This document shows positions 1 to 64,000 of a stretch of DNA of 64,000 nucleotides, one piece after another; position 1 is the first letter of the stretch; each line of letters starts with the position of its first letter. The notes beneath the pieces were generated by a model. That model was not told where the DNA came from and did no database searches. It saw only the letters and a list, made by a program, of their open reading frames with translations. The DNA lies in NCBI GenBank assembly GCA_965247095.1, contig OZ251997.1:2560001-2624000 (forward strand). The letters are read 5' to 3'. The DNA is from Candidatus Multivorans sp. (lineage in GTDB: Bacteria; Acidobacteriota; Thermoanaerobaculia; Multivoradales; Multivoraceae). Made by a program: the position numbers and the translations under genes.

Positions 1-1091
1 CCCATCTCCGCCAACTCGGCCGGGTCGCGGGCGAGCGCGTCGCGGAGGGTTGCGGCGAGGGTTTCCGACCCCGTCTCGATGCACCAGCCGGCGTCCTGGG
101 TCGCAAGCGTGCTCCACGGGGTGGCGCGCGTGGTGATGACGGGCGTGCCCGCGGCCAGCGCTTCGGCGACGGTCACCCCGAAGCTCTCGGAGTGCGACGG
201 AAGGACGTAGAGATCGGCGCCGCGGTAGGCGTCCCACTTGGCGGCGCCGCGCAGCTCGCCGGCGAAGCGAACCCGTTCCGCGCCTCGCTCGGCCGCTCGG
301 CGCCGGAGCATGTCCGCGTAACCGCTGCTGCCCCGGCCGTCGATGTCGTTGCCGACGATCGCCAGCCGCCACGCGGGAAACCGGTCCTGCACGAGGCGCC
401 ACGCGTCGATGAGTGCGTCCGCGCCTTTCACCGGGTGCAGACGAGCCAGGAACAACAGGGTCCTGGCCTCGCCACGCGGCTTCGGCGCCGGGGCCAGGGA
501 CGGCAGATCGATGCCGTTCGGAATGACGGCGACGGGTTGGCGAAACCCGAGCCGGCGCACGTCCTCGTACTCCTGTTCCGCGGTGGCGTGAAAGCAGGCC
601 GCCCGCTTCAGGGCGGGCCGCTGCAGGGCGGCCCAGAACAGCAGCTTGGTAGCGGAGTGATGGCGCATCGCCCACGCTGACAGCGAGCCCCGGGGCGAGA
701 CGATCAGCGTCGCGCCGCCCTTGCGCGCGGCCCAGGCCGGATACACGACGCTCATCCGCCAAAGGCCGTGGGCGTGCAGGATGGCGGCGCGCCCGGGGCG
801 CGCCCGCGCATTGAGCCACCGCCTCAGCGCGGGCGAACTGCCCAGCAGGAGCGGTCCGCGTCCTGGCGCGAACTGGCGCAGGAAAGCCGGCGGCGGCCGG
901 TCCGGGTCGGCGTCGGGCGTGGCAACGACGGCGTCGGCGCCGGCCGCGATCATCGACTCGCACAGGCGGACCACCGTGTAGGACGGCCCGCTCGACTCCC
1001 GAGCCACAGAAGGCGTCACGTGGACGACCGTCGGCGCCGGCGCCGCGTCGCACAACGGCGGACGACGCGCCCGATCGGGGAACCCGTTCAA
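1..1091 (-). CDS. Glycosyltransferase family 4 (3' end runs off the window)
   Basis: Manual minus-strand translation gives VVHVTPSVARESSGPSYTVVRLC and LPSHSESFGVTVAEALAAGTPVITT (GT-B ExFG..E motif). TTG start at 1091 is tentative. Confidence 0.85.
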   Translation of the reverse strand, partial: MNGFPDRARRPPLCDAAPAPTVVHVTPSVARESSGPSYTVVRLCESMIAAGADAVVATPDADPDRPPPAFLRQFAPGRGPLLLGSSPALRRWLNARARPGRAAILHAHGLWRMSVVYPAWAARKGGATLIVSPRGSLSAWAMRHHSATKLLFWAALQRPALKRAACFHATAEQEYEDVRRLGFRQPVAVIPNGIDLPSLAPAPKPRGEARTLLFLARLHPVKGADALIDAWRLVQDRFPAWRLAIVGNDIDGRGSSGYADMLRRRAAERGAERVRFAGELRGAAKWDAYRGADLYVLPSHSESFGVTVAEALAAGTPVITTRATPWSTLATQDAGWCIETGSETLAATLRDALARDPAELAEM

Positions 1092-1101
1092 CTCGATTCG
1101 T

Positions 1102-2370
1102 TCAGCCCGCCACCAACTCGCGCGACGGCCGGCCGCCCGCCGCGAGCTGCAAGCTGTCGAGCGCCTGCAACAGCCCCTCGCCGTGCGCCAGGCGCTGGTT
1201 CGCGCGACCGATGCGCAGGGACGCCCGCGACATCGCCTCGCGCCGCTCGCGGGAGTCCAGGATCCGGGCCAGCGCCGACGCGAGCGCCTCCACGTCGCCG
1301 CACCGATACACGTAGCCGTTCAGGCCGGACCTCACGTCGTCGGTGGACCCGTGGTTGCCGCAACGATGCGAGAGGACGACGGGCAACCCCGCGTAGACGG
1401 CTTCGCTGACCGCGAGCGGGTGCGGGTCGATCTCGGAGCAGTGGACGTACACGTCGGCCGCACAGTAGTAGTGCGCCAGGGTTCGCGGTTGGACGAAGCC
1501 GGCGAAGACCACGCCGCCGGGGCCGCGCGCCCGCGCCAGGCGCCGCAGACGCGGCTCCTCGGCGCCCGACCCCGCCAGGATCACGGTCACGTCGTCGCGC
1601 GCCGCTCGAACGCGGTTCGAGAAGGCGACCAGGTCCCGCTGCCGCTTTCTCGACACGAGCTTGCCGGCCATCAGGACCACGTGGTGGTGGCCGGGAATGC
1701 CGTGCCGGCCGCGTATGGCGGCGCGTTGCTCTTCACGGTTCTCGAGGGCCTGTTCCGCCGAACCGGTGTCGATGGAGAACGGGGAGCGGATGAACCGCTC
1801 GCCCGCCACGCGATAGCGGCGCAGGTAGGCTTCGTTCGCGTCGCCGATCGTCAGGAACCGGTCGACTCCTCGCAGGAGAACCGGCAGCACGAGTGCCTTG
1901 GCTGCCCGCCTGGCCCAACTTCGCCTGTGCCGGAGTTCGGAATCCGTGATCATGACGACAGGCACGCCCTGGCCCCGGGCCCACCGGGCGGCCCGTCGCT
2001 GCAGGCGCTGCGTGTAGCCGTAGACCACGACGCAGTGCGGCCGGAAACCGGCGAGCCGCTCCTCCACCGCCGCCACGTCGAGGGTCGCCGTCACGGGCCG
2101 GTCGTCGGCGCCGGGCAGGAACTCGTGCGGGAAGTCGAGCGTCAGACCCTGCCACCGGACGCTCGCGGCGAAACCCGCGTCATGGTACGGTTCAAGGCCC
2201 TGTCGCGACGCAAAGAAGACTCGGAGGTTTATGCCGTCAAGCCGTGCCCAGCTTGAGTACTGCGGGCAGAAATGCTGAATGGGGTGACTGACGACGAGGG
2301 CCAGCCTGACCGGCTGGCCCTCTGCGCCGGCAGCCGGCACCGTCAACGCGCCTGCTGAAGGCTGCTCCAT
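1102..2370 (-). CDS. Glycosyltransferase family 4
   Basis: RLALVVSHPIQH N-terminus, GKLVSRK, DPHPLAVSEAVYAGLPVV. Start taken as MEQPS. Confidence 0.85.
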   Translation of the reverse strand: MEQPSAGALTVPAAGAEGQPVRLALVVSHPIQHFCPQYSSWARLDGINLRVFFASRQGLEPYHDAGFAASVRWQGLTLDFPHEFLPGADDRPVTATLDVAAVEERLAGFRPHCVVVYGYTQRLQRRAARWARGQGVPVVMITDSELRHRRSWARRAAKALVLPVLLRGVDRFLTIGDANEAYLRRYRVAGERFIRSPFSIDTGSAEQALENREEQRAAIRGRHGIPGHHHVVLMAGKLVSRKRQRDLVAFSNRVRAARDDVTVILAGSGAEEPRLRRLARARGPGGVVFAGFVQPRTLAHYYCAADVYVHCSEIDPHPLAVSEAVYAGLPVVLSHRCGNHGSTDDVRSGLNGYVYRCGDVEALASALARILDSRERREAMSRASLRIGRANQRLAHGEGLLQALDSLQLAAGGRPSRELVAG

Positions 2371-2422
2371 GAGGCCGATCATACGGCAGTCCATCCATGG
2401 GGGCAGCACTGGCGGTCGACTC

Positions 2423-4654
2423 GTGAGGCAGGTGGTCTTCTCTCGCCGGAACGGCAAAGTGCGGCTGGCGGACGCGCCCGTGCCGGCCTGCCCGCCCGGC
2501 GGCGTACTGGTCCGCACGCGCTGCAGCGTGGTGTCGTCCGGCACGGAACGGCAGGTGCTGGAGCTGGCGCGCAAGAGTCTCCCCGGCAAAGCGACGGCGC
2601 GCCCCGACCTGGTGCGGCAGGTGCTCGGCAAGGTGCGTACCGAGGGGATCGCCGCGACGGTGGAGAAGGCCCGGGCGACCCTCGACGAGGTGCTCCCCCT
2701 GGGCTACTCGGCCGCCGGCGAGGTGGTCGAGGCGGGAGCGAAGGCTGGCGGTCTGCGGCCTGGCGATCGCGTCGCGGTGGCGGGAGCAGGCCATGCCACC
2801 CACGCCGAGTTCAACGCCGTTCCCCGCAACCTGTGCGCGAGAGTCCCCGCGGGGGTCTCGTACGCGGACGGCGCATTCGCCACGGTCGGCGCCATCGCGA
2901 TGCAAGGCGTCCGGCAAGCCCAGCCCAAGATCGGCGAGCGGGTCGCGGTGATCGGCCTGGGGCTGATCGGTCTGCTGACGGCGCAGATTCTGAAGGCCAA
3001 CGGTTGCGCGGTGCTGGGCGTCGACCCTGACGGCGAGCGGGTGGCTCTGGCCCGCCGTCTGGGGGTCGACATCGCGGTCGTCGAGGGAGGCGTCGCGGCG
3101 TGCGAAGAGCTCACGGGCGGTCGCGGCGCCGACGCCGTCATCATCGCTGCCGCCACGCCAAGCGCCGAGCCGGTCTCGAGCGCGGCGGAGATGTCGCGCC
3201 GTGGGGGGCGGGTGGTCGTAGTGGGCCTGGTCGGGCTGAACGTGCCGCGCGAACCGTTCTACCGCAAGGAACTCGACCTGCGCCTGTCCACTTCCGCCGG
3301 TCCGGGCCGCTACGACCCGGTCTACGAGGAACAGGGACAGGACTACCCGTTCGCCCACGTGCGCTTCACCGAGCAGCGCAACATGGAGAGTTTCCTCTAC
3401 CTGGCCGAACAGGGCCGGGTAACGCCCGCGGCGCTGGTGACGCACCGGCTGCCCATCGCCGACGCGCTCGACGCCTACGACGTGCTCGAGGGCAAGCAGC
3501 CGGAGGCGGCGTCGGGACGAGCGCTCGGCATCCTGCTGGAGTACCCCGACGACGCCGCCCTGGACCGGACGGTACGCCTCGACGCCGCAGGGGGGAGGAG
3601 GAGGGGCGCCGCCCTGGGCGAGGAGGCAGCCGCGGGCGTCGGCGGCGGCGACCTCCGGGTGGGGATCTTCGGGGCCGGGCGGTTCGCGCGCGGCGTCCTG
3701 CTGCCACACTTGGCGAAGAAGCCCGGCGTGCGCCTGGCCGGGGTGTGTACCCGCAGCGGTCGCAGCGCGCTCGACGCGGCCGAACGCTTCGGCTGTGCAG
3801 TCGCCACCAGCGATCCGGCGCGGCTGCTCGCCGACCCCGGCGTCGACGCGGTGGTTGTCGCCACCAACCATGCCAGCCACGCGCAGTTGGCGGCGGCGGC
3901 ACTGCGGGCCGGCAAGCACGTGTTCGTCGAGAAGCCGTTGTGCATCTCGGAGGCCGAGCTCGACGAGGTCGAGCAGGCCCTGGCCGACGCCCGCGAGGCC
4001 GGGAGCAAGCCCTGTCTGACGGTCGGTTTCAACCGCCGCTTCTCCCCGCATGCCCGAGCGCTGCGAACCTCTCTCGCCACCGGGTCCCCGGGCGGAGGAG
4101 CGAGCCTGCCCCGGTTCGTCGCCTACCGGGTCAACACGGGCCCGGTTCCGGCCGGGAGTTGGCTGATCGACCCCCGCGAAGGCGGCCGCGTCGTCGGCGA
4201 GGCGTGCCATTTCGTCGACTTCTGCGGCGCGCTGATCGACGCCGACCCCGTGGAGGTGACGGCCGCCGGCATCGCTTCGGGCGGGCCCGACGACGCGGCG
4301 GTCGACACCGCGGTCGTCACCGTGCGCTACGCCGGCGGATCGCTGGCGACGATCCAGTACGTGACGGTCGGCCACCCGAACCTGGCGAAGGAGCGGTGCG
4401 AGGCGTTCGCGGGCGGCCGGACCGCCGTCCTGGACGATTTCCGCGTCACGAAATGCCATGGCGGCGGCCAGAACCTGCGCGGCCGGCAGGCGAAGGGACA
4501 TGCCGAGGCGTTGGACGCGTTCGTCGACGCCTGCCGGGATGGCGGCGCCTGGCCGATTCCTTGGCGGAGTCTCGTCGCCACCCACCGGGTGTGCTTCGCC
4601 GCCGTCCGCAGTCTCCGCACCGGCCGCCCGGTCGCCGTGGACCTGCCGTCATGA
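2423..4654 (+). CDS. Bi-domain oxidoreductase (Zn-binding ADH-like + Gfo/Idh/MocA), sugar-nucleotide pathway
   Basis: SSGTE, PLGYSAAG and GLGLIG in the N-half; GAGRFA, HVFVEKP, VGFNRRF and GEACHFVD in the C-half. GTG start at 2423. Confidence 0.85.
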   Translation: MRQVVFSRRNGKVRLADAPVPACPPGGVLVRTRCSVVSSGTERQVLELARKSLPGKATARPDLVRQVLGKVRTEGIAATVEKARATLDEVLPLGYSAAGEVVEAGAKAGGLRPGDRVAVAGAGHATHAEFNAVPRNLCARVPAGVSYADGAFATVGAIAMQGVRQAQPKIGERVAVIGLGLIGLLTAQILKANGCAVLGVDPDGERVALARRLGVDIAVVEGGVAACEELTGGRGADAVIIAAATPSAEPVSSAAEMSRRGGRVVVVGLVGLNVPREPFYRKELDLRLSTSAGPGRYDPVYEEQGQDYPFAHVRFTEQRNMESFLYLAEQGRVTPAALVTHRLPIADALDAYDVLEGKQPEAASGRALGILLEYPDDAALDRTVRLDAAGGRRRGAALGEEAAAGVGGGDLRVGIFGAGRFARGVLLPHLAKKPGVRLAGVCTRSGRSALDAAERFGCAVATSDPARLLADPGVDAVVVATNHASHAQLAAAALRAGKHVFVEKPLCISEAELDEVEQALADAREAGSKPCLTVGFNRRFSPHARALRTSLATGSPGGGASLPRFVAYRVNTGPVPAGSWLIDPREGGRVVGEACHFVDFCGALIDADPVEVTAAGIASGGPDDAAVDTAVVTVRYAGGSLATIQYVTVGHPNLAKERCEAFAGGRTAVLDDFRVTKCHGGGQNLRGRQAKGHAEALDAFVDACRDGGAWPIPWRSLVATHRVCFAAVRSLRTGRPVAVDLPS

Positions 4655-6354
4655 ACGGCCGCCGGCCTGTACCTGCGAAGGGGCCGGTCGACCGTGGCTG
4701 GCCTGCCAGCGCGGCTCGGTTCCTGCGGACGATCCGCCACCTCCGCGCGCGCCAGATCGCGCATCAGGCCCTGCACCGGCTCCGCGCTCGATTTTCGGTC
4801 CCGCCGCTCCCGCCCTCTCCGAAGGGCGCCTGCCGGCCGGCGCCCTGCCGGCCGTCGGCGGACGGCCTGCCGCCGCCCGCCGCGGTCGATCAACCGGCCA
4901 TCGGCAAAGGAGTCCTGGCGTTTCAGAACCGGCCCGCCAACGTGGGCTTCCCGCCCGATTGGAACCGCACCGACCAGCCCCTGCACTGGCTCTACCACCT
5001 GCACTACCACGACTACCTGTGGGAACTGTCCTTCGAGCAGGCGAGTGCGGTCGCCAGCCATTGGATGGCCCACCATCCGCCCGGTCCGGCCCGCACCGGG
5101 TGGGACCCCCATCCGACGTCGCTCCGGCTCACGAACTGGTGCGCGCTGTTCCTGGGACGCCACCGCGACAGGACCCTTGCCGAACCCGCGTTCCGGGACG
5201 CGCTGTGGGCGAGCGTCCACCGGCAGGCGACGCACCTCACGCGCAACCTGGAGTGGCGGCTGCTCGGCAACCACCTGCTCGAGAACGCGGCGGCCCTGGC
5301 CCTGACCGGGAGCTGCTTCGACCATGCCGACGCGGACCGCTGGCTCAAGGCGGGCCGGAGGCTCCTGGCGCGGGAGCTGCGGGAACAGATGCTGGCGGAC
5401 GGAGGGCACATCGAACGCTCGCCGATGTACCAGTGCCGGGTTCTCTGGGTGCTGCTGCTCCTGCGCGCCGCCGGGCGGCCGGCACTCCGGGAGCTGGTGC
5501 ACCCGTACCTGGCCCCCGCGGCCGAGGCGCTGGCCGCCCTGACCCATCCCGACGGCGGCATCGCCCTGCTGAACGACAGCGCGCTTGGCGTCTACCCCGC
5601 GCCGGAGGTTCTGGTGCGGGCGGCCGGGTCGGAACCGGCCCCGGACGGTCCGTTCGCGCTCGCCGAGACCGGCTACTACGGCGCTCGCACCGCCGCCGGC
5701 GACTACATCGTCTGCGACGCCGGGCCGCTCGGCCCGGACTACCAGCCGGGGCACGGCCACGCCGATCTGTTCTCGTTCGAACTGGATTCGCGGGGCGCCC
5801 GGGTCGTCGTCGACAGCGGCGTGTCCAGCTACGAGGCGGGCGCGGTGCGCGACTACTGCCGGTCGACGCGGGCCCACAACACGGTCGAGGTCGCCGGAAG
5901 CGATTCCGCCGAAATGTGGGCCGCCTTCCGGGTGGGGCGGCGCTGCCGGCCCCGCGGCGTGCGCTGGACGGCGGGCGCCGACTGCTTCGAGCTGTCCGGC
6001 CGGCACGACGGCTACCGGCATCTTCCGGGCCGGCCGGCGCACGCACGGACCTTCCGCTGGCAAATCGGTTCGAGGCTCGACATCGTGGACCGGGTGGTCG
6101 CCTCGCGCCCCGTCCGCTCGGTCGCCCGACTGCATTTCCATCCGCACTGCCGCCTCGGCAAGCCGCGCGGCGGCGCCTGCGCGGTTTCGTTTCCGGGCGG
6201 GAGTGCTCGCCTGTCCTGGTCGGGCTGGGAGGCGGTCGGGGACGAGGCGTCCTGGTACTGCCCCGAGTTCGGAGTCGAGCGGCCCAATCCGTGTCTGGCG
6301 TTCTCGATCACCGCGGCCGCCATGCGGGCATCGATCCGCATCGAGGGCGTCTGA
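4651..6354 (+). CDS. Heparinase II/III family protein
   Basis: WLYHLHYHDYL, LGNHLLEN, DGGHIERSPMY, GHGHADLFSFEL, RSTRAHNTV. ATGA overlap with the upstream gene. Confidence 0.85.
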   Translation: MNGRRPVPAKGPVDRGWPASAARFLRTIRHLRARQIAHQALHRLRARFSVPPLPPSPKGACRPAPCRPSADGLPPPAAVDQPAIGKGVLAFQNRPANVGFPPDWNRTDQPLHWLYHLHYHDYLWELSFEQASAVASHWMAHHPPGPARTGWDPHPTSLRLTNWCALFLGRHRDRTLAEPAFRDALWASVHRQATHLTRNLEWRLLGNHLLENAAALALTGSCFDHADADRWLKAGRRLLARELREQMLADGGHIERSPMYQCRVLWVLLLLRAAGRPALRELVHPYLAPAAEALAALTHPDGGIALLNDSALGVYPAPEVLVRAAGSEPAPDGPFALAETGYYGARTAAGDYIVCDAGPLGPDYQPGHGHADLFSFELDSRGARVVVDSGVSSYEAGAVRDYCRSTRAHNTVEVAGSDSAEMWAAFRVGRRCRPRGVRWTAGADCFELSGRHDGYRHLPGRPAHARTFRWQIGSRLDIVDRVVASRPVRSVARLHFHPHCRLGKPRGGACAVSFPGGSARLSWSGWEAVGDEASWYCPEFGVERPNPCLAFSITAAAMRASIRIEGV

Positions 6355-7601
6355 TGCGCATCCTGTTCTTCTCCCACTACTTCCCGCCGGAGAGCAACGT
6401 GCCGGCCATCCGTACGCACGCGCATTGCAGGCGCTGGGCCGCGGCCGGCCACGACGTCGCCGTCGTCACCTGCGTGCCGAATCACCCGCGGGGCGCCGTC
6501 TATCCCGGCTACCGGCGCCGGTTCCGGCAGGTCGAGACAGTGGACGGCATCCGCGTCGTGCGGGTCCCCACGCACCTGGCCGCCAACGCCGGCGTCGTGA
6601 GGCGCGGGCTGAGCTGGCTGTCGTATCTGGCGGCGGCGGCCACGTTCGGTCTCCTCGAACCTCGCCCGGACGTCGTCATCGCCACATCGCCGCAGTTCTT
6701 CTGCGGCTGGGCGGGCGTGCTCGTCGCGGCTCTTCGACGCCGGCCCCTGCTGCTGGAGATCCGCGACCTCTGGCCAGCCTCGATCACCGCCGTCGGCGGC
6801 CTGCGGAACAGGGCCATGCTGTGGCTGATCGCGCGGCTGGAGCGACGCATGTACGCGGCGGCGCGGCACATCGTAACGGTCGGAGACGGCTATCGGCTCG
6901 CCTTGACGGAGCGGGGCGTCGACCCGGCGCGAGTCTCGGTGGTGACGAACGGCGTCGACACCGCGGTCTTCCGCCCGCGGCAGCCGGACGCGCGGCGACG
7001 GGAGCGGCTCGGCGTGGGCGACCGCTTCGTGGTCGTCTGGTGCGGCACCATCGGCCTGGCTCACGGCCTGGACGTCGTGTTGCGGGCCGCCGCCCGGCTG
7101 GCCGAGCGCGCCCGGCGCGACATCGTGTTCCTGCTGGTCGGCGACGGGGCCCGGCTGGACGCGTTGCGCGCCGCGGTGGCCGACCGGGGCTTGGACAACG
7201 TGATCTTCGCGGGGCAGATGGACCACGGCGAGATTCCGGACCTGCTGGCGGACGCGGATGCGTTCCTGGTGCATCTGCGGGCGGCGCCCCTCTTCGCTAC
7301 CGTCCTGCCCTCGAAGATCTTCGAGGGCGCGGCGATGGGGCTGCCCCTGATCGCCGGTCTCGATGGGTTCGCCCGGCGTCTCGTCGACGAGGCGGGGTGC
7401 GGCCGCTGCTTCGCGCCTGAGGACGACGCCGAGCTGGCCGAGACCGTTCTGCAGCTTGCCGACGACTCGTCGCTCCGTCGCCGCCTCGGGGCGGCGGGCC
7501 GCGCACTGGTGCAGCGCGACTTCGACCGCGACGCGCTTGCCGCGCGGTACCTCGCCATTATCGAGCGGACGGCGGGGCCGGAGGCGACGCTCAATGCGTG
7601 A
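6354..7601 (+). CDS. Glycosyltransferase family 4 (WbuB-like)
   Basis: MRILFFSHYFPPE, ATSPQFF, EIRDLWP, LPSKIFE. Confidence 0.88.
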   Translation: MRILFFSHYFPPESNVPAIRTHAHCRRWAAAGHDVAVVTCVPNHPRGAVYPGYRRRFRQVETVDGIRVVRVPTHLAANAGVVRRGLSWLSYLAAAATFGLLEPRPDVVIATSPQFFCGWAGVLVAALRRRPLLLEIRDLWPASITAVGGLRNRAMLWLIARLERRMYAAARHIVTVGDGYRLALTERGVDPARVSVVTNGVDTAVFRPRQPDARRRERLGVGDRFVVVWCGTIGLAHGLDVVLRAAARLAERARRDIVFLLVGDGARLDALRAAVADRGLDNVIFAGQMDHGEIPDLLADADAFLVHLRAAPLFATVLPSKIFEGAAMGLPLIAGLDGFARRLVDEAGCGRCFAPEDDAELAETVLQLADDSSLRRRLGAAGRALVQRDFDRDALAARYLAIIERTAGPEATLNA

Positions 7602-8760
7602 CCGGCCGTGGCGCGTCGTGCACGTGGTCGGGGCGCGGCCCAACTTCATCAAGATGGCGCCGCTCCTGGCCGCGTGCCGCGCCGCGTCGTCCATCGAGCC
7701 GTTGCTGGTCCACACCGGCCAGCACTACGACGACGCGATGAGCCGCTCCTTCTTCCGCGACCTGGACATTCCGCAACCCGAGATCGAACTGGGCGTGGGG
7801 CCGGGCAGCCACGCACGGCAGACGGCCGGCATCATGACCGCGTTCGAGGAGTCGCTGGCCGGACTCAGCCGCCGCCCCGACGCGGTGCTGGTGGTCGGCG
7901 ACGTCAACAGCACCGTTGCCTGCGGGCTGGTGGCCGCCAAGCTCGGCGTCCCGCTCGTCCACGTCGAGGCCGGACTGCGCAGCCGCGACCGTTCCATGCC
8001 CGAAGAGATCAACCGCATCGTCACCGACGCCATCAGCGATCTGCTGTTCTGCACCGAGCAGGCGGGCGTCGACAACCTGCTCCGCGAAGGGGTAGACTCC
8101 GACCGGGTGTTCATGGTCGGCAACCTCCTGGTGGATGCGCTGCTACGCTACCGCCCACGGTGGGCCGCGTCGCCGATTCTGGACACGCAAGGGCTCGGGG
8201 CGCGCCGCTACGCCGTGCTTACCCTTCACCGGCCGGCAAATGTGGACGATCCCCAAATGCTGGCCCGCCTGCTCGACGCTATCGAACGCATCTCGCGGGA
8301 TCTGCCCGTCGTCCTCCCCGCGCATCCGCGGCTGCGGCAGGCATTCGAGCGGTTCGGCGTGGACGACCGGGTCGCGGGAATGCGGGGAGTGCGGGTGACC
8401 CGGCCGCTCGGCTACCTCGACTTCGTGAAGCTGATGGCCGAAGCCTTGGTCTGCCTGACCGACTCGGGCGGCGTCCAGGAGGAGGCGACGGTGCTGGGCG
8501 TACCGTGCCTGACCCTGCGCGAGAACACCGAGCGGCCGGTGACGGTGGAGACCGGCGTCAACCGCATCGTCGGACGCGATCCGGACCGGATCGTGGAGGG
8601 GTACCTTGAGGCGGCGTCGATGCCGCGGCCGCGCCCCTGCGCGCCCCGGTTCTGGGACGGCCGGGCGGCGGAGCGCATCGTGTCGGTCCTGGAAGCCCGG
8701 TTGGCCGGCGTCGGGAATCCCCAAGGGAACCCAAGGGAGGTCGCGTGTCGGTCCTGCTGA
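7594..8760 (+). CDS. wecB: UDP-N-acetylglucosamine 2-epimerase (non-hydrolysing)
   Basis: VVGARPNFIK, HTGQHYD, GDVNST, HVEAGLRS, PEEINR, TDSGGVQEE, TERP. Confidence 0.93.
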   Translation: MRDRPWRVVHVVGARPNFIKMAPLLAACRAASSIEPLLVHTGQHYDDAMSRSFFRDLDIPQPEIELGVGPGSHARQTAGIMTAFEESLAGLSRRPDAVLVVGDVNSTVACGLVAAKLGVPLVHVEAGLRSRDRSMPEEINRIVTDAISDLLFCTEQAGVDNLLREGVDSDRVFMVGNLLVDALLRYRPRWAASPILDTQGLGARRYAVLTLHRPANVDDPQMLARLLDAIERISRDLPVVLPAHPRLRQAFERFGVDDRVAGMRGVRVTRPLGYLDFVKLMAEALVCLTDSGGVQEEATVLGVPCLTLRENTERPVTVETGVNRIVGRDPDRIVEGYLEAASMPRPRPCAPRFWDGRAAERIVSVLEARLAGVGNPQGNPREVACRSC

Positions 8761-10991
8761 TCGGAGGAATCTCGGCCTTGCTGGCGGTGGCGGTTGCCCT
8801 TGCGGCCGCGCCCGTCGCCGTTCGGGTGGGCAGGCGCCAGGGCTGGCTGGACGAGCCCGACGACCGCAAACGCCACTCGGCTTCCGTACCCGTAACCGGC
8901 GGCTGCGTGGTCTTCGGCGGTCTCGCCGCCGGTTGCTTCGCCGCTTTCTTCCTGAACGGGTTCGATGCGGCGGGCCTCCGCGTCGCGAGCTTCCTGGCTG
9001 CCGTCGCCATCGTCTTCGCGGTCGGACTGCTCGAGGACCTGCGCGGCTGCACGGTCGCGGGCAGGCTGTTGGCGCAAGGCGCGGCCGCCTGTCTGGTGGT
9101 CGCCCTCCTACCTGTCGCCCACATCGGTTCGGTCGAGATCTGGCCGCTGGCTGGATCGATGCTGGCCGTGATCTGGTTGGTCGGCATGACGAACGCCATC
9201 AACTTCCTGGACGGTCTCGACGGTCTCGCCGCTGGCGTGGCGTGCATCGTCGCCGGCTCTCTCGCCGTACTCGGAGCGATCCAGGGCGACGCGATATCGA
9301 CCGCCGTCGCGGCCGCCCTGTGCGCTGCCTGCGCCGGCTTTCTCAAGTGGAACTGGCGCCCGGCCCGGATCTTTCTTGGTGACAGCGGCGCCTTGACGAT
9401 CGGATTCGTGCTGGCCTGGCTCGCGCTCGATCTGGCGAGCAGGGCGAGCACACCGGCGACGGCGTCGATCCCTTTCCTGATGCTCGGGCTGCCCGCGTTC
9501 GATGCGCTGCTGGTCGCGGCCGCTCGCTTCACGGAGTCTCCGACGCGTCGGTTGCACGAGCGCATCAGGCGCGTCGTCCGGGCGGACCGCCGGCACGTGC
9601 ACCACCTTCTTGCGGCCGCGAACGGCGAACGCGCCGCCGTGCTGAAGTTGTGCGCTCTTGTGGCGTGCGTCTGCCTGCTGGCGCTCTTCGCGGTCGTGTA
9701 CGGCGGCGTCGGTCTCGCCGCTGTCATCTTGCCGGGTCAACTCCTCTTCGTCGCGCTGTTGCGCCGCGGCGCTTGGCGGGGCCGCAAAGCGGCGATCCGT
9801 CATCTGTTGCCGGCGGTGCTGGCGCTGCTGGCGGCCGCGTCTCCGGAGGCTGCAACGGCCCAGAGCAACCGGATCGACGACGATTTTCGCTCCGAGGCGC
9901 GGATGCGGTTCGGCTCGCTCTACATGACGCCGCGCTTCACGCTCGACCGGCTCGGCGTCGACACCAACGTCTTCAACACCTTCGAAGCCCAGCGCGATTT
10001 CGTGGTCGCGGGCACGCCCGCGGTCGACGTGTGGATCCCGTTCAAACGCCGGGCGCTCCTGTCGACGACCGTGGCGGTGCGCGGCGACTGGTTCGAGCGC
10101 TACGAGGGGGAGCGTTCCGTCAATCCCGATGTGCGCGCGCGCCTTGACCTGGCGGCCGGCCCCCTGACCTTCTTTGGGGCGGGCCATCGGCTCGACACGC
10201 GGCAAAGGCCCTCCTTCGATATCGACGTGAGGGCGCGTCGCGTCGAAACCGAGACCAACGGCGGCGTCCGCGTCGCCCTGACGCGGAAGCTGTCGCTCGA
10301 TCTCGAGGTCGCAGAGGACCGAGTGGAATTCGACGGCGACGAGTTCTTCGAGGGAACTCGGCTTGCCGAGACCCTCAACCGGGAAGAGCGCGCGGCGCGC
10401 GCAGCCTTCCGCTGGCAACGCACGGCGCTCTCCACCTTCGTGCTCGCGGCCGAGTCCCGCGAAATGCGCTTCGAACTGTCTCCCGAGCGAGACAGCGACA
10501 ACCTTGTCGTCACGCTCGGCGCCGAGTTCAAGCCGCGGGCGCTGATTGCGGGCGAAGCGGAGATCGGGGTGCGGCAGTTCGAGGCGCTGGGTTCGGCGGT
10601 CAGCGACATCACCGAGATCGTGGCCCGCGCGGAACTGGAGTTCGCTCTGCCCGCGGACGTGACGGCGACCGTCGAAGGGAGGCGGGACATCGAGTACTCC
10701 TTCAGCCCCCGTTACCACTACTACGTCGTCACCCGGTATGGCGTAGGGGTCGGGCGACGCCTCGGGAACGGACCGTTCGACCTGACCGGCCGCGTCGTCA
10801 GGGACGAGAACGACTATGTGGGCGGCGGCGGTCGCCGCGACGTCATTCAGCAGCACTCCGCCACGCTGGGTTACCGCCTGAACGAGTCGGTCCGGATCGG
10901 TTTGCGAGTCGGAGACGTGCGTCGGACGTCGACGGCGTATCGGGGCTTCGAGGGCCTGCAGGCGGGGATCGTGTTCGAGTACGGAAGTTGA
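8745..10991 (+). CDS. MraY/WecA-family phosphoglycosyltransferase fused to an outer-membrane beta-barrel domain
   Basis: N-half has RKRH, NAINFLDGLDGLA, IFLGDSG, DRRHVHH and many TM helices. C-half has a signal-peptide-like segment then alternating beta-strand sequence (GVDTNVF ... GIVFEY). No stop codon between the halves. Confidence 0.75.
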   Translation: MSVLLIGGISALLAVAVALAAAPVAVRVGRRQGWLDEPDDRKRHSASVPVTGGCVVFGGLAAGCFAAFFLNGFDAAGLRVASFLAAVAIVFAVGLLEDLRGCTVAGRLLAQGAAACLVVALLPVAHIGSVEIWPLAGSMLAVIWLVGMTNAINFLDGLDGLAAGVACIVAGSLAVLGAIQGDAISTAVAAALCAACAGFLKWNWRPARIFLGDSGALTIGFVLAWLALDLASRASTPATASIPFLMLGLPAFDALLVAAARFTESPTRRLHERIRRVVRADRRHVHHLLAAANGERAAVLKLCALVACVCLLALFAVVYGGVGLAAVILPGQLLFVALLRRGAWRGRKAAIRHLLPAVLALLAAASPEAATAQSNRIDDDFRSEARMRFGSLYMTPRFTLDRLGVDTNVFNTFEAQRDFVVAGTPAVDVWIPFKRRALLSTTVAVRGDWFERYEGERSVNPDVRARLDLAAGPLTFFGAGHRLDTRQRPSFDIDVRARRVETETNGGVRVALTRKLSLDLEVAEDRVEFDGDEFFEGTRLAETLNREERAARAAFRWQRTALSTFVLAAESREMRFELSPERDSDNLVVTLGAEFKPRALIAGEAEIGVRQFEALGSAVSDITEIVARAELEFALPADVTATVEGRRDIEYSFSPRYHYYVVTRYGVGVGRRLGNGPFDLTGRVVRDENDYVGGGGRRDVIQQHSATLGYRLNESVRIGLRVGDVRRTSTAYRGFEGLQAGIVFEYGS

Positions 10992-11008
10992 CGACCTCCA
11001 CTATCCTC

Positions 11009-11041
11009 CAAAACGTCACCAAGACGTCGCCAAAACGTCAC
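11009..11041. promoter_or_regulatory. Three tandem 11-bp direct repeats upstream of wza, candidate operator
   Basis: CAAAACGTCAC-CAAGACGTCGC-CAAAACGTCAC in the intergenic region. Confidence 0.5.
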
Positions 11042-11153
11042 CGGAAGGCCACATTGCAGTGCATCATATGGATAGACTCCCGCTCCGTCCGAAACTGGCC
11101 GTGAGGGTCCCAAGGGGAAGACCGTCGTCGCTGGCGGCTCGAGGTGAACGTTC

Positions 11154-12026
11154 ATGAGTAGGTGCAAGAGCCGCGGTCACGTCACGACGTGCATTCCTTC
11201 CGCCTGGAGGGTGGCCGTCGTGACCGTCTGCCTGGCGTGGACCGGCGCCGCGAACGTCGGGGCCGTCGCGGAGGACGATCAGAACTACTTGATCGGCCCG
11301 CAGGACACGCTGCGGATCGATGTATTCGACCAACCCGATCTCAGCGGCCGGTACACCGTCGAGCTGGACGGGTCCCTGTCGTTTCCGCTGATCGGCCGGA
11401 TCGCCGCCGGCGGGTCGACGGTGCGCGCCTTCGAGCAGACGCTGGTGGATCGCCTCTCGGACGGCTATTTCCGGAACCCGCGGGTGAACGTCTCGGTCGA
11501 GGAGTACAACAGCCAGCGAGTGTTCATCGTCGGTGAGGTCCTGCGGCCCGGCGCTTACCCGTTGAGCGGCGAGATGCGGCTCGTCGAGCTGCTGGCGTTC
11601 GGGGGCGGGGCTACGCCGACGGCGGCCGGGACAGCCCTGGTCGTTCGGGCGGAAGACGGCCGGGAGACGCCGGCGCTTCCGGGGGAAGACGGGGTCGCCG
11701 CGGGCGTGCAGGTCGACCTCGACGCCCTGGAGACCGGCGACCTCTCGCAGAACGTCGTACTGCGCGACGGCGATACCGTCTTCGTGCCCGAGGCCGACGT
11801 GGTGTACGTGTTCGGCGAGGTCCGCAGCCCCGGGCGCTATCCCATCCGGCACGACACCGTCGTGCTGCAGGTGCTGTCGCTTGCGGGCGGAACCACGGAG
11901 TTCGCCGCGCTCAACCGCGTCCGCATTCTCCGCGTCGTGAACGGAGCGCAGAAGGAGATCAAGGTCAAGCTCGACGATCCCGTAGAGCCCAACGACATCA
12001 TCCGGGTTCCGGAGCGATTGTTCTGA
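11154..12026 (+). CDS. wza: Polysaccharide export protein (Wza/OPX, Poly_export + SLBB domains)
   Basis: YLIGPQDTLRIDVF, DGSLSFPLIG, VGEVLRPGAY, GEVRSPGRY, LAGG. Confidence 0.88.
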   Translation: MSRCKSRGHVTTCIPSAWRVAVVTVCLAWTGAANVGAVAEDDQNYLIGPQDTLRIDVFDQPDLSGRYTVELDGSLSFPLIGRIAAGGSTVRAFEQTLVDRLSDGYFRNPRVNVSVEEYNSQRVFIVGEVLRPGAYPLSGEMRLVELLAFGGGATPTAAGTALVVRAEDGRETPALPGEDGVAAGVQVDLDALETGDLSQNVVLRDGDTVFVPEADVVYVFGEVRSPGRYPIRHDTVVLQVLSLAGGTTEFAALNRVRILRVVNGAQKEIKVKLDDPVEPNDIIRVPERLF

Positions 12027-14242
12027 TGGCGGAGAACGGGACGGACCCCCGCCGTTATCGCCAGGCATGGGCGTACGAATCCGACGAACGGCGCCTGGGG
12101 GATTCCCTCCGCATCCTCTACAGGCGGCGTTGGCTCGGCGGCACCGTCTTCGCGGTCGTCGTGGTAACGGCGTTCATCTTCGCGGTGACGCCGACGCCGG
12201 TCTACGAGGCGTCGGCGCGGCTCCAGATCGAGAGGGACGCGCCGAACGTCGTGAGCTTCGAGGAGGTCATCACGGAGAGTGCTAGGTCGTTTCGGTCCGA
12301 GTTCTATCGGACCCAGTACGAGATTCTGCGCAGCCGGGCCCTGGCCCGCGCGACGATGGATCGGCTGGGACTCTGGGATCGCCCCGACCTCATCGATGAA
12401 AAACAGTTCCACCCCGTGGCCTCGACCATCCGCTTGCTGACGTCGTCGCTCAGGTTGTTTTCGCGGCGGCGCTCCGGCGGAGAACTTGGCGTGGCCGTAG
12501 AAACCCGCGCCGAGTCGGCGGCGACCAACCGGTTCATGAGCAAGCTCGACGTCATACCCGTGCGCGACAGCCGCATCGTCGACGTCCGGTTCGAATCCAC
12601 GGTTCCAGCCCTGACCGCGGAGGTCGCCAACACCCTGGTGCAGGAGTACATCGATCAGGACCTGCGATTCCGGCAAGCGTCCTCGAGGGACGCTTCGACC
12701 TGGTTGCAGCAGCGGATCGAGGAGCAGCGCAGCCTGGTCGAAGCGTCCCAGCTTGTGCTCCAGCGCTATCGCGAAACGCAGGGCACGGTGTCGCTGAACG
12801 ACCGCCAGAGCATCATGGCCCAGGAGCTGGCGGACCTGAACGGCGCCGTCACGCGGGCGGCCGCCGCGCGCATCGCCCGCGAGTCGCGCTACAGCGCGAT
12901 CGAGTCCGCGCAGGACGATCCGCGGGCCCTCGACCGGTTCCCCGAGATTCTCGGCAACCCGTTCATTCAGCAGCAAAAGGCGCGCGTGGCGGAGCTTCAG
13001 CGAGAGGCGAACAGTCTGGCCAGCGAACTCGGCGATCTCCATCCCCAACTGATCGGCGTCCGAACGGACGTGGCGGATGCGGAGGCCCGACTGCGGGAGG
13101 AAGTGGACAAGATCGTCGATTCGGTGCGAACCGAGTACGAGGTCGCGCGCAACGAGGAGGAGCAGTTACGGTCGGAACTCGAGCGTCGGACGCAGGCGGC
13201 GCTCGCGCTCGATCGCAAGGGCATCGAGTACGGGGTGCTGGTGCGCGAGGCCGACAGCGTGCGCCGAATCTACGACTCGCTGCTGCAGCGCGCGGACGAG
13301 ACGAGCGTAACCGGCGAACTGCAAGCCAGCACGATCCGGATCGTGGACGCCGCGGAAGTGCCGCTGCGACCCTCGCGACCGCGGCCGCTGCGGACGATGC
13401 TGTTCGGAGTCTTCGGCGCGAGCATTCTCGCCTTCGGGCTGATCTTCTTCGTGGAGCACCTCGACGACCGCCTCAAGACGCCGGACGACATCAAGACGGG
13501 TCTCGGTCAGGCGTACCTCGGCATGGTGCCCAGGGTCGATTCGGAAGGCGACGGCGACCTGCTGCAGGTTGGGCCAGCGGTGCCCGACAACTTCGCGGCG
13601 GCCGTCAGGACGATCCGCACCAGCCTCTTCTTCTCGTCGGCGGAGGAGGGCTGCCGATCGGTCGCGGTTACGAGCGCCGAGCCCGGGGACGGCAAGAGCG
13701 TCCTGGCGAGCAATCTCGCGTACGCGATCGCCCAGTCGGGCCAGTGGGCGCTCCTCATCGACACCGACAACAGACGGGCCACCCAGCACCGGTGCTGGAA
13801 GCAGGAGAAGGCGCCCGGCCTCACCGACATCTTGGCCGGGCAAGCCGAGTCCGACGATGCCATCCGGAAAATCGACCCGCGTCTCTCGGTGCTGCCGGCG
13901 GGCACGAGGTCTCCCAATGTGACCGAACTCATCGCGTCCAAGCGCTTCCAGGCCTTCCTGGCTTCGCAGTACGAACGCTACGACTGGATCGTGCTGGACA
14001 CGCCGCCGGTGCTGCCGATCCCCGACGCAAGCATCGTGGCCCACGCCGTGAACCACGTGCTGTTCGTCGTCGACGCGGAGTCGACGCACCGGCGCACCGC
14101 CGCCGCCGCGCTGGAACGGCTGGTATCGGACGGCGCCCGAGTCGTCGGCGTCGTGCTCAACAAGGTGAATCTCAAGGCCCATCCGTACTACTACTCGCAG
14201 TACTACCGGCGCAACTACAGCCGCTACTACGAGAGGGCCTAG
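12026..14242 (+). CDS. wzc: Polysaccharide co-polymerase / tyrosine autokinase (Wzc/GumC)
   Basis: Two TM segments, coiled coil, Walker A (PGDGKS), DTPP, C-terminal Tyr cluster YYYSQYYRRNYSRYY. Confidence 0.9.
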   Translation: MAENGTDPRRYRQAWAYESDERRLGDSLRILYRRRWLGGTVFAVVVVTAFIFAVTPTPVYEASARLQIERDAPNVVSFEEVITESARSFRSEFYRTQYEILRSRALARATMDRLGLWDRPDLIDEKQFHPVASTIRLLTSSLRLFSRRRSGGELGVAVETRAESAATNRFMSKLDVIPVRDSRIVDVRFESTVPALTAEVANTLVQEYIDQDLRFRQASSRDASTWLQQRIEEQRSLVEASQLVLQRYRETQGTVSLNDRQSIMAQELADLNGAVTRAAAARIARESRYSAIESAQDDPRALDRFPEILGNPFIQQQKARVAELQREANSLASELGDLHPQLIGVRTDVADAEARLREEVDKIVDSVRTEYEVARNEEEQLRSELERRTQAALALDRKGIEYGVLVREADSVRRIYDSLLQRADETSVTGELQASTIRIVDAAEVPLRPSRPRPLRTMLFGVFGASILAFGLIFFVEHLDDRLKTPDDIKTGLGQAYLGMVPRVDSEGDGDLLQVGPAVPDNFAAAVRTIRTSLFFSSAEEGCRSVAVTSAEPGDGKSVLASNLAYAIAQSGQWALLIDTDNRRATQHRCWKQEKAPGLTDILAGQAESDDAIRKIDPRLSVLPAGTRSPNVTELIASKRFQAFLASQYERYDWIVLDTPPVLPIPDASIVAHAVNHVLFVVDAESTHRRTAAAALERLVSDGARVVGVVLNKVNLKAHPYYYSQYYRRNYSRYYERA

Positions 14243-14398
14243 CGCTAGCGATTCGACGCCCCGGGGCACCGTTGACCGGCCATGGCAGCCGTGTTACGTT
14301 ACCGCCGCTTTTCGGGGCCGGGCGAGAGGTTGGCAGCAACGCCGGAACACCCCCTAAGCCCGAGAAAACAGACCCGGACGACCGCGGGACGAGCAACT

Positions 14399-14821
14399 GT
14401 GGATTTCGACGCCAGCCTCCTGGTCATCATGGCGATTTTCTGGGCCACCTATGTGGTGGTGCGGATCTTCCTGATTGGCCCGGTCATGAAGATGCTCCGG
14501 GAGCGGGACAGCGAGATCGTGACCGCTCAAGAGACGCTCGACCGGGCTCAGGCCGAAGTCGAGGCGAGGATGGAAGCGCAGCGCGGGAAGCTGAAGGAAG
14601 CCCGGGTCGAGGCGGCTGTCCGCCGCGACGAGATGCGGCGCGAGGCGCAGCAGGCGCGCGAACGGATGGTCGCGGAGGCTCGGCAGGAAGCGGACGCGGA
14701 GCTTCAGCAGGCGCTCGCGTCGCTGGCAGCCGAGACGGCCGAACAGCGCCGCACCCTCGAAGTCCGGGCCGAGCGGCTTGCCGAGGAGATGACCGCGAAG
14801 TTGATGGGGGCGGCGTCGTGA
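14399..14821 (+). CDS. atpF: ATP synthase F0 subunit b'
   Basis: Single N-terminal TM helix followed by an Ala/Glu/Arg coiled coil; first gene of the atp operon; GTG start. Confidence 0.8.
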   Translation: MDFDASLLVIMAIFWATYVVVRIFLIGPVMKMLRERDSEIVTAQETLDRAQAEVEARMEAQRGKLKEARVEAAVRRDEMRREAQQARERMVAEARQEADAELQQALASLAAETAEQRRTLEVRAERLAEEMTAKLMGAAS

Positions 14822-15441
14822 AGTCGGTGACTGCGAAATCACTGTCCGCGGCGTTGCTCTGGACGCTCTTCGCCGGCGCGGCGGCAGCGTTCGGCGCCGA
14901 GGTGGGCGGCGACGGGGAACCGGCGACCTTCCTGGGTCTGCCGCGCTGGGTCTTCTCCTGGTTCAACATGATCGTGCTCTTCGGCGGTCTCGGCTACCTG
15001 ATCTGGCCGAAGGCCGCGGCGGCGCTCGAGGCGCGCCGGGTCCAGATCCGCGACAGCCTGATGACGGCCCGCCGCCAGCGCGCCGACGCCGAGGAGTTGC
15101 GCGACGGCCTCGCCGGTCAACTGGCCGGCTTGGAGGCGGAGGTCGCGCAGGCCGTCGAGCGCTCGGAGCGGCAGGGCGAGCGCGAGGCGCGGGAGATCGT
15201 TGCCCTGGCCGAGCGGGAGCGCGAACGGATGACGGAACAGACCCGCGCCGAGATCCGGAGCCGCGCGGCACGCGCCCGGGTCGAGCTCGCGGAGCACGCG
15301 GCGCGACTCGCGACCTCGCTGGCTACCGCGCGCCTGGAGCGGGAAGTCGATTCGGCCGCGCGCCGTCGAATCCTCGACCGCGGACTGCTCAGCCTGGAGA
15401 GCCACGCCGACGAGTCGTCTTCCGGAGCGGCCGCGCGATGA
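14818..15441 (+). CDS. atpF: ATP synthase F0 subunit b
   Basis: WFNMIVLFGGLGYL TM segment plus coiled coil; lies between b' and delta. Confidence 0.82.
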   Translation: MKSVTAKSLSAALLWTLFAGAAAAFGAEVGGDGEPATFLGLPRWVFSWFNMIVLFGGLGYLIWPKAAAALEARRVQIRDSLMTARRQRADAEELRDGLAGQLAGLEAEVAQAVERSERQGEREAREIVALAERERERMTEQTRAEIRSRAARARVELAEHAARLATSLATARLEREVDSAARRRILDRGLLSLESHADESSSGAAAR

Positions 15442-16007
15442 TCTACCGCTACGCGAGGCCCTACGCGCAAGCTCTGATGGGCGCCGCCGGTTCGCTCGAG
15501 CGGGCGCAGGCGACCCGTGACGACCTGGCCGCCTTCGCGGACGCGATGCGGACCGTGCCGCGCTTGGGCCGCATGGCCTCGAATCCCGGGGTGCCGCCGG
15601 CGACGAAGCGGGCGGTCGTCGACGAGATCGCCGGCATGCTCGAAGCGCGCGAGTTGACGCGGCGGCTGCTGCGGCTGTTGCTCGACAACTACCGCCTGGT
15701 TCACCTGGCGGCGATCCTCGAAGCGATCGACGAGTTGCTCGACCGGGCCCGCGGCGTGGTCAGCGCCACGGTGACCGCGGCCGAGGAGCTCGATGCCGAT
15801 CAGCAGGCGCGGCTCAAGGGCGCCCTTGAGCGGCTCTCCGGCGCCCAGGTGCGGTTGGAGAGCCGGGTCGACCCGAGTTTGATCGGAGGCTTCGTGGCCC
15901 AGTTCGGCAGTCATCGCTACGACGCGAGCGTGCGCGGCCAGTTGGCCGTTCTGGAATCAAGGTTGACGGCGGAATCGCCGACCATGGCGGCGGACGCCGC
16001 CCAGTAG
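15438..16007 (+). CDS. atpH: ATP synthase F1 delta subunit
   Basis: RYARPYAQAL, VDPSLIGG, YDASVRGQL. Confidence 0.92.
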   Translation: MIYRYARPYAQALMGAAGSLERAQATRDDLAAFADAMRTVPRLGRMASNPGVPPATKRAVVDEIAGMLEARELTRRLLRLLLDNYRLVHLAAILEAIDELLDRARGVVSATVTAAEELDADQQARLKGALERLSGAQVRLESRVDPSLIGGFVAQFGSHRYDASVRGQLAVLESRLTAESPTMAADAAQ

Positions 16008-16059
16008 GACTTCGAGCGCTCCGCAATCCGGAGCGGACCCTTAAGGGAGTAGAGCAGCT

Positions 16060-17598
16060 ATGCAGGTAAGAGCCGATGAGATCGCAGCGGTCCTCGAGCG
16101 CCAGTTGGCCGGCTACGAGGCCGAGGTCGATGTCGCCGAAGTCGGCACCGTCCTGAGTGTCGGTGACGGCATCGCGCGGGTCTACGGCCTGGAACAGGCC
16201 ATGGCCGGCGAGTTGCTGGCGTTCCCGAACGACGTCTACGGTCTGGCGCTGAACCTGGAGGAAGACCAGGTCGGCGCCGTGCTGATGGGCGAGTCGCGGC
16301 TGGTGGAAGAAGGCGACGAGGTTCGCCGCACCGGCCGCGTCATGGAGGTGCCGGTGGGACCGGCGCTGGTCGGTCGCGTGGTCGACCCGCTCGGCAATCC
16401 GATCGACGGCAAGGGCCCGATCGAGAGTGCGGATAGCTATCCGATCGAGCGGATTGCGCCCGGCGTCATCGATCGTGAGCCGGTGTCGGAGCCGATGCAG
16501 ACCGGGATCAAGGCGATCGACTCGATGATCCCGATCGGCCGCGGTCAGCGTGAGCTGATCATCGGCGACCGCCAGATCGGCAAGACGGCGGTGGCGGTCG
16601 ACGCGATCATCAACCAGAAGGGCGGCGACGTGGTCTGCGTCTACGTCGCGATCGGCCAGAAGCGCTCGACGGTTGCCCAGGTGGTCAAGACGCTCGAGGA
16701 CCACGGGGCGATGGAGCACACGATCGTCGTCTCCTCCTCCGCCTCGGAGCCTGCGCCGCTCCAGTTCATCGCGCCCTATGCCGGCTGCGCGATGGGCGAG
16801 TACTTCCTGTACAACGGCCAGCACGCCCTGGTGATCTACGACGACTTGTCGAAGCAGGCGGCCTCCTACCGCGAGGTTTCCCTGCTGCTGCGGCGGCCGC
16901 CCGGACGCGAGGCGTACCCCGGCGACGTGTTCTACCTGCACTCACGGCTGCTTGAGCGGGCGGCGAAGTTGTCCCGCGCCAACGGCGGGGGCTCCCTGAC
17001 CGCACTGCCGATCATCGAGACTCAGGCCGGCGATGTCTCGGCCTACATCCCGACCAACGTGATCTCGATCACGGACGGTCAGATCTTCCTCGAGGGCGAC
17101 CTCTTCTTCTCCGGCGTGCGGCCGGCGGTGAACGTCGGCATCTCGGTCAGCCGGGTCGGCGGCAACGCGCAGATCAACGCGATGCGCAAGAACTCCGGCA
17201 CCCTGCGGTTGGACCTGGCGCAGTACCGGTCGCTCGCGGCCTTCGCGCAGTTCGGGTCCGATCTCGACCGGATCACCCTGCAGCAGTTGGCGCGCGGTGA
17301 ACGCCTGGTCGAGTTGCTGAAGCAGGGGCAGTACTCGCCGCTGTCGATCGAGGACCAGGTGATCTCGATCCTCGCCGGCACCAGGGGCGCCCTCGACGAC
17401 CTGAAGGTCGAGGCTGTACGGCCGTTCGAGGCGTTCCTGCACAGTTACTTCCGCGACGAAGAGCCCGAACTCCGGGATCGGATCCGGCAGGAAGGCAAGC
17501 TCAGCGACGAATTGGACTCCCAGGTCATGGAGGCGATGGGACGAGCCTTCCAGCTCTACGTGGCCGAGAAGCCCGACGCCGCGGTCGCAGAGAACTAG
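16060..17598 (+). CDS. atpA: ATP synthase F1 alpha subunit
   Basis: [41 protein letters not shown]. Confidence 0.98.
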
Positions 17599-17633
17599 GG
17601 ACTCGCGGGACGTTTCCGAGGTAGGTCCGAGTC

Positions 17634-18536
17634 ATGGCTAGCCTGATCGATCTTCGCCGCCGCATCCGGTCGGTGAAGAACACGCAACAGATCACGAAGG
17701 CGATGAAGATGGTCGCCGCGGCCAAGCTGCGCCGCGCGCAGGACCAGATCCTCGCCACGCGCCCCTACGCACTCGAGTTGCGCAAGGTGACGGAGCATTT
17801 GGCTGCGGTGTCGGCCGGCGAGGTCGAGCATCCCTTGCTGACGCCGGCGGGCGGTGCTGCGGGCGGCGAGGCCGGCGCCGGCAAGACCCTGGTCCTGGTG
17901 GTCACCGGCGACAAGGGTCTGTGCGGCGCCTTCAACGCCCACGTCACCCGGCGGGCCGAGCAGGAGCTAGCAGAGCTGAACGGTGGCGGCGAAGTGCTGG
18001 CCCTGGGCAACCGGGGCGCCGACTTCTTCAAACATCGGGGCGCCTCGATGCGCGGCGCCCGCCGCGGTCTCTTCCGCGACCTGAACTACGGCACTGCCCA
18101 GGAACTCGCGGCGGAGGTCTCGAAGGCCTTCTCCGACGGCGAGTACGACGTGGTCTACGCGGTCTACAACGAGTTCATCTCCGTGCTGAGGCAGAGGGTG
18201 AGCTGGGAGCGCCTGCTGCCGATTGCGCGCGAGGACGTGGTCGGCGAAGAGGGCGGCAGTTCGGAGGGCGACCACCGGGACTACCTGTACGAGCCGTCCG
18301 AGGCCGAGATCCTGAACGATCTGCTGCCGCGCTTCGTCACCTTCCAGATCTACCGCGTGCTCCTTGAGTCCCAGGCCGCCGAGCACGCGGCCCGGATGAC
18401 GGCGATGGACAGCGCGACGAAGAACGCCGGCGAACTGATCGACAAGCTGACCCTGAAATACAACCGATCGCGTCAGGCGGAGATCACCACCGAGTTGATC
18501 GAGGTGGTCTCCGGCGCGAACGCGCTCGAGGGATAG
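17634..18536 (+). CDS. atpG: ATP synthase F1 gamma subunit
   Basis: RIRSVKNTQQITKAMKMVAAAK, DKGLCG, RMTAMDSAT, RQAEITTEL. Confidence 0.97.
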   Translation: MASLIDLRRRIRSVKNTQQITKAMKMVAAAKLRRAQDQILATRPYALELRKVTEHLAAVSAGEVEHPLLTPAGGAAGGEAGAGKTLVLVVTGDKGLCGAFNAHVTRRAEQELAELNGGGEVLALGNRGADFFKHRGASMRGARRGLFRDLNYGTAQELAAEVSKAFSDGEYDVVYAVYNEFISVLRQRVSWERLLPIAREDVVGEEGGSSEGDHRDYLYEPSEAEILNDLLPRFVTFQIYRVLLESQAAEHAARMTAMDSATKNAGELIDKLTLKYNRSRQAEITTELIEVVSGANALEG

Positions 18537-18567
18537 AGACAACGGAGAGGCACAACGCATCCAACCT

Positions 18568-20240
<1,673 letters not shown>

Positions 20241-20255
20241 CGGGAGCGAACGGAC

Positions 20256-20669
20256 GTGGCGGGCTTGAACCTCATCCTTGTGACCCATGCCGAGAAGCTG
20301 CTCGAAGTCGAGTGCAGCGACGTCGGCCTGCCGGGTCGCCTCGGCGACCTCGGCATTCTGCCCGGGCACACGGCGCTGATCAGCACCCTGCGCCCCGGCG
20401 AACTCAGCTACCAGCCGGCAGCCGGCGGTCCACGCCGCTACGTCGCCACGGCGCCGGGCTTCTGCGAAGTCAGCGACGACACGGTGACCGTGCTGGCCGA
20501 GACCGCCGAGGCCGCCGAGGACATCGACAGCGCGGCCGCAGCCGGCGACCGCGACCGGCTGGCCGCGGAGTACGACCGCGCCAACTTCGAGGACCAGGGT
20601 GCCCTGAAGGACCGCTTGGACGCGGCCCAGGCCCGGGTCGATGTCGCGGCCCGCGCCTCGGGCCGGTAG
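20256..20669 (+). CDS. atpC: ATP synthase F1 epsilon subunit
   Basis: GDLGILPGHTALIS, GFCEV, VTVLAE; last gene of the operon. Confidence 0.92.
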   Translation: MAGLNLILVTHAEKLLEVECSDVGLPGRLGDLGILPGHTALISTLRPGELSYQPAAGGPRRYVATAPGFCEVSDDTVTVLAETAEAAEDIDSAAAAGDRDRLAAEYDRANFEDQGALKDRLDAAQARVDVAARASGR

Positions 20670-20696
20670 AGCGCGAAGCCGTCAGCTCCGGCCCCG

Positions 20697-20790
20697 GGGA
20701 ACCCGGGTGGCGCGATCCGCGCCACCCGTGAACCAGTCCGTGCGCCCGTCATCGGGCGCGCGGATGGCACGCGGGCGTCTCGCCCGCATC
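20697..20790. repeat. REP/BIME-like three-hairpin repeat, copy B
   Basis: GGGAACCCGGGTGGCGCGATCCGCGCCACCCGTGAACC...GCGGGCGTCTCGCCCGCATC, homologous to 18568-18660. Confidence 0.8.
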
Positions 20791-20888
20791 CGGCGCGAAG
20801 CGCCGGTCCGGTTGGTCCCGCCACTCACCTGAGAACCGGACCCCCGCCCGCCCAGCCGCCGCGGCCCGCTGCTACACTCCTCCGCTCG

Positions 20889-20980
<92 letters not shown>

Positions 20981-21253
20981 GATGAGCCGTAGAAGTGTAG
21001 ACAGGTCAGTGGTTTGTGGGAGTCGGGGATCGTGGGATCCCACTTCGTGTCCCACGACCAGGCCCGTATAGGCGCCGATTCCCCAACGTCGGAGCCGTTG
21101 CCACCGCTGGCCTCACTCCACACAGCGCGTGTCGCGTTCCACTGGTTCTTCAAGTTCACCGAGCTTGAGCGCCCCGAGCTGTCCTGGCTGCCGAACGAAG
21201 CGGACCAGGACGAGGATGCAAGCGGCGGAAGCGGCCCCACCGCTGCCGCGCGC

Positions 21254-24200
21254 TCACGGCGCCCCACCGCCGCCGGTCGTGTCGGCGTCGGCGCCGTTGT
21301 CGAGGCGCACGAAGCGGACCGCGTCGGCGGCCACTACGTTGCCGGTCGTGTCGTCGCTCAGTTCGATTTCCACCGTTCCCTGGGCGAGATCGAAGTCTCC
21401 CAGCACCGCCCAGCCGATGCCGGCCCCCTCGGCGTCGAAGTCGATCGGTCGCGAGCTGCCGGCACTGCGCAGTTCGAGATCGTAGCTGCCCAGGTTCAGG
21501 CCGAAGCTCACGTTGACCTGGGCGCCGCTGGCGTCGTCGCGAGGCGGACCGTCGCCGCCGCCCGGGACGGGCGATAGGGAAGGTACGTGGATCTCGACCC
21601 GCCAGCGGCCGGCCGCGGGCAGTTCCGCCGCGTAGATGACACGGCGGCTTCCGTCACCCTTGGGGGCGAGCGCGGTGGTTCGGCGGTAGCGTCCCCAGCT
21701 CAACGGTTGTTCGTACCGTGACCAGGTGCTTGGAATGCCGGAGAAGAAGTTGTAGACGGGCAGCCCCTGGTCGGTCTCTCCGGCTGGCGAGAAGAACCCG
21801 GCGGGACCGCCCTGGAGCCGGATGCCGGAGGCCTCTGTTTCGTCCTTCACGACCGAGAAGCCGGGATCCAGGTCGTCGACGACGATCGTGTACGCGCCGG
21901 CGTCGAGGAAGGCCGGCAGCCAGTCCGCGGGCCGTGTGCCGCGTAGCGGTTCGGCGTCCGACATTGTCTCGTCGTCGACGCGTGGCAGCTCGACGGGGAA
22001 CTCGCGCCGGTTCAGGGACAGGTACGGTGATGCGCGCATCGTTCCGGGTGGCCGGGAGGTGACGAGGCCGAACTCGACGGTGGTATTGCCGGAGATCAGG
22101 ACCGGCTCGCTTGAATCCCAGCGCACGCCGCCCGGGCCCCGCACGGCATAGCGGAGCCGGAAGAGGCCGGGCGCCGCTTCGCCGTTGCGGACAAACAACC
22201 GGGTCTGGTACTGCGGCGTTCCCTGGTCATCGTCCGGCAGGCGCTCGAGTTCGGCGGGAGAGACGATGAAACCCGGCAGATCGGTCTGGTGCAGGAAGTC
22301 GCCCACCAGGCCGGCCAGATCCACGCCCGCCTCCTGGGCGGCGCGGTCGAGATCGGCCGCGGTGAAGGTCGCCCCCCGATGGTCGCGGAGGAGGTTGGCG
22401 ATCATGGCGGCGGCTCGCTCCCGGCCGGCGCCGTCGAGAATGGCGGTGGCCAGGGCGGAGGTCTTCAGGTAGAGCGCGTTCACGGCTCGCTTTGGATCCT
22501 CCTCGACGTCCATGTCGGTAAGGGAGCTGCCTAGCACCGCGTCCCACACGTCGGGCCGGTCCGTGATGCTCCTGACGATGCCGCTGGCCATCGAGCCGCC
22601 GCCGCTCGCGAACTGGCCCGAGAAGAGCGCGTTATCCAGGGTTTCCCAGATGAAGCCGTTCGACATCAGGCGGGCAATCGTCGAGCCGAACTCGCGGTCG
22701 AACAGATGGGCGGAGAAGTACGTCTCGCCGCCATTCACCAGCCGGTTGACGAGGTTGTGGCAGAGCGCTTCGATCGCCAGAGCCTCCGGGCCGCGGGCGC
22801 CGGTCTGGTAGAGGAACAGATTGCGGATGCCGCCCGCCTCCACGTTGCCGCCGGAGTAGTCGTTGCGGAAGAACTGCTGGAGACCGTATGCCTTGGCCCG
22901 CGCGAGACCGCCTTCCTGGTCCTCGTACCGTTGCGGGTTGCGGAACCGGAACTCGAAGCGGGAGGTCGGCAGACTGCCTTCGCTGACGAGCAGCATGCCG
23001 GGCGGCGCCCGCTCGGTGTCCATCCGCCAGCCGCCGCCGTAGGCGCGCAGCGTCCACGGGACTTCGACGAGGGTTAGTTGCCGATAGGGATACGGCATGC
23101 CCAGTTCGCGGGCAGTGGTGAAGCGCTCGGCGGCAACCGTCTCGATCTCCTCCCGGGCGTCGGCGAAGAAGTCCAGGTTCCGCAAGTGGTCGGGGTGGAA
23201 CAGGACTTCGACCTCGATGCCCTCGACTTCGGTCGTCCGGCGGTCGAATCTGCCGGCGACCAGCACGACTTCGGGCACCGGACCGGAGGGCGCGAAGCGC
23301 TGCCCGTCGCCGGTCGGCTCCGCCTTCCCCGGCCCCGCGACCGTCCAGCCGGAGGGCGTTCGCACGTTCAGGTCGAGTTCGAAGAAGTCGCGGGGACGCT
23401 GCCGCGGGTCTTCGGCGCCGACCGATGCCCCGGGGCGGGGAAGCCACGCGATAGAGGAGGGGAGGGCGACGTAGTTGCGTTCGACGAAGCCGTTCAGGTT
23501 GCCCAGAATGACGATCTGGGCGTCCTGCCACTCGACGGTGTTGAAGTCGATTGCCGAGTCGAGGTAGGCGAAGCGGAGATCGGGCCGGCCGTGGGCGCGC
23601 ACCCGAACACCGGTGGCCTGACCGGACGGCGGCGTCGACCCGAGGTCGATGTCGAGCAGACCGTTGTCATGGCTGAAGGGAAGCGCCGCGCCGCTCGCGT
23701 CCCAGACGCCGTCCACTTCGAGGCCCGGATTCAGGCTGAACGTAGCCGCGGAGCCTCCTCCGGCCAGGAACTGCACTTCGAGGTCGAGGGTCGTACGCCC
23801 GCCATGCTCGAGGTCGACCGTGCCGCGGATCGCCTGAAGATCGACCACGGGATCCTCTCGACGCTGTTCGTGGGCGGCACGCCACGCGTCCCGTTCGGCG
23901 AGCTGGTTCGTGCTCCACGTGATCGTCGCGACGATGAGCGCGGCTCCGGCCAGCAGCCCAGCGCCGCCGGCGAGGCCCCACACCTGTCGTTTCGCGTCGT
24001 CTAGACGAGGATGAACGGCTACGGCAGTCGCCAGCAGACCCGCAGCGAGCAGGGCGAAGCTGCCCCGGTTCATCAGAGTGATAGCGGTCCAGATCTGGGG
24101 CGCCACGTCCGAGATGCGGCTGACGAAGCCGCCGTTGAGAGCCACCGACGGCAGGATGTGGACCGGCACCCGGAAGCTCAGGAACGTGCTTCCGGCCGCC

Positions 24201-24784
24201 AGGCCGATTCCCGCCAGGGCGGCGATCAGACGGTTGTTGGTGACCAGGGAGACGACCTGGACGAAGGCGATGTAGACGGCGAGGGCGGGCAGCGCCTCGA
24301 GCAGGAGGTAGGCCCACACGGAACCCCAGACCGCCGGTTCGCCGAAGTACCAGCCGAAGGTGATCCCCGCGTGTCCGATCGACTGGATGATGACCATGGC
24401 GACGATCGCAACGCCCCAGACCATGAACAGGGCGCCGAGGAAGCGTCCCAGCACGAGTTCGGCGTTCGAGTAGGGACGGCTGTCGAGCACTTCGATCACG
24501 CGGTCGCGGCGGTCGCGGGCGCGCAGGTCGAAGGCGAGGAAGACGACGCCCAGGCCGAGGATCATCGTCTGCCACAGGGCCGTTTGGCTGAGGAGGAACT
24601 TGGGGCTCATTGCGCCCAGGGTTGCCGACAAGCCGGAGAACAGGCCGTGGATGACCCAGAAGTAGCCGTACTGCAACAGGCACAGGACGAGGGCCACGGG
24701 GGCGAACAGCCAGAAGCGGAACAACCTGCGGATCGTCCGCATCTCGGCCCGGGCGAGCGACCAGACGTTGGAAAGTGAGATCAC
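21254..24784 (-). CDS. ABC-2 permease fused to an M1-aminopeptidase-like ectodomain and a C-terminal golvesin/xanthan-lyase-CBD-like module
   Basis: N-terminal multi-TM region with [17 protein letters not shown]...LVLGR; [13 protein letters not shown]; C-terminal [10 protein letters not shown]...ADAVRFVR; no HExxH seen. Confidence 0.7.
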
Positions 24785-25125
24785 GGGTGAGCCTCCTCTC
24801 CTGCACCCTCCGCGCCCAGGGCCGCGCCAGCGACCTCGGCCTCGTCGTGCTGCCCGAAGTGCTCGTCGCTCACGAAGGCCTCGGCGCGGCCGCGCGCGAC
24901 CATGAAGGCGAGGTAGCCCTCCTCCAGTGTCGGCGAGGCGGTCACGGTGCCGGCGGACGGCTTGAGCAGGGTGCAGACGATCCGCATCAGCGTGCTCTTG
25001 CCGGCCCCGTTGGGGCCCAACAGACCGAACAGACCGGCCCCGATTTCCAGATCGACGCCGTCCAGGGCCACCGTGCCGCCCTTGTAGACGTGGCGCAGGC
25101 CGCGTGCGGCCACTGTCGTGCTCAA
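24781..25125 (-). pseudogene. ABC transporter ATP-binding protein with a large in-frame internal deletion
   Basis: Walker A (GPNGAGKST) joined almost directly to the C-terminal PTLEEGYL; no signature motif, Walker B or H-loop; only 114 aa. Confidence 0.8.
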
Positions 25126-25502
25126 CTTGCGTCCTCCCCGAAACCTCTATAGGGATGCGAGCCGCCCTTCGTTACGGTTCAACACCGCAAAGCGCCCGCG
25201 GCATTCCGCGCGACGCCCTGCGGGCAGCGAGGGTTGGAGTCGGTCTTGCCTGGGGCCCGGGCGAAGCCCACAGCACCGGCGCGCGTAGAAGTCGGTGTAG
25301 TGCGCCGGCGTCCGGCACGGCTGCGCCGTCGACAACTTCTCTGGACGGTTCGGTCCTGAACGCCCCCGCGGTCGATCCGGGACGCGGCGGTCGCTCAGGA
25401 CCTCGCGAAGAGGTGTAGTCGGTCGATCTCGGACGGGTCAGCGTCGAAACCCTCCCTGCCGACCTGGAGGGAATCGGAACCTGGTTCGGGCCTCGGAGGG
25501 GA

Positions 25503-25517
25503 CTCCCTCTCCGCCAG
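25503..25517 (+). repeat. attR-like duplication of the tRNA-Ser 3' end
   Basis: CTCCCTCTCCGCCAG is identical to 20967-20981. Confidence 0.7.
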
Positions 25518-25682
25518 CCAGTAATCCGCAAGTGTGTGAAGCGTCGCGACTTGTGACGAGCTAGCTCGGTCGAATCCCTCGCTGGTTCCCACACTCTGTC
25601 TGGGAACGGGCAACGCTGGCCGGTCGGTCCCGTGTCGGGAACTTGGGATCGTTGGCAACCGTATAGAGGTCGAGAGCTGCTT

Positions 25683-26791
25683 ATGGTCATGCCATCGCTG
25701 TCGGTCTTCAGCATTGTCGGCTTCGGCACCCTGCTGGCTGCATGCGGAGGGCCGGATCCACCCTCTTCTGTCACTTCCGCGGTCCTTCGGGACACGGCCT
25801 TCGTGGGTGTGAACGTCTTGTCCATGGCGGAAGACGAAGTTGCAGCAGTTCCCGATCAGACGGTACTGGTGTCCGGCGGTGTAATCGCCCGCGTCGGGAA
25901 CCGGGACCAAGTCAGCGTGCCCGAGACCTTCACCGTAGTCGAAGGAGCAGGTAAGTACTTCATGCCCGGTCTCGCCGACATGCACGTGCATCTCGAGTAC
26001 TTCGATGATCCGCGGGTGCTCGATCTGTTCCTGGCGAATGGAGTCACGACCGTTCGGAACATGGACGGCCGCCCCTACATCCTCGAGTAGCGGGACCGAA
26101 TCGCGCGCCGTGAGTGGCCCGGGCCTAGGATCCACACCGCCGGCCCGATTCTGGACGGCGACCCGCCCCTCCGCGGCGACAATCTGGCCATAGAGTCTGC
26201 CGGCGAGGCGCGCCGAGCAGTACGCGACCAGAAAGCGGCAGGTTACGGCAAGCCGACAGGGCCATTGCGCCGAGCGCAACGATCGACGCGTGGCTTGCAG
26301 AGCCTGAGTTTGCCTATATCGCTGCTAGACGCCGCCGTATCTGGCAGTCGTTGGTAGCGCGTTCACTTGAGCGGATGGATGGTGAAGACTGGGCGCTCGT
26401 CGAGGCGGGTCGCTCGAACCGTTTAGGGCTCGTGAACTCGCTCCACGACGCGGGGGCGGCGCTGCTCCTCGGCACCGACACGCCGAATCCGTTCGTGGTG
26501 CCCGGCTTTTCGGTACACGACGAGTTGGCGAACCTCGAGGCGGCGGGGATCGACCGTGGGCGGATCCTGGCGCTGGCTACTCGAGAGGCTGCGGTCTTTC
26601 TGGAAACCGACAGCGAAGTCGGCACGGTCGAGGTCGGCAAGGTTGCGGATCTGATTCTCCTCGACGACCGTCCGCTCGAGTCTCTTGATGTCCTCCGAAG
26701 GCCCGCGGGCGTGATGGTTGGCGGTGCCTGGCTGCCGTCGGAGACACTCGCCGATGCGTTGGACGCGATCCGATCGCGTGGTGGACTGTAG
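25683..26791 (+). pseudogene. Amidohydrolase family pseudogene
   Basis: MPGLADMHVH and ANGVTTVRNM, TAG at 26088 with the frame continuing GPRIHTAGP, missing middle, then C-terminal GTDT...GTVEVGKVADLILL. Confidence 0.8.
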
Positions 26792-26834
26792 GGCGGGGAT
26801 CGCGGCGCCGTATGAGTGTCGCCGCCTAGCCCGC

Positions 26835-27416
26835 CTACTCCCCCCGCTGCAGCACCGGATAGAACTGCGTGAACACATTGTCCGTCGTAGCATGCTCGGC
26901 ATGGCAGTCGTAGCACCGTTCCTTCGGGAACGCTGACGCCGACTCCCTCAACCCTCCGGACCGGTCGCGGAAGCTGAGGTAGGCCCAACCCTCCGGGTAC
27001 CGCTCGCGGTCCTTCACCGCTACTTCCATCCCGGCGAAGTCCTTCTCGAAGTACCCCGCCTGGTTGATCGACTCGCGGGAGCCGGGCCGGAACACGTCCA
27101 TGGGGAGCATGGTCTTCTCGGGGAACTCGCCGGTCTCCATGAAGTAGCGGTACGCCTGCGGCTGGATGTAGACGTTGGTGAAGGCGCCCGGACCTTCGCG
27201 CTCGCCGGCGCCCTCGTTGTAGCTCAGACCCAGCGACGCTCCGACGAACACCCAGGTGCGGTAGCCCTCCGGGCGGATCAGGTCGCCGTCCGCGGTGTAG
27301 GCCGGCTCGACCATGTCGTCGAGCGACGGCAAGGCGTCCGCCGCCGTCAACTGCACGGCCGCGGTGAGTGCGGCGATCAGCGCGATGATGGCTGTTCCGA
27401 TGATGATTTTTCGCAC
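26835..27416 (-). CDS. Cytochrome P460 family protein
   Basis: Signal peptide, LIRPEGYRTWVFVG, VAVKD, GWAYLSF, C-terminal CYDCH, VFTQFYP. Confidence 0.8.
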   Translation of the reverse strand: MRKIIIGTAIIALIAALTAAVQLTAADALPSLDDMVEPAYTADGDLIRPEGYRTWVFVGASLGLSYNEGAGEREGPGAFTNVYIQPQAYRYFMETGEFPEKTMLPMDVFRPGSRESINQAGYFEKDFAGMEVAVKDRERYPEGWAYLSFRDRSGGLRESASAFPKERCYDCHAEHATTDNVFTQFYPVLQRGE

Positions 27417-27557
27417 AGGTGAGCCTCCAGGGTTTTGGCGTGCCGGCATTCTAGACTTGGCTTCCAGATAACGAGAGGAGGCGGACGTGATCCGGAACGG
27501 AAGAAACACCGCGGCTTGCAGCTACTGCGCTCTCGCGGGCGTGCTACGCGCGCCAAT

Positions 27558-27580
27558 GGTATATTCCAACGCTGTATACC
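27558..27580. promoter_or_regulatory. Inverted-repeat operator upstream of vapBC
   Basis: GGTATA-N11-TATACC just upstream of the AGGAGG RBS of vapB. Confidence 0.5.
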
Positions 27581-27596
27581 TTCCCAGGAGGTGCGC

Positions 27597-27845
27597 ATGT
27601 CCAAGACTGCCAAGCTGTTCTGGTCCGGCCGCTCACAGGCGGTACGGCTGCCGAAGGAGTTCCGGATGGAGGGCGGCGAGGTCTTCATCCGCAAGCGCGG
27701 AACAACCGTCATCCTGGAACCCATCGCGTCGGACTGGGCGTGGCTCGACGAGATCGCGGGGAAGTTCTCGGACGACTTCTTCGCCGAAGGGAGATGCCAG
27801 CCTGAGATGCCGTCCCGGCCGGCGTTGGACGACATCTTCGACTGA
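27597..27845 (+). CDS. vapB: VapB antitoxin (AbrB/SpoVT type)
   Basis: AKLFWSGRSQAVRLPKEFR; AGGAGG RBS; TGATG coupling to vapC. Confidence 0.92.
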   Translation: MSKTAKLFWSGRSQAVRLPKEFRMEGGEVFIRKRGTTVILEPIASDWAWLDEIAGKFSDDFFAEGRCQPEMPSRPALDDIFD

Positions 27846-28252
27846 TGCGTTTCCTGCTGGACACGAACATCTGCATCGCCTTGCTCAACGGCACGTCGCC
27901 AGCGGCCCGCGAACGGCTGGGTCGCTACGGTCCTGGGGAGGTCGGTGTACCCGCGCCGGCTGTGTACGAGTTGTACTACGGGGCCTTCAAGAGTCGCCGA
28001 GCCTGGCAGAACCTGGCTTTGCTCGACAGCGCCGGCTTCGAGGTTCTGCCCTTCGATGTGGAGGATGCCCGAGTTGCAGGGAAGGTGCGAAGCGACCTGG
28101 AGGCAGGCGGGCAGACCATTGGCCCGTACGACCTGTTGATAGCGGGCCAGGCGCTGGCGCGCGGACTTGTACTCGTGACCGCAAACCGGCGCGAGTTCGA
28201 CCGTGTCGGGGGTCTGACCTGCGAGGACTGGACCAAACCCGACCAGAACTGA
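27845..28252 (+). CDS. vapC: VapC PIN-domain ribonuclease toxin
   Basis: FLLDTNICI, ELYYGA, IGPYDLLIAGQAL, LVTANRREF. Confidence 0.93.
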   Translation: MRFLLDTNICIALLNGTSPAARERLGRYGPGEVGVPAPAVYELYYGAFKSRRAWQNLALLDSAGFEVLPFDVEDARVAGKVRSDLEAGGQTIGPYDLLIAGQALARGLVLVTANRREFDRVGGLTCEDWTKPDQN

Positions 28253-28373
28253 TCGAGGAAAACCTGAAGGACAGGGCGCCCCGCCGCTGAGCTCGCGGCA
28301 CAAAGCAAAGCGCCGGCACTCCGGCGGACAATCGCGGTCGTTCGCGCTAAGCTGCCCGGCTTGCCACTTCCGC

Positions 28374-28447
28374 TGGGAGGTCGTCCAACGGTAGGACATA
28401 CGGCTCTGGACCGTAGAATCGGGGTTCGAATCCCTGCCTCCCAGCCA
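28374..28447 (+). tRNA. tRNA-Gln(CTG)
   Basis: TGGGAGG...CCTCCCA + GCCA; anticodon stem TACGG/CCGTA with loop CTCTGGA; GGTTCGAATCC T-arm. Confidence 0.95.
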
Positions 28448-28489
28448 CTCGGAGAACCTCCCGGACAGCGGGACCCGCGGTCGCCCCGT

Positions 28490-28600
28490 CCCCGAGCGCC
28501 GCGCGCCACTGGACCGAGTTGGCAGCGAAGGCGACCATCGCCGCCGTCGTCAGGAGGCTGACGTATCTGACCCGCGCCACGGCGTCAGACGTGGCCACCA
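28490..28600 (-). pseudogene. N-terminal fragment of a DMT/EamA transporter
   Basis: LLTTAAMVAFAANSV..RAALG resembles the first TM helix of DMT proteins; similarity is then lost before the tRNA. Boundaries approximate. Confidence 0.5.
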
Positions 28601-29080
28601 TCGACGCACGCGCAGGCAATAGGTCTCGTACGACCCTCCGAATCTTCGACGGAGTTGCGGCTCCTCATAGAACTGCACGAACAGGTGGAACGCGACCAGC
28701 AACACCCCTGCGTACGCGAACAGCCAGGCCTGGCCAAAGAGCAGCGCCTGCCCTGAAACGATGATCAGCACGCTGACGTACATCGGGTTTCGCACGAACC
28801 GATAGAGGCCGGACGCCACCAGCACTTCGGTCTGCTCCACCGGTGCCGGTGTGCCACGCCCCTCAAGGACGAAGCGGGCGAAGCAGTCCAGCAGGCAGGC
28901 CAGACCCGCCGCGGCCGCCACGACACCCACTACCCGCTCGCCGGGTAGCCCGAGCAGCGGTGGCTGCATCGTCCAACCGACCAGTACGAACGGGCCGACG
29001 CCGGCGACGACAGCGGGAGCGGCCAAGAAGAAGGCGAACGACCCTACGATCGCACGCGGACGTGTGCCCTTCTCAAACAC
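28550..29080 (-). CDS. Isoprenylcysteine carboxylmethyltransferase / PEMT family membrane protein
   Basis: GRGTPAP, LVASGLYRFVRNPMY, YEEPQLRRRFG..Y..Y...VRRW. Confidence 0.85.
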   Translation of the reverse strand: MFEKGTRPRAIVGSFAFFLAAPAVVAGVGPFVLVGWTMQPPLLGLPGERVVGVVAAAAGLACLLDCFARFVLEGRGTPAPVEQTEVLVASGLYRFVRNPMYVSVLIIVSGQALLFGQAWLFAYAGVLLVAFHLFVQFYEEPQLRRRFGGSYETYCLRVRRWWPRLTPWRGSDTSAS

Positions 29081-29081
29081 G

Positions 29082-30851
29082 TCAAGGCAGCGCGAACACG
29101 AACAGGTTGTTGCCCGAGCTGGGGCGCAGCTCTGGCGTGAGCCCGGCCGAGAGGGCTGCCGACGTGCTCCCCGTGCTCGCGACGACGTACTGACGTCCGT
29201 CGACCCCGAAGGTGATGGGGAAGCCGGTGACCGGTGAGCCGAGGTTGATCTCCCAAAGACTTTCGCCGGTTTCCTGGTCCAGGGCACGGAACCGACCGTT
29301 CCCGTCGCCGACGAAGACCAGGCCGCCGCCGGTCACAAACAGCGACATCAGCCCCGCCCGCTGCTCGTACGTCCACAGCGACTTACCGGTCTCGGCTGAC
29401 ACGGCGTGGATGCTTCCGCTCAGGTCGGTGCCCGGCGCGATCTGGTGCTCGGCATCCAGGGCGTAGATCGCAAGCCGGCCCGCGCGTGTTGCCGTCATCA
29501 GGGCGCACGAGTTGCGCATGGGCACGTACATCGCGTTCGTCAGCGGGCTGTAGGCGCCCGCCTGCCAGTCCTTGCCGCCGATGTACGTGGGGCAGACGTA
29601 CGCCTCCTGGCCCAGCTCCCGGAAGACCACTTCGGTGTTCTCGGTGACCTTGCCGTCGCCGTCGATCGTGCTGATGACGTTCTGTCTGATCGTCGGCCTC
29701 GCCCACAGGAACTCGCCGGTCTCGCGGTCGAGGGTGTACACGATTCCCGTCTTGCCGGGAACCCCGGTAATCACCTTGCGAACCTCTCCCGGCTGCAGGC
29801 GTGGATTGATCCAGTCGACCGCGTCGGCGTCGGGCGCCACCGCGGTATCGACCAGGAGGCGCTCGAAGGGGTGGTCGAGGTCCCAGTGGTCATTGAGGTG
29901 CTGGTAGTGCCAGGCGATCTCGCCCGTTTGCGCGTTCAGCGCGAGCGTGGAGTTGTGGTACAGGTGCCTGAGATCCCTGCCCCCGAGCAGGAACTTGGGC
30001 GCCGGTGACGTCACCGAGGTGCCGATGTAGATGAGCTCCAGCGCCGGGTCGTAGCTCGGCACCATCCAGGTGCCGACGTGCGTGCGATCCTCGAACGGGA
30101 TGTCGCCCCAGGTTTCGTTGCCCGGCTCTCCGGGCGCCGGAATCGTGCGACGCCGCCAGAGTTCGGCCCCGGTCTTGGCGTCGTGGGCGACGATGACGCA
30201 GGCGTCGGGACCGCCGCGGGGCAAACAACTGCGGCCCGAGATCACCTTGCCGTCAGCGATGATCGGCCCCGAGCTCTGCATCGCCGGCTGCGTCTTGTAG
30301 TCGAGGATCATCGTCTCCCAGACCAGCTCGCCCGTTGCCGCATCGAGGGCGAAGGCGAACTCGTCGACGCTCGTGTCGATGATCAGACCGTCGTAGATCG
30401 CGATGTTGCGGTTGTTGGCCGCGAGAGATCCGACTTGCCGGAGGATGTTGTCCGGTAGATCGCGCCGGTACTCCCAGATGAGGACTCCTGTTGTGGCGTC
30501 GATGGCCTGGATGACGTCCATGGGGTTCGGCATGTACATCACGCCGTCGTAGACGAGCGGCGTCCCCTGCTGGCGGCCTTCGCTCATGCCACGGGACCAG
30601 ACCAGCCGCAGGTCCTTGACGTTCTCGCGCGTGATCTGGTCGAGCGGGCTGTAGCCCCACCCGTCGAGCGTCCGGCGCCACATCAACCAGTCGTCGTCGC
30701 TCGGGTCCTGGAGCATGGCGTCCGTGACCGGAACGAAGTCGCCGCGCACGGGCGTGCTTGCCGGCTGTGCCTCGGCGACCGGGGTCCACGGGACCACCGT
30801 CAGAAGGGCGGCGAGAAGTGCCGCCTGAAGCAAGAGACTGCGCTGGCCCAT
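29082..30851 (-). CDS. PQQ-binding beta-propeller protein (PQQ-dependent dehydrogenase-like)
   Basis: Signal peptide, GYSPLDQI, TPLVYDGVMY, repeated ALDAxTGxxxW blades, DHWDLD, GRQYV. Confidence 0.85.
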   Translation of the reverse strand: MGQRSLLLQAALLAALLTVVPWTPVAEAQPASTPVRGDFVPVTDAMLQDPSDDDWLMWRRTLDGWGYSPLDQITRENVKDLRLVWSRGMSEGRQQGTPLVYDGVMYMPNPMDVIQAIDATTGVLIWEYRRDLPDNILRQVGSLAANNRNIAIYDGLIIDTSVDEFAFALDAATGELVWETMILDYKTQPAMQSSGPIIADGKVISGRSCLPRGGPDACVIVAHDAKTGAELWRRRTIPAPGEPGNETWGDIPFEDRTHVGTWMVPSYDPALELIYIGTSVTSPAPKFLLGGRDLRHLYHNSTLALNAQTGEIAWHYQHLNDHWDLDHPFERLLVDTAVAPDADAVDWINPRLQPGEVRKVITGVPGKTGIVYTLDRETGEFLWARPTIRQNVISTIDGDGKVTENTEVVFRELGQEAYVCPTYIGGKDWQAGAYSPLTNAMYVPMRNSCALMTATRAGRLAIYALDAEHQIAPGTDLSGSIHAVSAETGKSLWTYEQRAGLMSLFVTGGGLVFVGDGNGRFRALDQETGESLWEINLGSPVTGFPITFGVDGRQYVVASTGSTSAALSAGLTPELRPSSGNNLFVFALP

Positions 30852-30904
30852 CTACGCGGCCGGATGTTAGCCGAGGACTTCGGCCCCCACGGCAGGATTC
30901 GACC

Positions 30905-32047
30905 TCAGCGCGACGACGAGAGCCGGACTTCCGCCTCGGCCTCCTCATCGCCGCGGAGCAGGCTCACAGTCACCGAGTCGCCCGGCTGCCGGCGCTCGAG
31001 CAGCGCCCGCACGTCGCTGGCCGACTGGACCGGTTCGCCGTCGATCGCGGTGATCACGTCGCCCAGTACGACGCCTCGGCGGGTGCGGCGGCTGCCGCGC
31101 AGGCCGGCGCTGTCGGCGCCCGAATTGCGCACCACTTCCAGGACCAGCACCCCATCCAGTTGCGGCCGCACCTGAGCGCCGGTTACGAGCGTGACACCGA
31201 GCTGCGGGCGGTTGACTCGCCCGTGAGCGATCAGCTTCGGCACCACCCAGTTCACGGTGTCCACCGGAATCGCGAAGCCGATGCCGGCCCAGGCGCCGCC
31301 GGCAGAGACAATCTGGGTGTTCACGCCGATCAAACGTCCACTCGAGTCGAGGAGGGGACCGCCGGAGTTGCCGGGGTTGATCGCTGCATCCGTCTGAATG
31401 ACCCCCTGGATCTCGCGCCCCATGATCGATTGCACTTCGCGGTCCAGGGCGCTGATCACACCGGTCGTCAGGGTGTAGTCGAGACCGAAGGGATTGCCGA
31501 TGGCAAGGACCGATTGGCCCACCAGGAGGTCGCTCGATGTGCCAAGGGGAATCGGTCGCAGCGTCTCGGCGGGCGCGTCGATCCGCAGCACCGCCAGATC
31601 CATCTCCGGATCGCTGCCGACGAAGGTCGCCGGCCAGGTGGTCTGGTCGGACAGCGTGACCTGGGCGCCGTCTGCGTTCTGGATCACGTGGTAGTTCGTG
31701 ACCACATGGCCTTGGGTGTCCCACAGGAAGCCGCTGCCGGTGCCGTCCTGAATGCGATCGAAGCGGCGTCCGAAGTAGTCGACGCGCCGTTCCCGTGTCG
31801 CGGTTGTGATGTAGACCACCGAAGGCGAGGCCTTGCGGAAGAGGTTGACCGTGGTCCGTTCCTCCGGCAGCAGGCCGGCACTCTGCGCTACCGCCCGAGG
31901 TTCGCCCCTGCTGTCCGCCTGCAGGACGCTGCCCTGCCACCTCGAGCCGAAGACGAAGGCGAGAACGGCGAGGACGACCAATCCGGTCGCGGCGGCAAAC
32001 CGCGGCCGCGGCCGTTTGTTTGGTCCGGGTGAGGCTCCGTAGGGCAT
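30905..32047 (-). CDS. HtrA/DegP-like serine protease with PDZ domain
   Basis: GSGF, TNYHV, IQTDAAINPGNSGGPL, C-terminal PDZ (GDVITAIDG). Confidence 0.92.
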   Translation of the reverse strand: MPYGASPGPNKRPRPRFAAATGLVVLAVLAFVFGSRWQGSVLQADSRGEPRAVAQSAGLLPEERTTVNLFRKASPSVVYITTATRERRVDYFGRRFDRIQDGTGSGFLWDTQGHVVTNYHVIQNADGAQVTLSDQTTWPATFVGSDPEMDLAVLRIDAPAETLRPIPLGTSSDLLVGQSVLAIGNPFGLDYTLTTGVISALDREVQSIMGREIQGVIQTDAAINPGNSGGPLLDSSGRLIGVNTQIVSAGGAWAGIGFAIPVDTVNWVVPKLIAHGRVNRPQLGVTLVTGAQVRPQLDGVLVLEVVRNSGADSAGLRGSRRTRRGVVLGDVITAIDGEPVQSASDVRALLERRQPGDSVTVSLLRGDEEAEAEVRLSSSR

Positions 32048-32139
32048 TGACTGAAACTAACAGGGTCTGAGCCGGAGTTTCTTCCAATCAGGTGCACCGC
32101 GCCACGCGGGCGCCTCGCCCACAGGGCTACACTCGACGC

Positions 32140-33243
32140 ATGATCCTTACCGAAGAGAAAGTGTCCCGGGCGACCTTCGAGGCTGGCACAGGCTGGCATC
32201 TTACTGCCGAGGGCGCCTGCAAGGGGCCGGTCTGCGCGCCACTCGCCGACGGTGCAATGGCGTCACGGAACCAGGTCGACGGAGTTGCTGTTGCCGAGGC
32301 CATCGGTCTCCCGGTCGTTCACGACGAGGAGCACGGCCTATGGGCCGTGGGGCCCGAGTCGATCGGCTCGCGCGCGTTGGTCTCGGCCGAAGATGCCGAC
32401 TTCGAGCTGCCCGATCTGGACGGGAAGCCCTTTCGACTCTCGAACCTGCGCGGGCGGAAAGTCCTCGTCTACGCCTGGGCGCCCTACTGAGGGTGCTCAG
32501 CCGACCTGCCCGGGTGGCAGGCGCTGCGCGACGAGCTTCATCCGCAAGGGTTCGAACTGGTCACGGTCGGTCTCGACACGTTGGGGGCCGAAGGCTGCCG
32601 CGGGTTCATCGAGGCCGCCGAGCCGAAGCATCCCTCGCTTGTCGATCATCACCACCTGCTGGCCCGGTTCTTCGGCGTGATCAACATCCCCAGCTCGGTG
32701 TGGATCGACGAATCGGGCACCATCGTCAGGCCCGCTGAAGCCGCGCCCGCGCCGCCCCGCGACAAGATGCCCAGCTTCGGCTCGCCTTCCCGGATACCCG
32801 GCCGGTTCGGACAGATGTTGGCCGAGGCGATGAAGATCCCCCATGACACCGAGGCCTACCACGAGGCGCTGCGTGACTGGGTCGACAAGGGTGCCGCGAG
32901 TCGATTCGCGCTCTCCCCGGAAGAAGTGGTTGAACGATCACGACCTCGCAGCGCCGAGGTTGCGCTTGGACACGCGCACTTCGAGCTCGCCTCGTACCTG
33001 GAGAGGGAGAGTCACCACGAAGCGGCGGTCCGCCACTTCCGCGAGGCGCACCGCCTGGTCCCCGACAATTGGGCCTTCCGCCGCCAGGCCTGGTCGCTCG
33101 AAGGCGGTCATGAAGGCCGATTCGCGCGCTTCTGGCAGGGCCCGAGCGAAGCAGACCCCGAGGCCTGGCCCTACGAAGGGGATTGGCTCAGCGATATCCG
33201 CTCGTCGGGTCCCGAGAACTACGTCGACCCCTTCAAGCCCTGA
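32140..33243 (+). CDS. Redoxin/AhpC-TSA family protein, probable selenoprotein (in-frame TGA at 32488)
   Basis: The two ORF-track ORFs share one frame: DFELPDLDG...VYAWAPY-[TGA]-GCSADLPGWQ...NIPSSVWIDE. Hairpin CCTGCC-CGGGT-GGCAGG lies just downstream of the TGA. Confidence 0.75.
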
Positions 33244-33284
33244 CGCCGCCAAACACGTCGCGGACGGGGCTACGATCCGCCACC

Positions 33285-34865
33285 GTGATCCTCGTCCACA
33301 CCGACTCCGAGTTCGCAGGCGCCGTGGAACGCCGGCGCCGTCAGTGGCGCGAACTGAACGGAACGGCCCGCCTCTGGTCCCGGGACGGCTCGCTCTGGAC
33401 CGGTTCCGGCGAGGAGGAGTGGCTTGGCTGGCTCGACCTCGAGCGGCTGAGCCGGACCGCGCTGCTGACGGCTGACGGCGACCGCGTCGAAGCGGCGACA
33501 GCGGCCCTGGCCGATCAACTCGCCGGCCCTCCGTTCCAACGCTGCCTCCTGCTCGGCATGGGCGGCTCGGCGCTCGGCGCCGATCTCCTGTGGGGGGCGT
33601 TGCCGCGGCACGCCTGTGCTCCGTTCATCGTCCTCGACACGACGGACCCGCGCGAGATCGCCGCGGCGCTCGATGGAGTCGAACCCGCGGCGCTGCGGGT
33701 CATCGCCGCCTCCAAGTCGGGCGGCACGATCGAGACCCGGCTGGCGTTCGAGCTCCTGCTCGACCGGTTGGGCTCAGGCGCACCGTCGGCTGCGCTGGCG
33801 ATCACGGATCCGGGCTCGGCGCTGGAGGCACGAGCCCGGGCCGCGGGCGTCAAGGTCGTCTTCGGCCACCCGGACATTGGCGGTCGCTTTTCCGTGCTTT
33901 CCGCGTTCGGGATGGCTCCGGCGGCAGTCGCTGGGATCGATCTCGAGCCGCTGCTCGCGAGCGCACGGGCGATGGCTGCGGCGTGCCGGCGCGGCGGAAC
34001 GGAATCGGGGACGAACCCCGGTGTCGAGTTGGGTTTGCTGCTCGCCGCGGCGCACGACTGCGGCCGCGACAAGCTCTACCTCCATGCGCCTGGGACGGCA
34101 GTGGCGATGGCCGCCTGGGTCGAGCAACTCGTCGCGGAGTCGCTCGGCAAGGGTGAGGTGCTGCTGCTGCCGGTGGATGCGGCCGGCCTGCCGCCGGAAC
34201 CGCATCCCGACCGGCTCGACATCGTGCTCGGAAGCGAGGCCGAACTTCCGGCCGACCTCGGCGGCGAGTTCTTCCGCTGGCAGTTCGGCGTCGCAGTCGC
34301 CGGCGCACTGCTCGGTGTCAACCCCTTCGACCAGCCGGACGTGGAGTCGTCGAAGGTCGTCACGCGGCGTTACGTCGAACGGATGAAGGCCGGCGATGCG
34401 CCGGCGCCCGGCGGCCTCGTCCGCCTGAGCGAGGTCAGCACACTCGGTCTGGCCCAACTCCTGGGCACTCACGTCGCGACGTTCCCGGAGGGCGGCTACG
34501 CCGTCGTCTCGGCTTACCTCGACCGCAACAACCGGAACCGGGAGCTGCTCCAGACCCTGCGCCGGCGCGTCGCCGACGTCACGGGCGGCGCCTCGGTGCT
34601 GGGATTCGGGCCGAGCTTCCTGCACTCGACCGGACAGGCCCACAAGGGCGGTCCGAACCGGGGCCTGTTCCTGCAGATCACCGCCGATCCGCCGGCCGCC
34701 GATATCCCGGTTCCCGGCGAAGGCCTGACCTTCGGCCAGGTCCAGCTCGCCCAGGCCTGGGGCGACTACGAAGTGCTCGTCGAGCGCGATCGTCGCGTGC
34801 TTGCCCTCCACCTCGACGGCGGGGTGGAGGACGGGCTGCAGCGGTTGATCGAAGCGCTCGGCTAA
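33285..34865 (+). CDS. Glucose-6-phosphate isomerase-like (SIS) protein, similar to the PGI half of Tal-Pgi
   Basis: WLGWL, GMGGSALG, SKSGGTIE, IGGRFSVLS, EQLVAESLGK, NPFDQPDVE, HSTGQAHKGG. Confidence 0.8.
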   Translation: MILVHTDSEFAGAVERRRRQWRELNGTARLWSRDGSLWTGSGEEEWLGWLDLERLSRTALLTADGDRVEAATAALADQLAGPPFQRCLLLGMGGSALGADLLWGALPRHACAPFIVLDTTDPREIAAALDGVEPAALRVIAASKSGGTIETRLAFELLLDRLGSGAPSAALAITDPGSALEARARAAGVKVVFGHPDIGGRFSVLSAFGMAPAAVAGIDLEPLLASARAMAAACRRGGTESGTNPGVELGLLLAAAHDCGRDKLYLHAPGTAVAMAAWVEQLVAESLGKGEVLLLPVDAAGLPPEPHPDRLDIVLGSEAELPADLGGEFFRWQFGVAVAGALLGVNPFDQPDVESSKVVTRRYVERMKAGDAPAPGGLVRLSEVSTLGLAQLLGTHVATFPEGGYAVVSAYLDRNNRNRELLQTLRRRVADVTGGASVLGFGPSFLHSTGQAHKGGPNRGLFLQITADPPAADIPVPGEGLTFGQVQLAQAWGDYEVLVERDRRVLALHLDGGVEDGLQRLIEALG

Positions 34866-35117
34866 CTAACGCCGGCCGCGCCGCCCGCCCGGCGGCTTGC
34901 CCGTCAGCTCGTCGAGCCCGACGTCGAACTCGGCAACGATGCGGATCAGCACATCGAGGCTGACCCGGAGTTCGTCCCGCTCGATCCGCGCGAGGTCCGA
35001 CGGTGGAATCCCGACCCGCTCCGCCAGCGCCGGCTGCGTCAGCTTGTTCTTCCGCCGCAACCGCCGGATCCGGTGGCCCATGAGCTGGACTTGCTGGGGC
35101 GTAGCTTCCTGGTTCAT
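34866..35117 (-). CDS. XRE-family HTH transcriptional regulator
   Basis: IRRLRRKNKLTQPALAERVGI...LARIER. Confidence 0.8.
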   Translation of the reverse strand: MNQEATPQQVQLMGHRIRRLRRKNKLTQPALAERVGIPPSDLARIERDELRVSLDVLIRIVAEFDVGLDELTGKPPGGRRGRR

Positions 35118-35164
35118 CGTCGACACCGTTTGAGAGTCCGACAATTGTAGCGGTGTAGGCGGTT

Positions 35165-35872
35165 CTAGGCCGGGATCAGAGCGGCGCCATCTGGCGGCGC
35201 CTCCCCGAGATTGGCAAGGACGGCGTCGATGCCTTCGCCTCTCAGGCCCTGCTTCATTCCCGAATACGCATTGGCGTCGAGTTCGGCCAACTGCGCGGCC
35301 CGCTCGAGGGCGACATCGCGCAGCTCGTCGGCCGCAGCGACCGCGTCCAGGAAACCGGCATCGCGCGCGCCCTCGGCGTCGTACATCCTTGCGGTCAGAG
35401 CGGCCCCGGTCAGGGCGCGTTTGGAGAGCCGCTCCTTGGCCAGCAACCAGGCGAACGGCGGCAGCGTTCTACCGATAGCGACCTCGTTCAGACCGAATCG
35501 GAACTCACCGTCCGCAGCCAGGCGGTGATCGCCGGTGAGCAGACAGAGCGCGCCGAGCGCGATGGCGTGTCCGCTGGCCGCGACGACCAGGGGCTGCGGC
35601 CATCCGTACAGGCGCATCATCAGACGCGCTCCGGCGAGTCCCATGGCGCGGGCCTGCGCCGCGTCTCCACCGCGAGCCACGTTGAGGTCGAACCCGCCCG
35701 AAAACAGGCCGGGCCGGCCGGTCAGTACGACGGCTCTGGCATCGTCTGCGGCACGGTCGAGCATGGCATTGACGGCAGCGATCATGGGCGGTCCGAAGAC
35801 GTTGGCCTTGCCGTCGTCCAGGGTGACCAGGGCCACGTCGCCAACCTGCTCGTAGGTGGTCGGTTCAATCAT
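35165..35872 (-). CDS. Enoyl-CoA hydratase/isomerase (crotonase) family
   Basis: DDGKAN, FSGGFDL, GHAIALG, FGLNEVAIG. Confidence 0.88.
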   Translation of the reverse strand: MIEPTTYEQVGDVALVTLDDGKANVFGPPMIAAVNAMLDRAADDARAVVLTGRPGLFSGGFDLNVARGGDAAQARAMGLAGARLMMRLYGWPQPLVVAASGHAIALGALCLLTGDHRLAADGEFRFGLNEVAIGRTLPPFAWLLAKERLSKRALTGAALTARMYDAEGARDAGFLDAVAAADELRDVALERAAQLAELDANAYSGMKQGLRGEGIDAVLANLGEAPPDGAALIPA

Positions 35873-35918
35873 GAATCAGCTCCCTTGGTGTCTGCCCCTC
35901 GGGTCAGGGGCGCTTCAT

Positions 35919-37082
35919 TCAGTTTGCCACCTTGATCTCGCGGATCTTCTTGAGCGGGACCGCGGTGATCTTCTCCGTCAGCCGGTACTCGAGGTCGCCC
36001 GGGTAGACCACCCACAGATGATCGAGACCGAGGTCCTTGCTGACCGTGTGCATCGACTTGGTCGTCCGGGGGGCATCCGCGCACTTGAACTCGAATCCCC
36101 AGCGCCTGCCGCCGCGGAGCAGCATGAGGTCCAGTTCCGCGCCCCGTTGGGTGCCCCAGAAGCATGCCTGGCGCGCACCGAACGCGATCAGGGTCTGTTC
36201 CAGGGCGAAGCCCTCCCAGCTTGGACCGTAGACGGGGTGGCGGACGAGGTCGTCCATCGATTCCAGCCCCAGCAGGTGGTGGAGAATGCCGGAATCGCGG
36301 AGGTACACCTTGGGCGCCTTGACGACGCGTTTGCCGACGTTCTCGAACCATGGTTGGAGCACCCGGATCATGAACGTCCCGGCCAGCAGGTCGCGGTAGT
36401 GGTTCACCGCGTTGACGCTGACACCCATCGAGCGGCTGAGCGCCGACGCGTTCCAGGTCTGCGAGTGGGCGTGCGCCAGCATGGTCCAGAAGCGGCCTAG
36501 CGCCTCCGGCGACACCCTCGACCCGAGTCCCGGCACATCGCGCTCCAGGAACGTGCGCGCGAACGACTCCATCCACAACATGCAGGCGGCATCCGACTCC
36601 GCCAGGTAGGCCAGTGGGAAGCCGCCGCGCATCCAGAGCCGGTCCTGGTTCTCCGCTCCCACCTCGTCGAGTGAGAAGCCGCTCACGTCGGCGAACGAGA
36701 TGCGCCCAGCCAGGGTCTCGGAAACGCCGCGGATCAGGTCCCAGGAGGCGCTGCCCAGGAGCAGGAAGACGGCTTTCCGCGCAGGGTCGTCGCAGATCGG
36801 ACGGAGAATCTCGAACAACTCGGGTACGCGCTGAACCTCGTCGATCACGATCAGCCCCTCGCCGCTTCGAAGGAGCCGCTCCGGAGTCGCGCGGAACGCC
36901 TCGCGAACCGCAGCCACCTCCAGGTCGTAGACCGTGGAGGGTCCCGTCCACGCCGCCACGATCTGTTGGGCGAGCGTCGTCTTGCCCACCTGCCGAGCCC
37001 CCAGGAGAGCGGTGACCGGTGACTGGGAGAGTCTCCAGAGTGTGGCGTCGAGCAGGCGCTGTCGGGCGGTAGATTGTCGCAT
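35919..37082 (-). CDS. AAA+ ATPase (AAA_14 + DUF4143)
   Basis: GARQVGKTT, IDEVQ, LLGSAS, ETLAGR, RGGFP, KAPKVYLRDSG, ELDL...FEFK. Confidence 0.88.
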   Translation of the reverse strand: MRQSTARQRLLDATLWRLSQSPVTALLGARQVGKTTLAQQIVAAWTGPSTVYDLEVAAVREAFRATPERLLRSGEGLIVIDEVQRVPELFEILRPICDDPARKAVFLLLGSASWDLIRGVSETLAGRISFADVSGFSLDEVGAENQDRLWMRGGFPLAYLAESDAACMLWMESFARTFLERDVPGLGSRVSPEALGRFWTMLAHAHSQTWNASALSRSMGVSVNAVNHYRDLLAGTFMIRVLQPWFENVGKRVVKAPKVYLRDSGILHHLLGLESMDDLVRHPVYGPSWEGFALEQTLIAFGARQACFWGTQRGAELDLMLLRGGRRWGFEFKCADAPRTTKSMHTVSKDLGLDHLWVVYPGDLEYRLTEKITAVPLKKIREIKVAN

Positions 37083-37188
37083 ATTCACCCTCAGAGGTGA
37101 GGTTTACGACAATAAACCGAGTTGGCGGGCTTGTCCAGCGGTGCTCAGGCGGGTGCTTCGGCCTCGTGGAACTCCTTCGCCTTGGGAC

Positions 37189-38640
37189 CTATGTGCGCTT
37201 GAGGACCTTCTCGATGATCTCTCTAGCGGCCCGGCGTGACTCGGCAGACTCCGCGATGGCTTGGAACACCTTCCGATACGTGGCAACGTCCTCGGTTCTG
37301 ACGTTCGTCAGCCGCGGGCGGCCACGCTGTGCCCGGAAGTGGGTGAGCCTGCGCTCGATGCTCTCTGCTCGGTCGAGCAAGCCCGCATCCCACCCGTCTG
37401 TTGTGCGAAGTACGTCTCGAATCCGACCTAGCCGAGTAAGGTCGTGTTCAATCAACCGGCGAGCTACTTCGGCAGTCAGGTACCCAGATCGCGCAAGCTC
37501 GTACGTCTCCTCCGAGTCCGCAATTGCCGCTGCGAACCTGCGCTCGCGCGTTCTCGTTGCTGAGGTGTTTCTGCAGCGCTCCGCCAGTCGGCGGAAGATC
37601 GCTCCCAGGTGGTTCTCCAGATTTCTCGTGTGGGGTCCGGGCTCGAAGTAGTCTCGCCGGCCGTTCGGGACGATCCTGGGGTCCAGAATGTGTATCTCCC
37701 CTACGGCCCACCTATTGAGGCGGTCCTCCTTGAACATATGGTCGAAGACGCCTTCGCCGCCGACTTGGATGTTCCCGCATCGCGCTCTGAGTCCTCTGAT
37801 ACCCGCGCTCTTGGGGATTGCTCCGAGGTAAGACGTGTGGGCAAGCCACCCCGCTGCCGCTCGCTCGCGGCTGTCGATCTTGGGCACGTCGAACACTTCG
37901 AGGGCGCTGAAGGCGTCGCTTCGGCCGGCAGAGAACTCAATGCCCTCGGCATGGGGCCTGGTAACGGCATCGTCGCCGTCGATGGAGACGTTCATCGCGT
38001 ACAGCGCATCTCCAACATACTCTTCGACCATCTCGCGGAAGGGAAAGGCGGTTGAGAGAGGCACTGGACAGACCTCCGCGACGTAGCTGTGAACCCTCTG
38101 CCGGTTCAGGACAGAGCCAGCCGCGTAGCGGGCGACGCCACGGACCTCTACTTCGAAGTACTGGTCGGGCTCTTCGTCGGCATCCAGTTGTTCCACAGTG
38201 ACGAAGTCACCTATTCGCTGTTCCGTGTCGGCTAGGTCGTGGTTCCTCAGACGGAGGGCGTCCCAAGTGACGCGGACAGGAGGCTGGTCCGCGCTGGCCC
38301 TGGTGGTGAAAGCGACTGCCTCTGCGAAAGCCAGACCAGCCAGGCGACCGATTCCGCGAAATCCCCTATTGCTGGCGGCGCGCTTGGTGCTTTGGCCGAC
38401 CGGAATCAACGAGTCGACGGCTTCCTGGAACGTCAGGCCGGGGCCGTAGTCCCGGATGCGGATCTGGGCCTGCCGAGGGTCGAGGTGAATCTCGACTCGG
38501 CCGGATCCTGGACTTCCTGTAGTCGCGTCCGCTGCGTTCTGGAGATACTCGCGGTAGAGCGTCAGCGGATCGTCGTACATCCCCGACGTGACCAGCCGAA
38601 GAAGGCTGTGGCCGAGCGCTGGTTCGTTGGAGCTGCTCAT
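37189..38640 (-). CDS. Hsp90/HtpG-like GHKL ATPase
   Basis: GMYDDPLTLYREYLQNAADA, IRDYGPG, GFRGIGRLAG; later PNGRRDYFE; GGGGAG RBS. Confidence 0.85.
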   Translation of the reverse strand: MSSSNEPALGHSLLRLVTSGMYDDPLTLYREYLQNAADATTGSPGSGRVEIHLDPRQAQIRIRDYGPGLTFQEAVDSLIPVGQSTKRAASNRGFRGIGRLAGLAFAEAVAFTTRASADQPPVRVTWDALRLRNHDLADTEQRIGDFVTVEQLDADEEPDQYFEVEVRGVARYAAGSVLNRQRVHSYVAEVCPVPLSTAFPFREMVEEYVGDALYAMNVSIDGDDAVTRPHAEGIEFSAGRSDAFSALEVFDVPKIDSRERAAAGWLAHTSYLGAIPKSAGIRGLRARCGNIQVGGEGVFDHMFKEDRLNRWAVGEIHILDPRIVPNGRRDYFEPGPHTRNLENHLGAIFRRLAERCRNTSATRTRERRFAAAIADSEETYELARSGYLTAEVARRLIEHDLTRLGRIRDVLRTTDGWDAGLLDRAESIERRLTHFRAQRGRPRLTNVRTEDVATYRKVFQAIAESAESRRAAREIIEKVLKRT

Positions 38641-38749
38641 GCTCTCCCCACTTGGAGACGGCCGTTCAGGTGATGGCTAGGCCGCCGTTGAAGGGCTAGC
38701 CGTTGTACCACAAGCAACGGGCCAGTAGCTGGCAGAGATCGCTTGGAGG

Positions 38750-40390
38750 CTAGCTCGCAGCCAGGACCTTCGTCGCCCGTGAGCGGGTGGCGGCGAGCGC
38801 CTCCTCGTGGCTGAACAGACCGGCGTCCTCCACGAACTCCTCTTCGCTGGGCATGGCCGGATCGGGATTGAGGGACGGGAACAACGGCAGTACCCGGTCC
38901 CGGACAGTCCCGGGAGCATCCTTCGTGTTGAGCGCATGGAAGCGGAGGAGCTGTCGAGTGGTGGCGTCGCGGGCTCGGTCGTTACTGGCGCGCTGACACA
39001 GGGCCCGTAGCTCGCCGTCCCCTCTAGCCTGAGCGAGGAAGGCGATGAACTCCCTTCTCTCCGACTCGGACAGTCGGGCTCGCAGCGTGTCGTACTCGTC
39101 CCGTGCTCCGGACTGCTCGTACTGCTCTCGGTGGAAGATGAGCGCGTGGGGCAACTCCAGTAGCTGCAAGAACTCCTCCTGGTCCCTTCCATAGGCGCGC
39201 TCGAAGAAGCTCGGGTTGCCGCTGACTACGCCACGGGTGGCCTGCAGCATGATCTGGAAGGACCGCAGGTAGTAGCGGTTCCAGCGCCTTCCCACGTGTG
39301 AGCGGTCCTTCAGCGTCACCGGTTGGTAGCGCATCGGGAACGACCAGATGCGAACGCCGAGCTCTTCGTTCAGGCCGATGTTCAGGCGCATCCGCTCGTA
39401 CAGGTCCTCCGGGGAGTCCATGAAGTTGTACAGCATGTAGTTCGACAGCGACGTGATGCCGTTGTCAGCCGCCATCCTCACCGCGGTGGTGTAGATCTTT
39501 CGTAGTCCGATGTGGTCGAAGGCGATCCGGAGGGGGCTGATGCAGATAGTGGCCATCTCGCGCAGGTACATTGGGGACTTGACGAGAATCCTTGCGTCCA
39601 CACCCTGGTTGAAGTCGACGCGGCGCTTCACCGGCCGCTGATCGTTCCGCCTCAGCTTGGCTCCCTGCTCGAAACCGAGGTCGCGAATCTCGGCGATGAC
39701 CTCCTTGTACCGGGCGGACGCAGTGATGTTGTTGTCCATGAGCACGAGGTCCTTCTTGGGCCCGTGTCTCGCGTCTACCCCGTTGACGAGGGCGGCGAGG
39801 GGCGGCATTTCGCGCTGCGCACCCTCAAGTTTCGGGACGCCGCAGAAGGAGCACTTCCGTATGCAGCCCCTTGAGGCATAGCCGAAGTAGGCGTCCCGCA
39901 CCGGATAGGTGTAGTCGAGCTGCTCCAGGATGGAGTAGTCCGGCACCATCTCCTCGATTGGAGGGCCGTCAAGGTCGTCCGCACCGAACTCGAAGTCCTC
40001 CGCGCGAAGCTGAAGGGCTCTTGCCGGCGGGCCGTCCAGCAGTCCCGCGATGAAGCGGACCCCCGCCCACCGTGGCTCCTTGAGGAACTCCTCGTGCATG
40101 AGCGAGGCAGCGATTCCGCCGACGAAGACCCGTTCGGGCTGGTTACCAGCCGATTGAATGGCGAAGTCGATGGTTTCGGCGGTGCGCTTCCACTCGAAGC
40201 TGAAGAGCGTCGTGACGTAGACGCGGTCCCACGGCTCCAGGAAGAGGCCCTTTTCCGACACACCTTTCGCGAGCGTCACCGCGTCGCCACGCTGCCGGTG
40301 GTAAGCCGCGATCTTCATGAGCCCGAGAGGCGGGTACTTGTTGCGGTAGCCCGGCTCCAGGAGAAGCACGCGCTTCGTCGGCTCCGTCAT
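38750..40390 (-). CDS. Radical SAM protein with a B12-binding-like N-terminal domain
   Basis: SRGCIRKCSFC (CxxxCxxC), N-terminal LLLEPGYRNKYPPLGLMKIAAYH, MDNN, VDFNQGVDAR, RIAFDH, YMLYNF. Confidence 0.85.
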   Translation of the reverse strand: MTEPTKRVLLLEPGYRNKYPPLGLMKIAAYHRQRGDAVTLAKGVSEKGLFLEPWDRVYVTTLFSFEWKRTAETIDFAIQSAGNQPERVFVGGIAASLMHEEFLKEPRWAGVRFIAGLLDGPPARALQLRAEDFEFGADDLDGPPIEEMVPDYSILEQLDYTYPVRDAYFGYASRGCIRKCSFCGVPKLEGAQREMPPLAALVNGVDARHGPKKDLVLMDNNITASARYKEVIAEIRDLGFEQGAKLRRNDQRPVKRRVDFNQGVDARILVKSPMYLREMATICISPLRIAFDHIGLRKIYTTAVRMAADNGITSLSNYMLYNFMDSPEDLYERMRLNIGLNEELGVRIWSFPMRYQPVTLKDRSHVGRRWNRYYLRSFQIMLQATRGVVSGNPSFFERAYGRDQEEFLQLLELPHALIFHREQYEQSGARDEYDTLRARLSESERREFIAFLAQARGDGELRALCQRASNDRARDATTRQLLRFHALNTKDAPGTVRDRVLPLFPSLNPDPAMPSEEEFVEDAGLFSHEEALAATRSRATKVLAAS

Positions 40391-40587
40391 TTGGCCAGCA
40401 TCCGGGTCGCGACCTTGCGACTCTTCCCGAACTCGAAGTCCACCATCTTCCTCGTTACCGGGTCATTCTGCAGTCGTCGGACAGCGTGACCCTGCTCCTG
40501 CCACGCGAGGCTGATGCCGAAACCGCTCGAGACGCGCGTTAGCATATCAATGGTGCGCCGCTGGCCTCTCTCGCTCAAGCGCGTCAT
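40387..40587 (-). CDS. Small hypothetical protein (66 aa) coupled to the radical SAM gene
   Basis: MTRLSERGQRRTIDMLTRVSSGFGISLAWQEQ...RMLAK; its TGA overlaps the radical SAM ATG (ATGA). Confidence 0.55.
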   Translation of the reverse strand: MTRLSERGQRRTIDMLTRVSSGFGISLAWQEQGHAVRRLQNDPVTRKMVDFEFGKSRKVATRMLAK

Positions 40588-40720
40588 GGGCCGGTCTGTC
40601 TCGCTCCTCGCCGCGCCAGCGAAGACCGGGCCGCGAGGCCAACTCCAAGATGGTCGAGCTTGTGAGTATTGTCGCATCCAGCTTCGACCTCTGCCTCTCG
40701 CTTGTGGGACACCAGTCCTA

Positions 40721-43051
40721 CTAAACCGCCTGAGATTCAGCGATATCTTCCGGAAAGTACTTCTCGACCTTCTCAACATACTGGTTGACGAAGGCGACCT
40801 GGTCCGGGGTCAGGACACCGCGCTCAGGGTGCGCCACGATGTTGCGAATATCGTTGAGTTTCTTGATCCATTGCGTGTTTGCCTTCATGTTGTCCCTGTT
40901 ACTCGCGTCCAGCGATATCACTTCTTTGAATAGCTGCCAATTGCGGTGACATATGTCGATATAGTTTATCAGAAAGAGTTGAGATTCTTCATTGCCCTCA
41001 CGTCGCCGCTCTTCCCACCGGGCCATGCATTGCTGGCGGATCGTGAGCGGGATTCCTTCCGTCCACCACTCTGTGCCCTGCGCGCCATAGTGTCCCTTCA
41101 ACGCCACGATGACGTAGTCAAAGAGCCTACGCTGTATCTTTCGCACCTTGGCGCTCGCTTCTTCTGTACCCGCTTCATCGCGGGAATCCAAGTACTGCTG
41201 CAGCCCTGGCGGCCTGAAGCTGGGGATCGTCTGGCCAATATGCGCCTCCAAACCGTAGGCCTGCCGCCGCACGGCTGTCAGGGAAGAGCCAATGCGCCTA
41301 AAGGACTGGATCTCTTGCGGTGATGCGTTCTTCAAGTAGCCGACCAAGACCTGAAGATACGGCCGGATTTCCCCGAAGGTCTCTTCTGCATTGAAGAGAC
41401 TGAGGTCCACGCCGTCCGTGCGACGGACATGGTCAGCAATATCTTCAATAACGTGAAACAGAGCCCGAATGCCGTTGTTGGTACACAGATATCCACCGGC
41501 TCGGTCGCCGAGCTCCCAGTGGCTCGCGAGCCCCGCCGCGAACATGTTGAGGCACTCCGAGAGCACCCATAGGGCCTTCCTGAGGTTCGCGTTGTAGTCG
41601 TCGGTTCTGGCCGTAGACAGGGGGCCCGGCACAACCGCACCTCTAGCGAAGGCTCCCAACAGCTTGGCAACTCTGAGCCCGTCCCGCACCGAAGTCTGTG
41701 TCAGGCAGCGATAGTGGCTCTTCCTCTTTCCGGTGACGACCAGGCGGTCATGGAGCGGCGAGGTGCTGTCGCGGTTGAGGCGGGAGGCGATACGCGAGAG
41801 TAGGGCCTGAAACGCTTCTTCACGGTCGGAAGAGCCCCAATGAAGGTCAGCGTAAAGCTCGACCAAGAGTCCTGTGCTCACCTTGACCTGCTTGCTGTTG
41901 ATATCGATGAAGAGGTTCATCTCCTCCTCGGAAGGTAGGTTTTCATAGGCCAGCACGGACAGGACGGTTGAATCCTTGTTGAATCCCTCTTGTGCTCGCG
42001 CATAGGCGTAGCCATAGAGCCTATGCTGGCCGTCGATGATCCAGGCCGAGGCGTAGTTCGGTGGCAGATAGAGTGTGCCCCAGGCCTCGTCACCGTAGGT
42101 CTGCTTCGCATCGAAACGCATCCGAGTTTTCTTGCGGTTCTTCAAGTTGACAACGATATTTGTCGGAAACCTGCCGCCGCCATTGATGTATTGTGCGATC
42201 TTCTTCAGCCGGCGCGGCTGGAGCATGCGCTGGTATGTTTCCAAATTGTCGATGTCCCGGCTTGCCTTGTGGCCAACATAGGCGATCTTCAAGAGCTCGC
42301 CAGGGCTGATGAGGAAAGTGTAGAACGTCTCGCCGCCCATCCTGCCGCGGGTCGCTACGACTTGTCGGACTAGGCCGGGGATCTTCTGGCCGCCGAACAT
42401 GTGCCCCAAGAACTGGTAGCGGGCCGCGCGTTTGAGGTGCTTCACGAGCTTCGCATAGTAGTCGAGTTCCCCGTCCGTGACGACCGCAATCTCCGCCTTC
42501 TCGCACTTCGCAAGGTCCGCATCGCTCCATGAGACATTTCGTGTGGCGATGATAAATCTGACTTTGAGCCCCGACTGCCGGCCGTAGGCCTTGCGGACCG
42601 ACTTGAGCAAGTTGCCCCGGATTGCCGTGATGTTCTCGATCAGCGGCGCCATGCGCTTCGTGCCCGGGGTGCCACGCTGCGTGCACTCGACGATGATGAC
42701 GGTTTCGTCGTCCTTGGCGAACACATCGATCTGACGTCCTGGCGGGCCATCTTCGACGGCGATCGTGAACTTGCGGCCTTTGTTCATTTCATCGAAGCCC
42801 ATCTGAGCTAGGATGCACCAAACTTCGTCCTCAAGCTGCTCGTCAGCAGGCTTCTCCTGGGCCATTCGCGTTGACTTGGCGTTCTTTCTGACCGTCCGCC
42901 AACCGTTAGCTGCTTCCAGCTTGACCTTTTGAGCGACAAGCTCCTTCGACGAACCCGAGACAGTCTTATAGATATCCGGCTTTTTCCGGCTCCTGAGCTC
43001 GGATGTGATCTCATCGCCGGATAAGAGGGGGTCTAGGTATTGGTCGGTCAT
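40721..43051 (-). CDS. DGQHR (DndB/ParB-like) domain protein with an N-terminal PD-(D/E)xK-like domain and a C-terminal Swt1-type HEPN domain
   Basis: RQIDVFAKDDETVIIVEC; YQRML, FPTNIVVN, WIIDGQHRLYGY, LFIDINSKQ; WWTEGIP...LNDIRNIVAHPE (RNxxxH); AGGGAG RBS. Confidence 0.85.
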   Translation of the reverse strand: MTDQYLDPLLSGDEITSELRSRKKPDIYKTVSGSSKELVAQKVKLEAANGWRTVRKNAKSTRMAQEKPADEQLEDEVWCILAQMGFDEMNKGRKFTIAVEDGPPGRQIDVFAKDDETVIIVECTQRGTPGTKRMAPLIENITAIRGNLLKSVRKAYGRQSGLKVRFIIATRNVSWSDADLAKCEKAEIAVVTDGELDYYAKLVKHLKRAARYQFLGHMFGGQKIPGLVRQVVATRGRMGGETFYTFLISPGELLKIAYVGHKASRDIDNLETYQRMLQPRRLKKIAQYINGGGRFPTNIVVNLKNRKKTRMRFDAKQTYGDEAWGTLYLPPNYASAWIIDGQHRLYGYAYARAQEGFNKDSTVLSVLAYENLPSEEEMNLFIDINSKQVKVSTGLLVELYADLHWGSSDREEAFQALLSRIASRLNRDSTSPLHDRLVVTGKRKSHYRCLTQTSVRDGLRVAKLLGAFARGAVVPGPLSTARTDDYNANLRKALWVLSECLNMFAAGLASHWELGDRAGGYLCTNNGIRALFHVIEDIADHVRRTDGVDLSLFNAEETFGEIRPYLQVLVGYLKNASPQEIQSFRRIGSSLTAVRRQAYGLEAHIGQTIPSFRPPGLQQYLDSRDEAGTEEASAKVRKIQRRLFDYVIVALKGHYGAQGTEWWTEGIPLTIRQQCMARWEERRREGNEESQLFLINYIDICHRNWQLFKEVISLDASNRDNMKANTQWIKKLNDIRNIVAHPERGVLTPDQVAFVNQYVEKVEKYFPEDIAESQAV

Positions 43052-43265
43052 GCCGCTGCTCCCTGGTGAGTCGACTATCTCGCATCATGTCGCTGGAGGC
43101 GACATTCGTGGACCTGTGCCTCAGGGTGTTCCGCGGACGCAGTACCGGAAGGCGAAGGAAGGGCGTTGAAGCTGGACGTGAGTTTCGGGAGGCTAGCACT
43201 TCGGTTGCTGGGAGTCAGATCGGCCCGGAACCTGTCAACGACATTGACACAGCGGGGTTCTGGAT

Positions 43266-44264
43266 TTACTGAGTCGTCTCTGCAGTCTCGTTGTCGGGCT
43301 TGTTGATCCAGACGGCCTGGGGCAGTGGCGTATGCATCGGTTGGCCGCCGACGAATCGTTCGGGGGAGCTTTCCCAGGCGGCGCTCAGCGTGCGTTGGCG
43401 CTGCTCGATCACGGCTTGCGCCCGGCCGTAGTGGACGGTCTCGGGGGTCAGCATGGCGATGCCGGCATGGCGGTGTTCCGTGTTGTACCAGGGGAAGAAG
43501 GACCTGCAGTAGTCGGTCGCGGCGTCCTGGTTGGGGAAGCGGCTGGGGAAGTCGGGGTGGTACTTGAGGGTCTTGAACTGTGCTTCGGAGTAGGGGTTGT
43601 CGTCGCTGACCCGCGGGCGGCCCAGGGACCGGTTCACGCCGAGGCGGGCGAGCAGTTGGGCGGTACCCTGGCTGGTCATGGGGGCGCCTCGATCGGAATG
43701 CAGGGTCAGGACATGGGGCTTGACGCCGTGCTTGAGGCAGGTCTCCTCGATGAGCCTTTGGGCGAGCGCGGAGTTCTCGCGGTCGGCGACCATCCAGCCG
43801 ACCGCGTAGCGGCTTAGGAGGTCAAGCAGGACGTAGAGGTAGTAGTAGGTCCAGGTCTGCGGTCCGAGCAGCCTGGTGATGTCCCACGACCAGACCTGGT
43901 TGGGCGCGACAGCGACCAGCTCCGGCTTGGCGTACGACGGATGGACGCGCTGGTTGCGGCGGTCCCTCACGGGGTGGTTCGCTTCGAGGATGCGGTACAT
44001 CGTGCGCTCCGAGCACAGGTAGCGGCCCTCGTCGAGCAGGGTGGCCACCACTTCTCCCGGCGAACGATCGACGAAACGCGGCGACGCAAGCGTGGCCTCG
44101 ACCCGTTTCCGCTCGATCTGGCTCAGTGCCCGGGCAGGCGTGGGGCGGGGCTGCCGTCGCCCGGGAGCGGGCCTCGCACGACGATAGAAGGTCGATCGCG
44201 ATACGCCCAGCGCCCGGCACGCCGGCGCGACGCCGACCTGCCGGGCCAGGGACCTTGCCGCCAT
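43266..44264 (-). CDS. IS3 transposase OrfB (DDE integrase core)
   Basis: PNQVWSWDIT, HSDRG, DDNPYSEAQFKTLK, WYNTEHRH. Confidence 0.92.
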   Translation of the reverse strand: MAARSLARQVGVAPACRALGVSRSTFYRRARPAPGRRQPRPTPARALSQIERKRVEATLASPRFVDRSPGEVVATLLDEGRYLCSERTMYRILEANHPVRDRRNQRVHPSYAKPELVAVAPNQVWSWDITRLLGPQTWTYYYLYVLLDLLSRYAVGWMVADRENSALAQRLIEETCLKHGVKPHVLTLHSDRGAPMTSQGTAQLLARLGVNRSLGRPRVSDDNPYSEAQFKTLKYHPDFPSRFPNQDAATDYCRSFFPWYNTEHRHAGIAMLTPETVHYGRAQAVIEQRQRTLSAAWESSPERFVGGQPMHTPLPQAVWINKPDNETAETTQ

Positions 44265-44749
44265 CAGCAGTCCTTCCCGTCTTCGAGGCTGAATCCCAGC
44301 AGCCCTGCAACTTTTCCCTGGACGTCCAGGATCGTGTGCGCGGCGGCGACTTCCCTCTCGAGACGCTTGACCTTCGCTTCCAGCCGCTTCACCTTCGGCA
44401 TCAGAGGGTTGGCCTCGTTCGGCTTGCGGCCCCGCTTCTTCGGCCTCAGACCGGAAAGCGCGCCCTCGCGCCGCGCCTTGCGCCAGTTGGCCAGATGGGA
44501 GCTGTACAGACCCTCTCGCCGCAGCAGCCGACCCACCTCGCCGCGGTGGGTGCATCGGTCCGCTTCCTCCAGAATCCGCAGCCGGTACTCCGCCGTGAAC
44601 TGCCGCCTGGTCGGTCTCGCCAGCACTTCCGGGTCGGGAACCGCCCCGGCGGGCGCCGCGCCGGCCGCGGGGGCCTCGTCGCTACGCTCCTCAACCCCCG
44701 CGGCCGGGAGCTCCGAGCCGCCGCCAAACCTCTGCTCTCGTCTTGACAT
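44264..44749 (-). CDS. IS3 transposase OrfA (HTH)
   Basis: PDPEV..RPTRRQFTAEYRLRIL, LRREGLYSSHLANWR; TGATG coupling to orfB. Confidence 0.88.
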   Translation of the reverse strand: MSRREQRFGGGSELPAAGVEERSDEAPAAGAAPAGAVPDPEVLARPTRRQFTAEYRLRILEEADRCTHRGEVGRLLRREGLYSSHLANWRKARREGALSGLRPKKRGRKPNEANPLMPKVKRLEAKVKRLEREVAAAHTILDVQGKVAGLLGFSLEDGKDC

Positions 44750-44871
44750 TGATCCTCCTTGCCAACGTGTGCCCTCCACTATTCAACGGGATGGCCGCTG
44801 TGTCACGTACGTTGGCAGAGAGGGGCCGTAGGGGCGCTGACGCGTGGTTCGGAACGTGTTGGCTTCCGCCC

Positions 44872-46068
44872 TCAGAGCATTCGCGCGGCGATCCAGGGCA
44901 GGGCGACCGCGGTGCCCAGCACGCTGCCGAGGTTGCTCAGCACGACGACCAGGAGCACGCGTGTAAGGCGGTTGGACCAGAAGCCGCGCGCGGAACTGAG
45001 GCTGTCGGCGAGGTTCTCCATGTCCGCCACCAGGGGCCGGCGGAGCAGCGCCTGGACCAGTCCCGCGACCCAGCCGGCGGCGATCAGCGGGTTCAAGCTG
45101 GTCAGGGGCGCGGCGGCGAAGGCCGAGGCGATGGTCAGCGGATGCCCCAGGGCGATCGCGGCCCCTAGGGCGGACAAGCTGCCGTTGATCAGGATCCAGA
45201 GGTAGATCGACTCGACCGACCGCTCGCGATCGCCGGTCAGGAAGCCGTAGGCCAGGAGCGCGATGATCGCGATCGGCAACGCCCACTTGACGATGCGCGG
45301 CCAGAGCGGCGGCTCGGGCAGTCGCTCGAGTTCCTCCAGATCGCAGGGCGAGCCCGCGAGGCTCGTGATGCCGGGCACGTGCCCGGCGCCGACCACGGCC
45401 ACCGTGCGCGGACCTGCCGACTGGCGCAGCTTCTCGGCCATGTACGCGTCCCGTTCGTCGATCAGGGTGCCCTTGACGCTGGGCAATGCCTCGGCGAGGG
45501 CGGACACCAGGTCGCTCAGGTTGCCGCTGTCGCGGAGCTGCTCGATGTCCTCTTCCTTCAGGTCGTCGCCGACGAAGGCGCTGCCGGCCAACTGGGTCAT
45601 CACCTTCGTCCGCTGCCAGAAGCCGAGTGAGGCCCAGGTGCGCTTCAGCGAGATCTGGATGTCGCGGTCGATCAGTTCGAGGCGTGCGCCGCGTTCCCGG
45701 GCCCGGGCGATCGCCTCTCTCATCTCGGCGCCGGGCTCGATGCCGAAGCGCTGGGCGATGCGCCGCTGGAAGGAGTGCATCAGGAACGAGCTGAGCAGCA
45801 GCGCCGCCTTGCCCTCGCGCAGGACCTGGAAGATGTCCAGCTTGCGCCACGACTCCTGGTCCTCCAGGTTGCGGTAGCGGGCCTCGCAGAGTTCGACGCA
45901 GACGGTGTCGGGCTCGAGCGCCTCGATCGCCTCCTTCGTGTCGCGCACGCTCTGCGGCGAGACGTGCGCGGTGCCGACCAGGAAGACCTCCCGCTCGTCG
46001 AGTTCGAGTCGCTGCACCGAGGCGGGCAGGTCGGGGGGCGCCGGTTGGCGCTCGGCTTCGGACATCAT
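44872..46068 (-). CDS. TraB/GumN (pheromone shutdown) family protein
   Basis: LVGTAHVS, VCVELC, PGAEM, DRDIQISLKR, LIDERDAYM, VVGAGHVPG, C-terminal TM segments. Confidence 0.88.
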   Translation of the reverse strand: MMSEAERQPAPPDLPASVQRLELDEREVFLVGTAHVSPQSVRDTKEAIEALEPDTVCVELCEARYRNLEDQESWRKLDIFQVLREGKAALLLSSFLMHSFQRRIAQRFGIEPGAEMREAIARARERGARLELIDRDIQISLKRTWASLGFWQRTKVMTQLAGSAFVGDDLKEEDIEQLRDSGNLSDLVSALAEALPSVKGTLIDERDAYMAEKLRQSAGPRTVAVVGAGHVPGITSLAGSPCDLEELERLPEPPLWPRIVKWALPIAIIALLAYGFLTGDRERSVESIYLWILINGSLSALGAAIALGHPLTIASAFAAAPLTSLNPLIAAGWVAGLVQALLRRPLVADMENLADSLSSARGFWSNRLTRVLLVVVLSNLGSVLGTAVALPWIAARML

Positions 46069-46174
46069 GGCAGCGCGGAGCGTAGCCGACGGCCGGCTGG
46101 AGGCGAAACCGCGGCGGCGTCGAGTACGATGTTGTGTTCCAGGTCGTGATGGCAGGGCTGATGGGAGGATTGGA

Positions 46175-47704
46175 ATGGAAGTGATGAGAGACCATTGCCC
46201 CGTGGCGGCACGGGCGCTGGCGATGGGCGCCCTGGTGTTCCTTGCCTGCACCGCGCCCGACGCCGATGCCCCCGTCGCGGATGCCGGCGCCGGCCCGCGG
46301 CCGAACATCGTTCTCATCCTTGCCGACGATCTCGGCTACGCCGACATCGGCATCTACGGCAGCGAGGTGATCTCGACCCCGAACATCGACGCGCTGGCCG
46401 CGAGCGGCGTTCGCTTCACGGCGGGCTACGTCAGCCATCCGGTGTGCAGTCCGTCGCGGGCCGGGCTGATGACCGGGCGCTACCAGCAGCGCCACGGCTG
46501 GGAGTTCAACCCGGCCGGCCGGGATGTCGGCGCCGGCATGAGTCTCGAGGAGACGACCCTGGCCGACCGGATGAGGGCTCTGGGGTACCGGACCGGCATG
46601 ATCGGCAAGTGGCACCTGGGCCGCCAGGCGCCCCATCATCCGGTGAGCCGCGGCTTCGACGAGTACTTCGGCGTGCTCGAAGGCGGCAGCATCTTCATCG
46701 ACTCCAGCCTGCCGGGCGTGGAGTACGGCTCGATCCGCGGCGAAGACGGGCCGACGGTCCGCCGGAACAAGGTGCTGCGGGGGTTCGAGGAAGAGAAGGT
46801 CGACCGCTACCTGACCGACGTGTTCACGGAGGAAGCGACAAGCTTCATCGAGCGCAGCGCGAGCGGTGAAGAACCCTTCTTCCTCTACCTCAGCCACACG
46901 ACGCCGCACACGCCGCTCCAGGCCACGGCCGAGTACCTGGACGGCTACCGCCACATCGAAGATCAGCGCACCCGCGTCTACGCGGCCATGGTCGCGTCGC
47001 TCGACGAGAGCGTGCGGCAGGTGGTCGAGACGCTCAAGGCACAGGGCGTGTACGAGAACACGATGATCGTCTTCGCCAGCGACAACGGCTGCGCCGGCTA
47101 CATTCACGCCGCCTGCTCGAACGCGCCGCTCTTCGGTTTCAAGCGCTACCACCACGAAGGCGGCGTGCGGATTCCCTTCATCATCAGTTGGCCGGAAGGA
47201 ATCGAGGGAGGGCGGACGTTCAATCAACCGGTGATCACCCTCGACTTCACGGCGACCTTCACGGCTGCGGCGGGCCAGGAAGCAAAGGCGGGCGACAGCG
47301 TGAACCTGCTGCCGTACATGACCGGCGAGGCGGACGGCGCGCCGCACGAGTACCTCTACTGGCGGGCCGGCGCCAGCGTCGCGATCCGCGACGCCCAGTA
47401 CAAGCTGATCAAGCTGAACCGCACCGAGTTCCGGCCCGACGATCTGCGCGGGGACGGCCGTTTGCAGCCGCCCGAAGGCGGCTGGCCCACGGATTCGCCC
47501 CACGGGCAGGCCACCCTGCTCTACGACCTGGAAGCCGACATCGGCGAGTTGAACAACCTGGCGGCGGAGCAGCCGGAGGTCGTCGCCCGTCTCGAAGCCG
47601 AGTTGGATGCGTGGCGCGCCACGTTGCTGAGCGAGCCGATCCTGCCGGGTGTGCGTTCCACGATCACCGAGATCGATGGTGAGTGGGTCCAATTGGTATT
47701 CTGA
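46175..47704 (+). CDS. Sulfatase (formylglycine-dependent, exported)
   Basis: PNIVLILADDLG, CSPSRAGLMTG, GKWHLG, SDNG, EGGVRIP. Confidence 0.92.
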   Translation: MEVMRDHCPVAARALAMGALVFLACTAPDADAPVADAGAGPRPNIVLILADDLGYADIGIYGSEVISTPNIDALAASGVRFTAGYVSHPVCSPSRAGLMTGRYQQRHGWEFNPAGRDVGAGMSLEETTLADRMRALGYRTGMIGKWHLGRQAPHHPVSRGFDEYFGVLEGGSIFIDSSLPGVEYGSIRGEDGPTVRRNKVLRGFEEEKVDRYLTDVFTEEATSFIERSASGEEPFFLYLSHTTPHTPLQATAEYLDGYRHIEDQRTRVYAAMVASLDESVRQVVETLKAQGVYENTMIVFASDNGCAGYIHAACSNAPLFGFKRYHHEGGVRIPFIISWPEGIEGGRTFNQPVITLDFTATFTAAAGQEAKAGDSVNLLPYMTGEADGAPHEYLYWRAGASVAIRDAQYKLIKLNRTEFRPDDLRGDGRLQPPEGGWPTDSPHGQATLLYDLEADIGELNNLAAEQPEVVARLEAELDAWRATLLSEPILPGVRSTITEIDGEWVQLVF

Positions 47705-47766
47705 GCCCGGCTGCTGACGTGCGCCGTGCCGCCCTCACCGCGGCGAACGATGCGGGCTGCTGAAGC

Positions 47767-49569
47767 ATGAGCGGTACACCCAAGGACGCTGAGCGCGGCC
47801 CTGCCGACGGTCCAGGTGCTGTGATGCGCCGCCGCCTCGAACAGGTACTGGCCGCCGGCCTGCAGTCGCCCATCTTCCGCTGGGAGACCTGGCGGACGTT
47901 GTGGCCGCTGCGCCGCCGGGTTCAGGCGGCGCTGCTGGCCGTCCTCGCGGTGGCGGCGTTCTCGGCGTGGCGGGTTCAGCAGAAGGTCGGACAGGCGCGG
48001 CTCGAACTCGGTCTGGCGGAAGCGGCGACTGCCGGCGAGGGATTCGAGCGACTCGCCGAGCGGTCTCCAGGCCTGCTCAGCCTGGCCGCCCGGCACGCGG
48101 CCGGGGAGGGCCGCTGGCGCGAAGTGGCGGCGTTGTACGAGGACCATGCCGAACACCTGCCGCCGGCACTGCTGGCCGCGGCCGAGGTGGAACTCGGTGT
48201 GAATCGCGCCGAGGAAGCTGGAGCAGAATCGGCCGCGGACGAACCGCCGCCGGCGTCTGCGTTCGAGCGGCGTCTGCGGCGGGCACAGGCGGTCGACGCC
48301 TCGGGCGTGCAGCAACTGCTCTTCGACCGGCGGGGCCGGCCATTGGGATCGATCGGCGACGACCGTTCGTTGACGCTGGTAGAGGATCTGCCGGCCGGCC
48401 TGGTGCCGGTCGAGTTGGCGACCCATCTGCTGCCTTCCGCCCTCCAGCCGCCGGGTCTTGCCGCCGCCGGACCGGGGGCGATGAGCAGGTCCGCCGGCGC
48501 GCGAGCCCTGCGGCTGACGATCGACCGGGCCTGGAGCGAGGCGGCCGACACGGCGCTGGGCAGGGAAGAGGGCGCGATCGCGATCGTGGAGATCCCGTCG
48601 GGCGCGGTCCTGGCCGCGGTGAGCAACCGCGGTCGAAGCCGCCGGTGGCGGTCGAACGGCGACAGCGTCCTCGATCCGCGCGAGCCGGCGTCGATCGCCA
48701 AGCTGATCACCACGACGGCGGCGATGCGGGCCGGTCTCGACCCCGACCAGGAGATCGCCGACATGACCTGCCGCGGCTCGGTGCTGATGGACGGTCAGCG
48801 GCTCTACTGCAGCGCGATCAACGGCCGGCTCCGGGGGCTCTCCGCAGCGATGGCCAGTAGCTGCAACGTCGCCTTCGCCAAGCTCGCGATGGATGTCGGC
48901 GACCGGGCGCTGGTCGAAGAGTACGAACGCTACGGCTTCGTCATCGGCGGCAGGAGTAGCGAGGCGGTGCCGCGGAACGCCGTCGGTGTGGTGCATGAGT
49001 ACCGTCACCCGGGCAAGCAGCTCGGCGATCTCTCGATCGGCCTGGAGGAGGCTTCGATCACACCGTTGGGGGCGGCCCTGTTCGCCGCCACCCTCTCGGA
49101 CGGCCGCCGGCGCGAGCCGAGCTTCGTTCTGCAGGCGGACGGACTTCTGGGCATCTCGCCACGGACACCGGTCGGCGACGGTCCGCGCGAGGGCGTCGAG
49201 GTTCTCGACCCGTCCTGGCTGCCGGTGCTGCACGAGTCGATGCGCGCGGTCGTGTCTCCGGGCGGCTCGGCGAACCGGGTGGCGCCGAAGCGTCTCCGGG
49301 TGGCGATGAAGACGGGCACGGCGCGCGATCCGGACAAGCCGTTCCACGTGAACTACGCCGGCTTCTTCCCCTCCGACGAGAGCCAGCCGCCCCGATACGC
49401 CTTCGCGGTCAGGGTCACCGGCCAGCCGACGTCGGCACGGGTTCGCCGCGCCGGGTACGCCGTCACGTTCCGTCTGCTGCGGGCGCTCGACAGGTTGGTC
49501 GGCGAAGAGATCGAGACAGCGTCCCGGGTTCCGCAACGGCTGGCGGCAGCGACCGGAGCGAGCAAGTGA
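47767..49569 (+). CDS. Penicillin-binding transpeptidase domain protein
   Basis: SIAK (SxxK), SCN (SxN) and KTGT motifs; one N-terminal TM segment. Confidence 0.8.
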   Translation: MSGTPKDAERGPADGPGAVMRRRLEQVLAAGLQSPIFRWETWRTLWPLRRRVQAALLAVLAVAAFSAWRVQQKVGQARLELGLAEAATAGEGFERLAERSPGLLSLAARHAAGEGRWREVAALYEDHAEHLPPALLAAAEVELGVNRAEEAGAESAADEPPPASAFERRLRRAQAVDASGVQQLLFDRRGRPLGSIGDDRSLTLVEDLPAGLVPVELATHLLPSALQPPGLAAAGPGAMSRSAGARALRLTIDRAWSEAADTALGREEGAIAIVEIPSGAVLAAVSNRGRSRRWRSNGDSVLDPREPASIAKLITTTAAMRAGLDPDQEIADMTCRGSVLMDGQRLYCSAINGRLRGLSAAMASSCNVAFAKLAMDVGDRALVEEYERYGFVIGGRSSEAVPRNAVGVVHEYRHPGKQLGDLSIGLEEASITPLGAALFAATLSDGRRREPSFVLQADGLLGISPRTPVGDGPREGVEVLDPSWLPVLHESMRAVVSPGGSANRVAPKRLRVAMKTGTARDPDKPFHVNYAGFFPSDESQPPRYAFAVRVTGQPTSARVRRAGYAVTFRLLRALDRLVGEEIETASRVPQRLAAATGASK

Positions 49570-52424
49570 CAGCGAGCGCGGGCGGCGCAAAACCGCCCGC
49601 ACGCCGGCGCTACCGACCGGCGATCGGCCCCAGGCTGAAACCGCTCCTGTGGGTGGTCTTCGGACTGTTCGCTCTGCTGGCGGTGAACTCGTTCTACCTC
49701 TCCGGCGTTCGCGTTGCCGAGGCGGCAACCGGCGCGACCTACCAGAACTGGTTCTACATCTCGATGTTTCTGCTTCACTTGGCGGTGGGGGGATTGTTCG
49801 TGGCGCCGGTGATCTGGTTCGGTCTGGCGCACATGCGGAACGCGCGCAATCGACCCAACCGGCGCGCGGTGAAGGTGGGGTATGCGCTGTTCGGGACGGC
49901 GCTCGTGCTCCTTCTGAGCGGCATCGTGCTGACGCGGATCGAGGGTGTGATCACGGTGAACGACCCGGCGGTCCGCGGCGTGGCCTACTGGCTGCACGTC
50001 CTGGCGCCCCTGGTAGCGGCCTGGCTGTTCGTGCTGCACCGGCTCGCCGGCAAGCGAATCAACTGGCGGATCGGTGCGCGCGTCGCGGCCGCCGCCGTGG
50101 TTCTGGTCGGCGTGGCGCTGGTGCTGCAGTTCCAGGATCCGCGGGCGTGGAACGTGGAAGGTCCGGAGTCGGGAGAGCAGTACTTCTTCCCGGCCCTGGC
50201 GCGCACCGCGAGCGGCGGGTTCATCCCCGAGCGGGTGTTGATGAACGACGCCTACTGCGTGGACTGCCATGCCGACATCCACGCTCGCTGGACCTACAGC
50301 GCCCACCGCTTCAGCTCCTTCAACAACCCCGCCTACAGTTTCTCCGTCCAGGAGACCCGCGACAAGGCGTACGAGCGTTCGGGCGACGTGCAGGCGTCCC
50401 GCTTCTGCGCCGGCTGCCACGATCCGGTGGTGTTCTTCTCGGGCGCCTTCGACGACCCGGAGTTCGACGTCGAGCAGCCGGCCGCGCACGCCGGCATCAC
50501 CTGCACGTCCTGCCACGCGATTACGCACATCAACAGTCCCCGCGGCAACGCCGACTACACGATCGAGGAGCCCCAGCACTACCCGTTTGCCTTCAGCGAC
50601 TCAGGGTTCCTCAAGTTCGTCAACCATCAACTGGTCAAGGCGAAACCGGAACTGCACAAACGGACCTTCCTCAAGCCCCTGCACACGACGGCGGAGTTCT
50701 GCGGCGCCTGCCACAAGGTCCACCTGCCCGAGGAGTTGAATCACTACAAGTTCCTGCGCGGCCAGAACCACTACGACTCGCACCTTCTCTCCGGCGTCTC
50801 GGGCCACGGCGTGGCGAGCTTCTACTACCCGCCCGAGGCCGAGCCGAACTGCAACGGCTGCCACATGGACCTGCTGCCGTCGGACGACTTCGGTTCTCGC
50901 CGCCACCCGGAGAGCGACCAGCCTGATGTCACCCAGGTTCACGATCACCTGTTCCCGTCCGCGAACACCGGCATCCCCCATCTGCTCGACTTCCCGGACT
51001 GGGTGATCGAGGCCCACCGCGAGTTCAACGAGGGCGCCGTCGACGTGGACATCTTCGGCGTCAAGCCGGGCGGCGCGATCGAGGACGAGCTGATCGCGCC
51101 GGTGCGCCCCGAGATACCGGCCCTCGAGGCGGGCGAGGACTATCTGCTGGAGGTCGTTGTACGCACCGTTGCCTTGGGGCATCACCTGACCCAGGGCACC
51201 GTTGACTCCAACCAGCTCTGGCTGGACATCGCGGTGCGCGACGACAGCGGCCGGCTGGTGGGGCGGAGCGGCGGTTTGGGCGAGGGCAACCGGGTCGACC
51301 CCTGGTCGCACTTCATCAACGTCTACATGCTCGACCGCGAGGGCGCGCGGATCGATCGCCGCAACGCCGAGGACATCTTCGTGCCGCTGTACGACCATCA
51401 GATCCCGCCGGGGGCGGGCGACGTGGTCCACTACCGGATGGAAGTACCGCCAGGGGCGGCCACCGGCAGCCTGACGGTCGAGGCCGCGCTCCGCTACCGC
51501 AAGTTCGACACGACGTACCTGCGCTACATCTACGGCGAGGACACGGTGAACGAACTGCCGATTCTCGACCTGGCCCGGGACACGGTGACCTTCCCGGTGG
51601 CGGGCGCCTCCGCCCCTGGGCACGCGGGCGTCTCGCCCGCATCCGGTCCGGAGGTCCGCCAACCCGCCAAGCCTCTCTGGCAGCGCTGGAACGACTACGG
51701 CATCGGCCTGCTGCGCAAGGGCGGCACCGGTCGCGGCGAACTGCGGCAGGCGATCGAAGCCTTCACCCGGGTCGAGGAGTTGGGCCGTCCCGACGGACCG
51801 CTCAACCTCGCCCGCGTCTACCTGGCGCAGGGCACCGTCACCGACGACGCGATCGCGGCGCTCGAGCGGGCCGCCACCTTCGACCCGGCGGCGCCGGCGT
51901 GGTCGGTGGCCTGGTTCACCGGGCTGGTCAACTTCCAGAACGGCGCCGTCGACGAGGCGATCGCCAACTTCCGCTCGATCCTCGACGCCGACAGCGAGGA
52001 GATGCGACGCCGCGGCTTCGACTTCAGCCGCGACGTGCGGCTGCAGAACCAGCTCGGTCTGGCTCTGTTCGAGCGCGCCAAGCGCGAGCGGGGCCCTGCC
52101 CGCGCCGAGGCGCGCGCGGCGCGGCTCAACGAGGCGCGGGAGTCGTTCGAGAGCGCTCTGGTCATCGACCCGGAGAACGTGACCGCCCACTACAACCTGG
52201 GTCTGATCTACGGCCAGCTTGGCGATCGCGAGGGCGCCGCCCGGCACCAGGAACTTCATGCGAAGTACAAGCCTGACGACAACGCCCGGGACCGGGCGAT
52301 CGCCACGGCCAGACGCGCCGACGCGGCGGCCGATCACGCGGCGGAGGCGATCGTGATCTACGACCTGCACCGGCCCGAGCGCTTCGAAGGCGACCGGGCC
52401 GGGGTCGCCGGAGCGGGCGGTTGA
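49566..52424 (+). CDS. Membrane-anchored multiheme cytochrome c with TPR repeats
   Basis: About 5 N-terminal TM segments; CVDCH, CAGCH, CTSCH, CGACH, CNGCH; WNDYGIGL and AHYNLGL TPR-like segments. Confidence 0.85.
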   Translation: MTASAGGAKPPARRRYRPAIGPRLKPLLWVVFGLFALLAVNSFYLSGVRVAEAATGATYQNWFYISMFLLHLAVGGLFVAPVIWFGLAHMRNARNRPNRRAVKVGYALFGTALVLLLSGIVLTRIEGVITVNDPAVRGVAYWLHVLAPLVAAWLFVLHRLAGKRINWRIGARVAAAAVVLVGVALVLQFQDPRAWNVEGPESGEQYFFPALARTASGGFIPERVLMNDAYCVDCHADIHARWTYSAHRFSSFNNPAYSFSVQETRDKAYERSGDVQASRFCAGCHDPVVFFSGAFDDPEFDVEQPAAHAGITCTSCHAITHINSPRGNADYTIEEPQHYPFAFSDSGFLKFVNHQLVKAKPELHKRTFLKPLHTTAEFCGACHKVHLPEELNHYKFLRGQNHYDSHLLSGVSGHGVASFYYPPEAEPNCNGCHMDLLPSDDFGSRRHPESDQPDVTQVHDHLFPSANTGIPHLLDFPDWVIEAHREFNEGAVDVDIFGVKPGGAIEDELIAPVRPEIPALEAGEDYLLEVVVRTVALGHHLTQGTVDSNQLWLDIAVRDDSGRLVGRSGGLGEGNRVDPWSHFINVYMLDREGARIDRRNAEDIFVPLYDHQIPPGAGDVVHYRMEVPPGAATGSLTVEAALRYRKFDTTYLRYIYGEDTVNELPILDLARDTVTFPVAGASAPGHAGVSPASGPEVRQPAKPLWQRWNDYGIGLLRKGGTGRGELRQAIEAFTRVEELGRPDGPLNLARVYLAQGTVTDDAIAALERAATFDPAAPAWSVAWFTGLVNFQNGAVDEAIANFRSILDADSEEMRRRGFDFSRDVRLQNQLGLALFERAKRERGPARAEARAARLNEARESFESALVIDPENVTAHYNLGLIYGQLGDREGAARHQELHAKYKPDDNARDRAIATARRADAAADHAAEAIVIYDLHRPERFEGDRAGVAGAGG
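51618..51646. repeat. REP hairpin copy inside a CDS
   Basis: GGGCACGCGGGCGTCTCGCCCGCATCCGG matches the end of repeat copy B (20766-20793). Confidence 0.7.
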
Positions 52425-54286
52425 CTCCCGACCGGCCGGACGAAGAACTCGTAGCCGAGGACGACGCGGTCATCGGCCGCGTATTCGCTCGTTCCCTCAA
52501 GGTACTGGCGGCGCTGGCCGTTGCCGCGCTTCTCGTGTTCGCGCTCCGTGTCGTCTTCCGGGCGGCGCCCGAGGAGGCGAGGGAGATCCCGGTCGAGGCG
52601 CCGCGGGCCGTGGCGGCGGCGCCGGAGGTTCCGGTCATCTCCTTCACGGACGTCACGGCGGAGGCCGGCATCGACTTCGTCCATGTCAACGGCGCCGAGG
52701 GCGATGCCCTGTTGCCGGAGACGATGGGTTCGGGCGCGGCCTTCTTCGACTTCGACCGCGACAGCGACCAGGACCTGCTGCTGGTCAACTCGACCGGGTG
52801 GAAGGCGGCGCCGGAGACCGGCCCGACGATGGCGCTGTACGAGAACGACGGCGCCGGGCGGTTTGCCGACCGGACCGCCGCACTCGGTCTGGCGACGAGC
52901 TTCTACGGCACCGGCGTTGCGGTCGGCGACGTGGACAGCGACGGCTGGGTCGATCTGTTCATCTCCGCGGTGGGGCCGAACCGCCTGTTCCGGAACGTGG
53001 AAGGAGCTCGCTTCGAGGACGTGACCGTGAGGGCGGGCGTGGCCGGCGCCGCCTCGGAGTGGAGCAGCAGCAGCGCCTTCTTCGACGCGGACGGAGACGG
53101 CGACCTCGACCTCCTGGTCGGCAACTACGTGCGCTGGTCGCGCGAGATCGACATCGAGGTCGGCTACCAGTTGACCGGAGTTGGGCGCGCCTACGGGCAG
53201 CCGGTCAACTACGGCGGCACGACCATGGACCTCTACCGGAACGACGGCTCGGGCGTCTTCGTCGATGTCTCGGAGGATGCCGGATTGCACATCCTGAACC
53301 CGGCCTCGGATGCGCCGGTGGCGAAGACGCTGGGGCTGGCGCCGGTCGACATCGAGGGCGACGGCGATGTCGACGTGCTGGTCGCGAACGACACGGTGCG
53401 GAACTTCCTGCTCGTGAACGACGGCAGCGGCGTCTTCACCGAGGAGGGAGGGAACTACGGCCTGGCCTACAGCCGCGACGGCGCGGCGACCGGCGCGATG
53501 GGCGCCGATGCCGCCGATTTCCGCAACGACGGCGAACTCGGCTTCGCGATCGCGAACTTCGCCAACGAGATGACCTCGCTCTACGTCTCCCAGGGCGATC
53601 CGACGCTGTTCAGCGACGAGGCGATCACCGCCGGCATCGGCGCGCCGAGCCGCCGCGTGCTCAGCTTCGGCCTCTTCTTCTTCGACTACGACCTGGACGG
53701 CCGGTTGGACCTGCTCCAGGTCAACGGCCATCTCGAGGACGACATTGAGGTCGTGGAACCCAGCCAGCGCTACCGGCAGCCGCCGCAGTTGTTCTGGAAC
53801 GCCGGCTCAGGAGCGGCGTCGACCTTCGTGCCGGTCACGCCGGCGCCCGGCGACGGTCTGACCCGCGAGCTGGTCGGCCGGGGCTCGACCTACGCCGACA
53901 TCGACGGCGACGGCGACCTGGACATCCTGCTGCTCCAGACCGGCGACCGGCCGCTGCTGCTGCGCAACGACCAGAAGACCGGCCACCGCTGGCTGCGGTT
54001 CCGTTTGCGCGGCGACGGCGAGCGCGTCAACCGCGACGCGATCGGTTCCTGGGTTGAGGTCGAAGAGCGGACCACGGCTGGGCCTGTGGTGCAGCGGCGC
54101 CGCGTCATGCCGACCCGCAGCTACCAGAGCCAGGTCGAGCCGGTGGTGACGATCGGCCTGGGCGCCGCGTCGTCGGTCGACGACCTGGTGCGGATCGACG
54201 TGGTCTGGCCCGACGGTACCCGGCAGGCAGTCGAAGTCAACGGCCTCGACCGGGTCGTCGAGGTCGAGTACGGGTCTCCGAACTAG
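52421..54286 (+). CDS. CRTAC1 / ASPIC-UnbV family FG-GAP repeat protein
   Basis: ETMGSGAAFFDFD, repeated DxDxDG motifs, GRGSTYADIDGDGDLD, NRDAIG, RSYQSQ. Confidence 0.88.
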   Translation: MTPDRPDEELVAEDDAVIGRVFARSLKVLAALAVAALLVFALRVVFRAAPEEAREIPVEAPRAVAAAPEVPVISFTDVTAEAGIDFVHVNGAEGDALLPETMGSGAAFFDFDRDSDQDLLLVNSTGWKAAPETGPTMALYENDGAGRFADRTAALGLATSFYGTGVAVGDVDSDGWVDLFISAVGPNRLFRNVEGARFEDVTVRAGVAGAASEWSSSSAFFDADGDGDLDLLVGNYVRWSREIDIEVGYQLTGVGRAYGQPVNYGGTTMDLYRNDGSGVFVDVSEDAGLHILNPASDAPVAKTLGLAPVDIEGDGDVDVLVANDTVRNFLLVNDGSGVFTEEGGNYGLAYSRDGAATGAMGADAADFRNDGELGFAIANFANEMTSLYVSQGDPTLFSDEAITAGIGAPSRRVLSFGLFFFDYDLDGRLDLLQVNGHLEDDIEVVEPSQRYRQPPQLFWNAGSGAASTFVPVTPAPGDGLTRELVGRGSTYADIDGDGDLDILLLQTGDRPLLLRNDQKTGHRWLRFRLRGDGERVNRDAIGSWVEVEERTTAGPVVQRRRVMPTRSYQSQVEPVVTIGLGAASSVDDLVRIDVVWPDGTRQAVEVNGLDRVVEVEYGSPN

Positions 54287-54319
54287 CTGCTAGCCATAGC
54301 CAGGGCACCGGGAACCCGG

Positions 54320-54757
54320 GTCATCGACCTTGCCGGCGCCTACGTGCTGCCGGGTCTGTGGAACAACCACTCCCATCTCGGCGACCTGCTGCCGGACCCG
54401 AAGGGCCTGCTGCCCAACGAACCGCTGCTTCGGGCCTCGATTCGCGCCGGCCGCAACGCGATGCACGCGCTCAAGGCCGGGATTCTCGAGATCGAGCAGC
54501 TCGCCTTCCACGGAATTCCGGCCATGGGCGCCATCCAGGCCGCGACCCGAAACAGCGCCGAGATGATGGGAATGCTGGACGATCTGGGCACGGTCGAGGT
54601 CGGCAAGCTGGCCGATCTGATCGTGCTCGAGAAGAACCCGCTCGAGCACATCTCGCACATGCGCAGCCTGTCCATGGTGATCAAGGACGGCAAGATCGTG
54701 AATCGCTCGAGAGACGAGGGGCAGGCCAGCTTCTGGGAGCTCTACCTGCAGGAGTGA
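54320..54757 (+). pseudogene. Amidohydrolase remnant (5' truncated, internal deletion)
   Basis: IDLAGAYVLPGLWNNHSH...ALKAG joined to EIEQLAFHG...GTVEVGKLADLIVL; the catalytic core is missing. Confidence 0.75.
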
Positions 54758-54952
54758 GGAGCGGCGCGGTGAACCTACCGCCCGGACGACGTGCCCGAGG
54801 TGTTCCGGGAGCACTTCGTCAAGTACACGTACTTCGAAGGGCCGAACGGCAAGCGGATCCACATCCTGGCTTCGGACGGCTGGACCCGCGACCAGATCAA
54901 GCACGGCCGCAACGTGATGCGGTCCGCAGGAGGAGTCGGGTACCGTTGCGGC

Positions 54953-55552
54953 ATGCAGGAAGCCAGCGAACGCCTTGCGCAGCAGATTCGGTTTCTGGTC
55001 GAAGCCGACCGCCTCAAGCAGGTGCTGCGGCGCACCTCCATCGTTGGAAACGACCGCCGGGAGAACTCCGCGGAGCACTCGTGGCAGTTGGCCTTGATGG
55101 CCCTGGTGCTGGCGGAACACGCGGCCTTCAAGGGGCTCGATCAGCTCAAGGTGCTCAAGATGCTGGTCGTGCACGATCTGGTGGAGATCGATGCCGGCGA
55201 TACGTTCGTCTACGACGCGGTGGGTGTAGAGGACCAGGAGGAGCGCGAGGAGCGTGCTGCCGACCGCATCTTCGGGCTGTTGCCGGACGAGACGGGGGCC
55301 GAGTTGCGCGCCCTCTGGGACGAGTTCGAGGCGCGGCAGAGTCCGGAAGCGAAGTTCGCCAAGGCGATGGACCGCCTGCAGCCGATGCTGCTCAACTACG
55401 TGAACGGCGGCGGTGTCTGGCGGAAGCACGGCGTGCGGGCGGACCAGGTACGGGAGATCAACTGCTGTATCGAAGATGGCGCGCCCGAGCTGTGGCGTTA
55501 CGCCGAGGAACTGATCGAAGACGCGGTACGGCGCGAGTACCTGGCCCCTTGA
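54953..55552 (+). CDS. HD-domain protein (HDDC2/YfbR-like 5'-deoxynucleotidase)
   Basis: DRLKQVLR, ENSAEHSW, VHDLVEIDAGD, LWDEFE, DRLQP. Confidence 0.88.
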   Translation: MQEASERLAQQIRFLVEADRLKQVLRRTSIVGNDRRENSAEHSWQLALMALVLAEHAAFKGLDQLKVLKMLVVHDLVEIDAGDTFVYDAVGVEDQEEREERAADRIFGLLPDETGAELRALWDEFEARQSPEAKFAKAMDRLQPMLLNYVNGGGVWRKHGVRADQVREINCCIEDGAPELWRYAEELIEDAVRREYLAP

Positions 55553-55636
55553 GGCCGCCGCGAGCCGGCCGCCACGGCCTGACCGGGCGCGGATGACGCA
55601 ACAAGAGCAGCTATGACGCCGCAAGGAGGACGAACC

Positions 55637-56254
55637 ATGAAGCCTCGAAACTGCCAACGTCTCGCCTCGGTGCTGTTGGTCTGCGTGATCGTTGTTGCCT
55701 GCGGCGCGGCGCCGGACGAAGGCGCTGGCGCCGCCGATGCGACCGAGCCGGCGACAAGCGAACTCGCCTGGGTCAAGAAGGTGATGGTCCACGGCGTTCC
55801 GATCCTGGCGGAGACGATTCGGGCCGGCCTGACGCCGCGCGAGATCATTCGGGACTACACCCGCAAGTTCGAGGAGGCCGGGATCGTCGTCCGCGACAAC
55901 CAGCTCCACATGGTGACCCCGAAGAACGACTTCCCGGCCTATGCGACCGGCTTCGACGCCGCGAAGACCCACATCTCGATCGACTCCCACGGGCAGATGA
56001 AGGGCGCCCGCCCCGAGTCGGTCGAGACCTACTTCGGCCCCCGGATCGGCTCCCTGGGCCCGGATTGGTCGAAGGAGATCCCGCTCGCTCCGTACCACCA
56101 CTTCGTCATCGAGTACTTCTTCTACATGCCTTCGCCGGCGCCCGAGGGGCAGGACCAGTACCTCCTGTGGTGGGACCACGAGGAAGCGTTGGCGACGGAG
56201 GACGGCATCGAGTACCTGTCGCCGCCGCAGAAGGAACTCATCCTGGTCCGCTGA
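55637..56254 (+). pseudogene. Lipoprotein signal fused to the C-terminal part of an M24 peptidase-like fold (probable internal deletion)
   Basis: VVAC lipobox followed directly by IRAGLT...DSHG...GPRIG...FVIE...HEEAL...PPQKELILVR. Confidence 0.55.
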
Positions 56255-57733
56255 TCACACCAGCAACTTCTCCAGCCGCGCCACCACGTCCGGCTTGGCG
56301 GCGGCGATGTTCTCGTCCTCGAGCGGGTCCGCCTCCAGGTCGAACAGCTCCTTCTCCTCCTGGAAGCCGTCGACCAGCTTGTAGCGGTGGTCCTGGACCA
56401 GGCGGAAGCGCCCGCTCGCTGCGTTACCCGACTGGAGAGCGGAGCGGACGTACTCGCGGTGCTCGCCCGCACCGGCATCGAGCAGCGGGCGCAGTGACCG
56501 GCTCTGCATCTCCTCGGGAACCCCGGCCTCGCCATAGTCCAGGCTGGTCGCGGCCAGGTCCATCAGCGAGACGAGCGCGTCGCTGCGGACGCCGCTGGCG
56601 ATACCCGGCCCGGCCATGACCATGGGGACCTTCCATGAGGCCTCATGGGGCAGGCCCTTGCCCCAGTAGTCGTGGTCGCCGAGCATCTCGCCGTGGTCGC
56701 TGGTGTAGATCACGATCGTGTCCTCCAGTTCGCCACGCTCGGTCAACCGCTCCTGGTAGAGCCCGATCCAGCGGTCGATGTTCTCGATCATCGCCGCGTA
56801 GTTCTGGCGGATGCGGATGTGATGTTCCGGCGTGAACGGAGACGGCGGCGCCAGCATTTGTCCAACGCGCGCAATGCCCTGGTAGTTGTGCGGCTGCGGG
56901 AAGTCCTCGATCACCCGATCCGGCCCTCGGTACTCCCGTTCCATGCGCTCGGTGATGTCCATGGGCGGATGCGGCCCGTTGAAGTTCACGTGCAGGAACC
57001 AGGGGCTTCCGTCGGGGACGCCGTCGAGCAGCTCCATGCCGGTGCGCGCCGTGTAGTTGTCCTTGTAGGCGTGGTCGCCGATCGGTGTCGGGTCCGTCAT
57101 CCCCCACCAGTTGACGTGCCGGGGAAGGCGCCGCTCGCTGATGTCCGCGTTGTGGATGTCCTTGAGCGGCGGGTCGAGCGAATCGAGCCAGAACCCGTAG
57201 GGCTCCGTGTCTCCGCCGTTCTTGCTGCCGGTGATCAGCATGTCGGAGAAGCCCCACTCCTCCATGTGCAGCTTCCCGTCCGGACGCCGGCCGTCGGGAC
57301 CCTTGTGGAGATCGATCTTGCCGCAGCCCATCGTGTGGTAGCCGCTGTCGTGGAGGTGCTTGAAGAAGGTCGGCCGGAGCGCCGCGTTGTACTCGTCGCG
57401 GTTCCGTTCGACGGTGCAGTTCTCGTACTCCATGCCGGACGCCAGGCACGACCGCGAGGGTCCGCACACCGGCGCCGGCACGACCGCCTGGGTGAAGTCG
57501 ACGCCCCGGGACGCTAAGGCGTCCAGGTGCGGCGTCGGCACCGGAATGTCCGGGTTCCGCCCCACCCAGTCGAACCGGTGCTGGTCCGAGATGAGAAGCA
57601 GGATGTTCGGGCGCTTGATGGCCCGTGGCCCCGGTGTCTGCGCGCCGCCGCAGCCGGTGAGAGCGGCCGCGGTTGCCGCGGCGCCGGCAGTCAGAACCTC
57701 GCGGCGGGAGAGAAGGTGGTTGCGACGGTTCAT
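56255..57733 (-). CDS. Sulfatase, Tat-exported
   Basis: SRREVL Tat motif, PNILLLISDQHR, CGPSR, TSDHGEMLGDH. Confidence 0.9.
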   Translation of the reverse strand: MNRRNHLLSRREVLTAGAAATAAALTGCGGAQTPGPRAIKRPNILLLISDQHRFDWVGRNPDIPVPTPHLDALASRGVDFTQAVVPAPVCGPSRSCLASGMEYENCTVERNRDEYNAALRPTFFKHLHDSGYHTMGCGKIDLHKGPDGRRPDGKLHMEEWGFSDMLITGSKNGGDTEPYGFWLDSLDPPLKDIHNADISERRLPRHVNWWGMTDPTPIGDHAYKDNYTARTGMELLDGVPDGSPWFLHVNFNGPHPPMDITERMEREYRGPDRVIEDFPQPHNYQGIARVGQMLAPPSPFTPEHHIRIRQNYAAMIENIDRWIGLYQERLTERGELEDTIVIYTSDHGEMLGDHDYWGKGLPHEASWKVPMVMAGPGIASGVRSDALVSLMDLAATSLDYGEAGVPEEMQSRSLRPLLDAGAGEHREYVRSALQSGNAASGRFRLVQDHRYKLVDGFQEEKELFDLEADPLEDENIAAAKPDVVARLEKLLV

Positions 57734-57849
57734 GTCGACTCCTTGCCTGGCAGCTACGGCCTGTCTATTCTTGTGGGAACTTCCTACAATGTTAGCAGGC
57801 GGTGGTTGTGTCTCGTTGAGATCCGACGCCGGCGCTGGAGGTAAGCGGC

Positions 57850-59322
57850 ATGAGCGACAAGAGCACCCGGCGCAAGTTCCTGCGCCAGTCGTCGACCCTG
57901 GTCGCCGGCAGCGGTCTGGCGGGTCTCGCCGCCTGTGCCGATCCGAACTCCCAGATACCGGCCGACGCCGCGGGACGCCGGCCGAACTTCCTGTTCTTCT
58001 TTCCCGATCAGCACCGGTACGACTGGATCGGTCTCGACAACTACGCAGTACCGCTGTCGACGCCGCACATGGCACGGCTCGCGCGGACCGGGGTCAACTT
58101 CACCTCCGCCGTGTGCGCGGCGCCGACCTGCGCTCCCTCGCGCGCCTGCCTCGCGTCCGGCATGGAGTACGACCGCTGCGGTGTGCCGGACAACAGCTAC
58201 GACTATCTCGTCGACCGGCCCACCTACTACGGTCTGCTCCGCGATGCGGGCTACCACACGATGGCCTGCGGCAAGCTCGATCTATCCAAGGGGAGCAGCG
58301 ACTGGGGGCTCGAGGGAACGAACCGCGCCGACGCCTGGGGCTTCTCGGCGATGATCAACAACGCCGGCAAGGGCGCGGGCATGTCCTACCTGCGGGAACC
58401 GGTCGGTCCGAGTGACCCGTACTACGGCTTTCTGGACGCTCTCGAACCGCCGCAGGGGCGGCTCTGCGCCGAGGACATGGCCCGGCGCAACGCCACCAGG
58501 CCGGAGGGTTGGTGGGGAGACACAAGCCCCTCACCCCTCGACCCGGACGCCTACTGCGACAACTGGCTCGCCCGCAACGGCCTCGACCTCCTCGATCAGG
58601 CGCCGGCCGACAAGCCCTGGCACCTGGTGGTGAACTTCGTCGGTCCACACCCGCCGATGGACATCACGCGGGAGATGGAGCGCAAGGTGCGTGGCCAGGA
58701 ACGCGTCCTCGACGGACTGGGCCTGCCGCACCACTACACCGGCTCGTTCACGGCCGAGCAGCACCTGGGCTCGCGCCAGAACTACGCCGCGATGATCGAG
58801 AACATCGACATGTGGCTTGGCCTGTACGTCGACATGCTGGAGGAGAAGGGGCAGCTCGACAACACCATCATCGTCTACTCCTCCGATCACGGCGAGATGC
58901 TCGGCGAGCACGGGCGCTGGGGCAAGGGGGTGCCGTACCGGGCATCTGTCGGCGTGCCGCTGCTCCTGGCGGGACCCGGAGTCCGGCAAGGCTTCCAGAC
59001 TGGCACGCCGGTCTCGATCATGGACCTCGCGGCGACCTTCCTCGACTACGGCGGCGTAGACGTCCCGGGCGAGATGGATAGCCGCTCGCTCCGGCCGTTG
59101 CTCGAAGGCTCGACCGACAGCCACCGCGAGGTCGTGCTCTCCGGCCTGCGGGACTTCAGGATGGCGTGGGACGGCCGCTACAAGCTGGTCCGTGACTACG
59201 GCGACGAAGAGTGGCGGCTGTGGGACCTTCTGGCCGACCCGGAGGAGTCGCGGAACCTGGCTTCCTGGCAGCCGGACCAGGTGCGACGGCTGAGGGAGTG
59301 GTTGCCGCAGCGGCGCGCCTGA
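57850..59322 (+). CDS. Sulfatase, Tat-exported
   Basis: TRRKFL, PNFLFFFPDQHR, CAPSR, SSDHGEMLGEH. Confidence 0.9.
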   Translation: MSDKSTRRKFLRQSSTLVAGSGLAGLAACADPNSQIPADAAGRRPNFLFFFPDQHRYDWIGLDNYAVPLSTPHMARLARTGVNFTSAVCAAPTCAPSRACLASGMEYDRCGVPDNSYDYLVDRPTYYGLLRDAGYHTMACGKLDLSKGSSDWGLEGTNRADAWGFSAMINNAGKGAGMSYLREPVGPSDPYYGFLDALEPPQGRLCAEDMARRNATRPEGWWGDTSPSPLDPDAYCDNWLARNGLDLLDQAPADKPWHLVVNFVGPHPPMDITREMERKVRGQERVLDGLGLPHHYTGSFTAEQHLGSRQNYAAMIENIDMWLGLYVDMLEEKGQLDNTIIVYSSDHGEMLGEHGRWGKGVPYRASVGVPLLLAGPGVRQGFQTGTPVSIMDLAATFLDYGGVDVPGEMDSRSLRPLLEGSTDSHREVVLSGLRDFRMAWDGRYKLVRDYGDEEWRLWDLLADPEESRNLASWQPDQVRRLREWLPQRRA

Positions 59323-59371
59323 GGGTCCGAGGGCTCGGTTCGATCCTGGGCCGACGTGTCCAGGTGGACCA

Positions 59372-59647
59372 TCACGGACCCGTTTCCCGGCGCCATCCGA
59401 ATCTGCGGGAGGCGCGGATCTCCCGGAGTTCGGCGTTTGTTTCCTCTCTGGGCCGCGTGGGCGGTGCCTCGCGGAGGCGGGTGATCACTTTCAACATGCG
59501 AAGATGCTCGACCTCGCTCAGCCGGTCGGCCCGGGCTGCGAAGTCGGCTACCGCCTCGCGGACGACCTGACTCTGCGGTTTGCCGAGTCGCTCTGCCGTG
59601 CGGCGGATGCGGCGGACCGTCGCATCATCGAGGGAATACGTGACCAT
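59372..59647 (-). CDS. CopG/ribbon-helix-helix protein, probable antitoxin
   Basis: MVTYSLDDATVRRI...GKPQSQVVREAV; TGATG-coupled to a stub reading MVHLDTS. Confidence 0.75.
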   Translation of the reverse strand: MVTYSLDDATVRRIRRTAERLGKPQSQVVREAVADFAARADRLSEVEHLRMLKVITRLREAPPTRPREETNAELREIRASRRFGWRRETGP

Positions 59648-59691
59648 GACCACAACGCGGCAAATCCTGCCATAGCTGCCGGTGGATTCAC

Positions 59692-60738
59692 CTACCAGGT
59701 GAGCTGACTCTTCATCCAACCCGACGTGTTGTGGAAGTCCGACACGGCGCTGCCCGGCGGCACCAAGGCGTCGCAGGCGGCGGCGATCTCGGGGTCGAGC
59801 GTCATCTCCTGGACCGCCACGAGTTCGTCGAAGTGTTCGCAGGTCCGGGGGCCGATCAGCGGCGCCGTGACGCCCGGCTGGTCCTTGCACCACAGGATCG
59901 CCAGTTGGGCCGGCGTGATCCCGGCCTTGGCCGCGAGCTTGGCGAACTCGACGCCGACCCGGACGGCGCGCTCGGTGACCCGCCGCGCGTAGTACTTGCC
60001 GAGCAGGTCGGCACGGGAGCCTTCGGGGTACTGGTCTGCATCGGCGTAGCGGCCCGCCAGCACGCCCATCCCCAGCGGCGCCCAGGCGAGGATGCCGAGG
60101 CCGTGCTTCTGGCACAGGGGGATCAGCTCGTTCTCGATCCGGCGGTCGAGCAGGTTGTAGGGCGATTGCTCCGACGAGAAACGGGCGTAGCCCTTCATCT
60201 CGCTGACCATCAGCGCTTCCATCACGCTCCAGGCCGGATAGGTCGAACAGCCGATGTACCGGACCTTGCCGGCCCGGACCAGGTCGTCGAAGGCGCGCAA
60301 CGTTTCGTCGATCGGGATGCTGAAGTCGGGGCGGTGGGTCTGGTACAGGTCGATGTGGTCCGTCTGCAGGCGCCGAAGCGCCGCGTCGCACGCGTTGAGA
60401 ATCCCGGCCCGCGAGAGTCCCTGCTCGTTCGCGTTGTGCCCCGCCACGTGCTCCGACCGGGCGAGACCAGTCTGTTCGTCGAACTGGCCGGGATAGACCT
60501 TCGTCGAGATCACGACCTCGTGACGCCGGCCGGTCTCCTTGAGCACGCTGCCGACGATCCGTTCGGCTTTGCCATCGCCGTAGATGTGACCGAGGTCGAT
60601 CAGGTTGACGCCGGAGTCGAGCGTCCGCTCGATGATTCGCCGCGCTTCGTCTTCCGGCGTCACGTCGCCGAAGTTGCTCGTGCCGAGGCCGAGCGGCGAG
60701 ACCTTCAGGCCGGTGCGGCCGAGGGTGCGGTAGTTCAT
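59692..60738 (-). CDS. Aldo/keto reductase
   Basis: LGRTGLKVSPLGLGT, RRLQTDHIDLYQ, GKVRYIGCS, QSPYNLL. Confidence 0.93.
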   Translation of the reverse strand: MNYRTLGRTGLKVSPLGLGTSNFGDVTPEDEARRIIERTLDSGVNLIDLGHIYGDGKAERIVGSVLKETGRRHEVVISTKVYPGQFDEQTGLARSEHVAGHNANEQGLSRAGILNACDAALRRLQTDHIDLYQTHRPDFSIPIDETLRAFDDLVRAGKVRYIGCSTYPAWSVMEALMVSEMKGYARFSSEQSPYNLLDRRIENELIPLCQKHGLGILAWAPLGMGVLAGRYADADQYPEGSRADLLGKYYARRVTERAVRVGVEFAKLAAKAGITPAQLAILWCKDQPGVTAPLIGPRTCEHFDELVAVQEMTLDPEIAAACDALVPPGSAVSDFHNTSGWMKSQLTW

Positions 60739-60820
60739 TTCAGGGTGGCTCCTCTGTGTTCCGGGGCTGCTGCCAACGAGCTCGTTGGCAACAGGATTGT
60801 TGGCAAGACGAGCCGCCTTC

Positions 60821-61565
60821 CTACATGCGGTCCGCGAGCTGCAGCGCCGGATCGAACAGGCGATTCGGCGCCTCGTCCTCGCCCAGGAGGAACCGGATCT
60901 CGTCGTCGTAGCCGGTCATCTCCCAGCGGCTGAGCGAGATCGGGATGATGCTGCCGGCCAGGAACTCGTCGATGAAGTCTCTGAGCACGAAGTCGTCGCC
61001 GAGTTGCATCGCGCGTTCGCGGAACAGTTTCATGAAGTGGGCCTTGCCGACCACGACGCCGGTGTGGAAGCCGGGGAAGCGCAGGTTGTTCGTAGATGCG
61101 CGCCTCCCGAGGGGCGGCCCAGATCGCGATCGTGGCGAGATCCGAAGCGCCTTCGGTCAGGTTGGACCTGGCCTGTTCGTAGATCTTCGGCACCGCTCGC
61201 AGGGTCGTCCGGTACTCCTCCAACTCTCCGTCGTCGAACGGCGGCTCGAGTTCGAAGAGGGTCCGGAAGCCCGCCATCGCCGGTCCGGCGCCGCCCTGAG
61301 ACATCAGGTAGAACGCGGGATCCCGGGACCACGGCCGGGTCACCCGATGGTGGAAGTCGAGCCCGTTCATCTCGGCGCGGACCAGGTGATGGTCGATCTG
61401 CTCGGAGACGGGCCAGTCGTCGATTTCGATGGCGGCCAGCCGCGCCTTGTAGTCCTCGAGCCCTTGGCGTTGCCGCTCCATCGCCTCGGCGGTGTAGTCG
61501 GACACGCCGCCCACGATCTCGGGCTCCTGGAAGACGCGGAAGTCCTCGAAGAGCTGCAGGAGACA
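60821..61565 (-). pseudogene. DUF885-like protein remnant (5' truncated, internal deletion with frameshift)
   Basis: RAEMNGLDFHHRVTRPWSRDPAFY in one frame; GDDFVLRDFIDEFLAGSIIPISLSRWEMTG in another. Confidence 0.7.
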
Positions 61566-61638
61566 TGCGGGCTCCTTCTCAGCGAAGTGGCGGGTCTTCT
61601 TGGCGTCCGAGAGGGCTACTCACTGGCAAGCTCCGCGA

Positions 61639-61667
61639 TTGACAGGAGTTATCCATGAGGCAATAGT
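61639..61667 (+). promoter_or_regulatory. Candidate sigma70 promoter for the TIGR04255 module
   Basis: TTGACA-17 bp-AATAGT. Confidence 0.4.
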
Positions 61668-61854
61668 CAGTGTGTGCTCGGCCAGGAGACCGTGCCCGGG
61701 CGTCCCACGTTGGGCATCGCCGACCTCCACCGCCGATGGTACTCCTCGGGCGGAGAGAGGGTGATACCGTGCCCGGCCCCCGGAGGGGCACTGACCTGCC
61801 GGTCACACTCCAGAGGCGATGGACGTCCGGTGCCCCGGACCAGGGTTCGCGGCA

Positions 61855-62622
61855 ATGACTAACTCCTCCCGGCCAAATCGCATTCGCACACTGGCCAACG
61901 CGCCGATTCGCGAGGCGCTGATAGACCTCCGCTGCGAGTTGCCGGAAGGTCAGGACGCCGAGCTGTTGGCCAGATTCGATGCCGCTCATCGGGGGATCGA
62001 GAGCGAGTTCCCCGAGAAGGGGAAGAACTACGCGGCGAGTGTTTCTGCCGAGTTGAAAGAAGGTACGGATCCAGCAGTTGCCGCGACCGCGGCGTTGCGT
62101 GGATACCACTTCAGGAACTCTCAAGGAGACAAGATCGTCCAGTTTCGCCTTGATGGCTTCACTTTCAACAAGCTGCGCCCCTATACGAAATGGGCGCAAC
62201 TCCGGGCGGAGGCTGAGACTCTGTGGACGAAGTACAGGTCGTTGTTGTCGGAAGTTCGGGTTACGAGGGTTGGCGTCCGTTACATCAACGAGATCCAGGT
62301 TGCCCCCGGGGTCGGTTTCGAGACCATCTTCGTAGAGCCCCTGAGACAGCCGCTGGGCTTCGGTCAGGGTCGAATTCGGCAGTCTTTGGAGCGACTTCAA
62401 ATCTCGAGTCACGACGCCTTCGAGAGGACGATAGTGACCCGCCTAGCTAGAGAAGAGAAAGCGGGGTTCACTGTGATCCTCGATATCGACGCCTTTGCCG
62501 TGGCGCCAGATGGGGCCTTCGAGGACTGCGAGGTGTGGGCGCGTATTGACGAACTTCGTAGCCGGAAGAACGAGATCTTCTTCAGCAGTTTGACTGCCAA
62601 CGGAATCGAGAGGTACGCATGA
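61855..62622 (+). CDS. TIGR04255 family protein
   Basis: LANAPIREALIDLR, VQFRLDGFTFNKLRPYTKW, RVGVRYINEI, VILDID, KNEIFF. Confidence 0.82.
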   Translation: MTNSSRPNRIRTLANAPIREALIDLRCELPEGQDAELLARFDAAHRGIESEFPEKGKNYAASVSAELKEGTDPAVAATAALRGYHFRNSQGDKIVQFRLDGFTFNKLRPYTKWAQLRAEAETLWTKYRSLLSEVRVTRVGVRYINEIQVAPGVGFETIFVEPLRQPLGFGQGRIRQSLERLQISSHDAFERTIVTRLAREEKAGFTVILDIDAFAVAPDGAFEDCEVWARIDELRSRKNEIFFSSLTANGIERYA

Positions 62623-63119
62623 GTCTAGTTGCCGTAGAAGCTCAGGATTGGGTGGGACAACTCGGGAGGCGGCGCTCGACGGCTGTTGGGCCGGAGGCGT
62701 TTCGAATCGATAGGGAGGAAGAGACTTCGGAATCAGCAGTCTCCGCATGGCAGTTGTCGAGACAGGATGCCAGGAGGAACCTGTGGGAGATCTTCGAAGA
62801 GGCGTCCGTTCCCGGCTGGGACGGTGACGATGCCAGGCCGCTCTCGCGCCGCGCGAAGGACGCCGTAGTCGATGCTCTCTTCACCCTTGCGCCCCATGTA
62901 CCGATTCCCGAGATAGTGCCTGAGCCCGACGGTGGCGTGGCCATGCAGTGGTCGAGTGGCAGTACGCACTCTCTGATTGTGAGCTTCGGGCCGGATGGCG
63001 ACCTCTATTTCGCCGTTCAGATTCCGGGTCGGCGAGAATCGGGCCGACGCCCTTTCGACGCCCAACTTCCCTCGGATCTGCTGGGGCTCGCGAAGGAGGC
63101 CGCGGCTGACGATCCGTGA
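62619..63119 (+). CDS. Hypothetical protein (second gene of the TIGR04255 module)
   Basis: ATGA overlap; motif GWDGDDARP...PEIVPEPDGGVAMQW. Confidence 0.7.
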   Translation: MSLVAVEAQDWVGQLGRRRSTAVGPEAFRIDREEETSESAVSAWQLSRQDARRNLWEIFEEASVPGWDGDDARPLSRRAKDAVVDALFTLAPHVPIPEIVPEPDGGVAMQWSSGSTHSLIVSFGPDGDLYFAVQIPGRRESGRRPFDAQLPSDLLGLAKEAAADDP

Positions 63120-63498
63120 TGGGGAGTCCGTTGCCCGGTTCCTCTACACGAAGAGTTACTTCTCCGTCGCCAAGAGGACGGTGAAGCACGCTGCCTTTAT
63201 GCCCCCGAGTGATCTCCGAACGTCGGTCTACCGAATTGACGGGCTGGATGAGACAGGGGTGCGCCAGCTAGCTTCCGAAACATCTCGGAAGACTTCGTTC
63301 AAGGGACACGGGGTTTTCCTGGCGGCTGATGTGCGATCAGTGTCTCAACTGGATGTCGTTCCCGAAACGAGTCAACATCCGCTTCACGCCGACATTGTGG
63401 GTTGGCCGACAGAACGAGAGAAGCGGATTGAACTCGCCCGCCTGCTCGCGGTCAAGGCTGAATTTGTACCGTCAGCGCCGGGACCCAGTTCGGCTTGA
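63106..63498 (+). CDS. Hypothetical protein, possibly ART/RES-like toxin fold
   Basis: ESVARF...AAFMP...TSVYR...HPLHADI; AAGGAGG lies 6 nt before an in-frame CTG. Confidence 0.6.
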   Translation: MTIRDGESVARFLYTKSYFSVAKRTVKHAAFMPPSDLRTSVYRIDGLDETGVRQLASETSRKTSFKGHGVFLAADVRSVSQLDVVPETSQHPLHADIVGWPTEREKRIELARLLAVKAEFVPSAPGPSSA

Positions 63499-63557
63499 CG
63501 GTGAGGTCGTGTACACGGCCGAATTGACTACCCGGCCGCGGGAGCACTGCTGCCGAT

Positions 63558-64000
63558 CTATGGAATGTTGACCAGGGTGTAGTAGGCCTCCGGGTGGAGA
63601 AGCGGCTCACCGCCCTTGCTCCGGACTCCGTCGAGATGCAGCTCGTGGACGTAGCCGGCACGCAGCGGCTCGACGGTCAGGCGGACGCTCCTCGCGTCGG
63701 CGGCCACCCGAGCGGATCGGATGGCGACCCGCAGCTTGTCGTCCTCGGGCCCGCCGTAGCTCGAGCTGAGGCGATAGGTGTAGCTCTGCATGCGGTAGGT
63801 CGCGGGGTTTCCTGCACTCTCCGGATCCACCGGCCGGGTGAACGTGAGTTCGAAGCCGTCGGGACGGGCCCGCATCTCGTGGACCTCGAACGGCAGGGCG
63901 CCGGTCCAGACGATCCGCTGGAGACCGTGGGGCTCGGGGCCGACGCCGCCCCAGCCGCGGTCCGACATGCCGGCGAAGAGCGATCCGTCGTCAGCGAAGG
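63558..64000 (-). CDS. C-terminal part of a large secreted beta-propeller/dehydrogenase-like protein (5' end outside the window)
   Basis: RGWG...LQRIVWTG..PFEVHEMRARPDGFELTFT...YGGPE...AYYTLVNIP. Confidence 0.65.
   Translation of the reverse strand, partial: FADDGSLFAGMSDRGWGGVGPEPHGLQRIVWTGALPFEVHEMRARPDGFELTFTRPVDPESAGNPATYRMQSYTYRLSSSYGGPEDDKLRVAIRSARVAADARSVRLTVEPLRAGYVHELHLDGVRSKGGEPLLHPEAYYTLVNIP

Follow-up and report, generated by a model that had tools for sequence, protein, structure and literature searches.

In the available part of PMC9646914, SspE is described as an effector in which an NTPase domain with a DGQ(Q/H)R motif recognises a mark on DNA and activates the fused nuclease; there, and in the available text of PMC13251355, mark reading raises GTP hydrolysis and turns the nuclease on. 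For Dnd, the available part of PMC10853773 describes no radical SAM-GHKL partner. Here, we analysed a set of genes for a radical SAM enzyme, a GHKL ATPase and a DGQHR-nuclease in a window (the whole stretch of DNA under study, 64,000 nucleotides) from Candidatus Multivorans sp., and this set has the look of a defence system not described before, one that would mark DNA and cut DNA lacking the mark. The first-pass annotation, made from the sequence alone, had not recognised the combination as a named system, and full-text literature searches found no description of the cassette. The features are as follows.

35919..37088: AAA_14-DUF4143 gene, a neighbour outside the system
37139..44878: inserted island (cassette and IS3), about 7.7 kb, from empty-site joints in other samples
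37189..38640, minus strand: Hsp90-like GHKL ATPase gene (P0004), ORF of 483 aa
38750..40390, minus strand: radical SAM gene (P0003) with an N-terminal B12-binding-like domain, ORF of 546 aa
39842..39865, minus strand: CxxxCxxC cluster motif (C176, C180, C183) of P0003, invariant in 41 aligned members
40387..40779, minus strand: 'small protein' ORF, 130 aa, unsupported as a gene
40721..43051, minus strand: PD-(D/E)xK–DGQHR–HEPN fusion gene (P0001), ORF of 776 aa
40799..41134, minus strand: HEPN domain, P0001 residues 640-751, with R736-x4-H741 (HEPN_Swt1, PADLOC PDC-M34B)
41438..42355, minus strand: DGQHR / ParB-N-like domain, P0001 residues 233-538 (TIGR03187, motif conservation)
42440..42847, minus strand: PD-(D/E)xK nuclease domain, P0001 residues 69-204 (fold matches, VIA-align)
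43232..44818: IS3-family element at the far island end, outside the system, with 24-nt inverted repeats at 43232-43255 and 44795-44818
43266..44555: IS3-type transposase (rve 2e-20, HTH domains)

The four co-oriented ORFs reported earlier were all found on the minus strand, and their lower GC was borne out, at 0.55-0.65 over 37000-43000 against 0.66-0.73 in the flanks (500-nt windows); within the cassette, the GC of P0001 (0.55-0.60) lies below that of the radical SAM-GHKL pair (0.62-0.65). Both proposed flanks, an IS3 element and an AAA-DUF4143 ATPase gene, were identified from inverted repeats and domain matches. Contig depth at the IS3 element is very high in four runs, which marks it as multi-copy. 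The AAA-DUF4143 gene is merely adjacent and does not belong to the system: in two sister genomes it occupies the same slot alone. The claim that the window holds no dnd, dpd, ssp or methyltransferase genes was checked in part, in the genes of the island and in 16 ORFs from its flanks (21 to 58 kb), and these flanking ORFs are housekeeping genes rather than a defence island.

The cassette is accessory and mobile, with a patchy distribution: it occurs in 4 of the 27 same-genus genomes searched and in 0 of 16 genomes of other genera in the order. Its site is a chromosomal insertion hotspot, empty or otherwise occupied in sister genomes. Empty-site joints in other samples run from 37138 to 44879 (X10) and from 36722 to 44869 (X5, X6), and the genes flanking the island are directly adjacent in genomes G010, G023 and G017.

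The assignment of P0003 as a radical SAM enzyme is well founded. C176, C180 and C183 are the only cysteines invariant in the 41 sequences of the family, and the structure model (pLDDT 88.4) is a two-domain radical SAM fold matching AprD4 (Z 17.7), MgmA (16.9), TsrM (15.3), MiaB (15.1) and OxsB (13.6), with Z of 15-18 for the best of these. Among the 41 family members, Pfam finds Radical_SAM in 35 and B12-binding in 9, and the sole match of the family profile in PDB is MgmA (E 0.034). A methylthiotransferase was considered for P0003 and rejected, because the auxiliary-cluster cysteines are absent from the 41-sequence alignment. The substrates of the nearest solved relatives are an aminoglycoside (AprD4), a protein (MgmA), tryptophan (TsrM) and tRNA (MiaB), and for none of them is it DNA. 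No PADLOC model covers P0003, as a run of that tool proposed in the first-pass annotation established.

P0004 was likewise confirmed as an Hsp90-like GHKL ATPase. Its family profile matches the HtpG N-domain (1.2e-11) over residues 11-131, the protein matches the HSP90 family NF010683 at 1.5e-11, far under the equivalog cut-off, and E31, N35, D38, D64, G66, G68 and G93-G98 are invariant in 26 sequences. The C-terminal 300 residues are conserved and gave no match in the searches run.

P0001 belongs to a full-length family with 2125 matches, of which the sole name is 'DGQHR domain-containing protein', and its structure model has a pLDDT of 81.3. The DGQHR domain is secure, with TIGR03187 at 3.2e-55 (187.8 bits against a cut-off of 58.85), an invariant D340-G-Q-H-R344 in the family alignment, and resemblance of residues 236-390 to CTP-bound ParB N-domains (Z 7.7, structure comparison). 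The nuclease, by fold, is of the PD-(D/E)xK type: in VIA-align, residues 69-204 resemble AF1548 (Z 11.8, rmsd 2.4 over 119 residues), the nuclease domains of Can2/Card1/Cdn1 (Z about 10) and the FokI cleavage domain (Z 9.5). D109, D114, E116 and E122 are conserved in 23 sequences, and the canonical Lys position is Thr (T124) in 21 of the 23, with Lys and Ala in one each; since P0001 and most of its clade have Thr instead of this Lys, it is uncertain whether the nuclease cuts DNA. The HEPN domain was recovered weakly, since HEPN_Swt1 (1.3e-4) falls under the Pfam cut-off; 18 of 23 family members match it, at best with 1.9e-6, PADLOC PDC-M34B matches at 3.9e-5, and R736-x4-H741 is nearly invariant. 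The catalytic motifs named beforehand, CxxxCxxC, GHKL E/N, DGQHR and Rx4H, are thus all present and conserved in the family alignments.

The 130-aa 'small protein', proposed as a fourth component, has no support as a gene and is not counted as a component. Profile searches including Pfam and PADLOC gave no family match, tblastn found no relatives in 80, 10 or 4 related loci, and in a search of 5.8 billion proteins seven candidates were scored and none passed. Moreover, the DNA between genes at this ORF is not conserved among the closest relatives, and the region has no Rfam match.

Gene linkage was surveyed in the best-scoring 80 of at least 537 radical SAM-related loci, which span at least 12 higher taxa. 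As these lean to MAGs, with record titles including sponge-associated lineages, these counts do not represent a random draw of loci, and the module tally rests on ORF calls and clusters from a simple in-house procedure. Of these best 80 of at least 537, 79 have a GHKL gene on the downstream side of the radical SAM gene. In addition, the two proteins co-diverge, their pairwise identities being correlated with a Spearman coefficient of 0.77 that none of 2000 Mantel permutations reaches; together they form an invariant, co-inherited core. The partner modules of this core are interchangeable and all DNA-directed. Among the same best 80 of at least 537 loci, a module of two ParB-like proteins, a small protein and an SNF2 helicase occurs in 53, a NurA/HerA-like set with a second GHKL in 10, and the DGQHR-HEPN fusion in nine (as the sole partner module in seven, together with the ParB/SNF2 module in two). 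What is conserved is therefore the pair and not the four-gene unit, since the DGQHR-HEPN fusion is swappable (9 of the best 80 of at least 537) and no relative of the small protein was found.

The linkage of P0001 to the pair is strong when viewed from P0001. Its relatives adjoin the pair in 7/7 metagenome loci with enough flank and in 5/5 plasmid records, down to 42% identity, so that all 12 informative cases, including very different genomes and plasmids, lie within 2 kb; a more distant relative (L014, 30% identity) is likewise adjacent. Across locus surveys, metagenomes and plasmids, and across many bacterial phyla, the three genes (DGQHR-nuclease-HEPN, radical SAM and GHKL ATPase) thus recur as a linked set, as had been suspected. 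The position of P0001 varies among loci, being upstream, downstream or convergent, and its divergence does not co-vary with that of the pair (Spearman -0.08). In the closest sister genomes, the radical SAM protein is 94-95% identical and P0001 just 65-67%, and in other samples a pair with about 94% DNA identity occurs in the absence of this P0001 gene. Because P0001 lacks co-divergence with the pair and the pair is found without it, the pattern fits modules that communicate via a shared product and not via co-adapted protein contacts.

We give an even chance to a three-gene mobile defence cassette of modification-restriction type, working in the manner of Ssp or Dpd but with radical SAM chemistry. 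The radical SAM enzyme, with its single [4Fe-4S]/SAM site and B12-binding-like domain, would put a covalent mark on the DNA of its own cell, and the always-adjacent GHKL ATPase may work with it in marking as an ATP-driven clamp or loader. P0001 would recognise this mark with its DGQHR domain, a nucleotide switch of ParB/DndB type, much as SspE recognises phosphorothioate, which provides a precedent; it would aim its PD-(D/E)xK DNase at incoming DNA without the mark, with the HEPN RNase as a putative second effector. This reading is based on two-way gene linkage, co-inheritance of the pair, intact motifs, domain folds, and mobility and patchiness; we infer DNA as the substrate, the formation and identity of the mark, its sensing by the DGQHR domain, and its presumed role, be it protecting DNA or activating the nuclease. 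Further support comes from the DNA-directed nature of all partner modules and from the matches of flanking proteins to known defence models (19 of 120 sampled, a raw count). Weighing against it are the non-DNA substrates of the nearest solved relatives of P0003, the Thr at the canonical Lys position of the P0001 nuclease, the HEPN match of P0001 below the Pfam cut-off, the low share of loci with this partner, and the housekeeping genes around the island. The earlier suggestion that the GHKL ATPase matures or restrains the complex is likewise a conjecture. Of the nucleotide, base and peptide marks proposed earlier, the peptide is the least likely because every partner module is DNA-directed.

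A small-molecule route, close to the earlier 'modified nucleotide' option, is a less probable account that we hold only tentatively. The pair would make a modified free nucleotide, either an antiviral chain terminator like those of viperins and OxsB or a signal, and its binding in the DGQHR/ParB pocket would switch on the P0001 nucleases. ParB-type domains bind NTPs, and residues 236-390 of P0001 resemble CTP-bound ParB; OxsB, a B12-type radical SAM enzyme among the fold matches of P0003, acts on deoxyadenosine phosphates; the N-terminal nuclease is most like those of ligand-activated Can2/Card1/Cdn1; and the missing co-divergence suits a diffusible product equally well. However, the Can2/Card1 similarity covers the nuclease domains and not the CARF sensor, viperins superpose on P0003 in the radical SAM core only (Z about 9) and PADLOC pVip models do not match it, the SNF2, ParB and NurA/HerA partners suggest action on DNA polymers, and the signal maker would be constitutively co-transcribed without an obvious infection sensor.

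It is rather improbable that the cassette serves conflict among mobile elements, marking or protecting the DNA of its carrier plasmid or island or attacking rival plasmids, like the ParB/Srx-family plasmid 'sexual conflict' enzymes. Full-length radical SAM relatives occur in 12 plasmid records, 7 of 19 matching plasmid records type as conjugative, pNL1 and pR132505 being examples of the plasmids, the cassette of this window occupies a site of frequent insertion beside an IS element, and ParB-superfamily roles in plasmid conflict are cited in the available part of PMC10853773. Against this, most of the best 80 of at least 537 loci lie on multi-megabase chromosomal contigs, and 19 of 120 sampled flanking proteins, a raw count without baseline, match known defence models at E<=1e-10, among them GajB, AbiE, SoFic, DruE, TmtA and a CBASS effector, so that classical anti-phage systems are represented; the account also departs from the mark-and-cut cassette mainly by target, not mechanism. 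Two independent clustered units, P0001 as a stand-alone GmrSD/BrxU-like type IV restriction enzyme and the pair as a system of its own or as partners in metabolism or maturation, would suit the rarity, lower GC, variable position and independent divergence of P0001, but are very unlikely because mere island clustering would not produce its 12/12 adjacency; the distant relative L014 is adjacent too.

Among described systems, Ssp is alike in placing a modification module beside one large effector, and both SspE and P0001 fuse a ParB-superfamily DGQ(Q/H)R domain, N-terminal in SspE, to a nuclease (available part of PMC9646914). The cassette differs in having no SspA-D, cysteine desulfurase or PP-loop enzyme, the proposed modifier being the radical SAM enzyme with the GHKL ATPase. 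The domain order differs as well, with the nuclease N-terminal in P0001, and its nucleases are PD-(D/E)xK and HEPN, with no DUF262 match in Pfam, whereas that of SspE is HNH-type. P0001 shares a DndB-like DGQHR domain with Dnd (Pfam DndB 1.3e-12), but scores 86.5 bits against a cut-off of 450 in the Dnd-associated DGQHR model, and the island lacks DndA, C, D and E.

P0003 shares a two-domain fold (Z 13.6-17.7 over 324-385 residues) and a single CxxxCxxC site with AprD4, MgmA, TsrM, OxsB and MiaB/RimO, from which it differs in sequence (11-16% identity) and in its unrelated genomic context. Prokaryotic viperins are likewise radical SAM enzymes serving immunity, but their domain architecture and partners are unlike those of P0003. 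P0004 resembles the defence GHKL/GHL ATPases (Tiamat TmtA, MORC-like, MzaB) in Bergerat fold, intact motifs and conflict-system context, whereas its ATP-binding domain is closest to Hsp90/HtpG and its PADLOC match to TmtA is marginal (E about 0.008). The best PADLOC match of P0001 is the DGQHR protein DpdB of Dpd (6e-18), at 61.7 bits against an equivalog cut-off of 300; the island has no DpdA transglycosylase or DpdC, and the radical SAM-GHKL core has no counterpart in Dpd. Nevertheless, relatives with fuller cassettes carry SNF2-type helicases that match DpdE models, and a modification core with helicase and nuclease partners follows the same logic in both.

The cassette, which consists of the genes for a fusion protein of nuclease, DGQHR and putative HEPN domains (P0001), a radical SAM enzyme (P0003) and an Hsp90-like GHKL ATPase (P0004), the latter two referred to below as the pair, lies with an IS3 element in a slot between two chromosomal genes. 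ORF calling places all four of the co-oriented ORFs reported by the first-pass annotation on the minus strand, and the flanks that it described, an IS3-type transposase and an AAA_14-DUF4143 gene, are borne out as well.

Features of the island and its surroundings
35165-35872: enoyl-CoA hydratase gene, one border of the insertion slot
35873-44871: insertion slot, between the enoyl-CoA hydratase and TraB-like genes
35919-37088: AAA_14-DUF4143 gene (domain match), downstream of the operon
37189-38640, minus strand: P0004, 483-aa GHKL ATPase
38750-40390, minus strand: P0003, 546-aa radical SAM enzyme
40387-40779, minus strand: 130-aa ORF
40721-43051, minus strand: P0001, 776-aa fusion protein
43232-43255 and 44795-44818: 24-nt inverted repeats bounding the IS3 element
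43266-44555: IS3-type transposase (rve, 2e-20), upstream of the operon
44872-46317: TraB-like gene, other border of the insertion slot

The island is indeed less GC-rich than its surroundings, with a GC content in 500-nt windows of 0.55-0.65 over 37-43 kb and of 0.66-0.73 in both flanks, and the lowest values within it fall in the P0001 gene. As 16 further ORFs at 21-58 kb are housekeeping-like, including genes for a PQQ dehydrogenase, an HtrA-type protease, an enoyl-CoA hydratase, sulfatases and a PBP, the window is, as far as these ORFs show, not a defence island. Nothing in Rfam matches 35-45 kb. The promoter and terminator scan performed no better than chance. Elsewhere in the window, at 25395-28399, there are three successive minus-strand ORFs (294, 224 and 340 aa) without a Pfam match at E<=1e-4.

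The cassette is single-copy in the host genome, and the radical SAM gene is present in 4 of the 27 same-genus genomes searched and, among genomes from the order's other genera, in none of 16. The slot is found empty in three genomes, where the hydratase and TraB-like genes lie 12-28 bp apart (G010 and G023) or abut (G017), and it is a hotspot for insertions within the genus, with gaps of 1.6-14.7 kb between these genes in other genomes. Radical SAM systems occupy this same slot in G000, G042, G043, G008 and G021, and the partner modules differ among the last four, on the assumption that the loci L001-L004 represent these genomes. Empty sites are also seen in other samples, joined from 37138 to 44879 or from 36722 to 44869, and the extent of the island is therefore estimated to be approximately 37139-44878. 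In samples X5 and X6, positions 40515-43223 are without cover, a gap that was weighed only jointly with the genome comparisons.

Neither neighbour of the operon belongs to the system. The AAA_14-DUF4143 gene is rejected as a component, being found alone in the slot, without the cassette, in G016 (94% identity) and G004 (91%); its product matches the PADLOC candidate family PDC-S01 (5.9e-80), and several paralogs with 28-50% identity are present per genome in sister genomes. That IS3 truncated a larger operon is likewise rejected, since the same three-gene layout without ParB/SNF2 genes occurs in five other loci (L001, L002, L039, L062 and L067). The IS3 element itself (43232-44818) exceeds its neighbours in contig depth 10- to 100-fold in four of four runs, and is thus a high-copy IS in these communities; its transposase is a single 429-aa frame with both HTH and rve domains. 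The small protein that had been proposed as a fourth component has to be dropped, as its 130-aa ORF lacks support as a gene: no family model matches it, and no relative occurs in 94 related loci or in a collection of 5.8 billion proteins. In the two closest relatives, the intergenic DNA at this position shows no conservation, and in further loci the DGQHR-HEPN gene reaches almost to the radical SAM gene.

Relatives of the radical SAM enzyme are widespread. When one genome per species is scanned, at least 537 stretches encode one, and 1838 representative clusters score E<=0.001 for the family. Among the best 80 of these at least 537 loci, which are 64-95% identical, the record names span at least 12 higher taxa, several naming sponge-associated lineages: Acidobacteriota, Gemmatimonadota, Gamma- and Alphaproteobacteria, Poribacteria, Latescibacterota, Thermodesulfobacteriota, Binatia, Nitrospirales, Chloroflexota, Acidimicrobiia and Spirochaetia. 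In 79 of these best 80 loci the radical SAM gene is followed by a GHKL homolog, and what stands beside the pair varies, according to a tally based on purpose-made ORF calls and clustering.

Partner modules beside the pair in the best 80 of at least 537 loci
ParB-like protein, ~150-aa protein, SNF2 helicase, ParB-like protein: 53 of 80
ParB-like/SNF2 module together with a P0001 relative: 2 of 80
P0001 relative only (the type in the window): 7 of 80
NurA/HerA-like pair with a second GHKL: 10 of 80
ParB-like only: 2 of 80
None of the listed modules: 6 of 80, four of them with a larger GHKL and a 340-aa protein

The ParB-like partners were not recovered as DGQHR homologs by profile-profile comparison (E 0.2-0.4), though their (E/D)GN(S/T)R aligns onto DGQHR. 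A larger MutL/BbrUII-like GHKL of ~580-630 aa recurs together with a 340-aa protein that matches the PP_RS20740 family weakly; the two often adjoin the cassette (L042, L050, L058, L065, L070 and others) and are a possible additional partner module. In L007 (4185-7583, 1.8e-184) and L063 (11453-14866, 1.2e-91), a full-length Tiamat-like TmtA GHKL protein is encoded directly beside the pair. From the 202 flanking genes whose products reach 150 aa, 120 proteins were drawn at random; as a raw count, 19 of them match known defence models at E<=1e-10.

The linkage also shows when the search starts from P0001. Its reverse scan in metagenomes yields 10 loci, and the pair adjoins the P0001 relative in all seven with enough flank, of which three seem to be the same organism repeated. 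The contigs of the remaining three break off too soon, one of them with ParB-SNF2-ParB upstream. In PLSDB, P0001 relatives at 42-62% identity occur in five records, and all five have a radical SAM gene within about 2 kb, so that the neighbourhood check upholds a recurrent linkage of the three genes. On plasmid pNL1 of Novosphingobium aromaticivorans, the order is PIN-like, GHKL2, short DGQHR, radical SAM and GHKL, with a convergent P0001 homolog, while pR132505 of Rhizobium leguminosarum WSM1325 carries two hypothetical proteins, a helicase, ParB, DGQHR, radical SAM and GHKL.

In 15 loci with all three genes, pairwise identities of the radical SAM and GHKL proteins are correlated (Spearman 0.77, reached by 0 of 2000 Mantel permutations), whereas those of the radical SAM protein and P0001 are not (Spearman -0.08, 1276 of 2000). 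In the closest relatives, the radical SAM protein is 94-95% and the GHKL protein 90-91% identical, and P0001 just 65-67%. Moreover, other samples contain contigs that match 37189-40375 at about 94% identity and leave the P0001 gene uncovered. Judged by these correlations, the identities in sister loci, the cover and the GC content, the radical SAM and GHKL genes are inherited together as a unit; the DGQHR-HEPN gene is exchanged independently of them and yet stays adjacent.

Within the pair, the radical SAM family is the more strongly constrained, with 64-72% identity across phyla compared with 40-52% for GHKL. The assignment of P0003 is substantiated by both the CxxxCxxC motif and a partial TIM-barrel core; C176-x3-C180-x2-C183 is invariant across 41 family members, and there are no other invariant cysteines. 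The Pfam Radical_SAM score of P0003 falls below the cut-off (19.3 vs 29.5 bits), and 35 of 41 relatives match the model. A search of the PDB by sequence alone gives E 0.7 at best, and the structural model (pLDDT 88.4) fits an architecture of an N-terminal B12-binding-like domain followed by the radical SAM core. Its fold matches AprD4 (Z 17.7), MgmA (16.9), TsrM (15.3), MiaB (15.1), and also CysS, TokK and OxsB (13.6), and the two-domain arrangement is that of the class B enzymes TsrM, MgmA, OxsB, TokK and CysS. In addition, residues 5-135 resemble the B12-binding domain of AerR (Z 8.9), and PF02310, the B12-binding family, is matched by 9 of 41 relatives. P0003 is thus predicted from its model to carry an N-terminal B12-binding-type Rossmann domain, as in class B radical SAM enzymes. 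The top match, AprD4, carries a B12 domain and is not known to use cobalamin, so that fold alone makes cobalamin use by P0003 no more than possible. A methylthiotransferase of the MiaB/RimO type is rejected, because P0003 is without the auxiliary-cluster cysteines and scores 15-17 bits against TIGR00089 and TIGR01125, whose cut-offs are 251-357.

P0004 retains all three Bergerat-fold motifs (ExxxNxxD, DxGxG and the G-rich box) in 26 aligned relatives, with E31, N35, D38, D64, G66, G68, G93, G96 and G98 invariant, as expected from the GHKL assignment. Its description as Hsp90-like also stands, the closest profile being the HtpG/Hsp90 N-domain (1.2e-11), and the resemblance is confined to this N-terminal ATP-binding domain. 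A true Hsp90/HtpG chaperone is rejected, with 43.5 bits against a cut-off of 455 for NF010683 and 14.5 against 371 for NF003555. The long, conserved C-terminal half has no match in anything searched.

The third protein, P0001, is a DGQHR protein as annotated: TIGR03187 matches residues 233-538 at 3.2e-55 (187.8 bits, cut-off 58.85), and the motif D340-R344 is invariant in 23 aligned sequences. The PD-(D/E)xK claim holds for the core fold and not for the complete D...(D/E)xK motif. In the AlphaFold model (pLDDT 81.3), residues 69-204 match AF1548 (Z 11.8, rmsd 2.4 over 119 residues), the nuclease domains of Can2, Card1 and Cdn1 (Z about 10) and the cleavage domain of FokI (Z 9.5), the range for Can2, Cdn1 and FokI being 9.5-10.6. 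Two acidic residues, D109 and E122, are conserved, and DNase activity is plausible; it is not assured, because the canonical lysine position is Thr124 and is lysine in only 1 of 23 relatives. The HEPN domain, at the C-terminus, is a tentative call: the HEPN_Swt1 match is weak in P0001 (1.3e-4, 22.6 bits vs a cut-off of 27.5), and 18 of 23 relatives match the model at E<=0.01, with R736-x4-H741 nearly invariant. Nothing useful for P0001 was found in the PDB by sequence alone.

All partner modules act on nucleic acid, mostly DNA. A modification-restriction-like system, in which the pair would write a DNA mark and P0001 would read it, is favoured because the modules are DNA-directed, the pair is invariant, the modules swap without co-adaptation and the logic is SspE-like; we hold the odds to be about even. 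More tentatively, the pair might install a chemically new DNA mark, such as a methyl group on carbon or another adduct of carbon-centred-radical chemistry, on base, sugar or backbone. Interchangeable ParB-superfamily nuclease/helicase modules would read it, and gene transfer would have carried it over at least 12 higher taxa of bacteria and to conjugative plasmids. As a caveat to a DNA mark, the structural neighbours of P0003 act on small molecules, proteins or tRNA. Residues 236-390 of P0001 match CTP-bound ParB N-domains (Z 7.7); a small-molecule product of the pair, sensed by a ParB-type pocket, is unlikely. The family resides on plasmids as well as in the genomic slot, and a role in plasmid or mobile-element conflict is less probable still. 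That the units are independent and merely co-located, as the uncorrelated identities of P0001 might suggest, is very improbable given the neighbourhoods in which P0001 keeps beside the pair.

A phage origin is weakly supported and rejected, since none of 12 matching phage records covers 80% of the protein and the best match is an unverified 8.9-kb contig; the taxa hints in the ESM Atlas are leads only. Two records are worth describing. The temperate Marinitoga camini virus 1 (L095, KP836355.1) encodes, within 6998-10824, a truncated 360-aa radical SAM relative (31% identity), convergent with genes annotated as HerA and NurA that match the NurA/HerA-like module of the 10 bacterial loci. The unverified phage contig L096 (MT836743.1, 520-6724) has the order NurA-like, HerA-like, GHKL and radical SAM, its radical SAM match being in three pieces, which frameshifts or insertions could explain.

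If the DNA-mark reading is true, this would be the first case in prokaryotic immunity of an epigenetic self-mark written by a radical SAM enzyme, bringing a new enzymology (radical SAM plus Hsp90-like ATPase) beside methylation, phosphorothioation and 7-deazaguanine marking, and a modular design in which one conserved 'writer' pair serves several swappable 'reader/cutter' modules. A new mark would also bear on the reading of long-read modification signals and on tool development. The hypothesis is directly testable because the family is carried by cultured, tractable, non-pathogenic hosts, for instance the pNL1- and pR132505-bearing strains.

The cassette matches none of the known systems with which it was compared. 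In PADLOC v2, no model, pVip included, matches P0003 at E<=0.01, and P0004 gives only a marginal match to TmtA (E about 0.008); P0001 matches PADLOC-DB v2.0.0 at the domain level only (DpdB, PDC-M34B). Viperins, from which P0003 also differs in lacking a pVip match, resemble only its radical SAM core (Z about 9). A search of open full text found no description of the cassette. The reported lack of dnd, dpd and ssp genes holds for the modification genes of all three systems in the island. In the case of Dnd, P0001 scores below the Dnd-associated DGQHR model TIGR04172 (86.5 bits vs a cut-off of 450), and DndC, DndD and DndE are missing among the island genes (three genes and the IS) in PADLOC and NCBIfam. 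For Dpd, it scores below the DpdB equivalog NF041060 (61.7 bits vs 300), and the island has no DpdA-like transglycosylase gene. As for Ssp, the DGQQR NTPase domain of SspE reads phosphorothioate and switches on a fused nuclease (PMC9646914). P0001 differs in having DGQHR instead of DGQQR and no DUF262 N-domain (none at E<=0.01), and sspABCD is missing from the island; its architecture is analogous only, and its likeness to SspE is one of logic.
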